DNA of 64,000 nucleotides from a virus. The notes under the pieces are model-generated. The model was not told the origin of the DNA, searched no databases, and worked only from the letters and a program-made list of their open reading frames with translations. This document shows, piece by piece, positions 1 through 64,000 of this stretch. Each line of letters opens with the position of its first letter. The first letter of the stretch is position 1. The position numbers and the translations under genes were made by a program. The DNA lies in IMG/VR virus record IMGVR_UViG_3300024270_000013, positions 48,575 to 112,574 of that record; one strand, written 5' to 3'.

Positions 1-1
1 G

Positions 2-265
2 GAAAAACTTATGCGTGGGCGCGCAAAAGTAGCTGCTGAAAAGGGGCAATCTAATACTAGTATATTTAGCCAATATCTTTCAATACTAACAGTGGGATTG
101 GGTTCAATGTCACTTTAGGATGCGATGGATTTAACCATGTTCCAATTATATGATCTAGTTGAAAGATATATGCTATATATTAATTGGGATATGGACGTTC
201 GGTGCCGTTTGGCTGGCGGAAAACCAGATAGCTAGCCTGACAACTGGATGAAAAATATTCACTAA
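2..265 (+). CDS. 3' end of an upstream gene; start lies before the window. Frame contains 2 in-frame TAG and ends at TAA 263-265.
   Basis: Open frame from the window edge interrupted only by TAG, the same pattern as the rest of the module. No homology recognised. Confidence 0.3.
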
Positions 266-291
266 ATGAAAATTTAAGGAGGATATAAACC

Positions 292-1287
292 ATGAAATTT
301 GGTGTTCGCGAAATTTGTGATGTTGTTTTGAAGGCAAAGGCCGCACAGAAGATTGGTAACAAAATCTTCTATAAAAATGAGCCTGTTATTTACTTCGACA
401 CTTTGAAGACCTCTAGCATGGAAGGCGCAGCTACCACTGTTTATGCACAGGGCGGTCGTGGTAACTCTCGTCTAGTTGCTTGGGAAGGTGAGCGTACTAT
501 CACCTTCACTATGGAAGATGCTTTGATTTCTCCCGCTGGCTTTATGATTCTGTCTGGCGCAGGCTTGATTGAGGCTTCTGAGGCAACTCCTATTAAGGTT
601 CATACTACTGAGCAGACTGACAATGTTGCTGTTGATCCTGATAGCGGTGTTGTTACCATTACTCTGAAAGAAGCTGCTTACAATGTAGCTGACGATGCTG
701 AGGATTATGTTTATGTTATGCTGATGGAGAACGGCGAAGTTGTTTCTGAGCCTTTCATTCCCAGTGCTGTTGAGGGCAAGGTTTTAACTCTGTCTCCCGC
801 TTGGGAAGATGAGGGTCGTACCGGCAATATCAAGCCTCGTGGCAATGATTTGTCTGGTTTCTACAACCATTGTGTTGTAATGGTTGATTACTATGTTGAG
901 CGCAAGGGTAAGGCTCAGGAGATTACTATTACTCCCGATAAGTTCGGTGGTAACTACTACCTAGAGGCTTCTACTCTGTTCCGCACTCAGGATGGTGTCG
1001 ATATGCCTGCAGAGTTTGTAATTCCTAACTGCAAGATTCAGTCTAACTTCACTTTCACTATGGCTTCTTCTGGCGATCCTTCCACCTTCACTTTCACTAT
1101 GGACGCATTCCCTGACTATACTCGTTTCGACAGAACTAAGAAAGTCTTGGCTGCTATCCAGATTATCGAAGGCGGTAATGAAGCTGAAGACATCATGCGT
1201 GTAAGCACTCATTCTTTGGACTATGCTGACGCAAATGGTATGATTACTGGCGCTCGTCCTTTCGCAGGATTTAACGCTGTTGAGTAA
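292..1287 (+). CDS. Putative major tail protein (331 aa). No internal TAG.
   Basis: Strong RBS (TTAAGGAGGATATAAACC-ATG) and a strong terminator immediately downstream. It lies upstream of the assembly genes and the tape-measure gene. Function is inferred from position only. Confidence 0.5.
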   Translation: MKFGVREICDVVLKAKAAQKIGNKIFYKNEPVIYFDTLKTSSMEGAATTVYAQGGRGNSRLVAWEGERTITFTMEDALISPAGFMILSGAGLIEASEATPIKVHTTEQTDNVAVDPDSGVVTITLKEAAYNVADDAEDYVYVMLMENGEVVSEPFIPSAVEGKVLTLSPAWEDEGRTGNIKPRGNDLSGFYNHCVVMVDYYVERKGKAQEITITPDKFGGNYYLEASTLFRTQDGVDMPAEFVIPNCKIQSNFTFTMASSGDPSTFTFTMDAFPDYTRFDRTKKVLAAIQIIEGGNEAEDIMRVSTHSLDYADANGMITGARPFAGFNAVE

Positions 1288-1296
1288 TTGACAATT

Positions 1297-1342
1297 AAAT
1301 AAATTTAAGGGGAGAGGTTTTAAATAACCTCTCCCCTTTTTG
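1297..1342 (+). terminator. Rho-independent terminator
   Basis: GGGGAGAGGTTTTAAATAACCTCTCCCC hairpin followed by a T-run (TTTTTGTCGTTTT). Confidence 0.8.
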
Positions 1343-1367
1343 TCGTTTTGAGAGAAAGGAGAAAAAT

Positions 1368-2561
1368 ATGTTAGAAAGTTGGCAAAGTTTATTAAATACT
1401 CCTATTGATACGTCTGGCTATGATTAGGCCATGCTTCATTATAAAAATTTAAAAGAAAAAATGTTAGATTAGATTACTAATTCAGCAAAAGTTAAATTAA
1501 AAAATGAAGAATATAAAAAATTTATTAATGATATAGATATGTTAATTTTACAAAACGCAAGTGGATGGGGAGAAGGCTATGAAAATGCTCAACGCACATT
1601 AAATAATATTGAAGCAGCAGTAGTAAATTTAATTGAAAGTGGTTCAACTGCAGGAGCTAAAGAATTGTTGGAATCAATTCATAAACAAGTTTATGATAAA
1701 AAAGATAAAATTAAAAATGCCCAACAAACTTTTAAATAGAAATTAAATTTAAATAAAGATTTAATTTTTGCTGAATTAGGTATTAATAATCAATTTATTG
1801 AAAATATGCTTAGTGTTCAAGGAACTTCTGGAGATACTGCTGATATTGTTGCACAAGCATCTTCATATTTTATTCGTTATTTATATAGTAAATTATTTAA
1901 TGAGAAATCATTTGCTGAAGGCTCTCGTTTTAAATATGCGATGTCTTTAGGTGGTTATTATAAAGAGTTGCATGAGTATGAAGCTTTAGAAAAAGTATTA
2001 AATAATTTTTTAAATGTTTATCATACTGGTGGTACAAAAATGAGCGGACGCGATACTGAAATGGATATTTTTATTTCAACATTAGATAACTTAGAAAATG
2101 GATTAACGCAAAATGTAAAAGTTACTTAGATGATATCTTCTCTTTAGGAACCACCAGGGATTGAGGATATATTATTATCTTTGTCTCAATAGATTGATAG
2201 TTTTGGTGAGTAGGTAAAATCTAAAAGTCTAGGGAAAAGTGATACATTTGAAATTGGTAATAGAGCAGATTTGTATTCTGCATTTTTAAGCGAAGGTGGA
2301 AATGAATATAGTTCTTTATAGGCTTTACATTTCTTAGCACGTTTTAAAAATATTTTATTAAGTTTAGGTGTATCTAATGTTTTATTTAGTTCTAATAATA
2401 AAAGACAATGGATGGTTGATTTTATTGAAGATTTTAGAAGATAGTCATATTTACTGTCTTTTGTAAGACCAACAAATAAAGATAAATTAACTTCTAAAGT
2501 CGGATTAGAACAGTTATATACTTCATCCAGAAATTCTATTAGAAGTAGATTTTCAAATTAA
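1368..2561 (+). CDS. Hypothetical late protein of about 397 aa; possible tail assembly or structural protein. Read through about 9 in-frame TAG; ends at TAA 2559-2561.
   Basis: RBS GAGAGAAAGGAGA 5 nt before ATG 1368. ORF-track pieces 1539-1739 and 1806-2129 lie in the same frame and are separated only by TAG. Confidence 0.5.
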
Positions 2562-2564
2562 AAT

Positions 2565-2593
2565 TTGACAACTAAGAAATTTTTTGGTATAAT
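2565..2593 (+). promoter_or_regulatory. Perfect sigma-70 consensus promoter: TTGACA, 17 bp spacer, TATAAT.
   Basis: -35 TTGACA at 2565-2570; 17-bp spacer; -10 TATAAT at 2588-2593. About 30 nt upstream of RBS AAAGGAGGAG and ATG 2628. Confidence 0.7.
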
Positions 2594-2627
2594 AATATAA
2601 AAAGTGAGATAAAGGAGGAGTTTGACT

Positions 2628-3128
2628 ATGGCAAAAATTCCATTTTCCAAACTTGGTGTAAAAGTAAATTCTGAAATTGCTTTATTAACATGGGGGGAAT
2701 ATAATATTGAAATTCGTAAATATTTACCCATGGAAGAAAAGGCAAATTTGATTACAAATGTTTTAAATGCTTCTGCAGATGATAATAAATTTTATAATCC
2801 TTTGCGAGTAAAAGTATTTTTAACCTTGGAAGCTTTGTACGCATATACTAATTTAAGTTTTACTGAAAAAGCTAAAGAGAATTATTTAAAACTTTATGAT
2901 TCTGTTGTAAGTTCCGGTTTATTTGAACAGGTAATTAGTAATATTCCCAAGAGTGAATGGGATGATTTAGTATCTGCAATGTGGGAAACTATTTCTAAAG
3001 TTTATGAATATAATAATTCTGTATTGGGATTATTAGACAATATTTCTAATGATTATAGTAGCTTATCTTTGGAGGCTGCAGAAATTCAAAAAAAGTTAGC
3101 TGAAGGCAATGGTGTAGAATTTTTATAG
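2628..3128 (+). CDS. Putative tail assembly chaperone (166 aa), located directly upstream of the tape-measure gene.
   Basis: RBS AAAGGAGGAG 7 nt upstream of ATG. No internal TAG. The frame reaches TAG 3126-3128 and, if read through, adds 8 codons to TAA. Function is inferred from synteny only. Confidence 0.55.
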   Translation: MAKIPFSKLGVKVNSEIALLTWGEYNIEIRKYLPMEEKANLITNVLNASADDNKFYNPLRVKVFLTLEALYAYTNLSFTEKAKENYLKLYDSVVSSGLFEQVISNIPKSEWDDLVSAMWETISKVYEYNNSVLGLLDNISNDYSSLSLEAAEIQKKLAEGNGVEFL

Positions 3129-3199
3129 GATGTAATGAGTAAGCTGGGCTAATTAAGTTATTTTTATAGGAAAACTTTTCAAATTATCATAGGAATAGT

Positions 3200-3241
3200 C
3201 GAGGGATGAGATAAGTGATTATTCTCATCCCTCTTTTTTAT
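3200..3241 (+). terminator. Rho-independent terminator
   Basis: GAGGGATGAGATAAGTGATTATTCTCATCCCTC hairpin followed by TTTTTTATTTT. Confidence 0.75.
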
Positions 3242-3281
3242 TTTATAAAATAAAAATGGAGAGAAAGGAGATAGCTTTTAT

Positions 3282-6200
3282 ATGGCAAAGAATTTAAATG
3301 TTAGTTTATCTTTTTCTGCTGATTCATCAAAAGTTAGAGCTGAACTAAATAGTTTAAAAAAGTCTTTGAATGAATTATCTAACAGTATTGCTTTAAAGAT
3401 TCCGCATTTTGAATTTACTAAAGACCTTCAAGAAGCGAGTCGTGCAGCAGCTCAATTAAAAGTTCAATTAGATGCTGCAGTTAATACAAAAACTGGAAAC
3501 TTGGACTTGACTAAGTTCAGCGAGTCAATGAAAAAAAGTGGTATGTCTTTAGAGAAATACCAAAATCAATTATACTAGCTTGGACCTGCCGGTGAAAAAG
3601 CTTTTGCGGACTTAGCAAAGGCTATTACTATGGCGGATGTACCTTTGAGACGCAGTAGTAAATTATTAGATGAATTATGGACTACTATGAAAAATACTGC
3701 TAGATGGCAGCTAACTTCTAGCGCAATGCATGGATTCATGGGTGCAGTATCAAGCGCTTATGGGTATGCAAAAGATTTAAATGCATCTTTAAATGATATC
3801 AGAATTGTTACTGGCGCAAGTACTGAAAAGATGGCTGAGTTTGCGAAAGAGGCAAATAATGCCGCAAAAGCGCTAAGTACAACTACAACAGATTATACTA
3901 AAGCTTCTTTGATTTTCTATCAATAGGGTTTAAGTGATGAATAGGTTAAAGAGCGTACTGATGTTACTATAAAAATGGCTAATGCTGCGGGCGCAAGTGC
4001 CCAAGAAGTTTCTGATTAGTTAACCGCTGTTTGGAATAACTTTTATGATGGTACTAAATCTTTAGAGTATTATGCTGATGTCATGACTGCTCTCGGTGCG
4101 GCAACTGCTTCTAGTACTGATGAGATTGCTGGCGGATTAGAGAAATTTGCAGCCATCGGTAAAACAATTGGTTTAAGTTATGAATATGCTGCATCAGCCT
4201 TGGCAACAATTACTTCAAATACTCGCTAGAGTGAAGAAGTTGTTGGTACTGCCTTAAAGACTATTTTTGCTCGTATTCAAGGTTTGAATTTAGGTGAAAC
4301 TCTTGATGATGGAGTTACTTTAAATAAATATTCTCAAGCACTTGAAAAAGTTGGAATTAGTATATTTGATAGTACTGGAGAATTGAAGAATATGGATAAT
4401 ATTCTTGATGAAATGGCTGCAAAATGGGATGTCTTAAATAACTCTTAGCAAGTAGCATTGGCACAGACTGTTGCTGGTGTTCGTCAATATAACCAATTAA
4501 TTGCCCTAATGAATAACTGGGATAGTGGTGACAGTGATAGTATGGTCGCAAACTTAACTACTGCGACTAATTCTACAGGAACCTTACAGAATCAAGCAGA
4601 TATTTATGCTGAATCTTGGGAGGCTGCAAACAAGAGAGTAAAGGCTTCTACTGAAGCAGTTTATTCTGCTATTTTAAATGATGAGTTCTTTATTGATTTA
4701 ACTAATAGTTTTGCTGATCTTATAGATGGAGTTAAAACTTTTATTGATAGTTTAGGTGGTATTAAAGGTGTTTTATTAGCTATTGGTAGTATTGTAACAA
4801 GTGTTTTTTCTAAGCAAATTAGTTAGAGTATTCAAAATGCTGCTTTTAGTATTAAAGGATTTTTAAATCCAAAGGCTATTTTGGAGGCAGAAGTTAAATA
4901 GAAGGAAAAGGCCAATAAATTATTAGTTAGTGGTTTAAAGGATTAGGGAACTACTTCTAGTGGTTATAGCGCAGAAGCTTATAAAGCTTTAGGTGAAAAT
5001 CAATTAACTTATATTCAAAATATTGAAAGAATGAGTGAAGAAGAGTAGGCTATTAATTAGATTTTAATGGATAGAAATCGAGCCTTAGTAGATAATGCGA
5101 TTAAAGCTGGCGAAGAATTAGAAATAATTGAAGAAAAAATTGCTGCTGAAAGAAATATCCTTGTATTTTAGGCTCAAAAAGCTGGAAAAGGATCTTCAGA
5201 TCAAATCGCTCAAGTTCGAACATTGTCTAAACAGTATGAAGACTTATCAAAAAATGCTTCTAAATTCCAAGCAGTAGCAAATACTGCTTTTAAATCTATC
5301 GGCATGAATGAATAGGCTGAAGATGCTAAAGAATTAAAAAAGGAATTGTCAGAGACTGTTCAAGAAATGTTAAAACTAAAAAATGTTAATAAATTAACAG
5401 ATGCTCAAGGTATTGAAAAATTAAAAACTTCATTAAAAACGTTATTGCCGGAAGTTAATCTTACAACAACAGAAGTTAATGAATTATGGCAAACTATTAA
5501 AAATAGTGAAAATGTTTCTTTTGAATAGATTACTGCTGTATTTAATAGATTATCAACTGCAAGTACAGCTGCTGGAACAAGTATCCAATCAAAATTAAAA
5601 GTTGCGATGGAAGCTTGTGGTATGACAAGTGAAGAAGTAGAAAATGCTATTCGAGAGTATAATGCAGTTTTAGAATAGTTTGAAAATAAAAACGAAGGTG
5701 CTGAAGTTGCATTAAGAAAAGTAATTGTGGCGATGAAAGAGCATAATAAAAGCATGGAAGAGGCAAAATAGAAACCTATTCCAATGGCTGAAGCTTTTTC
5801 TAAAGCTGCCGGGGCAGCTATGGCATTGGGACAAGCCATTACTACTATTACTGGTATTATTGATGTATTTAATAATGAAGAAGCCACTACTAAAGATAAA
5901 ATTATGGCTTTAATATCTGGTATTGGAATGCTAACTGTTACTATAACATCTATTGTACCAGCATTTAGCACTGCAGAAGTTGCTGTGACTGCATTTGGAG
6001 TTACAACTTCTATCGCAATGTGGCAAATTACTTTAATTGCAATTGCAATTGCTGCTTTAATTGCTGGTATTGTTCTTTTAATTAATCATTTAAATGTCTA
6101 TGGACAGACGTTAGATAATGCTAATAAAAAATTAGAATAGGCTTCATAGGATGCTGAGAACGCAGCAAATGCTATTGATGATGCAAAGAATGCATATCAA

Positions 6201-9200
6201 GATTTAACCGATACAATTGAAGATTATCAAGGTGCAAAAGATGCCTTAGATACTTTAATAGAGGGTACAGAAGAGTTTAAAAATTAGTTAAAAGAGGCCA
6301 ATGACTATGCTCGTGAACTAATGGACACATATGGCATAAAAGGTTTATATAATGCTGAAAGCGGATTATGGGAAATCTCTGACGATGCATTAGAGAATGG
6401 AATGGCTGAATATAATAAAAAATTAGAACAAGCTTATATTGATAATGCAGTTGCTCAAAATGCACTCGCCGCGGCAAAAAATCATCAGGCTTTTGCTAAG
6501 TTAGCAGCTGAGGAAGATAAAACTTAGGGTGAGTTTTTATTAGAAAATATGGATAATCAATATTATAATAATAGTATTGGTACATATAGTGATCCTTCAG
6601 CAGCGGCTGGAGCTGCATTAGGTAATTTAATTTATTCTTGGATTGCAAGTTTTGGTGATATTCAATAGCAAGAAGATCAAAATAAATAGCAAATCGGAAT
6701 TTTAGATGAAGTTTTAAAATATTGGGATAGTTATGATGGTAATCTTAATAAGATTGTAAGAGAATTAAGTCTTGAAGGTATTGATTCTAAGGATGATTTA
6801 TTAAACGCCCTAGGAATGACTGAAGCTGCTTTATAGGACTTAATGAACACATTATCTTCAAATACATAGGCAATTCTTGAAAATAATAAGTTTATTATTA
6901 ATAATGCTTGGAAAGATAACGAAGTATATAGTGACTCAGAGCATAAAACAGCATTAAATAATTTAGCTGCTGCAGAAATGATGACTGAATCACAGCGTAT
7001 TCTTGACTAGTATGACAAATATGATAAGAAACAAAGGGAAAATTTATAGAAGTCGTACGCCAAAAAGAAAGATTTAACTTTTGTTTCTGAAAAAGATGGA
7101 ATTGTTGAATTTTTAGATACTGCTGGACAAACTATTAAATTCTCTAATGACAGTATTAAAGCTTTTATGGCTCAAGAGCAAGCTTTAGAAAATGTTGGCA
7201 TATCTTTAGAAACTTTTGCAAAGAACTTAGATAAATTGTCTGAAAAAAGTGAGTCTGGAGATTTGACTGGAGCCTTAGCATATTCTCAAGCTTCTGGAGG
7301 AGATATCTCAGATGTTTCAGTAGGATATGCAAACGGTGATATTCAAACTTTTAATACTGTTCAAGATTTACAAGATTATTTAGATATAGATGATAAAGCT
7401 TTTGAAGCTCTGTGGAAATCAAAGGGTTACATGAGTGCAGAGGCTTATTTAGAATCTTTCAATACACAAGTTTCTAGTTTTAAAGATCAAGTAGATAAGT
7501 TAGATATTGCAAAAGGCTTATCTGTTTTTGATGACTTAAGTTTAGGAATTGCTCAATCAATTGAGGCAGCTGCAGATAAAATGAATTTGGGCTCATTGGG
7601 ATTGCAAGCTGGTGATCAATATATAGAAGGCCTTAATTCTATGTTGTCATAGATTGATGAAGAGGATCAAATGACTGCATTAGAATAGTTATCAAGAATT
7701 GATTGGTCTTCTTGGGATGCTATGGAACAAGCTCAAACTATTTTAGCAAGTTTTGGTAAATAGATTAATACCACTGATTCTTACTGGAAAACTTTTATTG
7801 AAAATATGCGGATAGCTAATGGAGCTTTTCCAGATTTTACTAAATTGCAAACAAATTTACAAGAAATAAGTGCAATTTTAGGTTCTTTAGATTTCGGTGA
7901 TGTTATTAAAGACGAAGATTATGAGAAGTTAGTTGCTTATAATCAAGAGTGGGAAAAATTCTTTATTTTACAAGCTGATGGAACTCGCAAATTTATTGGC
8001 GATTCCGCAGAAATGTTAAATGCTACTAGAGAAAATATTGCGACTCAACGTGAAGATTTAGCAGTAAGAAAAGGATTGGTTGAGCAAGTTATTGATTCTG
8101 AAGCTGATTGGAAAATTTCTGCTACGTCCATTGATAAACAATATGGCGATGGTAAAGACGGTAAGCTAAGTAATCAGAATGGTATTAATCATGGCTACAA
8201 GAGCGGCGAAGATATGATTAATAACATTATGGCAGATCAAACTAAAAATTTAATTGATAATAATGCTGCAATAAAAGAAATTTTAGATAATAATAATTAT
8301 GATGAAACTACTATTAACACTATCCTTCAGGAAGCTCGAGATGGTAATAGAGAGCGTCTTGAGACAATGCTTACATATGTTGATGATTATATGACTCAAA
8401 ATTTAGAGACCTCTGAAGAATAGTTAAATGAAATGATGGCATCTACTGCTACTTCTATTTAGGATTTATAGAATTTATTTAGTCAAGGATTAATTGATGA
8501 AGCTGCTTATGATAAACAATTAACAGTTTTAGCTAATTAGGCTTCTTCTTTAGAAGAGTTAAAACAAATCCAATCTGTTGGTTTAAGTGAAGAGTCAGGA
8601 CTCGATACATATGAATATGGCCAAGCTCTTTTAACCTTAGCTGAGAATTATAGTAATTGCACAGAAGAAGCAGAAGAATATTCTAAAGCCTTACTAACTG
8701 GCAGTGAAACAGAGATTAAAGTTGCTCAAAGCGCATTAGAGGCTGCTGTTGAAGTGGGTGAATTGGCAGAAAAATATGATTTAAATGCAGAAGAATTAGA
8801 AGATTATACAAAAAGATTAAAAGATTTACATAAAGATTCTAATTTAAGTATTAAAGATGCTACAAAATTAGCAACTGCTAATATGCGTTTAGATCGAGGC
8901 GTAAGTAATTTAAATGATAATTTAAATGATTATAAAAAAGCCTTAAATACAACCAATAAAGGTAGCGCTGAGTGGTCTAATACTTTATCAAATTTAAAAA
9001 CAGATTTAGCTGATATAGTAAATGTCGCAGATGGGTCAATGTTAAGTGATCAATTTGCAGAAGATGCTTTAGCTTCTGAAGATTTAAAGTTGGCGCTTGA
9101 TGGCGATGTAGATGCGATTTTAAGATTAAGATTAGCCGCAGCAGATGATATTATTGCTAATTTAGATATTGAAGGCGATGAAAATATTCAAACAGTTCAA

Positions 9201-12200
9201 ACGTAGTGGGAATATTTAAAAGCAAATATGGCCGAAGGAGTATCTGCGGGTAATGTAGATCAATCTGCTTTAATTGATTCATTTAATGAAATGATTAAAG
9301 CTGGTAACATGACTAAAGAACAAATTGAAGCTGCATTAGCTGGATTAAATGTTAGTGCTAATGTTAAAACTAATTATGTTTAGCAAACTACCTCTGTCCC
9401 AACTACTATTACTGATGAATATTTAGAAAAACGGGGAGAACAAACTTATACAGTTGGCTATTAGGAAGATGGTACTCCAATTACAGCTCAATTACCAATG
9501 TATCGTAAATATACTTAGACTTATAGCGGAGAACCAGTAGAAGTTAATGGATGGGTTCCTCAATATACAATTGAAGGTACTGAAGGTGATGGAGATGTTA
9601 CTACAGCTTTTACTTCATTACCTGCTCCTCAAGTAAGTCAATCTTCTACCACAACTGGCAAATAGAGTGGAGGTTCTAAACCAAAGAAAACTTCAGAGGC
9701 TCGCCAAAAAAAATCTGATACGGTTGAACGCTATAAACCAGTAAATGATAAGCTTGATGATATGGCTGATGCTTTGGATGATGCATCTAAAGCGGCCGAT
9801 CGTTTATGGGGTACTGCTCGTATTAATCAAATGGAAAAGATTAATTCGATTTTAGAAGATGAGATTGAATTAATTAAAGAAAAAAGGTCTGAGGCTGAAG
9901 CTTATTTAAAGATTGATAGAGATGATTTAAATGCGGCTGCCGCTGATTTAGGGATTTCTTTCAATTATCAAGATGGCAATATTGCTAATTATGAGTCTCA
10001 AATGACAAAATTGTATAATGAGAGAGAAGCTCTATTAGACAGTTTTGGTGAAGAGATTGATGATACTGAACAAGAAACATTAGATGCTTTTGATAAGAAA
10101 TTAGATAGACTTAAAGAAGCTATTACTCAATACGATGAAACTCGTGAATTAATTGAAGATTTAGAGAATGAAGAATAGGATAAACGCAATGAAATTCAGG
10201 ATAATAATTTTGAAAAATTAAATTATGCTCTAGAAATTGAAATACAGTTTAATGAAGATGATTTGGCTATGATTGAATATCATATGAATAAAATGGAAGA
10301 CGATTTCTATTTAATGGCTGAAGCTTACGCTAAACTTAGTGAATCTAGTTCTATTTATGAAGAAAATCTTCAATTACAAAGACAATACGTTGCTGACTTA
10401 GAAGAAGCTTATAAAAATGGTGAAATCTCTCAAGCAGCTTATATTGAAGGATTGCAAAATGCAAAAGATGCCACTATGGAAAATGCTCAAGCACTAATCG
10501 ACTTAGACCGTCAAATGATAGAGTATTATGGAAATACTTTAGATGCGGCAAATGAAGAGCTAAGTAAATATACTGATAAAATGGAACATCTTACTTCTGT
10601 TTTAGATCATTATTCCAGTATTATGGATTTGTTAGGTAAGAAACAAGATTATGCAGTTATGGGTTCTATTCTAGAGGGATAGGCAAAAACTACTCGTAAT
10701 GAATTAGAAGTAGCACAGGCAACATATGCAATGTACGACGCTGAGGCAAAGCGATGGAAAGAGCAAATGGATAGCGCAATTGAGGGCTCTGATGCTTGGA
10801 AAGTATATAAGGCCAATTGGGAAGCTGCGCAAACTGCAGCTAATGATGCTCAAGATAATATGCTTTCAAAAACTGAAGCATGGATTGAAGCAATGAAAGC
10901 TGTTGTTGAAAATAATATGGCTGAGTTAAATCAAACTTTAGAAGAGACTTTAACAGGAGGCTCTGATTTTGATACGATGCTTGAATCTATGGAGCGTGCA
11001 AGCAGTCTTCAAGAAGAATATTTAACTACTACTAATTAGATTTATGAAACTAATAAATTAATGCGTACCGCACAACAAGAAATTGATAAAACTCAAAATA
11101 CTGTGGCAAAACGCAGATTAACTCAATTTATCCAAGAGACTGAGCAATTATAGAATCAAACTAAATTGAGTAATTATGAATTAGAAATTTAGTAGGCGAA
11201 ATATGATTTGCTTTTGGCAGAAATTGCTTTAGAAGAAGCTCAAAATGCAAAATCTACTGTTCGCCTATAGCGTGATGCTGAAGGTAATTTTGGTTACGTC
11301 TATACCGCAGATCAAGATAAAGTTGCTTAGGCTTAGCAAGAGCTTGAAGATGCTCAAAATTCACTATATAATATTGGACTAGAAGGTGCAAACGATTATA
11401 GCTAGAAATATGCTGAAACAATGCAAGAAATGTATGATACTTTAGCAGAATTGCAATAGGCATATTTAGAGGGTGAAATTGCTAACGAAGAGGAATATAA
11501 TGCTAAAATGGCTGCAGCAAAATAGCATTATTTTGACAAGCTAAAAGATTATTCTAGTCTTTATCAAGTGGCTTTAACCACTGATAGTAGAGTAATAAAT
11601 GATGCATGGAGTTCAGATTTTAATGATATGATTTACAAAACTGGTGAGTTATAGAATGCTGTAAATCAATATACTAAAGATAGTGCAAATACTTTATTGG
11701 GATGGTCAACAACTGTTAAAACTGCGCTAGATCAAACTGGTTTAGATAAAGTTGATAATCAAGTATTATCTATTACTATTGAAAGTGATAAATTAAAAGA
11801 GTCTTTAATTGGAAAAGATGGTAAAGGTGGAGTTGTTAATGCTATTTAGGCTGAAATTACTGAAGTTGGTAATTTAACAGGTGCTTATGCATTAGTTAGA
11901 GAACAAATTCAAGGATTAATTGGAGACCATGAACTATTAATAGGCGAAATTAATTAGACTCAAAAGGTTGAAGAAGAAGCTGCTAAACAAGCAAATGCAA
12001 ATGCTGAAAATGCTACTGACAATACTACTACAAATTAGCAAACACAAAACGATAGTGCTGAAAGTGAAAATAGTGCAGCTAGCTAGTATGATACAAGAAC
12101 TAAGGCAGGAGTCGCTTTAGCAATTATTAGAAATGCAACTGCGGCCGGTTGGGGTAACGGTTCTACGCGAAAAAAGAATCTTGAAGCTAAAGGATTTAGT

Positions 12201-12650
12201 TATAATGAAATTCAAGGTTTGGTAAATACTTATTTTGGTAATTCTTAGGCGTTAATTGCTGCTAATGGTATTAATTGGCCTAGCGATTATAGTAAGTATA
12301 TTTTCTCTCGTTTTAATACTGGTGGATATACTGGTTCTTGGGGATCTTATGGTAAACTTGGTATCTTAGATGAAAAAGAATTGGTTTTGAATTAGGGCGA
12401 TACAGCTAATTTCTTGGCTAGCATGGAAGTTTTAGAGCGTATTTTGTAGGTTATTGATTTACATAGCATGAATGCGCAACTGGGTGGATTATTATCTAGT
12501 CCTTCTTATGGAGGAAATAATAATGAAACTACAATTGAATAGAATGTTCATATCGAAGCTAGTTTCCCTGGCGTCAGTGATAGAAATGAAATCGAAGAGG
12601 CATTTAATAATTTAGTAAATCAAGCATCTCAATACGCGAATCGTAAATAA
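3282..12650 (+). CDS. Tail tape-measure protein, about 3122 aa. A single frame read through roughly 70 in-frame TAG; ends at TAA 12648-12650.
   Basis: Region 3630-4450 matches the TP901-type tape-measure core (…YYADVMTALGAATASSTDEIAGGLEKFAAIGKTIGLSYEYAASALATITSN…) and continues across TAGs. There is an internal hydrophobic segment at 5784-6140, extensive coiled-coil sequence, and the C-terminal motif FSRFNTGGYTGSWGSYGKLGILDEKELVLNQGDTANF. All ORF-track pieces are in frame 0 and separated only by TAG. The 11039-12650 stretch was read directly and contains only TAG interruptions. TAG TAG pairs give QQ in Q-rich coiled coils. Confidence 0.85.
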
Positions 12651-12652
12651 AT

Positions 12653-12695
12653 TTTAGGGTGGGTTATGAAAACATAACTCACCCTTTTTCTATTT
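12653..12695 (+). terminator. Rho-independent terminator after the tape-measure gene
   Basis: AGGGTGGGTTATGAAAACATAACTCACCCT hairpin followed by TTTTTC. Confidence 0.7.
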
Positions 12696-12711
12696 GGTCT
12701 AAATAAAAAAA

Positions 12712-12740
12712 TTGACTTTTCTAAATTTTTATGATATAAT
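12712..12740 (+). promoter_or_regulatory. Near-consensus sigma-70 promoter: TTGACT, 17 bp spacer, TATAAT.
   Basis: -35 at 12712-12717 and -10 at 12735-12740. Followed by RBS GAGAGAAAGGAGA and ATG 12770. Confidence 0.65.
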
Positions 12741-12769
12741 AGATTAAGGAGAGAAAGGAGATTGGTTAC

Positions 12770-15700
12770 ATGGACAATAATCATACTGATTATTTAGAGC
12801 AGTTGTTTTAGGGTGTAGATATCCTTATTGATCGAAAGCTCAAAGATATATCATTTGATACAACTATTATTTGTACTATTGTTGATGCAAGTGATAGTAA
12901 AAATGGTAGATATCAAGTAACTGATGGTACCGTTCGTTTTGAAGCATATAGTGATAATGATAAATACAAAGTGAATGATTAGGTTCGTGTTTCTATTATT
13001 AAGGGTGATCTTACAAAAAAGAAATTTATTGTTGGTAAATATGTAACTGATAATTACACTTAGCCAATTACATATGTATCACCTTTAAATACAGTAGTTA
13101 ATATTACAGGTAATTTAATTCCAAATGATAAATAGGGAATGAGCATTATTGCAAATGGAAAAATTACTGAAGATGATCCTGACCCAAAACATCATTTAAT
13201 TTGTTGTATTCCATTAGCTGATGGTGCTTTTGCTGATCTTCAAACTAATGGTATTTATAATACAATTACTTTAAAAGCAGATTTTAAAACTTTTTTACAT
13301 AATTATAATGTAAAATCTGGTACATATGGTTTATAGTTAGATTTAGTTGTAAAACCAAACAGAAATAGTACACGCAAACTTTTAAAAACTGCTTATTTAG
13401 AAAGTTCTGAAATGTTTGGTAATCCATATGCATTTTCTATTGCTACTTAGTAGACAAAAATTTTTGATATTGGAACAGTTGGTATTATTACAGATATTTT
13501 ACTGACATTATATCAAGATGGTAATTTTTTTGATATTAATGGAAATAAAATTGAACCTGCTTTAATTGGCAATATTACTGTAGAAAATATTGAGCTAGGA
13601 TTTGGTAGCGATTTAGTTGCAGTTGGTGATAACACTTTAAAAATTTATACTGAAAGTGATCCACAATATAAATATTATGGTCATAATCCATATCCCTATG
13701 ATAAAAAATTAGGCTATCCTAATGAAATTAATAAAGTTACTAATGAAAAGCGATTGGGTTTATTGTGGTATAATAAAAATGATTTAAATGAATATTTAGG
13801 TTTTAGTGACGGATTATATGACCCTGATTATGATGAAATAGAATATTTGAATTTAGCAAAAGAAGATACTAGATTAACTGCTTAGATGGGTAGAGAAGGT
13901 ATCCCGACAGACCGAGATAGTTTAAATCTTGCTGCTAATCTAGAAGAAGCTATTCCTTTAATTACAAAGGCAATGAAAGTAGTCACTTAGGATTTAACAA
14001 CTACTTTAAGAGCTTTGCGTTCTTAGGTAGAAGGAGTTACTACTTTTACAAATGAAATTGATAAATTAATTGCGCTTGCGGCCGCCGGAGGGTCCGATTC
14101 TTTAGCTGCCCTTGCCGCAGATATTGATGACAATCTTGAGCTTTTGGAAGCACAATATAAGGGTGTATTAGCACATGGTGTAAAAACTCAAAATCTTGAA
14201 TGGGCTAGCGATAGTGAAAAAATAAATAACTGGAATAGTAAATGGGATATTCACTATGGAAATAATATAAAGATTGCTTTTAAAACTGTGCGACAAAAGA
14301 TTGAAGCGTTATTAAATAATGTCATTAAACCAGGAGTGTATGGAGATGCTGCCGCATATAGTGGATATGCAGGAGTTTATGACACTTATAAAATACGATT
14401 GGAACGAGTGCTAAATACTTTGGAAGAGTATTTAGATCCAGAAAGTAAATATGATTTTCCAATTGATGTTTTTAATGGTGTTGATTATAATACTTTACAA
14501 TCTTACAAAAATACAAAAACTCAATGGAAATCTTATATTAAGAAAGATTTAAGTGCTTATGATAATAAGTATTGTATTTATTGGTTTAGATATGATAAAG
14601 ATTATGTTAATAATGAAGTTCATTAGTTTTTATCTAACGGTTGGCGTAGATTAACTGAACTTCCTCGCAATATAGGTGTTCCTGGTAAAGGTGAAAAAAT
14701 TGATGGTAAAACTTATAATGCAATTAAACTCGCTCCAGGAGAGGGATTAATTGATGTTATAATGAGATTTAATGAATCTGAAGAAAAATACAAAGCAGTA
14801 TTATTTTATAATCATGCAATGTATGAAAGCGATGAGTTAATTTTTACTAACGAAGATCGGATACCCGAAACCGCAAATATTGAAACAGGAGATTTATTAA
14901 TCTTTGAACATATTGATAAATCTCGCAATGATTATCAATGCTATAATTTAACTAATTATTTAATGGATAGCGCTGACGCAAGCCATTTACGACAAATTCG
15001 AGTTAAATATGATGGTTTATTATATGGTGATGAAATCCTTGCTAGCGGAGGTATTTATTGGTACGTTCCTATTACTTCAACTATGTTAACTGTTAATATT
15101 GATGAGCTTATCGCTCATGGATTTGTCACTGATTATGAAATGAATCCAAAACCACCTTATTCAAAAGCTGGATATATTTGTTTTTATAAATAGATTTAGG
15201 GAGAAAAAGATGAGTCTGGTAAATGGACTTTCTTGGATGGTAATGGATTTGATACAAGAGATTTTTGGTATAAAATTAAACCGTACTATGATGCTTCCGC
15301 AAGTATTAATTCTATTAAATGTGAATTTAGAGCTGCTACTGATAATGATATTGTAAGTGGCGAAGAATTTTTTAATTTTGGAGTAATAGGTAGCAATGGT
15401 ACTAAATATACTTTATCTATTAATCCTGCTACAAATTAGGTAGCAACTTTACCCACTAAAAATTTAATTTTAGATGTATCTTTAAGAGATTTTAATAATG
15501 AAGAAATTGATCTCAGTATTGGAGCTAATGGAGTCGGATAGACTTCTGAATTTACTTCCTCTTGGTTGTTTAAATTAAATGGCAATGCTCCTACAAAAAT
15601 TGAAGATGGAAATAAAGTTATTGGTTTAACTGCTTTTGGTGGAAGTTGTGGTATTGTTAAGGCAAGTACGAAATTTCAGTTAAGTGCGGCCGGGGCTGCT

Positions 15701-18700
15701 GAGGAGACTGCAGGAACAGTGAAATATCGTACGGTAACACTAGAGACAGTGCGTGCAATACCAGCGGCTGCAGGAGATTATTATATTTCTGGACCAACTT
15801 CTATTGTCTATAATAGTTTTGGTACTATTGATAATAGAAGTATGTTTGATAATCCTTATAAGTTATTTGCAATGAAAAAAATAACTTTAGGATCTAAGAC
15901 TTATAATCCCAATGATCAAATTGATGTTAATTGGGATATTGAATATTATAACGCAAATGGTGTACAATTTACAGATGAAAACAATAAAGAGTATTAGTTT
16001 TATCGTAATTATATGCCAATTATTAATGATGCGGGTGGTTTAACTCCAGCTTCATTATATTTGGATAATATTGATTGTTATGCTGTTGTAAAAGCATATT
16101 CTGCAATTACAAATGATTTATTATGGTCTCAGCCTATTGTAATTACATAGAATCGTTTTGCATCTTCTGTACTCAATGATTGGGACGGTAGCTTGACAAT
16201 TGACAAAAAAAATGGTACAATATTATCATCAATGGTAGGTGCTGGACGGAAAACTGAAAATAATACATTTCAAGGTGTGTTGATGGGTGATATTGGCGGT
16301 AATGCTGGTATTGATCTTGACGCAAAAACTGGATATGGTGTATATGGTTTTAATGATGGTGCCTAGAGTTTTGGATTTAATATTGATGGCACTGCTTTTA
16401 TTGGTAAAGCAGGTCGTGGTCGTATTAAATTCGATGGCAATAAAGGTGCGATTACAAGTGCTTCTTATGAATAGACTCGGTTAGATCGTAGTGAACAAGA
16501 TGGCGCTATTATTTATGATATTCCCGCAGGCATGAAAATTGATTTGAATGACGGATATATTGATATTCGTGGTGCAAGTTTAGGTTCTGATGGGAATAGA
16601 TATAAGTATTATGAAACTGTTTACAAAGAAGATGGCACGACAGAAGCTATTAATAATACTATTGCTAGTAGATATGCAAATCATATTTTATTAAGTGCTA
16701 CTGGAACGAACGGATCTACTAATACTAATTAGTATTTTTTAATTGAAGTTCCTTGGAATAAGGATTCTAGTGGTATTGAAGGTGCTTGGCAATTAAAACC
16801 ATTGATTTCTATTGGATTAAATAATTATTTCTTATAGTCTCGAAATTATCGGTCTGGTACCTATTGGATTACTGACGGAGTTGCTAATGATCGAGGTGAA
16901 GGTACTTATTTTGATTTAGTTAAAGGCTATATTGATGCTTTTAATTTTAAATTAACTTCTAAAAATGTAATGATTGATTCTAGTGATGGAGCTACTGCAT
17001 TTTTAGTTGTAAAAAATAATACGAGTGGAAATAATTTAATTTATATTGGTTCTGATGGATATTATTTAAAATCTGATGATTTTGATCCAATCGGAGCAAA
17101 TGGCGTACCCGGTGCTGGTATGAAAATTGATTTAAGTACTGGTCACATTCATGCATTTGATTTTGAGTTACGTTCAAGTAATATTATTATTGATGCATAT
17201 GATAATGATGGAGCAGGCTTAATTACTTTTACTGGAGATAGTGGTACTAATACTTTATCCATTACGAATAATCCTAATGGAATACCAATTGAAATTGGTA
17301 ATGCTTTTAAAATTAAATGGGATGGTAGTATTTAGGGAGGATCGACATCTCCCTGGTCTATTGATGCGGCTGGTAATGCTAAATTTACTAATGCTGATTT
17401 ATCTGGTAATATAAATATTAGTGGTAATCTTAATGTTAGTGGCACTGGTTCTATCGGCAATTGGAAAGTTACTTCAGATGGTAATTTATAGAGCGCTAAT
17501 AATAGCGTTATTTTAAATGGTAGTACTGGAGCTATTAGTGGTTCAGCCATTTCTGGTGGTACTATTTCTGGTACTAATATTTCAGGTTCTAGTATCAAAG
17601 CAGGAGAGACATTTAATGTTACTTCAGGAGGCAAATTAACTGCTACTAATGCAGAATTAACTTCTTTAACGGTTCATGGTACATTAGCTGTTAAAACTAC
17701 AGGTAAATTTGAATTAAGTGGTGAAGGTTGGATTTCTGGTCATTTAAAAATAGGTTAGAGTAGTTATAATAATGATTATCATTTATATGTAAATGGAAAA
17801 TCTTATTTAACTGGACACGTAGGAATTGGTATTGCTCCAAATGATACATGGGATTTACGAGTTAATGGAAAAACTCGAATTGGTGGTCATACTGGTATTG
17901 GTACTGATCCAGTTGATGATTATGTATTAAAAGTGAGTGGAGACACTTATATTACAGGAAATTTAGGAATTGGAATTGAGCCAGATAATAATTATGATTT
18001 AAGAGTTAATGGTAAAAGCTATTTTTCAGGCACTTTATATTTTTCTGATGCAGATACCTATCTTTTGGTAAACAAAGATTCTGGTGGCGGAATGTGGTTT
18101 TATGGTTCGACAATTACTTTGGCTACAAATAAAGTACAATTGGGAGTAGGTAATACAGAATGTTCTACTCTTATTTATCACTATTTAGAAATTCCAGAAG
18201 ATACTCATATCCGTGTGGGTAATGTAACATATACATTGCCAAATTATATTGCTGAGTTTGGCGGAGGATTTACTTTAATTGGAGATAATAAAGTAGCAAT
18301 TGCAAATAGTGCTTTAACTTTAGCCAATGGTTCTGGTACAAAATATAGTGTTGGCAGTACTAATTGGCCGGTATACTTTTCTGATGGTATACCTGTTGCA
18401 ATTTCTGTAGGATCTGCAGGTCAAGTGTTAGCAACTAATAGTGATGCTACTGGATTAGAGTGGAAAACAATATCATAGGGATCCACTTATCCATATGCTC
18501 CAACATCTAAAGGATCTAGTGGTTACGCTTGGATAGGTAATGGTACTGGTGCCAATGACAGTGGGCCATCTTGGCAATCTACTTATCATAGACATTCTAT
18601 TACTTTATATAAAAGTAGTACTGGGATATTATATGCTGCGTAGAATAGTAGTGGCACTCTCGAACAGGTTACTATTTATACTGGTTATTCTTATGTATAA
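12770..18700 (+). CDS. Large tail/baseplate-associated fibre protein, about 1976 aa. Read through many TAG; ends at TAA 18698-18700.
   Basis: All ORF-track pieces (13139, 14144, 14762, 15233, 15566, 16532, 16970, 17933) are in frame 2, and the gaps read directly contain only TAG. The C-terminal half carries Gly-rich beta-helix/fibre-like repeats (…GNLGIGIEPDNNYDLRVNGKSYFSG… / …GHTGIGTDPVDDYVLKVSGDTYITG… / …GHVGIGIAPNDTWDLRVNGKT…). Confidence 0.65.
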
Positions 18701-18751
18701 TTAGTTAACATAAAAAAAAATAAAAACTGAGATAAAGGAGATTTTTTTCTT

Positions 18752-19120
18752 ATGAAAATGACAAATAATGAAATTTATACTTATACTCGTCAGTTAATGG
18801 ATGCATTCCAGGATGGCGAACAGAAGTTACCTATTAAGATTAACTTCTATCTTCAGAAGAATAAGAATACTCTTCTGAGTTTGGCACAGGATATTGAAAA
18901 GGCTCGTTTAGAAATTGCTCAGACTTATGGTGTATTAGATGAGTCTGGCGAGCAATATCAGATTCCTAATGATAAGCTTGCTGAGGCTAGCAAGGAATTA
19001 GAGGATTTGTTTAATTTAGAGCAGGATGTTAATATTTCTAAGATTAGTGTCGATGCTTTAAGTGATGATTTGACTCTGACTACTGCTCAAATGGAAGCTT
19101 TAATGTTTATGATTGACTAA
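18752..19120 (+). CDS. Hypothetical protein (122 aa), no TAG.
   Basis: RBS GAGATAAAGGAGA; clean ORF ending at TAA, with a terminator downstream. Confidence 0.55.
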   Translation: MKMTNNEIYTYTRQLMDAFQDGEQKLPIKINFYLQKNKNTLLSLAQDIEKARLEIAQTYGVLDESGEQYQIPNDKLAEASKELEDLFNLEQDVNISKISVDALSDDLTLTTAQMEALMFMID

Positions 19121-19127
19121 TATATGT

Positions 19128-19165
19128 AGTAAGGTGTCAGAAATCTGACACCTTACTTTATTATA
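19128..19165 (+). terminator. Rho-independent terminator
   Basis: TAAGGTGTCAGAAATCTGACACCTTA hairpin followed by CTTTATT. Confidence 0.6.
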
Positions 19166-19186
19166 AGGTGAGAAAGGAGAACTAAA

Positions 19187-21739
19187 ATGGCAGTTGTAAA
19201 ATTAAATCCGCCACTTATTGATGGCGTTATTGTAGCTCAAAAGGGAGATACATTACGCATTCCCTTTCAAATGAATCGCTCTGTTGCTAAAGGTGATGTG
19301 GTAAAAATGAGAGCGATTATTAAATCTGTATAGACTAATGTTCAAATTACTACTGCAACTTGTGAAGTGGATTAGTGGTATTATAAGAATAACCAATGGA
19401 TTGCTTTATTTCCAATTAATCAATCTGATTTTTCAATTGGTTAGTATTATAAAGTGCAATTAGCATATGTCAATATGGATGGTGAAAATGATAATGATGG
19501 TTTCTATTCTTCAGTAGGAACTTTTAAATATACTTCATAGCCCTCTTTAATTATAAAAGATTTAGAGGGTGGTATTAAAATTAATACAAATATTTATAAT
19601 TATACGGGAGTTTATGAGAATGCATTAGACCCATCAGAAAAAGTTTATTCTTATTGGTTTAATATATTTGAATTAGGAAAAGATACTCCTGTGTAGACTA
19701 GTGGAGAATTATTGCATAATTCTTCTACTGATGAATTTACTGATAAATCATAGGATACCTGGACAACAAGATACGGATGTGATGGAGATTTTACTATTCA
19801 ATACTGTGTCAAAACAATTAATGGATTAGTAGAAGAAAGCCAAAAATATCGTATCACTGATAATCAAGCAGTTGATACAGATATTTTAAAATATTATCAA
19901 TTTGTTGCTAGAAATGATGCGGCCGGCGCATACGTGGAGCTTTCAATTGAGCCTCATAGCACGACAAAACCAGAAGACCGCAAATTTATTAATGGACAAT
20001 TTTTATTGCTTCGTGCTTCTAATGAAGATAACTATCAAAGTTGGTATTAGTTAACTGAATTTGTTTTGGCTAATTGGGATAGTTAGTCCCGTAGGTATTT
20101 ATGTCGAGATTACTGTGTATCTCAAGGAGTATCTTATAAATATGCACTACAAGCTTTTAATGCGGCAGGCATTTATTCTAAGCGTATTGAAACTGATATA
20201 TTAGACGTTGATTTTGAAGATATGTATTTAAGTGATGGTAAACGCCAATTGCGTATTCGCTACAATCCAAAAGTATCTTCTTTTAAAAATACTATTCTAG
20301 AATCTAAAATGGATACTATTGGCGGAAAGTATCCTTTCTTTTTCCGCAATGGCAATGTAAAATATAAAGAATTTCCAATTTCAGGTCTTATTAGTGTATT
20401 AACGGATGAGAATAACGAATTTATTGAGGGGCTTCAAACTATAGAGCCTTATCGAGTAAATACTCCATTTATTAATTCAGAAGAGTATCGCGGTGATTTA
20501 ACTAGTAGCCATACTGATTTGAGCGCAGATAATTTTCATAAGGAACGAGAATTTAAAATGGAAGTCTTAGAATGGTTAACTAATGGTAAACCTAAACTTT
20601 TCCGGTCTCCTGGCGAGGGCAGTTTTATTGTGCGTTTAATGAATACTTCAATGAGTCCTAATGATACTTTAAGTCGTATGCTTCATACTTTTACAAGCAC
20701 AGCTTATGAAATTGCAGATTGTACTTTTGAAAATTTACGTGCTTATGGTATGCTTATGGAAGAAAAATTAGAAACTCGTGATTTAGAGTTTATTCAAGTT
20801 ACTTTAAGTGATATTCCAAGTTCATAGTTTGGTATTTGGAGAGGTAACGCTGTTATGGCTACGATTATCGGGTAGCCAAATATTCGTTTTTATTATCAAC
20901 TACAAAATGATAATATTAAAGAAGCTGATTTGGGTGTAACTGGTATTTATGAATTTGATAAATATTTGTTAGCTGAAAATCCGCTAGTATTTTTATAGGC
21001 TAGAGCTTAGTCTTCTGCCTCTTGGAGTAGCGCTGTATTAACTTATGCGCAATATACTGAAGCTACTATTGAGCCTTTCAGTATCATTGAAGATGTTAAA
21101 ATTGAAGACAAAATTGATACATGGATTGGTTAGAATCGAGATGAGATTGAGGCTCATTTAGATAAAGGTATTTATAATTCAGTGTTTAATCTTGCTTCTC
21201 CATTAAGAGAAAGCATTGGTAATGTTTATTATCTTAAAGTTCAGGAACGACCTGTTATTACTGTATTATCAGTTACTGCTATTGAAGGTGGTAAATATCG
21301 TTTTTGGGATGGTAGCAAAGAATATCATCCAACTATCGATGTTATTGTAAAATGTGATGATAAATATTATGATGGATGGACTAGAAAATTAATTGGTTCT
21401 TCATTAGATTTAGATTACACATTTGATATTACCAATAACAAGACTAAGGAGGATGGTAGTTTAATTTCTGGTCAATATAGTAGTATTAGAACTGCAGGTC
21501 GTATGATTTTAACCAATTTATCCGATATTAAATATATGTATTTAGGTAATGCTTTATTTGTAGATATTGTATATCAATTAAATACAAAATATTATACTTT
21601 TGAAACAGGTAAACTTTTATAGTGGAGACAAGATTGGGAAAAAGACCCTGAGAATTATAGTTTATTTGAAAAATATTATCGAGCTTTGATTTCGACATAT
21701 GAAGCTACTATAGGAAGGGGGAGCATAAATGCTATATGA
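19187..21739 (+). CDS. Tail/baseplate structural protein, about 850 aa. TAG read through; ends at TGA 21737-21739.
   Basis: RBS GAGAAAGGAGA. ORF-track pieces 20222-20827 and 21182-21622 are in the same frame and the gaps contain only TAG. The stop overlaps the start of the next gene. Confidence 0.6.
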
Positions 21740-24176
21740 TAAAGATTTTTTATTAAAATTAGATAAATCAAAAAATAAAATTATTTATGCTCGTATTACT
21801 GCTCTTACTTTTCAAGAGCTACCCATTGAAACTATTGAAGGACGTGTTACGCAGGGGTCTATTAATATTGATGGATCCTCTGCGGTCCGTCGTACCTGTT
21901 CTCTAACTATTGTGGCACAAGATTTTAAATATAATGATTTTTATTGGGGTTTAAATACTAAATTTAAGTTAGAAGTTGGTGTTGAAAATACTATTGATAC
22001 TAAGTATCCTAAAATTATCTGGTTTAATCAAGGTATTTTTTTAATTACCGTTTTTAATACTTCTCGTAGTACGAATAATTTTTCTATAACCATTCAAGGC
22101 AAAGATAAAATGGCTTTATTAAATGGTGAAATTGGAGGTACATTAGAATCTTCAATTGATTTTGGCTGTATTGAGGAAGAAAATGCTGAAGGTGTATGGA
22201 CTCTTAGAAAGATTCCTATCCAAGATATTATTCGTAATGCAGTTCATGTATATGGTGGAGAACCATTACATAATATCATTATTAATGATTTAGATACATA
22301 CGGTTTAGAATTGCTAGAATATAGATATGATATTCCAATGTATTTGTATAGAAGTATTCATGATTAGTCTTATCGTAATGCTACCCTTGATGGAAAAAAA
22401 ATCTGTAGGGTCCAAAAAACCGGAGAGACGAAGACTCTCGATCGTTTGCGGCCAGAGGAATTAGAAATGTTAGTTGATCCATTTACAGGAACTTTAACTA
22501 ATGTAATTATTGAAATGGACGGTCAAGAGTGGTATGTAGCAAAAGTTGAGTATGGTTAGACTGCGGGCTATAGAGAAACTGATTTAGTATATGCAGGAGA
22601 CTTAATTGCGAATGTAGGTGAAAGTTTAACTAGCGTATTAGATAAAATTAAAAATATGTTAGTTGAATTTGAATATTTTTATGATATAGATGGAAGATTT
22701 ATTTTTTAGAAAAAATAGTCCTTTATTTCTACAATGTGGTCACCTGCGGCCACAACTTCAAATGCACCTATGAGCCAGGCTCTAGCGCTCGCTTCAACAC
22801 ATTCATATATGTTTAGTGGTAGTGAGTTAATTACAGCATTTAATAATAATCCCAATTTATTAAATCTTAAAAATGATTATTCAATTTGGGGTGAACGTGA
22901 AAGTGTGAGTGGAGCAAAAATTCCAGTACATATTCGTTATGCTATTGATCGCAAACCAAAACAATATACAAAAATTTTTGTAGAAGATAATAATAAAGAG
23001 TTACAAACTTATAATAATAATTATAAAGTAAATGTAAAAGGATAGGAATCTTCTACAATTACAGCAGATGAATCAGATTGGCGTGAAGTAATTTATCAAA
23101 TGGCACTTGATTATTATAAATATAATTTTTTAAGCGACTTTGAATTGCGAGTAGCCAAAGCGAATGGAGATTTATATCCGACTGGCCGCACAGGATATGA
23201 AATTTATTATATTGACTTACAAGGCTTTTGGAGATAGCTATATTATCCAGAATTGGATGAACAATATCAAGAGGCTTTAAACACATAGACTAATTTACAA
23301 CAATAGGTAGACACTTTGACTGTGATTGTTTTTGGAGAAGAAAATCCAAATACCGATAATCGTATCGGAGGACTAGAAAACTATTTAGCTGCAATTAATA
23401 ACGAATTATCTGATGATGATCAAACAGAAGCCAATTAGATATTAATTCAATTTAAAAATTAGTATCCACAGTATGCTTCTTTGTTTATTAATGTTTCTGA
23501 TCCTTATATCGCAATGGGAATTTTAAACGATTTATATTTTAGAGAAAAAGATCGTTTAGAAAATCTAAATTATGAATTAGATAAAATTACTATAAAAGTA
23601 GAGCAACTAATTGAGGACAGAAATGAAAATTATTATTAGAGCGGAGATCATAGATATTGGAACAAGGCCGTATATAAAAAACCTGAAACTTTAAACTTTT
23701 GGTTTGATTTTTTAGATGGTTCACATGAAGATAAAAAGAAATCTAGTGAATTATCTAAATACGATGTAAAGAACATTGGCGCACGGCCAAAAGCAATCAA
23801 TGACTCTAATGTAAAGTCCATTTACTTTAGAGAAACTCCTAATGTTATTTATGCGGCTCCCGGTGAGACGGGCGCTTTACCTGGTTTTCGCTATATTCAA
23901 TGCGCTGAGATTGATGGTATGTTTTCAATTAGCGCGCAAGGTAAATCCGCAAAAGAGCGATTAGATGAGTTATTATATCAGCACAGTTATTGTATTGAAA
24001 GTGCTACAATTACAGCTATTCCAATTTATTATCTTCAACCAAATACTCGTATTTATTTACATGATGATGATACAGGATTGGATGGAGATTATATTGTAAG
24101 TAAAATTACTTTACCATTATCTTATAATGGTACAATGTCTATTACTGCGACAAAGGCCGCAGAGAATATTATATAA
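21729..24176 (+). CDS. Tail/baseplate structural protein, about 815 aa. TAG read through; ends at TAA 24174-24176.
   Basis: RBS GGAAGGGGGAG. Pieces 21729-22367, 22734-23045 and 23919-24176 are in frame 0 and separated only by TAG. Confidence 0.6.
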
Positions 24177-24189
24177 GGAGGGATGAGAT

Positions 24190-24540
24190 ATGAAACGAAT
24201 GATGTAGTTCCGCTATCATGGTCCTGGAAATGAAAATAATTATCCATCTGGCTCATTGGCTGAACGAGATTGGGCAAATAATTTATTTTATAACTATGGA
24301 GCAGTATCTCATCTTGGTATATAGGGCGAACCGGGGGTTGTTTTCTATTTAAATGGAGGAAACAACCCTATTACTATTGGTAATACAGGTATTTATGAAC
24401 TTGATTTAGAAGGTGTTGGTCGTATTACCGGTTTGAGATTTGATGATAAGGTATTAACTAAAACTTATAATAATAGTGAAAGCATTAATCATAGACTCAT
24501 CGTGGATATAGTGTATGATGGACCGGAGGTATATGTATGA
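24190..24540 (+). CDS. Small structural-module protein, about 116 aa, with 2 in-frame TAG; ends at TGA.
   Basis: RBS AAGGAGGGATGAGAT-ATG. ATGA start/stop overlap with the next gene. Confidence 0.45.
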
Positions 24541-25352
24541 GTTTTTATGGTTCTATATATTATCAAGTTGCGCAATCTTTTGCAAAAATTTTATTTAAAA
24601 ATTCCGGTTGGGATTCAAAACAATTTTTAACTAATAAGCCATCTAATGGCTCTCTCGAGGCCGATAGCCGCACAGGTGTCTTTGGTATTGATAGTGGTAA
24701 CCGATGGATTCAAATTTAGCCTGATAATGAAGGTTGTAAAATTTGGCATAGTTTACCAAATACTATAACCCCAACTATTATTTAGGGGATTGAAAAAAGT
24801 GAATCTCCTCCAGCGCCATCTTCAGTTACTGAATTGGCTTCTGGAGATTATTTTAAAGTTCCTATTATTCAATATGATGAAGCGGGACATATTTTACCCG
24901 CTTCTAATGAAGCAGTTTATTATCGCATGCCCGTTATTGATATTATTAGTGATATTGATAATTTGGAAACTGCTGTAGATGAGCTTGAAGAAGTTACTAG
25001 TACAATGAATAAAGAAATTAAAGACAATGCTCAAAGTATTAATAAATTAAATGATTAGGTTAATACTTTAGATGATACCATTGGGGATTTTAGTTTAGTA
25101 ACTGATGATAGTGATGAATCAATTAGTGAAATTATTGGCAATGTAGATTCATTTCGAATCCTTTTAGAAGATGAAGATATTACATTAACATAGTCAATTT
25201 TAAATCTAAAAGATTATACTGAAGCTCAAATTGGTACGTTGTCTGCTAGTATTTAGGGCTTAGTTCAAACCACTGGTTTATTATCTGAAAATATTAAATC
25301 CTTACAAGAGCAAGTAAAAACTCTTGAAGAAAAAGTTAATTCTTTAGTATAA
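24537..25352 (+). CDS. Coiled-coil structural-module protein, about 271 aa. TAG read through.
   Basis: Starts in an ATGA overlap. Pieces 24537-24719 and 24834-25058 are in frame 0. Ends at TAA 25350-25352. Confidence 0.5.
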
Positions 25353-25412
25353 TTTCTTTCTTTTTGAGGGAAGTTTATATATAATAATTTTGAAAAGAAG
25401 GGAGAGATTATT

Positions 25413-26873
25413 TTGGCTAATTATGTAAAATTTAGACGAGGTACAACTGAAGCTTTTAAAGCATTACCAAAAGATCAGCTTGAATTAGATACTTTGTATT
25501 TTATTTATGATAATGATGCTTCAACAGCTGATTTGTATTTAGGTTCTAAGTTAATTTCAAGCGGTGCCAATGATGAATCTATTGGTGCTACTTCATTAGC
25601 TAAATTAAGCGACGTTGTTATCAATGCAGGTCTTGCTAATAAAGATCTATTGATTTATGATCCTTCCGCAGGCACTAATGGCGCTTGGGTAAATAAGCCT
25701 TTAGCAGAAGCCATTAGCGTTATGATTGGAGCTAATTCAACTTCTGATGGACAAGCTGGTCTTGTTCCAGCCCCCGCCGCCGGAGATGTAAATCGCTATT
25801 TACGTAGTGATGGTAAATGGGTGGCCATTACAGCTCAAGTGTTTGAGTTAGAGAATGTTGATAATGTTGATCATATTGAATTAATTGGTAGCAACACTAC
25901 TGGAAAGACTTTGGCAATTGGCGACATAGCAATCGTTAAAGATATTATTGTCGAAGGTAATTATCAACATACTGCCTACGTTTATGACGGTTTAGAATGG
26001 GCGGCGATGGATGGTAATTATAATGCTGAAAATGTCTACTTTGATGAAGATTTTATTTTCACTAAAGCATTAGGCACTGTAACCATTCCTTCTTCTGGTA
26101 GTACCACTGTAAAAGCAGCAGGCAAAAATTTGAAAGAATTTTTTGCAGGCTTATTCGCAGCTGAGCAGAATCCATCCGCTACTAAACCTAGTGCATCTAT
26201 TGCTTTGTAGAGTGCTGCTAGTGTTGAGGCTGGAACTTCCTATGAGCCAAGTTATGCTATTACTTTTAGTAAAGGCAAATATACTTATGGCCCTGACACA
26301 GGTATTACTGCAACATATGCTGTAACCGACACCAATGGTGGATCTAATGATGTGGCATCTGGTAAATTATCTACTTTTATTGTAGATGATACTACTGAGT
26401 ATAAAATCAGTGCTACTGTTAGCTATACTGAGGGTGCTGTTCCTGTTTCCAATTTAGGAAATCCAGTAGAAAGTAAAAAGATTGCGGCCGGCACTATTGA
26501 TTTAGTTACTGATGCAGTAAAAGGTTATCGCAATGCTTTCTATGGAACTTTGACTGAAAAGAATACTTTAACTTCTGATATTATCAGAGGTTTAAATAAA
26601 ACTAATGCCGATGTAACTGCAGGTTCAGTTATGACTGTTAATATTCCAGTAGGAACAATGAGAGTTGTTATTGCTTATGAAGCAACTATTCAAGATTTAA
26701 CAAGTGTTTTGGATAAGAACGACTCTAACGCGAATATTGTATCTGGTTTTGGCGAACCTCAAATTATTGCAGTTGAAGGCGCAGATCATCACAGCGCTAT
26801 TGATTATAAGGTTTATGTAATGGATTTTGCAAATCCTTACGATGCAGCAAATGTATTTACTGCTACTATTTAA
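25413..26873 (+). CDS. Tail-fibre protein, about 486 aa, with the conserved phage-fibre N-terminal motif. One TAG read through.
   Basis: Probable TTG start 7 nt after GAAGGGAGAG. The N-terminus MANYVKFRRGTTEAFKAL…DTLYFIYDNDASTADLYLG resembles the conserved tail-fibre/HylP-type N-terminal domain. Pieces 25413-26210 and 26352-26873 are in the same frame and separated by TAG 26208-26210. Confidence 0.6.
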
Positions 26874-26890
26874 TAAGGAGGTAAAGATTT

Positions 26891-28249
26891 ATGGCTATGA
26901 ACTTTGGTAAGGGCAATCGCTCTGTAGCTTTTAATCCTACTTCCGCTTTCCCTCTTGATGCACGAAGCTATTTTGAAAGTTATGATGCTGCGCTTAGTGC
27001 TGCAGCATTGGCAAAAGAGGTTGGAAGCTCTGAGTCTGTTTATTATTATGGTCAGACTTTAGTAGTAGTTGAAGATAATAAAGCTACTTTATATGTAATT
27101 CAGCCCGATAATAGTTTAGCTCCTATTGCGGGGGAGTCTGTAGAAGAGTTCGTTTTAGTTATTGATGATAAAGCTTTTGTAGTTGATTCTGAAACTGGCG
27201 AACTAAGTTTAAAGGGATTAGAAGGAGCGGCCGCAGGTACGGTATTAACTGTTGCATCTGATGGCTCAATCTCTTGGAAAGCTCCTGTTGATGCTTATAC
27301 TAAGGCTGAAACCGACGCGAAGATTGCGGCAGCTGCTCATTTAAAGAGAAAGATTGTTGGTAGTGTAGCAGATATTGAACAGTATATGGCTGAAAATGCT
27401 GATGCTGAACAATATATTTTTATGGTACCTGCCGATGAAATTTTTGATACTGATAAGTATGATGAGTATATGGTTGTCACCATTGCTGGTACTCAAGTGG
27501 TTGAAAAAGTTGGTTCTTGGGAAGTCGATTTAACTGATTATGCTAAGAAGAGTGACTTAAACAAAAAGGTTGATAAAGCGGATGGTGAACGTTTAATTAC
27601 AGCTGCTGAAGCTGAAAAATTAGAAGCTGTTAATGTAAATGCAGAAAAAAATATTATCAATTCTGTATCTAATGATTTTGAAGTTGTTAGTGAAGAAGGT
27701 ATTGATAGACAATTAACTTTAAAACCTTTTACTATCAATAAAGTTACTGGGTTACAAGATACTTTAAATAGTAAGGTTGATAAGATCGAAGGTTGGACTT
27801 TATTAAGTCCTACTGATTAGGGAAAATTAGCAAAGCTAGTTATTGATGAAGAGACTGGTAATGTTGGTATTTCTGGTACAGTTAATGTTGAGAATGTTCA
27901 AGGCTTGGAGGATTGGTTAAATAAAAATGCTGCTACCACCCCTGGACTTTCTGAAAACAATTTAACTGATGAAATGTATAATAAGCTATTAGATGCTTTG
28001 TTTATTAAAACCGTTGACACTAATCAATTAAATGTTGAAGATGGTCATTTGTCTATTAAGGCAATTGATTATTCAAAAGTTACTGGTCTTGATGAGGTTT
28101 TAGCACTTAAAGCTGATGCTTCTACTGTCACTGCGGTGAGCAGTAAAGTAAGTGCTTTAGAAACTTCTATTAATGATCACGTATCCGCTGCTAATAATAG
28201 ATTTACAGCAATTGAAGATCGTTTAACTTGGCACGGATTAACTAATTAA
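26891..28249 (+). CDS. Tail-fibre/coiled-coil protein, about 452 aa. One TAG read through (27818-27820).
   Basis: RBS AAGGAGGTAAAGATTT-ATG. Pieces 26891-27820 and 27905-28249 are in the same frame. Ends at TAA. Confidence 0.6.
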
Positions 28250-28269
28250 TTTAAAAGGAGAGTAATATA

Positions 28270-30636
28270 ATGGCTAATTTGAATTTTAAATGGGGTTCTC
28301 ATGAAAATCTAGTCAAAATGACTACTTCTGAAGTTGGTGCAATTTATTTCACTAAAGATGAGGGCTCTTTATATTTAGGCGTAGACGCAGAAAAAGCTCC
28401 TAAGAGAATTCAAGGTGTTGTTCAGTTCTATGAAAGTACTACTGCTTTTGCTGAAGCAACTAAGCCACCTTATTCTACTGATGTAATTTATTACATTGCG
28501 GATCAGGGTGCTTTAATCCGTTGGGATGATTCTACAGATAAGTTCTTGGTTATTAACGTTACTGCAGCAGAATTTACTGCTAAATCTGCTGAATTGTCTG
28601 GCAACATTACTGCTAATGCTAATGCTATTAGTGGTTTGCGCGGCGAAGTTGGTACCAAGGAAACTGACGAAAAAGCTGCTTTTGTATGGTTGAGAGATTT
28701 GCAAGATGCTGTCGATGCATTAAATGAATTAACAGGTCTAGGAAGTGGCGAAGGCGCCTCTTTGACTGAGCAGTTAAATACTTTAGTTGGCCGCTTAGAT
28801 GATGAAGGTGGTTTGGTTGACCGTATTGAAGCTTTAGAGTCTTGGAAAACTGATGCTGCTACTGATATCTTAGATCATGAGGGTCGTGTTACTACATTAG
28901 AAACCAACATGGGCACTCGTGCTGAAGGTGAGGCTGCTGTTTATCCTTGGTTAAATAGCTTACAGGATAGTGTAGACGACCATGAGACTCGTTTGGACGC
29001 TATTGATGGTGAAAACGGTAGCATCGCTACTGCTAATAGTCGCATTGATGGCTTGGCTTCTAGAACTACTGCAGTAGAAAATAAAGCAAACACTAATGCT
29101 GAGGATATTGTTAAGTTAAAGGCTGCTGATACCACTACTAATGCAGCTATTGAGGCTTTGCAGGGAGAAGATGGCTTGGCTGGCGTAAAGAGTCGTTTGA
29201 CTCCTTTGGAAACTGCCAAGACTGATCATGAAACTAGAATTCAAAAGTTAGAGAATGCTGATACCGAGATTAAAGCTGATGTAAAAGCAATTAATGATGA
29301 ATTACCAACTATTAGACAAGATATTTTAAATGCTGCCAATTCTGCAGCTGCTGCTAATGGTGCGATTGGTGATGCCAATACCGCAGGTACAGTAAAATAT
29401 GATATTGCTCAATTACAAGCAAAAGACACTTTAGTTGATGCTGATATCGAAGCTTTAGAAGGCCGAGTACAAGCTAATGAAAATGCTATTGGTAATGATG
29501 AAAAAGCTGATAGTATTAAGGGCCGTTTGAAGGCTACTGAGACTGTTGCAAATCAAGCTAAGGCTGATATTGTTACTATTAATAACACTTTAAGCGGCAA
29601 GGCTGATCAAAGTACTGTTAATGGTTTGAGTACTAAGGTTGGTAATTTAGAAACTGCCGTTGGTGCTCCAAAGTCTGGAAGCACTGCTGCTTCTGGTTTA
29701 TATGCAGAGACTGCTAACAATGCTGCTGCTATTGATTTAATTAATCAAAATATTGGCACTAAGGGCACTGCTGGTTCTACTGTTTATGGTGCTATTAAAG
29801 AAGTCGATGAAAAGACTCTTGCAAATGCTAATGAGATTAGCGCAGTAAGTGGTGTTGCTGATGGTGCTGCTGCTAAAGCCGCTGCCAATGAGGGCGCAAT
29901 CAATGATATCAATGATGAAATTGATGCTTTGAAGAAAGTGGATTCTGATCAGGCTACTACTAATGCTAATGTAGAATCTCGTTTAAGTACTGCTGAGGGT
30001 ACTATTAAGACTCATGGTACTGATATTCTTGCTTTGCAGAATGCTGCTTCTACTTATGCTAAGCAGGCTGATCTTGATAAAGAAATTGAAGATCGCGAAG
30101 CTGCTGATACTCAATTAAGAACTGATTTAAATGCTGAAATTGAAAGAAAAATTAATGCAGCTAATTCTTTAACTTATATTGATGGTATTTCTACTGCTGA
30201 TGAGTGGGATGCTGTAAAAGTAAAAGATGCTCATATTGGTGACACTTATGTTGTTGCTGAATCTAATTTAGCTTTAAATCTGGATTTGGACAATAATTCT
30301 AGTACTGCTGCAGTAAAGTGCTATGCTGGTGATTTGTTAATTGCCACTGCTAAAGAAGACGCTGTTGAAACTGAGGGTGTTTTGGCCGCTGCTGATATTG
30401 AGTGGGTCCATGTTCAGTCTGGTTATAAGGCAGAATTGCAGGGTAAGTTGAGTGTAGCTGATGTTGCTGGTACAGCTTCTGCCAATATTAACTTAACTTC
30501 TTTGAATGGTAATGGTACTGCAGGTGACTTAGGTCAGATTACTGTGACTTCTGCTTCTTCTAATTTGACTATTGAGGCTTCTGGCAACACTATGACCATT
30601 AATATGGTTTGGGATAGTTTTGATCCAGCTACTTAA
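28270..30636 (+). CDS. Tail-fibre protein (788 aa) with a fibre N-terminal motif and a long Ala-rich coiled-coil shaft. No TAG.
   Basis: Intact 788-aa ORF. N-terminus …NFKWGS…VGAIYFTKDEGSLYLGV. RBS AAAAGGAGAG. Terminator downstream. Confidence 0.8.
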   Translation: MANLNFKWGSHENLVKMTTSEVGAIYFTKDEGSLYLGVDAEKAPKRIQGVVQFYESTTAFAEATKPPYSTDVIYYIADQGALIRWDDSTDKFLVINVTAAEFTAKSAELSGNITANANAISGLRGEVGTKETDEKAAFVWLRDLQDAVDALNELTGLGSGEGASLTEQLNTLVGRLDDEGGLVDRIEALESWKTDAATDILDHEGRVTTLETNMGTRAEGEAAVYPWLNSLQDSVDDHETRLDAIDGENGSIATANSRIDGLASRTTAVENKANTNAEDIVKLKAADTTTNAAIEALQGEDGLAGVKSRLTPLETAKTDHETRIQKLENADTEIKADVKAINDELPTIRQDILNAANSAAAANGAIGDANTAGTVKYDIAQLQAKDTLVDADIEALEGRVQANENAIGNDEKADSIKGRLKATETVANQAKADIVTINNTLSGKADQSTVNGLSTKVGNLETAVGAPKSGSTAASGLYAETANNAAAIDLINQNIGTKGTAGSTVYGAIKEVDEKTLANANEISAVSGVADGAAAKAAANEGAINDINDEIDALKKVDSDQATTNANVESRLSTAEGTIKTHGTDILALQNAASTYAKQADLDKEIEDREAADTQLRTDLNAEIERKINAANSLTYIDGISTADEWDAVKVKDAHIGDTYVVAESNLALNLDLDNNSSTAAVKCYAGDLLIATAKEDAVETEGVLAAADIEWVHVQSGYKAELQGKLSVADVAGTASANINLTSLNGNGTAGDLGQITVTSASSNLTIEASGNTMTINMVWDSFDPAT

Positions 30637-30705
30637 TTGGACAAAAAATAATCATTAATTTATAAAAAAATTGAAATCTCTATGAGAGATAAAATATAAA
30701 GGCTT

Positions 30706-30748
30706 AAGGGGCGAAAGAGTTATCTCTTTCGTCCCTTTTTTCTTTTAT
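30706..30748 (+). terminator. Rho-independent terminator
   Basis: GGGCGAAAGAGTTATCTCTTTCGTCCC hairpin followed by TTTTTTCTTTT. Confidence 0.7.
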
Positions 30749-30786
30749 ACAAAAAAAATTATTTGAGAGAAAGGAGAACACTTCAT

Positions 30787-33700
30787 ATGAATACACCTTT
30801 CATTCCTATTTAGGGTAAGCGTGATACTATTCAAGCATAGGCAATTATTGAAGGTAATTTATATTTTGCTACTGACACTGGTGAAATGTTTTTGGATACC
30901 GCGAGTGAGCGTATTCCAGTTGGTGGTGGTGGAGTTTCTGTTCTATATGCAACTGCCGCAAGTGTTAGTCAAGATTTAACTGATTTAAGTTATATCATTT
31001 ATTTTGCTGATTTAGAAGATCAAGACGCTTCTCCTAAAAAAGACGACTTAATTATCAATTCTAATGGTACTTTCTATAAAGTTCGTTCTTATAATAAAAG
31101 TGCTGGTATTTTGAAATGTAGTCGTATTGCTGTTAGTGGAACTGGCGGCGGAGGGGGTTCTGGTGGTGGCGGCGGTGGAGACACTGGCGATGGTAAATAT
31201 GTAGAATTGGCTTGTGAAGGTACTGCTCCCAATGCGCAAACCTACATTTTTGAATAGCCATAGTTTATACATTTTTCTGTCGGTGCTTCACATGATTCTG
31301 TTTTAATTTTAAATTATCATGTTACCAATGTCGCAACAGAACAATCTAACACTTATTCCTTTTCTGTCCGTTCAGGAGAAACTCATAATTTTGATCTGGG
31401 TAGTGTGCTTGGTAAAGGTTAGAATACATTAGTCGTAGAGGCAATTGGTAGCAACTCTGGTACCAATCAACTACAATATGGTTCAATTTCTTGTATTGAA
31501 TTAGCATTAAAAGAAAGTTCTAATTTCAATCCTTTAAAATATGCCTATAACTCTGATATGAGTTTTCATTTTATTCCAGTAGGCACAGTAAAGAAAAGAT
31601 TAAATGTATATATTGATGATGTTTTGGAAGAGAGCGCCTGTAAGGATTTACTTGCAACAGATAATGAACAATCTATGTCTGTAACTATTCCAAAAAAGAA
31701 ACATGGTGTTTACACATTGAAGGCTGAGTTAACTTATAATACTGGTGTTACCACTATTGCAACAAAACCTTTGATTTATCAAATTGTCTTTTTGGAACCT
31801 AATAATGATGCTCCTGTTATTTGGTTTAATAATGTCCCAGAGAAAATTACTAACCATGATAAACTAAATATCCAATATATGGTTTATGATCCAGCATCTC
31901 CTGATCGTACTTCAATTCGTAGATGGATTAATAATAATGAGATTGCTAGCTTGGATAATATCGCTCATAGTGAAACTACCTGGTTAAATTGGAATATTTC
32001 CAATTATGAGGTGGGCGAAAATACATTTACTTTAATGTGTGGCACTACCTCTGCTAGCGTATCTTTGTATGTAGAAGAAGATGAATTACGAGATTTAGAT
32101 ATTTTAACTAGTGATTTATATTTAAATCTAACTTCTGTTGGTAGAAGTAATTCAGAAAACGAGACTGAACGCCAAACCTGGTTCTTTGAACGTAGTGATG
32201 GAACAAAGTCTGTTGTTAAGTTTAATAATTTTAACTGGTATAACAATGGTTGGGTTAATGATTTGGCTACTGGGGATTCAGTATTAAGAATTAGTAATGG
32301 TGCTTCCATTGAAATTCCTGTTAGTGTTATGAATACTCGTGATTTGGATACTAACTTAACTTTTGAAATTCAATTCAAATTAAGAAATGTCCAAAAGTAT
32401 GAAAATTTAATTGAGGTTACTTCTGAGGAAATTAAAGACGCAGAAGGCAATACTGTAGAAGTTAAAGTTACTAAAACTGTTAAATCTACTGACGGTGTAT
32501 GGTGCAATTATTATGATAATGAAATTGGCATGTGCTTAGGAACTCAAGAAGGTTTCTTTAAATCTAAGCAGGTTATTGCTTCTGGTCGTTATAAAGAAGA
32601 CGAAATTTTAACTGTAAGTTTTGTTGCTGAAAAAGCTGCTGCAACCAATCAATATCCTTTGATTTATATGTATATTAATGGCATTATGAGTTCTATTATT
32701 AATTATGATAAAACTAGTGATTCTTTTGCTAGTGGCGTAAAAACTTTAGTAATTAACTCAAATTATTGTGATGTTGATTTATATAAAGTTCGTATTTATT
32801 AGGCTGCTTTATCAAGCGCTGATGTGGTTCATAATTATATTGCCGATCAAAATAGCGCTGAGCTATATGATATGAACCAAATTATTGAATTTAAAGATAA
32901 TATCCCATCAATTAGTTATACTAAGATGAGAGATTATAATGATGCACATCCAGAAAGTCCATTATAGGCTTATGCAGTGTTGGAATGTGTAGATAAAACC
33001 GAGGATTTATTACCTTATATTAAAGGTGGTAAAAAGAAAGTTAATGTAACTTTCGTCAACCCTTCTTTGGATTATGCCTATAAAAATAAATTAATTACTG
33101 GTGCGCAATACTTAATGGGATGTCCTAGTTATACAGCTACTAATATTGAGTTTGACGTTCAAGGAACATCTTCTCAAGGTTATCCTCGTCGTAATTATAA
33201 AGGTAAATTCAAGAAGAAGGATGATAATTCTTGGAAATATACTGATGGCCCTCTTGCAGGTAAAGAAATCGGTGAAAAGAACGAGTATGAAGGAGTAGAG
33301 TATAAAGGATTCTATATGGATAATCATTACTCTGAAACTACATTTACTTGGAAAGCCGATTATATGGAAAGTTCTATGACTCATAATACGGGCTATGCTA
33401 GTTTTGTTAAGACTTTATATAGTAAACATCCTTTGCAAGATTATGATCCTGATATTGATGTAACTGATCGCCGCACTACGGTTTATGGTTTCCCAATGAT
33501 TGTTTTCCAAAAGAAAGCAGATGGCAGCTATGAATTTATTGGTCGTTACAATTATAATCTTGATAAAGGTTGTAATAATGTTATTGGATTTGAAGATGAA
33601 ACTGCTCATCCTTATGTTGAAGGCAAAACTTTTAAAGATGTTGCTGAATGCTGGGAGCTACTAAATAACCAAGGCGGCCGCACATCATTTACAGTCACTA

Positions 33701-36700
33701 ATTTTGATGAAGTAGATGATGAGGGTAAATTGGCTGTATTAAATGATTTTGAATATCGTTATCACGTTGATGAAGATGATATTGATGACGCTCTGGATAA
33801 GAAAAATGATTTTGCTAATAAAACTTAGACTGAAATTAACACTTTCTTATTGAGTAAATATGATAACCTACGTAAAGTGGCTGAGTGGTTAGAATCTACC
33901 AATTCTTTGGCACCAACCAATGAACCTATTGAACCTTATACTGCTGGTGGTTAGACTTATACGACAGACAGTGCTGAATATCGTTTAGCCAAGTTTGCTA
34001 ATGAATTTGATAAATGGTTTGATTAGGAATATTGTGCAATCTATTTTATTATGACTGAAATGTTACTATTATATGACTCTCGTGGTAAGAATATGATGTT
34101 GGCTACATGGGGACCTCAAGAGGTCGGTGGTAATTATATCTGGTATCCTATCTTCTACGATATTGATACTCAATTAGGTGTTAATAATTCAGGTGTACCT
34201 TCTTGGGAATATGATGTCGAACCATCTCCTATTGTTAATACCGAAGGTGGTATTTTCTCTACCGCAGGTAGTGTATTGTGGTATAATTTTGAAAAATGTT
34301 TCTTAGATACTGCAAAATCTTACTATCAAGATATTCGCAAGAATGGCTTAAAATATGAAAAATTAAAAGGTTATTATGACTATGATGCCAATGTAAGTGG
34401 ATCTTACGCTATGATGGGTCATCGTCCCGTTAATATTATTAATGTTGATCAATATTGGAAATATATTGCTCCTACTTTTAGTGGTTACATTAATACTAGT
34501 GGCACTATATCTAAAGATGAGGGTAAGCGCTTCTATTGTTTATAGGGTAGTCGTCAATTACATCGAGATTTATTCTTGAGAAATAGATTTAATTATATTG
34601 ATAGTAAATGGTTGGGAGATACTTATGCTTATGAGGGCGCAGTTTCTCAATTACAGATTCGTTGTAATGCCAACTATGGTGGTACTTCTGATAAATACTT
34701 AAATCGAGAGATTACTGCTGAAGATACAGGTTTTGAACAATATACTTATCCACATCCACTTGATGCGGATTTAACTTTTGAAGTTACTCCATATTTACAA
34801 TAGTACAATTCTTTATGGTTTGATAAAACTATGATGACATTCCCACAGAAGTGGGATGGAAAAAATCCAAATAAATTACAACTAACTGCGGAAAAACAAA
34901 CTGCTGTTGAAACTTATAAAGGTTTAACTCAACAGTTATTCTATATTGGCGGTGGCGAATACATTTCTTCTCTTGGAGATTTGAGTTTAAAGTATCCTGA
35001 TGAATTGTATTTAACTGCTTTAAAGCGCTTAAGAGACGTACGCGTGGGTAATGATACTCCTGGTTTTTATAATGGTATTTTAAAAGTCTTTACTTTAGGT
35101 GCTAGTGCTTTAAATCCAGATGGTACTCCTAACGAGAATACAAAAGCTCTACTTGAGCAAGTAATTTTAACCAATGTTCAATCTTTAACTGGCGCTATTG
35201 ATGTTACTGGTGCAGAAAAATTAAAAGAGTTCCGTGCTCTTGGAACAACTATTACTGGTGTATCATTTGCGGACGGTGGTCAAATGGAGATTGTACACTT
35301 GCCTAATACAATCGCACACTTGACATTTATTGAGCCAATTAAATTAAAAGGTTTAATTCAAGGTGAGAGCGATTGGAAAGATGCTAAGGGTAATTTTGTA
35401 CCTGGTCTTTATATTCCTGGTATCACTTCCACAGGTAATTTAAATGCTTCTACTGGTATTGAAAAATTGCAAGTTGTTGGCGGCAATATGGGATATAGTT
35501 CTTATCAATTAATGAAAAATTTAGTTGATATTAAGAAAACTATGCAGACCTCTGCTGAATTTACCAATGCTCAAAAGAATATTTCTATAGCATTAGAAAA
35601 AGTTTTATGGTCTCCTTATAAATTAGTTGAATCTGGAGTAGCTAAAAATAATGAGAAATCTTATGTTTTAAAAACTGAGAATTCTACATTTGTTCCTTAT
35701 ACTCCCACAGATGCTGATTGGGATCAAAATACATTAAATGCTTTGGTATATGAAGTATTGCCTGATGCTTTAAATGATCAAGATTGCTTAACTGATTTAA
35801 GTTTAATTAACTTATTTATTGGCGAAGAGAATTTGGCAAATCGTGATACTAACTATTTTAGAGATATTACTGAATATGGTGATGACCGTCCAACTTATCC
35901 ATATTTATCTGGTGATATTTTTATTAATAACCCAAGTACTTCAAAAATTTCTGAATTTGAAATTAAATAGATTATGGATACTTATTATCCCGATTTAAAT
36001 ATTTTTGTTGCGAATGTTGATCCTGCATATACTCTAAAAATGGTTGAAATTGTTACTGATGCAGAGGCAGGTACAAAACAAACTATTGAATTGCAATCTG
36101 TAAAGTATGATAAGAGTTCAACTACTCCTATTAAAGTGACAGATATTAAAGCAAATCCGTCTAGACTACATCACTACTTTAAGGGTTGGAGCCTAACTGA
36201 AGATGGAGAAGTTTTAAGTAATGAAGAAATTGAAGCTTTAACATTTAGCACCTCTAAAATGACTCATATTTTATATGCAGTATTTGATTGGGATAGCTAC
36301 ACTGCAACATTCTATAATGGTGATGTTGAATTGGGAGAAAAGCCAACAGTCATTTATGGTCAATATTTCTATGAGCCTGCTGAAGTACCAAGTAGAGAGG
36401 CGGATGAAGAATCATTGCCATTAACAGAGCGTTTGGCATTCTATGGCTGGTCTGATAAATATCAAACTAACCCTGTGGCGCCTTCTGAGGAGGCGGCCGC
36501 CAAGTTGGTAATTGATGTAACGGCAGTAAAAGCCATTGAAAATAGAAACTTCTATGCTGTCTTTGTTCAAGAGAATGTTTATAGTAAAGCAACTGATGAA
36601 AAATATTTTGAATTTATTGGACCTGTTACTGTAAATAACGTAGAAGGTTATTAGATTAGAACAAGTAGTGCCTATGATTTAAAGGGTAAAATTACTATTC

Positions 36701-37464
36701 CTGCAACCCATAATGGCTTACCTATTGTTTCTATGGGATATTTTACTAGCGCTTTAAGAGCTACTGGTATTTTCTTTATGGATAACATTTTCTTCTATGA
36801 AGTTGGTACTGAGGCATTTAAAACTGATATGCATAGCGCTGATATTAAATTAAAAGGTGTATATTTACCAGAGTCAGTTATGTATATTAGAGACAGTGCT
36901 TTTAATGGTGTTCAAGGATTGGAACATGTAAGTGAGCAATATGCGAAAGATGGTATCGTAGGACATTTGAGTGATAATCTTGTGTATATTGGAACGCGTG
37001 CTTTCTATAACACTAAGGCTCTATATGTTGCCAATTTACCTTCTAAATTGACTATTGTAAAAGATAGTAGCTTCTATGGAGCAGGAAAGAATGTAACATT
37101 ATCTGCCTTACCAGATAATATTACAAAAATAGAAATGGCAGCATTCATGCAATGTCCTAATATTCAAATTACGAATTTTGGTAAGCAAGCTAATGAAATT
37201 GGATCCTCTTCTGGATTAAGTTATATTGGTACTTATGCTTTCGCTAATGCGGGTTTAACTGGTGCTCATTCTTCTATTAAGAGTATCTTTATTTGGGATA
37301 CTGTTACATCCATTGAAGCAAATGCTTTTATGTCTTATGGATCTAATATAACTGCCTATACTTCATTTGCAGAAGCTCCTACTGGATGGACAGATGTTGC
37401 AATTAACGGCCCCTCTGCTCTTGGATTGGCTAATATTGAGTATAATTATACTGGGGAGGTATAA
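30787..37464 (+). CDS. Giant tail fibre/adhesin, about 2225 aa, with a C-terminal BspA-type leucine-rich repeat domain. Many TAG read through.
   Basis: RBS GAGAGAAAGGAGA. N-terminal fibre motif …AIIEGNLYFATDTGEMFLDT. There is a Gly-rich linker (GGGGSGGGGGGDTGDG). Eight ORF-track pieces (30886, 31558, 32977, 34051, 34576, 34831, 35974, 36733) are in frame 1 and each junction was read as TAG. The C-terminal 240 aa show BspA-like LRR repeats (IRDSAFNG…IGTRAFYN…IVKDSSFYGA…IEMAAFMQC…IGTYAFANA…IEANAFMSY). Ends at TAA 37462-37464. Confidence 0.65.
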
Positions 37465-37467
37465 TCT

Positions 37468-37680
37468 ATGACAAAATAGAAATTATATAAATATATCGGC
37501 TATAATGGAACTATTACTTCACCAGTCTTATTGCCTGGAATTGATCATTTGGAATTAATTGAGCTTCGAGCTGATGGCGATAAATATTTAACAGATGGAG
37601 AGCGTAAAGTGTCTTCCATTGTTGTTCCTGCCGATGAAGTCGATAATTGGACCGAAGAAGTTCGGGGTATTGTTGACTAA
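37468..37680 (+). CDS. Small hypothetical protein, about 70 aa, with TAG at codon 4.
   Basis: ATG 37468 preceded by GGGGAGG; ends at TAA 37678-37680. Preferred over the antisense ORF 37514-37816 on the minus strand because of operon orientation and the downstream terminator. Confidence 0.35.
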
Positions 37681-37705
37681 TCTTATTTGAAAATTTTTTA
37701 TAATC

Positions 37706-37742
37706 CAAGAGGAAGGAAACTTCCTCTTGGATTTCATTTATA
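37706..37742 (+). terminator. Hairpin terminator candidate
   Basis: CCAAGAGGAAGGAAACTTCCTCTTGG, a perfect 11-bp stem, followed by ATTTCATTTAT. Confidence 0.5.
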
Positions 37743-37760
37743 GAAAGGAAGGTATATAAC

Positions 37761-39671
37761 GTGGTTACTATTTTGAATAAAAATTCATCCGTTGAACTAT
37801 GGGAAAAATATGCCAAGTTATTTTCTAAGGCTTATGATGATTTAGTAAAATTAGGCAAGGTCGAGGCGGGCGGTCGTTTTACCAGTTTGGATCAATATTT
37901 TGCCCATATGGGTGATTTATTAGAAACTAATAAGCCAATGTATATGTTGTTACCTTTGGATGAAGCACCTTTCGCTGTTAATGCAAATGCAAGATCTGTT
38001 ACTATTCCTGCTGAGTTCGCTAAATGTGGCGCCGTTAAAGGAGATAATTATTGCGAGATTGCTACTTTTGTAATTGACAGATATTTTGATTATAAGGATT
38101 TGGCAGAAGCTAATATTGCTATTCAATGGGTGAATGCCAACAATGAAGAAGGTATTTCTCATATCCAATTAATTGATTTAGAAAGTGAAGAAGGTAAAAT
38201 CCGTTTCGGTTGGCCTTTAGTTGAGAATATTACTAAATATCCTGGCCCAATTAAATTCGCTATTCGTTTCTTTGTTCCAAGTGAAACGGAAGCTAATAAA
38301 TTTGATTATTTGTTAAACACTTTACCAGCTACTTTAACAGTTAAGGATGGCTTAAATGTTATTAATCCTAAGCATATTCATGAGAATGATTATAATGAAT
38401 TTAAGTCTTTTGTTAAAAACAGTCAAAATCCTGCTTATATTACTCCTGTATCCCCATTTTTTACAGAAGTAAATGGTGGCATTGATTTGGATAAATATGC
38501 TGCTATTGATCTTGACACAAATGAACTTAAATTTGAAGCTTAGGCCGTAACTTCTGATTTAGGCGATATTACTTATAAGTGGTTCTACATTCCTTCTGGC
38601 TCTACTGAAAAGCGAGAGGTTGTTGGTGGAGACGGAGTTTATGAAGTGAAATTAACTGACTATGTTAAAGTTGATTTAATCACCGATGAAAACGGTGTAG
38701 TTACTAACAAAAAAGGTTTAGATAAGTATTGGGTAAAAACTGGTAGTGATGAAGCTGCAAGTTATACTCTATATACTGGTGATTGGCCACCTGCCGCAGA
38801 TGCAGAACTATATGAAATTGTCACGTCTTTATCTTTTGAAGATAGCGAAGTTGATGTAGTTGGTGAGTATTGGGTTGAAGCGGTAAATACCATTGGTACT
38901 AACTCTGTAAATCCTGTTCCCAGCACTCATTGTATCGTTCCTGCTCCAAATGCTATGGTTTATACAAAAGATTTAAAAGCTCATGAGTTCGCAGTAGCCC
39001 CTGCCGCAGGCCAAGCTCCTAAGGCAGATTTAGCAATTGAATTAAAAGCAGATGGTAATAATCCTACTATCACCTACGCCTGGTATAAGAGCACTGCTGG
39101 TGCAGATGGCGATTTCGGTGAAGCTATCCCTGGAGCAGAAAGCGCCACTTATAGTGCTGCTGAGGCAGGCTGGTATAAAGTTGTTCCCGTTGCTCGTTTA
39201 AATCGTAAGATTGAAAGTGAAGAAAGTAATATTTGTAAAGTTACTATGCTGCCTGCTGAACCCGTTATTCAGAAAATGTCTTATAAATTAGAAACTGCAA
39301 CTGATTATACAGAATTACCATCATTGGCGGATGGCGGTACTATGTTTGATGTATATAAGTTCGGTAACATTATTAATTTAAAAGTTGAAACTGATTTAGA
39401 TAACGCTGCTGAATTAGGACTTTTATCTGAAGGTTTAACTTATGTTTGGTATGTTCAAGAACCTGATACCAACCCTCGTCAATTAACTGCCAAAGATATT
39501 GGCTCTAATACTTTATTAGAAGTTGGAACTAATTTAAATAGTGGCGAAATTAAAGTTCGATGCGTTGCTGATGGTGCTAAATATACTTATTTTTGCGATA
39601 TTATTAATACTATTCAGGGAGCAACTGCCAAAGTAAAGAGTTCTTCTTATAATACATTTACTATTGCTTAA
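37761..39671 (+). CDS. Structural protein, about 636 aa. One TAG read through at 38541-38543. Its N-terminal domain is a paralogue of the next gene.
   Basis: GTG start after GAAAGGAAGG. Pieces 37761-38543 and 38646-39671 are in the same frame. Ends at TAA. Confidence 0.6.
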
Positions 39672-39692
39672 TAAGATAGGGGGTAATATCAT

Positions 39693-40310
39693 ATGATTAC
39701 TACCTATGAAGAGTACAATAGCAATCTTCATTTAGTAAATAATGCTAATCCTCCAATCTATGCCATGCTACCCTCTGCAGAAAATATTTATAATATTGAT
39801 GCGTCCACTCGTGAGGTGGACGCACCAAAATTCTTATCTGTAGAAAAAGACCATAAATCTGAAACTATATATTTTATTGTTGATAGATTTGTTGATTATA
39901 TGGACTTAGCTACTACATGCTGTGTAGTAACATATACTAATCTTACAGCAGGGATTTCTCGTATTTATCATGTACCTTTTTATGATATCTATACATATGC
40001 CAATGAACAAAAAATGTTACTTCCTTGGTGTTTAGATGCTAATGTAGCAGTAAAAAAAGGTAAAGTTGAATTTGCAATTCAATTTTATAAAGTTGGAGAA
40101 GTTCCTGATGAAGAAAATGGTGGAACTAAAAAAGTTTTAACTTATAGTTTAAATACCATTCCCGCACGTAGTGAAATATTAGCAGGTATGGAAGTTAAAA
40201 AAATGGATAGTAGCTATTTATTAAATGCTAGTCAATATCAAGATTTAGATGATCGTTTAAAAAGATTAGAAGATCCTGTTAAGGCTGTCTATTGGACTAT
40301 TCTTGATTAA
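39693..40310 (+). CDS. Structural protein (205 aa), a paralogue of the N-terminal domain of the preceding gene. No TAG.
   Basis: Shared motifs: P(M/I)Y(M/A)(L/M)LP…, FVIDRYFDYKDLAEA versus FIVDRFVDYMDLATT, and KFAIRFF versus EFAIQFY. Confidence 0.65.
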   Translation: MITTYEEYNSNLHLVNNANPPIYAMLPSAENIYNIDASTREVDAPKFLSVEKDHKSETIYFIVDRFVDYMDLATTCCVVTYTNLTAGISRIYHVPFYDIYTYANEQKMLLPWCLDANVAVKKGKVEFAIQFYKVGEVPDEENGGTKKVLTYSLNTIPARSEILAGMEVKKMDSSYLLNASQYQDLDDRLKRLEDPVKAVYWTILD

Positions 40311-40315
40311 TTTAC

Positions 40316-40362
40316 ATGGAGGATGTAATTGTAAAAATTATATCCTCCATTTTTTTTATTGA
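40316..40362 (+). terminator. Rho-independent terminator
   Basis: GGAGGATGTAATT…ATATCCTCC hairpin followed by ATTTTTTTTT. Confidence 0.6.
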
Positions 40363-40445
40363 GGCCAAAATAATATAAATGTTCTATGAAGTTTTTCATA
40401 ATGTATAGATGAAAAAAATATATGAGGAAAGGAGAACATTTTTAA

Positions 40446-42647
40446 ATGGCTACAGATTTAAAATTAAAAACTGGTACCATTAGTAATTATAATAATATTA
40501 CTACAAAAGAAGATGGTACCATTTATTTTGCGACTGACACTGATGGTCGTGCTTATATATATTTAAATGGAAATAATATTGTGCCAAAGTTAGCTGATCT
40601 TCGCAATGGTGGATTGGGTGTTGATTTAACAAATGCCGCGGCTTATTCAGTTCTTCTGCGCGGTAATGGTAGTTACGATACTACTTATGCAGCTCCCACT
40701 TCTGGTGCATTTTATACTGATTCTACAAGCAATAAGCCAAAATTTGGTATATTACCCGTCGCTTAGGGTGGTAGTGGCGTAACATCTATTCCTAAAGGTG
40801 CAATTCTATATGGTAATGTTTCTAGTACGACAGGAGCAATTTCTACATTATCTCCGACTACCAATGGTTATATTCTTGTATCTACTGGCGCAAATAAAGC
40901 TCCAGCTTATGTAAAACCAACAATGAGTTGGACTAATGGTTCTACTGCAGGACCTATTTTTAATTTTACATTTAATACTAAAGAAGGTGCTGAAGTAAAA
41001 TTTGCTGGCGTTGCAATTCCAAAAGCTAGTGATTCTATTTCTGGTATTGTTACTACTGATGGACAAACATTTACCGGCGAAAAAACATTTATGAGCACAA
41101 CATATGCTTCTAGCATTTATCCTAGAACAAGCGGTAGTTATAGCTTAGGTTATTATACTAGCTCTAGTGATTATAAGCTTTGGAATTAGATTCATGTTTA
41201 GCATTTAAATGTCTATGGGGCAGAAAATAAATTAATTATATAGTCTAGTGAAACTGAAACAAATATCAGCTATGAAGATAAAGGAAACGCTATTCTAACT
41301 ATTGGTAATACTGGAGATGGAACTTCTCTAGGTGATAAGGATGGTATGCTAAGATTAGCATATGGAACAGGCTATGCTTCATTATCTGCTGTTGGCACTG
41401 GTACGTATACATTGCCAAGTAGCGGTGGTATGATTATGGTACGAACCGGTGAAGTCAATAATACAACTGCTCAAACTTGGTATATTCCATTTTAGACCTC
41501 TATGTCGGTATTTGACGCGGCTTATGGCTACAATGATGGATTTAGATTATATCATTAGAATGGTACTACCTCGACGACTGCGGGAAAATCTTATTTATAT
41601 TTAGGTAATAGCACTAAAGTCGGTCTTGCAGGGAATAAGGAAGGTCGTATTTTATTATACGGAGATAATACTGGATCAACTACTATTCGTCCAAATTAGT
41701 CCAATAGCACTTCAACATACACCGTATCTTTACCAGCAGCTTCTGGTGAATTAGTTTATCATACTGAAAATTCCGCACAAGGTGGTTCTGGTCGACTAAT
41801 TTCTGTATCTGCGGCTGGTCAAGTTGTTGCAGATACTACAACTGATATCGCTAGCGATATTAAGTTAATGTATTTGAAAGATGGTTTATTAACTGCCTCT
41901 GCCGCAACCAAAGGTTCTGGCGTTAAATTAATACATTTGTCTAGCGGTGCGATTACTGAATCAACTTCTGATGTCGCCTCAGGCACTGAACTGATATATT
42001 TAGCTAGTGGTACATTAACCAAATCTACTTCAGGAGTTGCTGGTTCAAAGCAACTAATGTATTTAGCTAGTGGTAAATTAACTGCTTCTGATGCAAATGA
42101 GGGTAATGGAACAAGACCTGTTTATTTATTAGATGGTGTTATTACTGCTTCTACTAGTAGTGTTGCCACCAGTACTCAATTAATGTATATGAGTAATGGT
42201 ACTCTTACTCCATCTACTGCTAATGTCGGTAGCGCAACACAACCTGTTTATTTACTTGATGGTGTGGTAACTGCGGCTGGCGCTTACTCGTCTCTATTGA
42301 CCGCATTCAGTGGTGCTGATAGTGCAAGTGATAATACAATGTCTATTACTGTGGGTGGTACCACAGATACGGCCACTATCATTGGCGGAGTGTCTAATAC
42401 TTGGACAAATGGCACTACAAATGGTCCCACTTTAAGCACTACCGTTAATGGTATTACTGGTACTGCAGCGTAGATTCCAAATGCTTCTTATAGTTATTCC
42501 GGTGCAGTAACTACAAGTACATAGACATTTAAAGGTGTAAAAACTTTTGGTGATGGTATGAAAGTTTCTGCTGCTGGTTCTACTACTGACTGTGCGACAT
42601 TTACTTATGATGCAAGTACAGATACTTTAACTATTAGTTTCCCTTAA
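40446..42647 (+). CDS. Tail fibre, about 733 aa, with the fibre N-terminal motif and internal tandem ~20-aa repeats. TAG read through.
   Basis: RBS GAGGAAAGGAGAACA. N-terminus MATDLKLKTGTISNYNNITTKEDGTIYFATDTDGRAYIYLNG. Pieces 40446, 40923 and 41868 are in frame 0 and separated only by TAG. Ends at TAA 42645-42647. Confidence 0.65.
41880..42290 (+). repeat. Coding tandem repeats, about 6 units of roughly 20 aa, inside the fibre gene.
   Basis: KLIHLSSGAITESTSDVASG / TELIYLASGTLTKSTSGVAGS / KQLMYLASGKLTASDANEGNG / TRPVYLLDGVITASTSSVATS / TQLMYMSNGTLTPSTANVGSA / TQPVYLLDGVVTAAG. Confidence 0.6.
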
Positions 42648-42665
42648 TATAATTTTTAAAGCGAG

Positions 42666-42706
42666 ATAGATATTTTATCTATCTCGCTTTTTTTGTTTTA
42701 ATTAAA
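42666..42706 (+). terminator. Rho-independent terminator
   Basis: AAAGCGAGATAGATATTTTATCTATCTCGCTTT hairpin followed by TTTTTGTTTT. Confidence 0.75.
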
Positions 42707-42865
42707 AATACCTAAAAACATATTTTTTAGGTTTCCTAAAAAACCTCTTAAGGTCCCGAAGTGGTGGACGTTTGGACAAAAGAGGGTAATTTTCCCATCC
42801 TAATTTTCATAATACTATGAGGGGATGGATAAGAAAATTTTTTGTATGGAGAGGAGACCTTACAT

Positions 42866-43309
42866 ATGTATTCAAACTATAATTATTATCCACAGCAACC
42901 CGTGCAACAGACCCAGCAAATCACCCAATAGCAACCAATGTACCAAGTACCGAATTACTTACGGCAGGCGCCGCCGCAAGTAAATTTAAAAGGTAGATTA
43001 GTTAGCTCATTGGAAGAGGCCCGTGCAACCTCTATTGATTTCGATGGTTCTGTATTCTACTTCCCAGATTTGGCGAACAAACGAATCTACACAAAACAAA
43101 TAAATATGGATGGCACTGCTTCACTATATGTATATGAATTAAGGGAAATGCCCGTTGAAGAAGAAAAAAGCAGCTTAGTTCCATCCGTTGAGAAATTTGT
43201 TACGCGAGAAGAGTTTGAGCGGGTCCTGGCGCAATTATTGCCCCAGAAGCCAACCGAGCCGGCCGCACCCGCCCCGCAAAAAGAGAAAGTAGAACTTTTA
43301 TCATTCTAA
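42866..43309 (+). CDS. Gln-rich hypothetical protein, about 147 aa. One TAG in a poly-Q context.
   Basis: RBS GGAGAGGAG. N-terminus MYSNYNYYPQQPVQQTQQITQ[TAG]QPMYQ…, so the TAG lies inside a Q run. Ends at TAA. Confidence 0.55.
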
Positions 43310-43319
43310 GGAGGTATGA

Positions 43320-43574
43320 ATGATGTATCCAGTAGATCCCAATGTTTTAATTTCAATGATTAGGTCTGGTAAAAACCCTCAATAGTTAATGTTATCCGTG
43401 CTTTAGGGTCAGGCCTACAATAATCCCCTCGGAAGAAATCTCCTGAGTTTAGCTCAACAGGGTCGCACTGCGGAACTAGAGAAAGTAGTTCGCAATATTT
43501 ACGCTCAATAGGGCGGTTAGGATTTCGACTCTGAATTTGAAGCCTTCAAACGTGCATTAGGCTACAACAACTAA
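43320..43574 (+). CDS. Small hypothetical protein, about 84 aa, with 4 in-frame TAG.
   Basis: RBS AAGGAGGT immediately upstream. The frame is open to TAA 43572-43574 apart from TAG. Confidence 0.35.
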
Positions 43575-43594
43575 AATTTAAGGAGGAAAAAATT

Positions 43595-44302
43595 ATGTTT
43601 AATGGAAAAGGTTACAATTTATCTGACATCGCCGCTGTAACTGGCCGCAATGGTGACGGTATGTTCGGTGATAATGGCTGGTGGATCATTTTATTGTTCT
43701 TATTTGCTGGTTGGGGCCGCGGTGGATTCGGCGGCTTTGGCGGAGGCGTAGAAGGCGTTCCCGCAACCCAGGCTGATGTAAGAGCAGCTGTCGATCAGCA
43801 GACTTTGATTTCCAAATTGGATAATCAGACTTATGGCTTGGCAGATAGCACTTACGCTTTGAATAACTCTATTATGAGTGGCTTCCATGGCGTAGATACT
43901 GCTGTTTGCACTCTTGGCTATAATATGCAGAATGGTTTCAATACTATTGCTCATCAGATTAGTGATTGTTGCTGCGAGACCGGTCGCGCAATTGAGCGTG
44001 GCTTCGCAGACACCAATTACAATTTAGCAACTCAAGCTTGCGACACTCGTCGCGCTATTGCTGATAGCACTCGTGATATTATTGATGCCAACAATGCAGG
44101 CGTACGCTCTATCTTAGACTTCTTGACTAATGATAAGATCGCTACCTTGCAGGCAGAGAATCAGGGCTTGCGCTTTGCCGCATCTCAGGCCGCACAGAAC
44201 GCTTACTTAGTAAACGAATTGCGTCCATGCCCCGTTCCCGCCTATACTGTACCTAATCCCTACTGCTGCAATACCTATTATGGTGGCTGCGGCGCATTCT
44301 GA
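43595..44302 (+). CDS. Membrane-anchored Gly/Cys-rich protein (235 aa). No TAG.
   Basis: RBS AAGGAGGAAAAAATT-ATG. Hydrophobic helix WWIILLFLFAGW followed by GRGGFGGFGGG. The C-terminus is Cys-rich (DCCCETG…CDTRR…CPVPAYTVPNPYCCNTYYGGCGAF). Ends at TGA. Confidence 0.65.
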   Translation: MFNGKGYNLSDIAAVTGRNGDGMFGDNGWWIILLFLFAGWGRGGFGGFGGGVEGVPATQADVRAAVDQQTLISKLDNQTYGLADSTYALNNSIMSGFHGVDTAVCTLGYNMQNGFNTIAHQISDCCCETGRAIERGFADTNYNLATQACDTRRAIADSTRDIIDANNAGVRSILDFLTNDKIATLQAENQGLRFAASQAAQNAYLVNELRPCPVPAYTVPNPYCCNTYYGGCGAF

Positions 44303-44318
44303 TAAGGAGGTCTGATTT

Positions 44319-44741
44319 ATGGAAATTATTGCTAATGCTGTATAGACTGTCCCAGCAAATCAAAATGTTTATTTCACAGACACCGTTATTTGTGGCAATA
44401 TGTCCATAGGTCATAGAGACGATTCTGGTTTGGTGACTCTTCGCGGAGTCACCAACTCCCAGTGCCGCGCTCGTTTTATGGTGACTTTTGGCGGCAATAT
44501 TGCTGTTCCCACAGATGGAACTGTCGGCCCAATCTCTTTGGCTATTGCTATTGATGGTGAGCCCGTTCCTGCTACTACTATGATTATTACCCCCGCCGCA
44601 GTTGAACAGTTCTTCAATGTGAAGTCAAGTGTATTTATTGACGTTCCTCGCGGATGTTGCGTTAGTGTTAGCGTGAAGAATACATCTACTGACGCAGTAG
44701 TTGTTCAAAATGCGAACTTAATTGTTACTCGTGAAGCATAA
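44319..44741 (+). CDS. Hypothetical beta-rich protein, about 140 aa. Possibly a jelly-roll/TNF-like fold resembling exosporium BclA/ExsF-type C-terminal domains. One TAG at codon 9.
   Basis: RBS AAGGAGGTCTGATTT-ATG. Alternating beta-strand pattern …VPTDGTVGPISLAIAIDGEPVP…VFIDVPRGCCVSVSVKN…NANLIVT. The resemblance is from memory and is not verified. Confidence 0.55.
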
Positions 44742-44755
44742 GGAGGGGTGACTGT

Positions 44756-45394
44756 ATGAGCCATGAAAAATTAAAATGGATGAAAGATTCATTAATTTGT
44801 GTAGTTGAAAATCAATTATGTAACCTTAGCGAAGTAGATACCGAAGAGCTTGGAGAAGCTATTGATATGATTAAGGATTTGGAAGAAGCTATCTACTATT
44901 GCACTGTTACTGAAGCGATGAATCATCAAGGCAAAGAAATGAAAATGAAAAATGGCGACCATCATCAGAAGCCTGAGGATGATCGCATGTATTATAGTGG
45001 TGGCTATCCTGCAATGTATGCGGATGGCGGTCGTAATCGTCGCGCAGATGGCACTTTCTATGCCGATGGTGGTCAGAATCATATGGGTGGTACCCAGAAT
45101 TACGCTGATTCTGGCGACATGAGTGGTACTAATAGTTCCAATGGTCGTAACTACTATGACGGGCCTATGTGGCGCGACGAGCGCGAAGGCCGCAGTTACA
45201 ATAGTCGCAGAATGTATATGGAAGCCAAGGAAATGAAACGAGATAAAGCTTCTCAATTACGTGAATTGGAGAAGTATATGCAGGAGTTGTCTCAAGACAT
45301 TACTGAAATGATTGCAGATGCCTCTCCAGAAGAAAAGCAGTATCTTGAGAAGAAAATTACCGCACTGGCTTCTAAGATCGGTCAGATGAAATGA
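44756..45394 (+). CDS. Low-complexity Gly/Asn/Tyr/Arg-rich protein (212 aa) flanked by helical ends. No TAG.
   Basis: RBS AAGGAGGGGTGACTGT-ATG. The central region …YYSGGYPAMYADGGRNRRADGTFYADGGQNHMGGTQNYADSGDMSG… is low complexity. Ends at TGA in an ATGA overlap with the next gene. Confidence 0.65.
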   Translation: MSHEKLKWMKDSLICVVENQLCNLSEVDTEELGEAIDMIKDLEEAIYYCTVTEAMNHQGKEMKMKNGDHHQKPEDDRMYYSGGYPAMYADGGRNRRADGTFYADGGQNHMGGTQNYADSGDMSGTNSSNGRNYYDGPMWRDEREGRSYNSRRMYMEAKEMKRDKASQLRELEKYMQELSQDITEMIADASPEEKQYLEKKITALASKIGQMK

Positions 45395-45702
45395 TTATCA
45401 ATGGAGTTGTCTGGCGAGTCCGATTGGTCTCGCCAGCACATCCTTTGTTACTAACTCCGTGGAAAACTCATGCTCTTGGAGTCTGTGATAAAGTCACTCA
45501 GACTATTTGCGTTGATAAGACCCTTTCCCCTCAACTTTTAAAAGAGGTCTTATGTCACGAAATCGTACACGCATTTATGTATAGTTACATGATTGACTTG
45601 TCCTATAGCGAGGAAGAGTTAGTGGCAGAATTGATGTCATAGTATGGAGAGGATATATTGTTAGAAACGAATGCAATTTATAATGGAATCAAAATGAAAT
45701 AA
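45391..45702 (+). CDS. Small HExxH protein, about 103 aa; putative zinc metallopeptidase-like. One TAG read through at 45640-45642.
   Basis: Motif LCHEIVHAF. The frame continues past the TAG for 20 codons to TAA 45700-45702. Confidence 0.45.
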
Positions 45703-45704
45703 AA

Positions 45705-45750
45705 AAAGGCTAGTTATGATTAATTTCATAACTAGCCTTTATTTTTTTTA
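45705..45750. terminator. Bidirectional rho-independent terminator
   Basis: GGCTAGTTATGATTAATTTCATAACTAGCC hairpin flanked by an A-run upstream and a T-run downstream. It serves convergent genes on both strands. Confidence 0.7.
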
Positions 45751-46329
45751 TGATGAAGGCACCCACGATGAGCCATTCCAAACATAGGGCATTGCCTATA
45801 TCCATGATGAACCATTCCAAATATAGGGAATTGCACTAACCCAAGAAGAACCATTCCAAATACGTACAGCTCCTGCGTCGCTCACTGATCCTCCATAATA
45901 TGAAGTTCCCCAAGTACCGGCGCACAAAACAGCAGTACTCCAATTGGGTATTCTAAATGTCATTTGTACATATACAGTTGCTCCTGGATTAACTAAAACA
46001 ATATCATTAAAAGTCCATTCACATTTTTTCATATTGTCATAAGTGGAATTATAACTAATATTATTTATTGTAATTTCACTAGAGCTAACAGTTTTACCTG
46101 TACTATCCGTAATGGAAGCTGTGATATAATATGTATTACCATTACCTGTCATACCTCCATATGTGCCGCTACCAGTACTAAAATACATAAAACAACTATT
46201 AATTTTTACTGGCTTGCCAGTGTCATTGTAATAGACAATCATTTGTCCACGAGTGGTAGAACCGGCTGCGGGAACCCAATAACTAAAATTACAACCGTGA
46301 CCTTCGGTGCTTACAATAGACCATCCCAT
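45748..46329 (-). CDS. Tail-fibre-like/receptor-binding-like protein on the opposite strand, about 193 aa, with C-terminal WNGSSW repeats. One TAG read through.
   Basis: Own RBS AAGGAGG before ATG 46329. C-terminus …VRIWNGSSWVSAIPYIWNGSSWI[TAG]AMPYVWNGSSWVPSS, ending at TAA. Confidence 0.55.
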
Positions 46330-46492
46330 AGATATCTTTCCTCCTTTTTCTCATTTTATCTATATAGATATAAAAAATCTAAATAAATTATTATTATATT
46401 TTGGCCTAAAATAAGAAAGAATAATAATAAAAAATTTAATATTATATAGAAATATAACTCTTTTTATTTTGAGAGAAAGGAGATTTTAATAT

Positions 46493-48229
46493 ATGGGAAC
46501 TTTGAAAGTTAATGGTAGTGTAAATATTTAGGATTTACTTACTTTAAAAAGTGGCACAGATGCTTACACCACACCTTCTATTGCTTTTGGAACTGATGTA
46601 CGAATTGGTTGTGGTTCAAAAAATTTTGGTATTTATTCCAGTAATAAAATTTATTTTAGACCAAACAATGGAACTTTAGGCTATTCTGATGGCATTGAAC
46701 TTTCTACTACATCGTTAATTCCTACAAAAAATAACACCGTTACATTAGGTGATTCAACGCATAAGTGGTCTAGTATATATGCAACTACATTTCATGGAAA
46801 TTTAAGTGGTAATGCTGATACTGCAAGCAGATTGCTTAATAAATACAATATTAGTGGTGATAGCCATAGCTTAGCCTTAAAAGCCGCATTTGATACTTAT
46901 AAAAATTCAACCCCAAAAGATGAGTTCTTAACATATTATTCTTCAGCTTATAATAATGGTAGTATGTATATGGGATATTTTATTAGCGGATATGATTCCA
47001 CTCCGTATGGAGGCTTTTATGTAGCTCATTATAATACTCCTTATTATGTTGGTATCTAGTATGGTAATTATGAACAATAGACTATATTAACTAGCTCTAA
47101 TTATGCGTCTTGGTGCGCCCCTGCATCACATACACATAGCTATTTACCATTAAGCGGAGGTACATTAACTGGAGCTGCAGCGATTAATTTTCCAGCGGGG
47201 TCAGTATCTGTTTCCGCAAGCACTCCAATGTCTTTATCTTACGGAAGATTAGCTTGTTATGGTACTTTATATATTAACGCAAATACTGATAATAGTGGAG
47301 ATGAATATGTCGTCATTACTGCGGGAAAGGGATTAAGTTCTTCTAATAGTGATGGTTTGGCTATCGGCTCTTCTAGCCTTACTTGGTAGGGATCTACTGT
47401 TTTAACCACCGGTAATTTTCCATCTTCAAGTTCTTTGGCTCGGTAGACAGACATGTGGATTAGTGCAGCTAGTTTGGATGTAAATACTTATTATCCAGTA
47501 GTAATTTCTTTACCAGCAAATGGTTTAAATAGAATTAAATTGGCAGTACAATTAAATAGTAGTACAAGACCTTCTTGGAGTACGCACAATAGAGGATTTA
47601 CTTCTAATATTGATGTAGAAATTATTTAGGCAGGATGGGGAACAGTTAGTCCATTTAGATATTTACTTCGTCAAGATGATTATAGCTTTGCTAATGTGAA
47701 ACCTGCTTATTTTGCGGGACAATTAAGTAATGCAAGTTTAGCTGTTTTTTATGTACGGGGTGGAGGATCTTATAGATTTATTTGTGACTGGGCAGATGCA
47801 TCTATATCGTTGAGAACGTCATCAACAGATTATAATGGATAGACAGTGGCACCTACAACGAGCACTTCTGTATTCCATAGCGGATCTAAGTCTCATTTGT
47901 ATTGTAATGTTGATTATGCTTCAGGCGCAGGTAATGCTGATACCTTGGATGGAAACCATGCTTCTGCTTTTGCATTAGCTTCTCATTCTCATTCATATCT
48001 TCCGCTGAGTGGTGGTACAATGAGTGGAACTATTATTACCCCTGGTAATGATAGTTCTGTTATTCGACCACCTAAAAGTAATTATGATCAAATTGGAGCT
48101 TCTGACTATTTATTTTGGAAGATGTTCGCTACATACGGTTATTTTAACTATGTTGTTACAACAAATTATGGTACTAGTGCTCCAACATCAACTTCTTTAC
48201 CTGTCGGTACTATTTATTATAAAATTTAA
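46493..48229 (+). CDS. Tail fibre/receptor-binding protein, about 578 aa. TAG read through.
   Basis: RBS GAGAGAAAGGAGA. Pieces 46832-47059 and 47846-48229 are in the same frame. Fibre-type motif WSSIYATTFHGNLSGNADTA. Ends at TAA. Confidence 0.6.
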
Positions 48230-48242
48230 TTATAAAAAAAAA

Positions 48243-48290
48243 TAAGGGCGAGACATTGATTAATTTCAATGTCTCGCCCTTTTTGCTATT
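48243..48290. terminator. Bidirectional rho-independent terminator between the convergent late (+) and early/lysis (-) modules.
   Basis: GGGCGAGACATTGATTAATTTCAATGTCTCGCCC hairpin flanked by an A-run upstream and a T-run downstream. Confidence 0.75.
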
Positions 48291-48338
48291 TTAGGGTCTG
48301 GGAGGTAATTGAATACATTGTTCATAATAAATCTTTGC

Positions 48339-48731
48339 CTATCCGTTGCCACCTAATCCGGTATATAATTTATAGAATTCATCTAATTGAGTTCTTTGCT
48401 CCATTGTAATATATCCTTGAGCCAAGAATCCTTTACATAACTGAACTAAACGGAAACGATAAGAGGCAATAATTAGATTCATATGAGATTGCTCAATATT
48501 CTTTGCATCTCGAATATGCTTTCTGATTTCTTCCAGCTCTTCATAAATTGGTTCTAATTTGATTTCAATAGAGTTTTCAATCTCTTTCTTTTCTTTTTCA
48601 GCAGCCAAATCTTTGGCACTTTGTAATTCTTTTTTCAGTTTATCACCATGCCACTTGGCCCAGCCCATAACGGCTGCACTAATCAAAGCAAATAAGATCT
48701 CTAAACCCCATTCTGCTAATAAAGCTTCCAT
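48339..48731 (-). CDS. Putative holin-like membrane protein (130 aa)
   Basis: N-terminal hydrophobic helix (LEILFALISAAVMGWAKW) followed by a charged coiled coil. Holin-like architecture only; there is no family-level match. Confidence 0.4.
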   Translation of the reverse strand: MEALLAEWGLEILFALISAAVMGWAKWHGDKLKKELQSAKDLAAEKEKKEIENSIEIKLEPIYEELEEIRKHIRDAKNIEQSHMNLIIASYRFRLVQLCKGFLAQGYITMEQRTQLDEFYKLYTGLGGNG

Positions 48732-48797
48732 AAAAAACTTTATCCCCCTTTCTACTTCTCTAACGATACTAAAGAAGCAGATAGGGGGATTATCTCA

Positions 48798-49292
48798 TTA
48801 GGACCAATCGAAGACATTACTTATGTCATAGTAATACAACGCAATACAAAGTGAGTCAGCCTCGTCTTCGGTGCATTTAATTCCGTATTCTTTTAAAACA
48901 TATGCTTGTGCCATTTTCTTTTCTTGCGGACGGCCTTTTCCAGCAATCTTGAAATGAGCCTTCCATTGAATTGGCATAGCGATACTATATGGCATTTTAA
49001 TTTCTGTTAATGTCTCGTGAACTACTCCGAAAGCTTCTGCTAAAATTTTAAATGTTTTAACACCTTTTTCTTTACTGCCATTTACATCTTGCAATTGAAT
49101 ATCTTCAAATACAACTTCATCAATGTCATATGTATCAATTAATTCAAGCACTTTTTTTCTTAGCTGTAATAATCTATCACCAAGGTCGTCACCGATACAT
49201 TCAAAATGACTAACCTTTACAATTTTTCCGTCATCAAGAACGGTATATCCAGTAGTGCGGGAAGATTGATCTAATGCTAAAATTTTAGCCAT
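48798..49292 (-). CDS. ruvC: RuvC-like Holliday junction resolvase
   Basis: MAKILALDQSSRTTGYTV… matches the N-terminal catalytic motif of RuvC (ILGIDPG…). The C-terminal EDEADSLCIALY matches the RuvC active-site region. No TAG. Confidence 0.7.
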   Translation of the reverse strand: MAKILALDQSSRTTGYTVLDDGKIVKVSHFECIGDDLGDRLLQLRKKVLELIDTYDIDEVVFEDIQLQDVNGSKEKGVKTFKILAEAFGVVHETLTEIKMPYSIAMPIQWKAHFKIAGKGRPQEKKMAQAYVLKEYGIKCTEDEADSLCIALYYYDISNVFDWS

Positions 49293-49824
49293 TGGTAGAT
49301 CCGAAGCCGCCGACGCGTTCACCAGAAGACACATCGTCTTCAGTTACGCCATAGGGTAAGATAATACCCTGTCCAATTGCTTCGCCTTCATGGATTTGAA
49401 TATTGAAGGGAGATAGATTATAAATCTGTAAGAAAATTTCACCCTCATTATCGGGATTGTTATAATAGTCAGCATCAATAATGCCAACTCCATTAGCAAG
49501 CATAAGCCAGTATTTCAAAGGAGAAGAACTGCGTACACTCAACTGCAAGAAGGTGCCAGGATCGAGCTTACACTTCATTCCAGTAGAAACTAAAGTGGGT
49601 CTATACTTAGTCAACTTAGTAAACTCAGCCATTTGATCGAGAGTAACATACTCTTCTTCCCCGACAGTCCATACTTCCTCAGCTTCTCCAGCAAGTTGAA
49701 ATACGGAAGGAATAATATAATCCTCTGCGGCGACCAGGTCATATCCTGCGGATTGACTGGTCTTGCGCACGGGCATTACGATTTCTTTGTCTGCATAACG
49801 GGATACTTTCTCGAACTTTGCCAT
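49285..49824 (-). CDS. dut: dUTP diphosphatase (dUTPase)
   Basis: Motifs SAGYDL, GIIDADY and GGFGSTNG at the C-terminus. RBS GAGAGGGG. No TAG. Confidence 0.85.
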   Translation of the reverse strand: MAKFEKVSRYADKEIVMPVRKTSQSAGYDLVAAEDYIIPSVFQLAGEAEEVWTVGEEEYVTLDQMAEFTKLTKYRPTLVSTGMKCKLDPGTFLQLSVRSSSPLKYWLMLANGVGIIDADYYNNPDNEGEIFLQIYNLSPFNIQIHEGEAIGQGIILPYGVTEDDVSSGERVGGFGSTNG

Positions 49825-49826
49825 AT

Positions 49827-50071
49827 TCTTAGCCCCTCTCGTAACTCACAGTGAAGACATCTTCAGGGTCTTTCTCTGCCGTAAAAACCTTGGTGGCTTG
49901 CACGACCATATATTCCTCAATAACTTCACCCTTAGCTTTGATCTACTTCACTTTATAACTGAAGCCAACAAGATCAAATGCGGGATCGTTTAGAAGCTCT
50001 TCATGCAGGACTTCTACAGCTGCCTCATCGGGTACTCTGTAAGTATCAACAGCTTTCAATAAATATCTCAT
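49827..50071 (-). CDS. Hypothetical protein, about 81 aa, with one in-frame TAG.
   Basis: ATG 50071 preceded by GAGGT. The open frame ends at TAA 49827-49829 and is not in the ORF track because of the TAG. Confidence 0.4.
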
Positions 50072-50072
50072 A

Positions 50073-50342
50073 TTATTTTACCTCAATCACAATATTATTT
50101 TTATGACTATAATTCATTTTAGAATACGCCAAAATGTCTTCTGACACCATGTGAGCGTAAGATAGATTGCCGCCTAGATGTACATTCGGAATACCGGTTT
50201 CCGCACATACCGCATTGATTACTTCTGGTAACTCTTCAATAGTAGCAATAGCAACACATTCTAAACTACCAGTTTCAGTATCATATACATAAATTTTTTG
50301 ACTTAAGTCAAAAATATGTAAATCACAATATATTTTTTTCAT
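50073..50342 (-). CDS. Hypothetical protein, about 89 aa.
   Basis: ATG 50342 preceded by GGAGGATAAG. Confidence 0.5.
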   Translation of the reverse strand: MKKIYCDLHIFDLSQKIYVYDTETGSLECVAIATIEELPEVINAVCAETGIPNVHLGGNLSYAHMVSEDILAYSKMNYSHKNNIVIEVK

Positions 50343-50343
50343 C

Positions 50344-50808
50344 TTATCCTCCAACAACTTTTACATCATTTGCAATGGGACGTAAATAAAGTACCAACTC
50401 TTTTTCATCTTGTTTAGAAATTAATGTAAATATAATTTCTTCGTTATTATATATAATTTCACGAACATATCCTAATTCTTCTAATGCTTTAATAACACCA
50501 TCTGCGAGAGTATTATAGTCTTTCGGATAATGTATTGCAATAGAAGTAAATATATAATAATATTTTGCATTTAAACCGGTCATAATAGAATCAGTTAAAA
50601 TGTATATGGTACCATTTCGAACTTTAAAATTATTAATATTAATCTTTGCCTATTCTAATTCTTTTATATCATCTAAGAGACCTAAAATTGAACTAGTAGA
50701 ACGATTAATTTCTTTATAGTGTCCAGTATTGCCAATTTCTTCAAGAGTTACTTTCTAATACTTAACACCATCGTAAGTTGTAATTGTTTTTGTTTCAGCC
50801 ACAATCAC
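50344..50808 (-). CDS. Hypothetical protein, about 154 aa, with 2 in-frame TAG.
   Basis: ORF-track piece 50344-50583 extends upstream in frame across two TAGs to a GTG at 50808 that overlaps the TGA of the upstream gene (GTGA overlap). Confidence 0.45.
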
Positions 50809-51299
50809 TCACCAACCTGTACAATTCCCATGTCATAGGGGAATAGGTATAAGCAAGTGGGTTCATTCTCATATATAACCCAAACTTCAATAGCATCAGT
50901 AGCTTCAGTTAAATCGATCGCTTTCACTATACCAATATTTTGAATTACATCAACTACTTCACGAGCAAATGCGATATGCTCTTTAATCTTAAATACAGTG
51001 AAATAAGAAATCTCCTTACCGTAAAGCATATAATAATCATTATGCCAATCAGTGTCAAACTTTGTCAAAGTTTCAGACACTCGATCCCAGTCGGTCAAAT
51101 CGGGTAGCTGTGCAATAATTTGCTTATTCATATCGTAAAGTCCCATTTCTACACCAGAACTTTCCATTTTGAATTCATGCCAATTATCATTATGCCAGAT
51201 GTAATATTTGCCATCAGTAGCATTTTGCATAATTTCACCTTCAATGGGAATAAAATTCACTTGAGACAAATCCATCTTTTTGATTTTTTGTTTACCCAA
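50805..51299 (-). CDS. Hypothetical protein (164 aa)
   Basis: Probable TTG start 7 nt after AAAGGAGGG. No TAG. Confidence 0.5.
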   Translation of the reverse strand: MGKQKIKKMDLSQVNFIPIEGEIMQNATDGKYYIWHNDNWHEFKMESSGVEMGLYDMNKQIIAQLPDLTDWDRVSETLTKFDTDWHNDYYMLYGKEISYFTVFKIKEHIAFAREVVDVIQNIGIVKAIDLTEATDAIEVWVIYENEPTCLYLFPYDMGIVQVGE

Positions 51300-51338
51300 A
51301 TTATAACCCTCCTTTATCTCATTTATATAAATATTATA

Positions 51339-51821
51339 TCATTTTTTTTCGGATAAGTCAATAATACGCTGATTTCGTGAGCCTCTCATATTCAGTGTAA
51401 TATCTCGCTCTTCTTCAATATATGGACCATCAATTAAAACATCAGCTAATTCTAACGCTCCGCGCACTTGCGGATGGTTGCGATGTTGTAATTCTTCATA
51501 GGTATATCCGCTCCATATATACACCTTGACTCCTGGCACCTTATCTTTGACCTCTTTGATGACTAAATAGGTAAGAAAGGCGTTTTCGTCACAAAGAGGC
51601 TCGCCGCCCATGATACACAGATCACGCTGGATACCTTGGGCGGTGAGGCCGGTAATAATTTGATTTAGGGTGTCAGAAGTAAATTCTTTGCCTCGACCAA
51701 ACTCCCAAGTCTCTGGGTTGTGACAACCCTTACATCTGTGGGGACATCCCTGTACGAAAAAGCTCACACAAAGACCGGGGGCCGCAGTAATATCATTCAA
51801 AATGAGACCACTGTAATTCAT
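51339..51821 (-). CDS. nrdG: Anaerobic ribonucleotide reductase activating protein (radical-SAM)
   Basis: CPHRCKGC radical-SAM cysteine motif near the N-terminus. RBS AAAGGAG. Located immediately downstream of nrdD. Confidence 0.8.
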   Translation of the reverse strand: MNYSGLILNDITAAPGLCVSFFVQGCPHRCKGCHNPETWEFGRGKEFTSDTLNQIITGLTAQGIQRDLCIMGGEPLCDENAFLTYLVIKEVKDKVPGVKVYIWSGYTYEELQHRNHPQVRGALELADVLIDGPYIEEERDITLNMRGSRNQRIIDLSEKK

Positions 51822-51870
51822 ACGAACTTACTCCTTTCTAATAGCGTAGCTAATTCGTAGTTAGCTACAA

Positions 51871-54075
51871 TTAGGAAAATTGTGAATGTTTGACTCTATG
51901 TTCGACCTCTGACTGTTTTCCCTTGTTGAAATGGCGATAGTCAGTAGTCAAATAACCAGTTACACGACGCAACTGCTGAATATTGTGGCTGCCACACTCG
52001 GGACAAGCATCATTGAACTCACCCTAGAAGCCGCAATCTAAGCAGGAGTCAATGGGGAAATTGAATGCTAAATAAGGAATATCTAACTCCTTGAAAGCAT
52101 AATCAATAATCTGTTCGATAGCCTTGGTATTCTTTACGAAAGTGCTATCAAGCTCGACATAAGTAATACATCCACCAGTAGGATACTTACAGAATGGAGC
52201 CTCAACCGCAAGCTTATCGAAGATACTAATCTCATGCCATACGGGTACATGGTGGCTATTGGTTAAGAACTCATGGTCGGTAACATTAGGAATAACTCCA
52301 TATTGCTTACGCAGAGCCTTTGCAGCGGTGTGGCATAGACCTTCCGCGGGGGTAGCGTAGCAAGAGAAGTTCAAATCATGACGCTCAGAAGCTTCCTTAG
52401 CATATTCATTGATACGCTTTACAACCTTCAAAGCGAACTCGTGTACTTTTGGATCTTCGGCATGATTCTTACCAAACAATGCTTGACACATTTCGGCAAT
52501 ACCAATGTAACCCATAGCCAAAGTTCCGTGCTTCAATGCTTCGTAGTTAGATACTCGGCATTTCTGGGCGTCTTTCATAGTACCATTTTGATACATGAAA
52601 GGACCAGCCTCAGGAGGCTGATTTACCATAATATCAAAACGCTCCAAAAGACCCTGTTCGCATAACATCAATAAATCCTCGAATGCAGACCAGAAGCCAT
52701 CTAAATCCGGGGTCTCACGCTTACCTAAACAGATACCATATTCGATACCTAACTTTGGTAAAATCATAGTATTGGGGCACAGGTTACCACGACCAACGCG
52801 GTTGTAGGAATCAGTATGACGGTCATAACCTAACATTGTGCGGCAGCCCATTGTGGCGAAGTATGTGTCGGGATCATTAGGATCTTCGTGCGCCTGTGAA
52901 AAATCGCAGTTGACGAAGTTAGGATAAATTCTCTTACTCAAAGATTCGATAGCTAATTGCTTCAAATCGTAGTTTGGATCTTCTGGATTAGCATTACATC
53001 CTTGTTTATACTGGAAAATACTAATTGGGAAGATAGGAGTTAAATGGTGCTTACCAACGCCAGATAAAGAAGCTCTTAACATCTTCTCACTTACAAAACG
53101 ACCCTCGGTAGAAGTGTCACGACCGAAGTTGATAGAAGTGAAAGGAACCTGGCTACCCGCACGAGACTCCAGAGTATTTAAGTTATGATACAAAGCTTCA
53201 CTTGCCTGGATACCTTCACGCTCTAGCTGACGCATAGCAAACTTATAAGCAGGAGTATCCTTAATTGCTTCATTGTCAATTACGCAAGGCTCATACTTAG
53301 CCTTTAATACAATTTCAGCATCTTCCTTAGACAAGCCTTCAACATCAGTGAAGTAGTTACGCATATGCTTGTAGAAGCTCTTGGCAACATATGGAGCCAA
53401 GTCATAGTCAGCATGGACTGTACCAACGCCACCAAATTGAACCTGGGACTGGCATTGGAAAATAACTGCATATTGCTGACAAGCAGTATCATATTTTGAT
53501 GGTGGACGCACATCGCCGTTGCGAGTTACGAAACCATCAGTAAAAATCTTTTTGAAATCAACGAACAAGCAGTTATGTTCGCCAATATTTGTTTTCTCAT
53601 TATCGTGTTGATATAACAACATATCCTTATGAGCTTGCGCTACTTCGGGGGATAGAGTATAATCCAACGCAATTATCTTCTAAATGTCTGCGGAAGCTTC
53701 CTTCTCACGACCGGAGAAGCTCTTCTCATCAACATTCGCATTGGAATTTTCAACAGCAGTAGCTTCAGTTCTACGCATAACTGCCTTTAATAATTTACTT
53801 TGACGCATACGAGCCTTACTGCGCTCGTCACGATATAAAATGTAAGCCTTGGCAACTTCTGGATATTCACTCTTCATCAAATATCCTTCAACCAAGTCTT
53901 GAATTTGTTCGACGGACATATCGACACCGCGACTACCAATTAGATCTGCGATTTCTTCAGCAGTATCGGATTCATACACGGAGCCGTATGCGCTAATCAT
54001 AGCCTTATTGATGGCATTTACAATCTTATCGGGATTGAATAGAACTCTTGTACCATCTCTTTTAATTACATGCAT
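51871..54075 (-). CDS. nrdD: Anaerobic ribonucleoside-triphosphate reductase (class III), about 734 aa, read through 2 in-frame TAG.
   Basis: N-terminal ATP cone (MHVIKRDGTRVLFNPDKIVNAI…), then TAG at 53677-53679, then the catalytic core (ORF 52024-53667), then TAG at 52022-52024, then the C-terminal CPECGSH Zn-ribbon and glycine-radical motif RVTGYL. Ends at TAA 51871-51873. RBS GGAGGT 7 nt before ATG 54075. Confidence 0.85.
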
Positions 54076-54162
54076 ACTAATTACCTCCATTATAAAATAC
54101 TATATCTTGTGGAGAGCGTAAAAACTCTCTACAAAATATAGCGTTTTATCTTGATCTATTAA

Positions 54163-54754
54163 TCAATGTCGTCCTTGCGCGAGCATGTCCTCGATCTGGC
54201 CTGCAATCTGCTCGGCGTTCGCATAGAAATCGTCAAAAGTCTCGTTGACAACTTCGGTGTAGTCAAAATCAATATCAGCAAAATCTTCTTCATCAGCATT
54301 GAAGCGACGAACAATCTCTTTAACGTCGGGATTTTCCTCTCGACTAAGCTGACGATATAAGCGCTGTTTATCAGAAACAGTTACCCAATAAACAGTGACT
54401 TCACAATCCGGCCGGTCAAGCAACTGCCGCACACCCGCAGGATTGAAAACACCGATATTGATAATGCCATCGCTGCGTACAGACTCATAACTAGTACCAT
54501 ACCACCAATTGTTGAAATTAGTAAATTCCAACATTTCATCATTCATAATTTTCATTGCAAAATCATCGGGATGATAGTAATAGTAATTGATGCCGTGAGC
54601 TTCGCCCTCTCGCATTGGTCTACTGGTACAGCTTACGATCTCGTGGACCTCAGAAATAATTTTCTTTTCAGCGAGTAATTTTAATACCTATTTCATCAAT
54701 GAGTCTTTACCAGCGCCGCCTTTACCCATAAAAAGAACTATTTTATACATTTTC
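54163..54754 (-). CDS. Guanylate-kinase-like nucleoside monophosphate kinase, about 196 aa, with one in-frame TAG.
   Basis: P-loop GKGGAGKDS, then TAG, then the TSRPMREGEAHGINYYY guanylate-kinase motif. RBS GAGGAGG before ATG 54754. Confidence 0.65.
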
Positions 54755-54964
54755 ATTGTCCTCCTCAAACTCATATTGAATTTTTCCGGGGACTTCATGC
54801 GCCCAGAAGGTAGCACGACCATCGCAGTCGGGGTTACTGCAACGGAATGGGTATTGCTCGGGGTAGGTAGAATATACCATCCCCGTGCTCACCATTTTAC
54901 TACCACACTTATCGCAGAACGCTTCTAATACATATGCTTTTTTTACATATCTCTTAGTCAACAT
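54743..54964 (-). CDS. Small zinc-ribbon protein (73 aa)
   Basis: CDKC…CSNPDC C4 arrangement. RBS AAGGAGG. Overlaps the 3' end of dnaE. Confidence 0.45.
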   Translation of the reverse strand: MLTKRYVKKAYVLEAFCDKCGSKMVSTGMVYSTYPEQYPFRCSNPDCDGRATFWAHEVPGKIQYEFEEDNENV

Positions 54965-57900
54965 CTTCTGCAGTGCCTCCTTGATAACGACTATCTTGTA
55001 ATACTAAGTCACCATTATCCAAGATCTCATTGATACGATATAGCTGATGTCCGCCAGTAGAAGCATACTTCTTAGAAACAAAATCATCACCGCTGCGGAT
55101 TCCCGTTACGACGATCATATTACCGCGGTTGAACCAACTCTTCTCAACGACGTGCTTGACGCCATCTGCGCCACGCTCGGAGATCTGCTTATCGAACATC
55201 GCAAAATATTCTTTTCTGAATTTGACATTTACAACACCTGTTGTTGTCAAAATGGTAACTGTACTCTTAGTCTTATTCTTTGCAATACAAGTTCCGCAAA
55301 TACGATTCAAATGAAAGATATGAATGTCTTTGCCTCCCTTATGGAATGTCTTTTCAATGATCGGATCTTCTGGCAATAGGTTGAAATCAACAAAGCCATA
55401 TTTATCATTATTGACATTTTGCAATTCGTGGTCATGATAATAGAAGCACAAGACTTCCATCTCCCACGCAGAGATAGTACCCTTCGCATATTTATTCCAA
55501 TCTTCCATGAAGATTTCTGTATTCAGCGCATTTAAGATTGTATCTTTTTCTGCGGCGATCCACTTTCTGAATACATCCATATGCTTCTGGTATACATTAT
55601 CCCAAGCCTTAGTTTTTATATACCAAGACACATTATCTGTTGTCATAAGATTTTCGCAATCAATCTCCTGCAAGAAAGCGATTGCTCTCGTATCAAGACT
55701 ATACATATCCTTATAAGCATACTTATCAGCCTTAGTAATTGCCTTCAAATATCTATTGAACTCATATACTCGACGAGCGAGAATTTGCTCTTCAGTTTTT
55801 TCAGGCAATAATCCGTGCTTGATAAGTCCACCCATATTTTGTAAGGTGATACGACTCTTCTTATCACAAGTCTCCCAGATATACCAAGCCATTACAAATT
55901 GACGCTCTTCCATATCGTCAAATGCGCCACCCTTGATAAGGGCAATCATAGCTTGCTTACTGGGTCTAACTCTATTCAAGAAATCTTTTGGAGAGCTATA
56001 AGGTCTGTTTTCAATAATGCTGGCAATCAAATCATCGCCCACATTCAACATACCTTTCAATCCAAAAAGAATTCGATTATTTTCTACATCTGGAGCAAAT
56101 CCAAAATCTGATTTATTAATGTTTGCCAAGCTAACTTTAATTCCTGCACCAGTGATATCACCGATTGCTTTGGCAATTTTTCCATAATCAGTTGAACCTC
56201 CTGCTTCTTCATCAGTTGCACCACTGTTTACAATCAAACAAGCAGTATTCCAATAAATTGGATTGAAATTCATAACAAAGTAAATTGATTGAATACCAAC
56301 AAAAGAATAAGGCAGAGAGTGGTTCAGACTAAATGCATATCCTAACTGGGGTGCAATTGCATTTTCCCAGAAATAATTTGCCGACTGAACCCGGTCAAAT
56401 TTACTATAGACCTGTTCGCGCAATTCCGGAATCTTACTCATTTGCTTCTTACCAACAATCTTTCTCGCATTATTGGCTTCACCTAATGTGAAATTTGCAA
56501 CATCCATAAGTAATTCCATCATCTGCTCCTGGATAGCACAACAACCCCAGTATTGGTCACAATGCTTATGCATTAGCGCAATCATATTTTGATCCAGACC
56601 AGCTTCGTGCATTTCTCGATCAAATTCTTCCAATCCTCGCTTTTGGATACGAACATATCTATCTTGCTGAGATTCCTTGCCTTTTTCAGACATAAGTCTC
56701 ATCATTGCGTTCGCCGCAGTCATCTCCATAGGATTCTTTGGTTTCAACTTTTTTGCAATAGCTAATCCAACGCCAGTGCTGAACTGGAACACATCCAGAA
56801 CATCACCGGCCGCAAGATGCTCCCAAATGCGGGGATCAGTTGTATCAATCACTTCTGGATGAATATACTTATTATATAGATTACGCAAACCAATATCTTC
56901 AATTACTTTATCTGCGGTAAGTAATTCAAAACATTTGATAATCTTATCTGAAATTTCAGTTACCAAGAAGTCATACTTGGTATCACCTGCGGCCTCTGCT
57001 TTATGCAGGTCATAGCAGGTAATCAAATCTCCACTTGGAGTTCTCATAAATGCCGCAGTTTCAAACGGGTCACTACCATATAAGATAACACCCGAAGCGT
57101 GAGAAGAACGCTTATTTACTAGTCCTTCAATTGACTGAATAATAGCCAATAGACCAGGATAGTTATTTACTTCTCGAATGAATGGAGCAACGGGTTTTCT
57201 ATCTTTCTCCTCATTGCCGTTGATAACATCACTAATCGGCCATAAGAATCCACGCTCTTGGGGGATTAGAGAAGACATGTACTGGGCTTGATCGACATCG
57301 ATTCCATCTGGGAAATCCTCGCTTCGATAACCGCGGCAAGCCGTGAGTACAGCTGATTTCGTTCCTTCTGTTCCGAAGGTTGCGACCTGGATAAGTCCCA
57401 ACTCTCCACGCTCTTTACGAATTGCTTCAAAAATTGCGGGTCGTTTTGATGGAGCGAGGTCAATGTCAATATCGGGCAACTCGGCTCTCTCCTTATTAAG
57501 GAAACGCCAGTAAGGTAGATTCCATCTGATGGGGTCGAGCTGCGTGATGCCCAAGAGGTAGTTAGACAAAAATCCTGTGGCCGAGCCTCGACCTGGGCCA
57601 ACAATTGAGCCACACTCCCAGAATAGGTCGATGTAATGCTTGAAGGTGTTGAAATAGGCGAATAGACAGTCATCTAATTTCTCTCCAATATCTAAAATAA
57701 CATCAGCTTCGGTTTCTAATCTCTGCCAATATTCAACTTTATCTTGTAAGCCTTTTTCATTTAGGCTCTTCGCGCACTCATATAGCCAATATCTCTCTTG
57801 GACGTTACCATCAACTAACAAATGCGCTAAACATGGATAGAACTTATTTAGGTTCCAATCGATTTCATATGGAATGTACTCTTGAATTTCTCGTTCAGAA

Positions 57901-58847
57901 TGAGTTGGCAGAGGAATCTTAGGAATCATCTGTTTACGCTCTAAAGAGTATGAAGTATATTGTTCACCCAATTTACGAGAGTTTTCTAAGATTTCAGTGA
58001 CAATATAATCATTTCCAAAGCAATGATGCAATAGTTTATAAACTTCATCATATGACATCAAATGAGCAAACTCATAGAAACTATCAACCTCACGCTCGCC
58101 GCCCTTAGAATTTAGATAAGACTTATGGACGTATCTATCTTCCTTGGTGAGATAGTGAGAGTCAGTACCAACAATCAAAGGAATATCATATGCTTTTGCA
58201 ATACGATATAACTTGCGGTTGGTGATACATTGATCCTCAGCGGTTGAAGGCGCACATTCAATATAGAAATCATTACCGAACACATCAAGACAATACTTGA
58301 TGAAATCGCAAATTTGATTATAAAACACTCCTGCGGAAATCTTATCATTGACATTTTCAGCGCAGGCCATGTTGTATGCGGCGGTGGATAACTCGCCACC
58401 CATACAGGCGGTTGAAGCAATTACATGCCCCTTATACTTCGCCATAATGGTTGCCAATTCGTCTTTGGTAATGGGCACGCGCTCCATACCTCGATCGACA
58501 TAGGAATGATACCAAGCAGTTGAGCTCAATTCACGCAGAGCCTTGTGTCCGATTTCATCCTTGGCAGTTAGAATAAAGTGATAATATTTGATACCACTCT
58601 CTCGTTTATCTACTAAATAAACCTCATTGCCTAAAACAATTACAAAATCGGGATACTTCTCCTTTATCTTCTAAGCATACTGATTGACTTCCATATGTCC
58701 GGATAGACATTCGTGGTCTGTAATCGCAATGCCGGAAAGACCCAATTCAATTGCTTTGTCAATGAGGTCCTTAGGTCTATTGATACAATCGAGTAAGCGG
58801 ATATTCGAATACATTGTATGGTTGTGAATATTGAAATATGTTCCCAT
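54954..58847 (-). CDS. dnaE: DNA polymerase III alpha subunit (DnaE-type), about 1297 aa, with one in-frame TAG in the PHP domain.
   Basis: ORF 54954-58529 carries the Pol III alpha core (…GPGRGSATGFLSNYLLGITQLDPIRWNLPYWRFLNKERAELPDIDIDL…). The N-terminal PHP domain (MGTYFNIHNHTMYSNIRLLD…ITDHECLSG…) lies upstream in the same frame, separated only by TAG 58670-58672. ATG 58847 is preceded by GAAAGGGATAATCGA. Confidence 0.85.
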
Positions 58848-58882
58848 TCGATTATCCCTTTCAATTTGATTTCTTATACTAT

Positions 58883-58911
58883 ATTATACCAATTTTTTTC
58901 TCTATTGTCAA
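58883..58911 (-). promoter_or_regulatory. Perfect sigma-70 consensus promoter on the minus strand: TTGACA, 17 bp spacer, TATAAT. It lies upstream of dnaE.
   Basis: Reverse complement: TTGACA at 58911-58906, a 17-nt spacer, and TATAAT at 58888-58883. Overlaps the 3' end of the helicase gene. Confidence 0.65.
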
Positions 58912-60083
58912 CTATCTCGCACGATAACGAGCTTTTCTTTGGCGCGCGTAGCAGCTGTATATAGCCACTCTGCATGGTGTCCACCACGCAAAAATTCTTC
59001 AAAAACAAGAACTTTATCATATTCACTACCCTGCGCCTTATGGGTAGTAATACAATAACCATAGTCGAATTCACGGGGGCGCCAAATCTTAGGGAAGCGC
59101 TTCCAGTTCTGCGCGGTTACGGTCGGCTCACCAGTAGTGAGTAATCTGTAATCCATATTTACACCACGGAAAATCAAATCCTGTGGAGAGTTTTCAACAT
59201 CATCGTCTGAATAATCATCAGACCAAAAATCGCAAACCATCATCGGCCGCAAATAAGGATTGTTATTCAACAAATCAATCTTAGTAAGTGTGCCAATAGT
59301 GCCATTCACCATTACATCGCCCGCTTCACTCGGATGATCCCAGTCATTCCGCAAACAAATAACCTTATCTCCTACTATTGGAGTCGGATCGTCAATGTCA
59401 TGTAAATACTTACGCATAAGATGATTTACCGTACGGCGTGTCTCATTCTTTGCTACAAGGATCTGGTCGGCCCAAGTATACATACCAGACACAACATCTT
59501 TCTTATCAATGATTTGCACTTCGTTTCCTCGGAAGAGTTCGAGAGGTTTGCCGTCTCGAATATCCATAGTCAAACGAATGATTTCACTCTCCTGGGCTTG
59601 GCGCATAATCTCATCCAAGAAAATGTGCGGATGGTCGAGCACTCCATTAGACTCACCAATAGGAGGAAGCTGGCCGGGGTCGCCAAGAGCAATAACATGA
59701 ATACGATGTGAAGTCAACAAATCCCAAATCTCTTTTGGAAGCATTGAAATTTCATCGACAACAATCAACTTATATGGATAGTCCAGAGGTCTACGAGGTT
59801 TGTGATAGAATGTTCCATCATTGCGAGGATAGGACTGATATAACAGTCTGTGTGCGGTCATGGCATTCTCGCATCCTTTTTCACGCAAAACCTTTGCGGC
59901 CTTGCCTGTGAATGCGATATAACAAACCTCTGCGGGATATAGACCCAGCGCTGCAACGATAAACTTCACAAGTGTACTCTTACCAGTACCAGCGTAACCG
60001 GCGATACAGGTCCAGGGTTCATTGTTCTTATAGCGGGCGACCGCAATCTTTAATCCCTCTTCCTATTTAGCAGTAAGTACCAT
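58908..60083 (-). CDS. SF1 RecD/Dda-like DNA helicase, about 391 aa, with one in-frame TAG near the N-terminus.
   Basis: Walker A AGYAGTGKST just upstream of ORF 58908-59969, reached across TAG 60064-60066. Also VVDEISM, GDPGQLPPI and TTHKAQGSEYDKVLV motifs. Start ATG 60083 lies 6 nt after GGAGG. Confidence 0.75.
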
Positions 60084-60354
60084 TTTCATCCTCCTTTGGA
60101 TGGGCGTGAACCAGCTGTTCTAATGTCATATAAAAATGCTGCTTACGACCATTCATACGCCGACGCGCGTCAACGGGGTCAATATGATCGGCTCTAGACA
60201 TATACGCAGCCAATTCATCACAGACTTCGGCATATCTAAAATAGATACTATCAAATCCAAAATCTAAACGGTCTTTTACCAATTCATCGAAATCTTCTCT
60301 TGGTAATCTTACAATATCCAATTTTTCTTTCAGACTTTTTGCGTAATCCGTCAT
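60067..60354 (-). CDS. Hypothetical protein (95 aa)
   Basis: RBS AAAGGTGAG. No TAG. Confidence 0.45.
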   Translation of the reverse strand: MTDYAKSLKEKLDIVRLPREDFDELVKDRLDFGFDSIYFRYAEVCDELAAYMSRADHIDPVDARRRMNGRKQHFYMTLEQLVHAHPKEDENGTYC

Positions 60355-60402
60355 TTTATTCTCACCTTTTTATTTTTATTATACCAAAATATTTTATATA
60401 AA

Positions 60403-60845
60403 TCAATTCAAAAACATATTGGTCTTGTCTAAGTTTATAATATCATCAGACCAACCAATATCTCCCAAAATAAGAAAATCCTCACTGGGAACAATTCGAT
60501 TTGAAATTTCTAAACCGCCTTTTTGATTTGAGTTTTCGGTCTTGGCGTCCAATGCCGATCGGAGCTCGTCTATTTGCATTTCTACCAAGTCTGTCCGAGC
60601 GCTATTAGCGGCATCCGCACAATCCACATCATACCTCAAATCACTCATTGAATCCTTTATGGCAGTGATTTCAGTAGTCGCCCAATCCATCTGTTGCATC
60701 AACTCTGATAACTTACGCAGAGCTTCTGTCATTTGCTATGTGGTACAGCCGACTTGGGCCACCACTGAACTCAAACTTATTGTAGCGTCTGATACGCTTG
60801 GTAAGTTTAGCATAATATCATTTTGTATCTATTTCAAAACTGCCA
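60403..60845 (-). CDS. Hypothetical coiled-coil protein, about 147 aa, with 2 in-frame TAG.
   Basis: ATG 60845 lies 8 nt after AGGAG. ORF-track piece 60403-60732 extends upstream in frame across TAGs. Confidence 0.4.
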
Positions 60846-60859
60846 TCTTTCCATCTCCT

Positions 60860-60905
60860 ATAAACAAAAATAAGGGTTATATAGGGGCGAACCCCTATAT
60901 AACCT
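60860..60905 (-). terminator. Rho-independent terminator on the minus strand
   Basis: GGTTATATAGGGGTTCGCCCCTATATAACC, a 13-bp stem, followed by CTTATTTTTGTTT on the minus strand. Confidence 0.7.
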
Positions 60906-60911
60906 ATTTAC

Positions 60912-61802
60912 TTACCCTACGAAATACTCGTAAGCTCGTCTTGCGTATCCTCTACGAGGCGCTCTATGTCCTTCACCACAACGCTCGAAATAACAAGCGA
61001 AGGCGTAGGCACATTCTTCCGGAGTGTCGGCTTCCATGATTTGCTCGAGTTGCCAATTTGTAACTTGTTTGGTAACTCCATCAGTGCCGTGCAACTCATC
61101 GTGCATAAAATTGAGCTGATCTTCAATACTTGGATTTTCTCCGTAAATTGAAAATAGTTGACGCTTGCGGCCGCCTAGCCACTGAATCATACCGAAACCA
61201 CTTGAGCTATGTACGTCCCAATCGAGATCGGAAGTCCAGCAACCGCCGCACTCAGCCATCATATTACCCATAATACCGGCGCACACAGTATCACTATAAC
61301 CCAGCTCATTCTTCATATAGAGCCAGACTTGAGTAGCAACTGGATACTCGGCCGCACGCTTCTCCCATTTGAGTTTCTCTTCCCAAATTGAGAATTGCTC
61401 TTGGTAATACTCAACTTCAATTGTTGCATTTTCAATATCGGTTTTAGCTAATACTACTGCGGGATGGTCGTCCGCATAACCGAGAGTTAGGAAACCTTGA
61501 TAGATGGTTTCAGTAAGCTCCTGGCGAGCAATAGCTTCTTCCAATAGAGAAGTAGCTTCATCATATGTAGTAGGTTCAACACGCTTGAACTCCACGGTAT
61601 CTAATACAATAACTACCTCTTCTGGTTCAGTAGACTCAGTATCTACTGGAAAGGTGGTAGTCTCAGAAGGGATGTAATCTTCCGAAAAAGTAGCAACTGG
61701 ATTGGTGTCTGCGACCACAGTACCTGCTGCATATGCAATAACACTTAGAGTGCTAATAAACATGGCTATAATCAACAATACACCGATAATTTTCTGTTTC
61801 AT
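60912..61802 (-). CDS. Secreted lysozyme-like/peptidoglycan hydrolase-like protein (296 aa). Candidate Sec-dependent endolysin or virion-associated lysin.
   Basis: N-terminal signal peptide (MKQKIIGVLLIIAMFISTLSVIAYAAG) and a Thr/Glu/Pro-rich linker. The C-terminal domain carries a DTVCAGIMGNMMAECGG motif resembling phage tail-lysozyme-like domains. The family assignment is from memory. Confidence 0.5.
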   Translation of the reverse strand: MKQKIIGVLLIIAMFISTLSVIAYAAGTVVADTNPVATFSEDYIPSETTTFPVDTESTEPEEVVIVLDTVEFKRVEPTTYDEATSLLEEAIARQELTETIYQGFLTLGYADDHPAVVLAKTDIENATIEVEYYQEQFSIWEEKLKWEKRAAEYPVATQVWLYMKNELGYSDTVCAGIMGNMMAECGGCWTSDLDWDVHSSSGFGMIQWLGGRKRQLFSIYGENPSIEDQLNFMHDELHGTDGVTKQVTNWQLEQIMEADTPEECAYAFACYFERCGEGHRAPRRGYARRAYEYFVG

Positions 61803-61835
61803 AATTTCCTCCTAATATTACTATCAGGCCGTCAA

Positions 61836-63575
61836 TTAGAAATAGTATTTCTGTTCTCCTACAATTTCGTAATCTTCAATAATAATTTGTGGACTTACAA
61901 TACCATTCCATATGTTGCGTTCACACTTGCCCACAACATTGATGGTTATACAACCAGTTTCAGAGTGTAATTTTTCATACTCCTCTTGTGACGACTTGAA
62001 TTTGATTAAACTCGTACCATTTGGTAAGGTTATCTTTAGAGTAGGACTCTTGTCTGGTGACATAAGAACAATATTATCTTTATGTAGATTGATATGTTCG
62101 ATGGCAACCAGAGGTTCATCTACTCCTTGGCCCCATAAAGATTTGAGTTCAGCAATTTCCACAATGTCTTTTCCTCTGAAATCATCACCGTGGAAAATGA
62201 AATCAACCTTATAACAAGGGGTAAAGTCAAAATCTGCCAAAGCGTGATTGGAGTAATTTACAAATTGAGTAAAGTTTGCATCAGTGATACCAACACCCAA
62301 TGCGTTGGCGTGACCTTCTGCATACATTACCAATTCACTATCTTTCAAAAACTCACGGAGGTTATCAAATTTCGATTTATCGTATCCTCTTCCTGAACCC
62401 TCCCAGCCATCTTCTGTCTTATTAAGTAGAAGTACTGGGCGTTGATATTTCGCCATTAGCTGGTTTGCAATCAAACCAGTAAGGTTTTTATCGGCCGCAA
62501 AAGTATCTAATTTGATAGCCAAAATCTTATTCTCTAACAGATTTTTCTCTTTGATTATGCGTTCAATTGTCTCCAAGGCTGCGTCTCTTGCTTTTGTTTG
62601 CCTATTTTTGATGTTAGTGCAATTACGACAAGCCTGTTCTACTCTCGTCTCCTGCTGACCCTTACATCCTCTTTTGGTTGATGGGACTAGTTCATATCCC
62701 CGATAGTCAAGCATAGACTCGAATAGCATGAGCTTTTCTTCCTGCGTTCCCATTCTTATCGTGGCATTTACATAGGGAGCAATATAAAAAGCTACTCCAA
62801 TAGGACTGATACCGTCTTTCAACGAATATGCTTGTTTGTCTACCATTCCCTTGAAGTATGGATTGCGAATATTCTCGAGTCCTCGCGTGATAAGGTGTCT
62901 CGTTTCAAAATCGCGTAGATCCATCATGTCGGCCACCATTCCGAGTGCGACCAAATCTAAAAACTGATCTGCATAATCAACATTCATAAGCTCGTCGATA
63001 TAGGAACAGAATTTATATACCATTCCGACACCAGACAAAGACTTAGTGGGATAATCACACAGCTGATTGTTGATAATACAGGCGTGTTCTGAGATACTAT
63101 CTGCTTCGTGGTGGTCAATTACCAGCACATCCACGCCTTTTTCAGCCAATGTCTTATGCTCTTCATAATCATTGGAACTTGAGTCGGGCGCAATCACTAA
63201 CTTGACATCTGCGGGAACAGTATCAAGAATAATGCCGTGCTGTTTCCCCGTATGGATACGATAATATACATTGTTCTACACAAAACCGGGGAATAGACAA
63301 TTCAGATAGTTGATAAGGGCGGCCGCACTTGTATAACCATCACAGTCGCTATCAATCTGAATTAGAACTTTGTCATTTTGTGCGATATGTTTGATGAGAA
63401 GTTTTACACCCTCTTGGATATTCATAAGAATTTTTGGGTCTAAAATATCTGCATCAGTAGTATGTAGATAGTGTTCTACATTCGCCGGTACAATGCCCCG
63501 GTTGGCAAGTACCTATTCGACCGCTGTTAGCTATTTCTCCAGCGGGATATTAGGTACAATAAGTTGATACTCCAT
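61836..63575 (-). CDS. recJ: RecJ-like DHH-family single-strand DNA exonuclease, about 579 aa, with 3 in-frame TAG in the N-terminal part.
   Basis: DHH motif VIDHHE. Upstream, in frame across TAGs, the DHH motif I …IQIDSDCDGYTSAAAL…. RBS AGGAGG before ATG 63575. Confidence 0.7.
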
Positions 63576-63616
63576 AAAGTATTCAACCTCCTTTCATGTA
63601 GATCACCACTAACTTA

Positions 63617-63973
63617 TTATATGAATTTTGCTTCAATTTCTTCATCCTCTCTCGTCCAGTCATAAGAGGAAGGAAGATAAAAACGAAATGATTGATAAGG
63701 CATAGCCTTAGTTGCTGGCTTAATAATGGTGTTGATTGCTTCTTGAGAAATGCGGCGGTCGATATAAGACACATTTGCCGAGTGACCTCGTCCGCTATCC
63801 GAGGCGCGCACAACTCTCCAAATATCATCATTATCGAATAAAATCCAAGAGCCTGCAGATTTACTAATTACTCGTCTTATTGGTTTAATATCCATTCGAG
63901 CATACTGCTCTTCAATTTCAAGTAATTTTTCATTCGCCCCATCACTTTCATAGGCCCAAATAATTCCTCTCAT
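63617..63973 (-). CDS. Hypothetical protein (118 aa)
   Basis: ATG 63973 preceded by GAGGT. Ends at a TAA TAA double stop. Confidence 0.45.
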   Translation of the reverse strand: MRGIIWAYESDGANEKLLEIEEQYARMDIKPIRRVISKSAGSWILFDNDDIWRVVRASDSGRGHSANVSYIDRRISQEAINTIIKPATKAMPYQSFRFYLPSSYDWTREDEEIEAKFI

Positions 63974-64000
63974 AGCTGGAACCTCGGTTTACTACTAATT

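What the first reader, a model, noticed from the sequence alone, without database searches (positions are those of the whole stretch)
42866..45702. Island of atypical small proteins between fibre genes (poly-Q, TM+Gly/Cys-rich, jelly-roll-like, low-complexity G/N/Y/R, HExxH)
Six consecutive genes between two terminators (42666-42706 and 45705-45750) do not look like standard tail components. They are a poly-Q N-terminal protein, an 84-aa protein with 4 TAGs, a membrane-anchored protein with a GGFGG stretch and a Cys-rich tail, a beta-rich 140-aa protein reminiscent of exosporium BclA/ExsF-type C-terminal domains, a Gly/Asn/Tyr/Arg low-complexity protein, and a small HExxH protein. Several of these (43595, 44756) have zero TAG while their neighbours have many. 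The compositional flavour (Cys-rich, Gly/Tyr-rich, TNF-like jelly roll) is reminiscent of spore coat and exosporium proteins of Firmicutes. This is speculative. They could instead be capsid or tail decoration proteins, a host-surface mimic, or a moron or toxin cassette.
Basis: inference. Interest (0 to 1): 0.55.

Follow-up and report, generated by a model that had tools for sequence, protein, structure and literature searches.

The report
Widespread six-gene phage accessory cassette
The six odd small genes are real and form a conserved gene cassette, found so far almost only in phages and in very many gut phages; it encodes a spore-surface-like (BclA/TNF-fold) protein, a cysteine-rich membrane-anchored protein and a mini metalloprotease, and its function is unknown.

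Summary
With TAG read as a sense codon, 42866-45702 contains six co-oriented genes (g1-g6), bracketed by two strong terminators.

They are not tail parts. They form a strictly colinear module (g1-g2-g3-g4-g5-g6) that recurs in 96 other loci, in unrelated phages and prophages. Its position varies: between head genes, after lysis genes, next to integrases, or at the end of the structural operon, as here. The g3 family also occurs in crAss-like and other Bacteroides phages and in Methanomassiliicoccales viruses. It is almost absent from plasmids.

My best reading, at low confidence, is an autonomous late-expressed module that assembles a cysteine-rich complex on the host membrane near the end of infection. 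A virion decoration or auxiliary-fibre role is the main rival. The function remains untested.

The parts
42658..42700 (+). Intrinsic terminator that closes the upstream fibre-like gene (40446-42647)
   Evidence: 15-bp stem, 3-nt loop, T run
42701..42865 (+). 5' leader of the cassette. It is structured, and its 3' ~110 nt are nearly identical in the related phage contig L021. No sigma-70 consensus promoter was found.
   Evidence: Fold z-score -3.1; alignment with L021; promoter scan at background level; no Rfam family
42866..43309 (+). g1: 147 aa. Q/P/Y-rich N-terminus, a small conserved beta-type domain (V..AKA..V...G....F.D.....IY.K.....G), and a charged or coiled-coil tail. One TAG at codon 22, with an in-frame ATG at codon 25.
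   Evidence: phrog_21718, unknown function; present in 87 of 96 loci; the TAG column is Q in 57 of 85 homologues
43320..43574 (+). g2: 84 aa, small, probably helical Q/N/M/L-rich protein, 4 TAG
   Evidence: Found in 54 loci, plus a second g2-like family in 31 loci at the same position; no family match
43595..44302 (+). g3: 235 aa, the core of the module. N-terminal tail, one hydrophobic anchor (residues 29-41), a Gly/aromatic-rich linker, about 150 aa of long helices with an invariant Q..CCC motif, then an RPxPxPAY motif and a Cys-Gly tail. 0 TAG.
   Evidence: phrog_16490 at 1e-47; invariant columns; AF2 gives secondary structure only, pLDDT 44; hydropathy; 1,937 clusters at 50% identity
44319..44741 (+). 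g4: 140 aa stand-alone TNF/C1q-type jelly roll, closest to BclA-CTD, F-BclA and ExsFA/BxpB. Invariant PxGCC motif. TAG at codon 9.
44756..45394 (+). g5: 212 aa. N-terminal segment (helical by inspection), G/N/Y/R/D low-complexity centre, C-terminal segment (coiled-coil-like by inspection). 0 TAG.
   Evidence: Found in 55 loci, plus a shorter variant of the same design in 17; no family match
45391..45702 (+). g6: 103 aa minimal HExxH...E zincin-like protein. It overlaps the end of g5 by 4 nt. TAG at codon 84.
   Evidence: Invariant H56 E57 H60 E75; best PDB match is MJ1213 selecase, E 0.0045; DUF6782, M78 and SprT-like below the Pfam cut-offs; phrog_1233
45705..45750 (.). Bidirectional intrinsic terminator that closes the cassette and the convergent minus-strand gene 45748-46329
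   Evidence: 15-bp stem with T runs on both strands

Best explanation
What is shown: g1-g6 are one self-contained, strictly colinear accessory module of tailed phages. They are not tail or fibre components. This jumbo-phage lineage keeps the module at the end of the late structural operon. The same module sits at quite different sites in unrelated phages, always co-oriented with the late genes.

What is inferred about how it works:
- The module is made late in infection. Four of its genes need TAG read-through.
- g3 inserts into the host cytoplasmic membrane through its single hydrophobic anchor.
- Its long helical, cysteine-rich domain then nucleates a complex with the other five proteins. 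None of those five has a signal peptide, so the complex forms on the cytoplasmic face of the membrane.
- g4 acts as a trimeric TNF/BclA-like adaptor. g1 and g5 act as scaffolds with disordered and coiled-coil parts. g2 acts as a small helical helper for g3. g6 acts as a mini-zincin that processes one of the partners.

The purpose would be a late-stage job that does not depend on the type of cell envelope, such as control of egress or lysis timing, or a membrane-bound maturation step. A host-benefit (lysogenic conversion) function is less likely.
For: Module status:
- Across the 96 loci analysed, every g1-g6 homologue detected in a locus lies on the same strand as g3, and the order is g1-g2-g3-g4-g5-g6. 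The only exceptions are a g6-family hit upstream of g1 in four loci and a few duplications. g1 is in 87 loci, g2 in 54 (plus 31 with a g2-like family), g3 in 96, g4 in 65, g5 in 55 (plus 17 with a variant), g6 in 28.
- The insertion site varies. It lies between the MuF/gp7-like gene and the scaffold gene in a common ~42-kb phage. It lies after the endolysin/holin genes in Ceridwen, Dulem 33, C. perfringens phages, cr116_1 and a B. thetaiotaomicron phage. It lies next to recombinases.
- In the related contig L021 the cassette proteins are 61-84% identical, while the neighbouring structural proteins are 26-37% identical and the fibre genes are absent.

Almost only in phages, across many host types:
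- Only 3 of 72,556 plasmid records match. One is an extrachromosomal phage; the other two are a large replicon and a 2.4-kb fragment that I did not inspect.
- The module or the g3 family is present in crAss-like phages (which I take to be virulent), in temperate phages, and in viruses assigned to Methanomassiliicoccales.

Late expression: in-frame TAG codons in g1, g2, g4 and g6; same strand as the late genes; own terminators.

Membrane anchor and soluble partners: hydropathy and sequence inspection.

g4 fold. g6 zincin motif.

A small metallopeptidase also accompanies g3 in the Bacteroides-phage versions. A small TM-plus-coiled-coil protein that I judge BhlA-like by eye (no family match) lies inside the module in 8 loci.
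Against: - No experiment, and no homology to any protein of known function, ties the module to the membrane, to lysis or to egress.
- The hydrophobic segment of g3 is short (12-17 residues) and its topology is not established. The AF2 model of g3 is unreliable (pLDDT 44).
- Phages that carry the module also have ordinary holins and endolysins.
- The TNF-like fold is most often seen in phages as a receptor-binding or decoration head.
- In one abundant lineage the module lies inside the head-gene block. That fits a virion role as well as it fits mine.
- The interactions proposed among g1-g6 rest only on conserved gene order.
Confidence: 0.35

Rival explanations
1. The module is a portable virion accessory. 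g4 trimers decorate the capsid or tip an auxiliary fibre. The stalk of that fibre is the g3 helical domain. g1, g2 and g5 are assembly helpers, and g6 is a maturation protease.
For: - The TNF/C1q-like fold is a common phage receptor-binding or vertex head. Examples in the fold searches are PRD1 P5, cyanophage A-1(L) and A4 fibres, the phi812 knob and the TM4 receptor-binding domain.
- Stand-alone ~140-aa proteins with this fold are common in uncultured phages.
- The module is always co-oriented with structural genes and sits between the MuF-like and scaffold genes in an abundant lineage.
- In this window it lies among fibre-like genes.
- It is almost absent from plasmids.
Against: - None of the six matches a PHROG, Pfam or PDB family of virion proteins.
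- A membrane-type hydrophobic anchor is unusual for a decoration protein or fibre.
- Attachment to capsids or tails as different as those of siphophages, crAss-like phages and a ~200-kb phage would need a generic docking site.
- g3 and g4 are far more conserved than the real fibre genes beside them (84% against 26-37%). That is not how host-recognition tips usually evolve.
Confidence: 0.27
2. The module is a lysis-control device. g3 would act as a large single-pass holin or antiholin, or as a spanin-like membrane protein, in the way of T4 holin T or lambda Rz, with accessory regulators.
For: - The architecture of g3 is an N-terminal tail, one transmembrane segment, about 190 aa of helical domain with conserved cysteines, and a Pro-rich end. 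From general knowledge, this resembles T4 T and Rz.
- The module lies directly downstream of holin/endolysin genes in several phages.
- A small TM-plus-coiled-coil protein that I judge BhlA-like by eye (no family match) lies inside the module in 8 loci.
Against: - There is no sequence or profile similarity to any holin, antiholin or spanin family.
- The module occurs in phages of monoderm, diderm and archaeal hosts, so a spanin role cannot be general.
- Many instances are far from the lysis genes.
- Six genes are many for this job.
Confidence: 0.13
3. The module is a classical moron that benefits the lysogen or protects the infected cell, through superinfection exclusion, a toxin or bacteriocin, or anti-defence.
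For: - It is flanked by terminators, differs in composition from its neighbours, and sits in variable accessory slots that also hold Bro-N, antirepressor, HNH and TnpB genes.
- From general knowledge, the HK97 gp15 exclusion moron also sits among tail genes.
Against: - There are no PADLOC hits and no toxin or immunity domains.
- The module is present in crAss-like phages (which I take to be virulent) and in this ~200-kb phage, and is nearly absent from plasmids.
- Four of its genes need TAG read-through, which (by my inference, from general knowledge of recoded phages) ties them to the late phase. That is too late for exclusion to help.
- Module GC tracks the local genome (r 0.95), so most copies are long-resident rather than recently acquired.
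Confidence: 0.1
4. The module is a spore coat or exosporium mimic. Its proteins would be made in a sporulating host and built into the spore surface.
For: - The nearest solved structures to g4 are BclA-CTD, F-BclA-CTD and ExsFA/BxpB.
- The proteins are rich in cysteine and carry Q-rich and G/Y/R-rich low-complexity regions.
- None has a signal peptide, as is true of coat proteins made in the mother cell.
- Most hosts are Clostridia.
Against: - There is no collagen-like repeat, no exosporium leader (TIGR03720 was not hit) and no match to BclA_C, GerQ or Cot models.
- Carriers include phages of Butyrivibrio, Bacteroides and crAss-like groups, Erysipelotrichaceae-type MAGs and archaeal viruses.
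- The genes lie in lytic late operons.
- A survey of sporulation genes in gut phages does not mention coat or exosporium genes.
Confidence: 0.05

Closest known systems
Exosporium TNF-like proteins of the Bacillus cereus group: BclA C-terminal domain, F-BclA C-terminal domain, ExsFA/BxpB (PDB 1wck, 9h38, 7r1m, 8d02, 9h3d)
   Different: - Sequence identity is 9-17%, and no Pfam or NCBIfam model is matched.
- No collagen-like stalk is encoded in the cassette.
- No partner carries the exosporium leader peptide that docks into ExsF (PMC12357932).
- The genes are encoded by phages, many of which infect non-sporulating hosts.
Minigluzincins (selecase MJ1213, projannalysin) and ImmA/IrrE M78 peptidases
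   Same: g6 is about 100 aa with an invariant HExxH and a Glu 15 residues downstream. It also has the '...TI.I...L......vL.HEL.H' lead-in typical of these small zincins.
   Different: The match is weak (E 0.0045 against PDB sequences), and the Pfam matches (DUF6782, M78, SprT-like) are below their cut-offs. Catalytic activity and substrate are unknown. There is no HTH partner of the ImmR type.
Phage morons (lambda bor/lom, HK97 gp15)
   Same: It is an insert flanked by terminators, differing in composition from its neighbours, inside or at the end of a late operon. Its position varies between phages.
   Different: - It has six co-evolving genes rather than one.
- It is also present in phages I take to be virulent, and is rare on plasmids.
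- No own sigma-70-type promoter was detected.
- Its GC is adapted to each resident genome.
Single-pass phage membrane proteins with large helical cysteine-bearing domains (T4 holin T; lambda i-spanin Rz)
   Same: The overall architecture of g3 is one hydrophobic anchor near the N-terminus, two long helices with a break between them, and conserved cysteines. This is a comparison from general knowledge.
   Different: There is no detectable homology. g3 carries a Gly/aromatic-rich linker, an invariant CCC motif and a Cys-Gly tail that those proteins lack. The range of hosts argues against a spanin role.

Membership tests
BclA / ExsFA (BxpB) exosporium proteins | TNF/C1q-like jelly-roll fold of the globular domain | tested here: met
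BclA / ExsFA (BxpB) exosporium proteins | Sequence-level membership (Pfam or NCBIfam models for BclA C-terminal or exosporium proteins) | tested here: not met
   g4 has no Pfam hit at E<=1 and no NCBIfam hit at E<=0.1. A profile search against PDB sequences found nothing relevant.
BclA / ExsFA (BxpB) exosporium proteins | Collagen-like GXY stalk and an exosporium leader peptide on a partner protein | tested here: not met
   None of the six proteins has a GXY run (sequences). TIGR03720 was not hit. The motif is defined in PMC12357932.
BclA / ExsFA (BxpB) exosporium proteins | Restriction to spore-forming hosts and sporulation-specific expression | tested here: not met
   The module is found in phages of Butyrivibrio, Bacteroides and crAss-like groups, and the g3 family in Methanomassiliicoccales viruses. 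Expression itself was not testable.
TNF/C1q-like fold superfamily | Jelly-roll beta-sandwich of TNF/C1q type that superposes on TNF/C1q domains | tested here: met
Gluzincin / minigluzincin metallopeptidases | HExxH motif plus a downstream Glu ligand, conserved across the family | tested here: met
   H56, E57, H60 and E75 are invariant in 16 homologues.
Gluzincin / minigluzincin metallopeptidases | Significant profile match to a curated peptidase family | tested here: inconclusive
   MJ1213 selecase at E 0.0045. Pfam DUF6782 at 18.9 bits (cut-off 27) and M78 at 16.3 bits (cut-off 22).
Phage moron | Flanked by its own terminator(s); differs in composition from neighbours; present or absent, or relocated, among related phages | tested here: met
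   Terminators. GC3 0.35-0.45 against 0.19 in the flanking genes. Variable sites. Caveat: module GC exceeds flank GC in 89 of 91 loci and tracks it (r 0.95), so the composition is largely intrinsic to the module.
Phage moron | Own promoter, with expression independent of the late operon (for example from the prophage) | tested here: inconclusive
   No sigma-70-like site above background in the 165-nt leader. The leader is conserved and structured. Expression was not testable.
Tail fibre / standard virion component | Homology to known tail, fibre, chaperone or decoration families | tested here: not met
   The PHROG hits are all of unknown function. There are no Pfam or PDB sequence hits to virion proteins. 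Physical presence in virions was not testable.
Holin / spanin | Homology to a holin, antiholin or spanin family | tested here: not met
   No Pfam, NCBIfam or PHROG lysis family was hit by g3. Only the architecture is similar.
Known anti-phage defence systems | Match to PADLOC models | tested here: not met
   No hit at E<=0.01 for g1-g6 or for two associated proteins.

The most novel reading that the evidence does not exclude
The cassette encodes a previously unrecognised structure, found almost only in phages. It would be a cysteine-cross-linked, membrane-anchored protein assembly built from a TNF/BclA-fold trimer, disordered scaffold proteins and a dedicated mini-protease. Phages of Bacillota, Bacteroidota and perhaps methanogenic archaea would erect it late in infection. 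In construction it would parallel an exosporium-like layer, but it would serve phage egress, particle maturation or protection.
Probability: 0.15. Interest if true: 0.85.

Novelty: new variant of a known kind. Interest (0 to 1): 0.6.

Why it matters
The g3 and g4 families are each represented by at least about 8,000 clusters at 90% identity. That is a lower bound, because only 8,000 candidates were scored. The g3 family alone spans 1,937 clusters at 50% identity in public metagenomes.

The module keeps its gene order across phages that share nothing else, and it is much better conserved than the structural genes beside it. A block this common, this conserved and confined almost entirely to phages probably does something important in the lytic cycle of gut phages. 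Yet none of its proteins has an assigned function.

Cultured carriers exist: Butyrivibrio phage Ceridwen, several C. perfringens phages and Bacteroides phage C3_41T2LP. The question can therefore be tested directly.

The cassette also gives direct in-sequence evidence that TAG is read as Gln in this phage.

Tried and rejected
- Pfam, NCBIfam and PADLOC scans of all six proteins and of associated proteins gave nothing significant; the PHROG matches are all to families of unknown function.
- Profile searches against PDB sequences gave only coiled-coil noise for g1, g3 and the alternative D-slot protein, and nothing relevant for g4.
- AF2 of g3 with the only admissible alignment (83-100% identical sequences) gave pLDDT 44. 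I used it for secondary structure only and did not fold-search it.
- I tested whether g2 corresponds to the N-terminal extension of the long g3 proteins of Bacteroides and archaeal viruses, as a split or fused gene. HMM scores were at noise level, so I rejected the idea.
- I tested whether the alternative Cys-rich beta protein that replaces g4 in 26 loci is a diverged g4. hhalign gave a probability of 0.4%, so I rejected this.
- I considered the GC rise as proof of recent foreign origin and rejected it as a general reading. Module GC exceeds flank GC in 89 of 91 genomes and tracks it (r 0.95). In this window it equals the GC3 of the early genes.
- I considered zero TAG in g3 and g5 as a special signal. 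It is not distinctive, because several late genes are equally TAG-poor.
- A megablast of 36-52 kb against GenBank phages gave no match.
- Literature searches for phage BclA-like cassettes, phage spore-coat genes and C. perfringens virion proteomes found no description of this module.
- The afdb50 fold library was unavailable.
Full report

The window uses TAG as a sense codon. Allowing read-through of TAG raises the summed length of ORFs of at least 100 aa from 54 kb to 80 kb, and the longest ORF from 3.7 kb to 9.4 kb.

- g1: 147 aa, Q/P/Y-rich N-terminus.
- g2: 84 aa, four TAG codons.
- g3: 235 aa. It has the hydrophobic segment WWIILLFLFAGW, then GGFGGFGGG, a CCC motif and a Cys-rich tail. 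It has no TAG.
- g4: 140 aa, all beta.
- g5: 212 aa, with a G/N/Y/R/D low-complexity centre. It has no TAG.
- g6: 103 aa, with HEIVH.

The two terminators are strong 15-bp hairpins at 42658-42690 and 45705-45740, and the second is bidirectional.

Cassette GC is 0.39-0.48 and GC3 is 0.35-0.45. The two fibre-like neighbours have GC3 of 0.19.

Two nuances apply. Other late genes also lack TAG. And the cassette's GC3 equals that of the phage's own minus-strand genes at 48-64 kb, which is 0.38-0.42.

TAG at codon 9 of g4 falls on a column that is Q in every homologue. TAG at codon 22 of g1 falls on a column that is Q in 57 of 85 homologues. TAG is therefore most probably read as Gln. The TAG columns in g2 and g6 are not informative. 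The window contains no tRNA gene.

**2. What the block is**

None of the six proteins reaches significance in Pfam or NCBIfam. The PHROG hits are all of unknown function: g1 to phrog_21718, g3 to phrog_16490, g4 to phrog_20016 and g6 to phrog_1233.

tblastn against GenBank phages showed g3 and g4 side by side in unrelated phages. These include Butyrivibrio phage Ceridwen, Dulem viruses and many unannotated gut phage contigs. g3 homologues also occur in C. perfringens phages and a crAss-like phage. Local searches showed that g1, g2, g5 and g6 travel with them.

I then scanned one genome per GTDB species with a g3 alignment, which gave 80 loci. Nearly all are Clostridia, with some other Bacillota: Oscillospiraceae, Lachnospiraceae, Acutalibacteraceae, Anaerotruncus, Enterocloster and Erysipelotrichaceae-type MAGs.

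Iterated HMMs over the 96 loci analysed gave these counts:
- g1 in 87 loci.
- g2 in 54, plus a second g2-like family at the same position in 31.
- g3 in 96.
- g4 in 65, with a different Cys-rich beta protein in the same slot in 26.
- g5 in 55, plus a shorter variant of the same design in 17.
- g6 in 28, plus another small protein in that slot in 14.

Every homologue detected in a locus lies on the same strand as g3, and the order is g1-g2-g3-g4-g5-g6. The only exceptions are a g6-family hit upstream of g1 in four loci and a few duplications.

The module's position in the genome differs between phages:
- Between the MuF/gp7-like minor head gene and the scaffold gene in an abundant ~42-kb phage and in Dulem 35. 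That slot also holds HNH, TnpB, GIY-YIG, Bro-N and antirepressor genes.
- Downstream of the endolysin/holin genes in Ceridwen, Dulem 33, C. perfringens phages, crAss-like cr116_1 and an extrachromosomal B. thetaiotaomicron phage.
- Next to recombinases.

In L021, a 176-kb contig related to this phage, the cassette lies at the same junction between the structural operon and the convergent RuvC/dUTPase genes. The fibre-like genes 40446-42647 and 46493-48229, and the minus-strand gene 45748-46329, are absent there. The cassette proteins are 61-84% identical, while the adjacent structural proteins are 26-37% identical.

So this lineage keeps a conserved cassette while the fibre genes around it come and go.

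**3. Breadth**

The g3 and g4 searches each saturated at about 8,000 hits, many on contigs of about 200 kb. An exhaustive HMMER scan found 1,937 clusters at 50% identity for g3, of which 833 have E below 1e-10.

The g3 family also occurs in many crAss-like genomes and in the cultured Bacteroides phage C3_41T2LP. There it is followed by a beta protein with a CC motif, a beta/coiled-coil protein, an R/D/Y-rich small protein and a PolyVal-type metallopeptidase, which is the same kind of line-up. It also occurs in viruses assigned to Methanomassiliicoccales.

Only 3 of 72,556 plasmid records match. One is an extrachromosomal phage. The other two are a large Vescimonas replicon and a 2.4-kb fragment, which I did not inspect.

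The module is therefore found almost only in phages. It is found in phages I take to be virulent as well as in temperate ones, and it is not tied to one type of cell envelope.

**4. The individual proteins**

g6. H56, E57, H60 and E75 are invariant. The best match among PDB sequences is the 110-aa minigluzincin selecase MJ1213 (E 0.0045), followed by IrrE and WLM proteases. It is a plausible minimal zincin, but this is not proven.

g3. The invariant features are the W-flanked hydrophobic segment, a Gly/aromatic linker, Q..CCC, SQ..Q, RPxPxPAY and a terminal Cys-Gly motif. AF2 gave only secondary structure: helices at 29-38, 59-114 and 118-207, with pLDDT 44.

g1, g2 and g5. They have conserved short motifs but no detectable relatives of known function.

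By inspection, none of g1, g2, g4, g5 or g6 has a signal-peptide-like N-terminus. There are no PADLOC hits.

**5. Composition**

Across genomes, module GC exceeds flank GC in 89 of 91 loci, with a median difference of +3.6 points. It also tracks flank GC closely (r 0.95). GC3 is higher in 41 of 45 loci.

The GC rise is therefore mostly a property of the module, from its Gly/Ala/Cys/Arg-rich proteins and perhaps its codon preference. It is not proof of recent import.

The cassette genes use plain AAGGAGG ribosome-binding sites. Many operon-leading late genes of this phage instead share a stereotyped GAGAGAAAGGAGA leader.

**6. Interpretation**

What is shown is a conserved, mobile six-gene accessory module, found almost only in phages and located in late operons.

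What I infer is the following. It is made late in infection. g3 anchors it to the cytoplasmic membrane. The five soluble partners assemble on g3 inside the cell: the g4 trimer as adaptor, g1 and g5 as scaffolds with disordered and coiled-coil parts, g2 as a helper, and g6 as a processing protease. The assembly serves a late step that does not depend on the type of envelope. My confidence is about 0.35.

The main rival is a portable virion accessory, either a decoration or an auxiliary fibre (0.27). It is favoured by the usual roles of this fold in phages and by the head-module position in one abundant lineage. It is disfavoured by the membrane-type anchor, by the lack of similarity to virion proteins, and by g3 and g4 being far more conserved than the neighbouring fibres.

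The other readings, with estimated probabilities, are a lysis-control device (0.13), a classical moron benefiting the lysogen (0.10) and a spore-surface mimic (0.05).

**7. Novelty**

No paper in the searchable library describes this module. Its parts belong to known fold or motif classes (TNF/C1q jelly roll, mini-zincin), and its genomic behaviour is that of an accessory cassette. The combination, the gene order and the prevalence are undescribed.

I rate it a new variant of a known kind. There is a modest chance (about 0.15) that it represents a new kind of phage-built structure.

Noticed in passing
window 1-64000; g4 codon 9 (44343-44345), g1 codon 22 (42929-42931): The whole window uses TAG as a sense codon. 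Two cassette TAGs fall on columns that are Q in homologues from standard-code phages, which points to TAG = Gln. The window contains no suppressor tRNA gene.
   Followed up: partly
window 1-48229 (+ strand genes) versus 48291-63973 (- strand genes): There are two codon-usage compartments. Most + strand late genes have GC3 of 0.15-0.22, and their TAG use ranges from 0 to 19 per 1000 codons (12-19 in the most TAG-rich). The - strand genes (NrdD, radical SAM, RuvC, dUTPase and others) have GC3 of 0.38-0.42 and 0-5 TAG per 1000 codons.
   Followed up: partly
window 1345-1360, 3255-3270, 12745-12760, 19165-19180, 30760-30775, 40425-40435, 46470-46485: A stereotyped leader, GAGAGAAAGGAGA, precedes the first gene after 7 of the 12 intergenic gaps examined (11 in the late operon, plus the gap before 46493). 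The cassette genes use plain AAGGAGG instead.
   Followed up: no
window 45748-46329 (- strand): A 193-aa gene convergent with the cassette carries three C-terminal WNGSSW repeats, with a weak similarity to DUF2510. It is absent from the related contig L021.
   Followed up: no
window 42701-42865; L021 5120-5280: The cassette's 5' leader folds more stably than shuffled versions (z -3.1). Its last ~110 nt are almost identical in L021, although the g1 protein is only 61% identical. This may be a regulatory RNA or a phage-specific promoter. No Rfam family matches.
   Followed up: partly
window 42929-42940: An in-frame ATG lies at codon 25 of g1, three codons after its only TAG. Without suppression, a 123-aa product lacking the Q-rich N-terminus could still be made.
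   Followed up: no
window 28270-30636: This 788-aa Ala/Thr/Glu-rich, coiled-coil-looking late gene has no TAG at all and a GC of 0.39. It is an outlier among its TAG-rich neighbours.
   Followed up: no
window 25353-25721 and 37681-37907: These apparent intergenic gaps read as coding sequence; one contains ...MANYVKFRRGT..., for example. The downstream genes probably start earlier, at non-ATG codons, than my ATG-only ORF calls suggest.
   Followed up: no
L001 7068-7445, L002 6337-6717 and 41 other loci: A ~125-aa protein (phrog_3754) with a conserved D-C-x-V-R-A motif lies next to the module, most often just upstream of g1, in 43 loci. A sigma-70 region-4-like HTH protein of ~69 aa lies upstream in about 20 loci. 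Neither is present in this window.
   Followed up: partly
L102 5878-6759 (NC_092586.1); BK063680.1: g3-family proteins occur in viruses assigned to Methanomassiliicoccales. They have two CCC motifs but lack the Cys-Gly tail and the rest of the module.
   Followed up: partly
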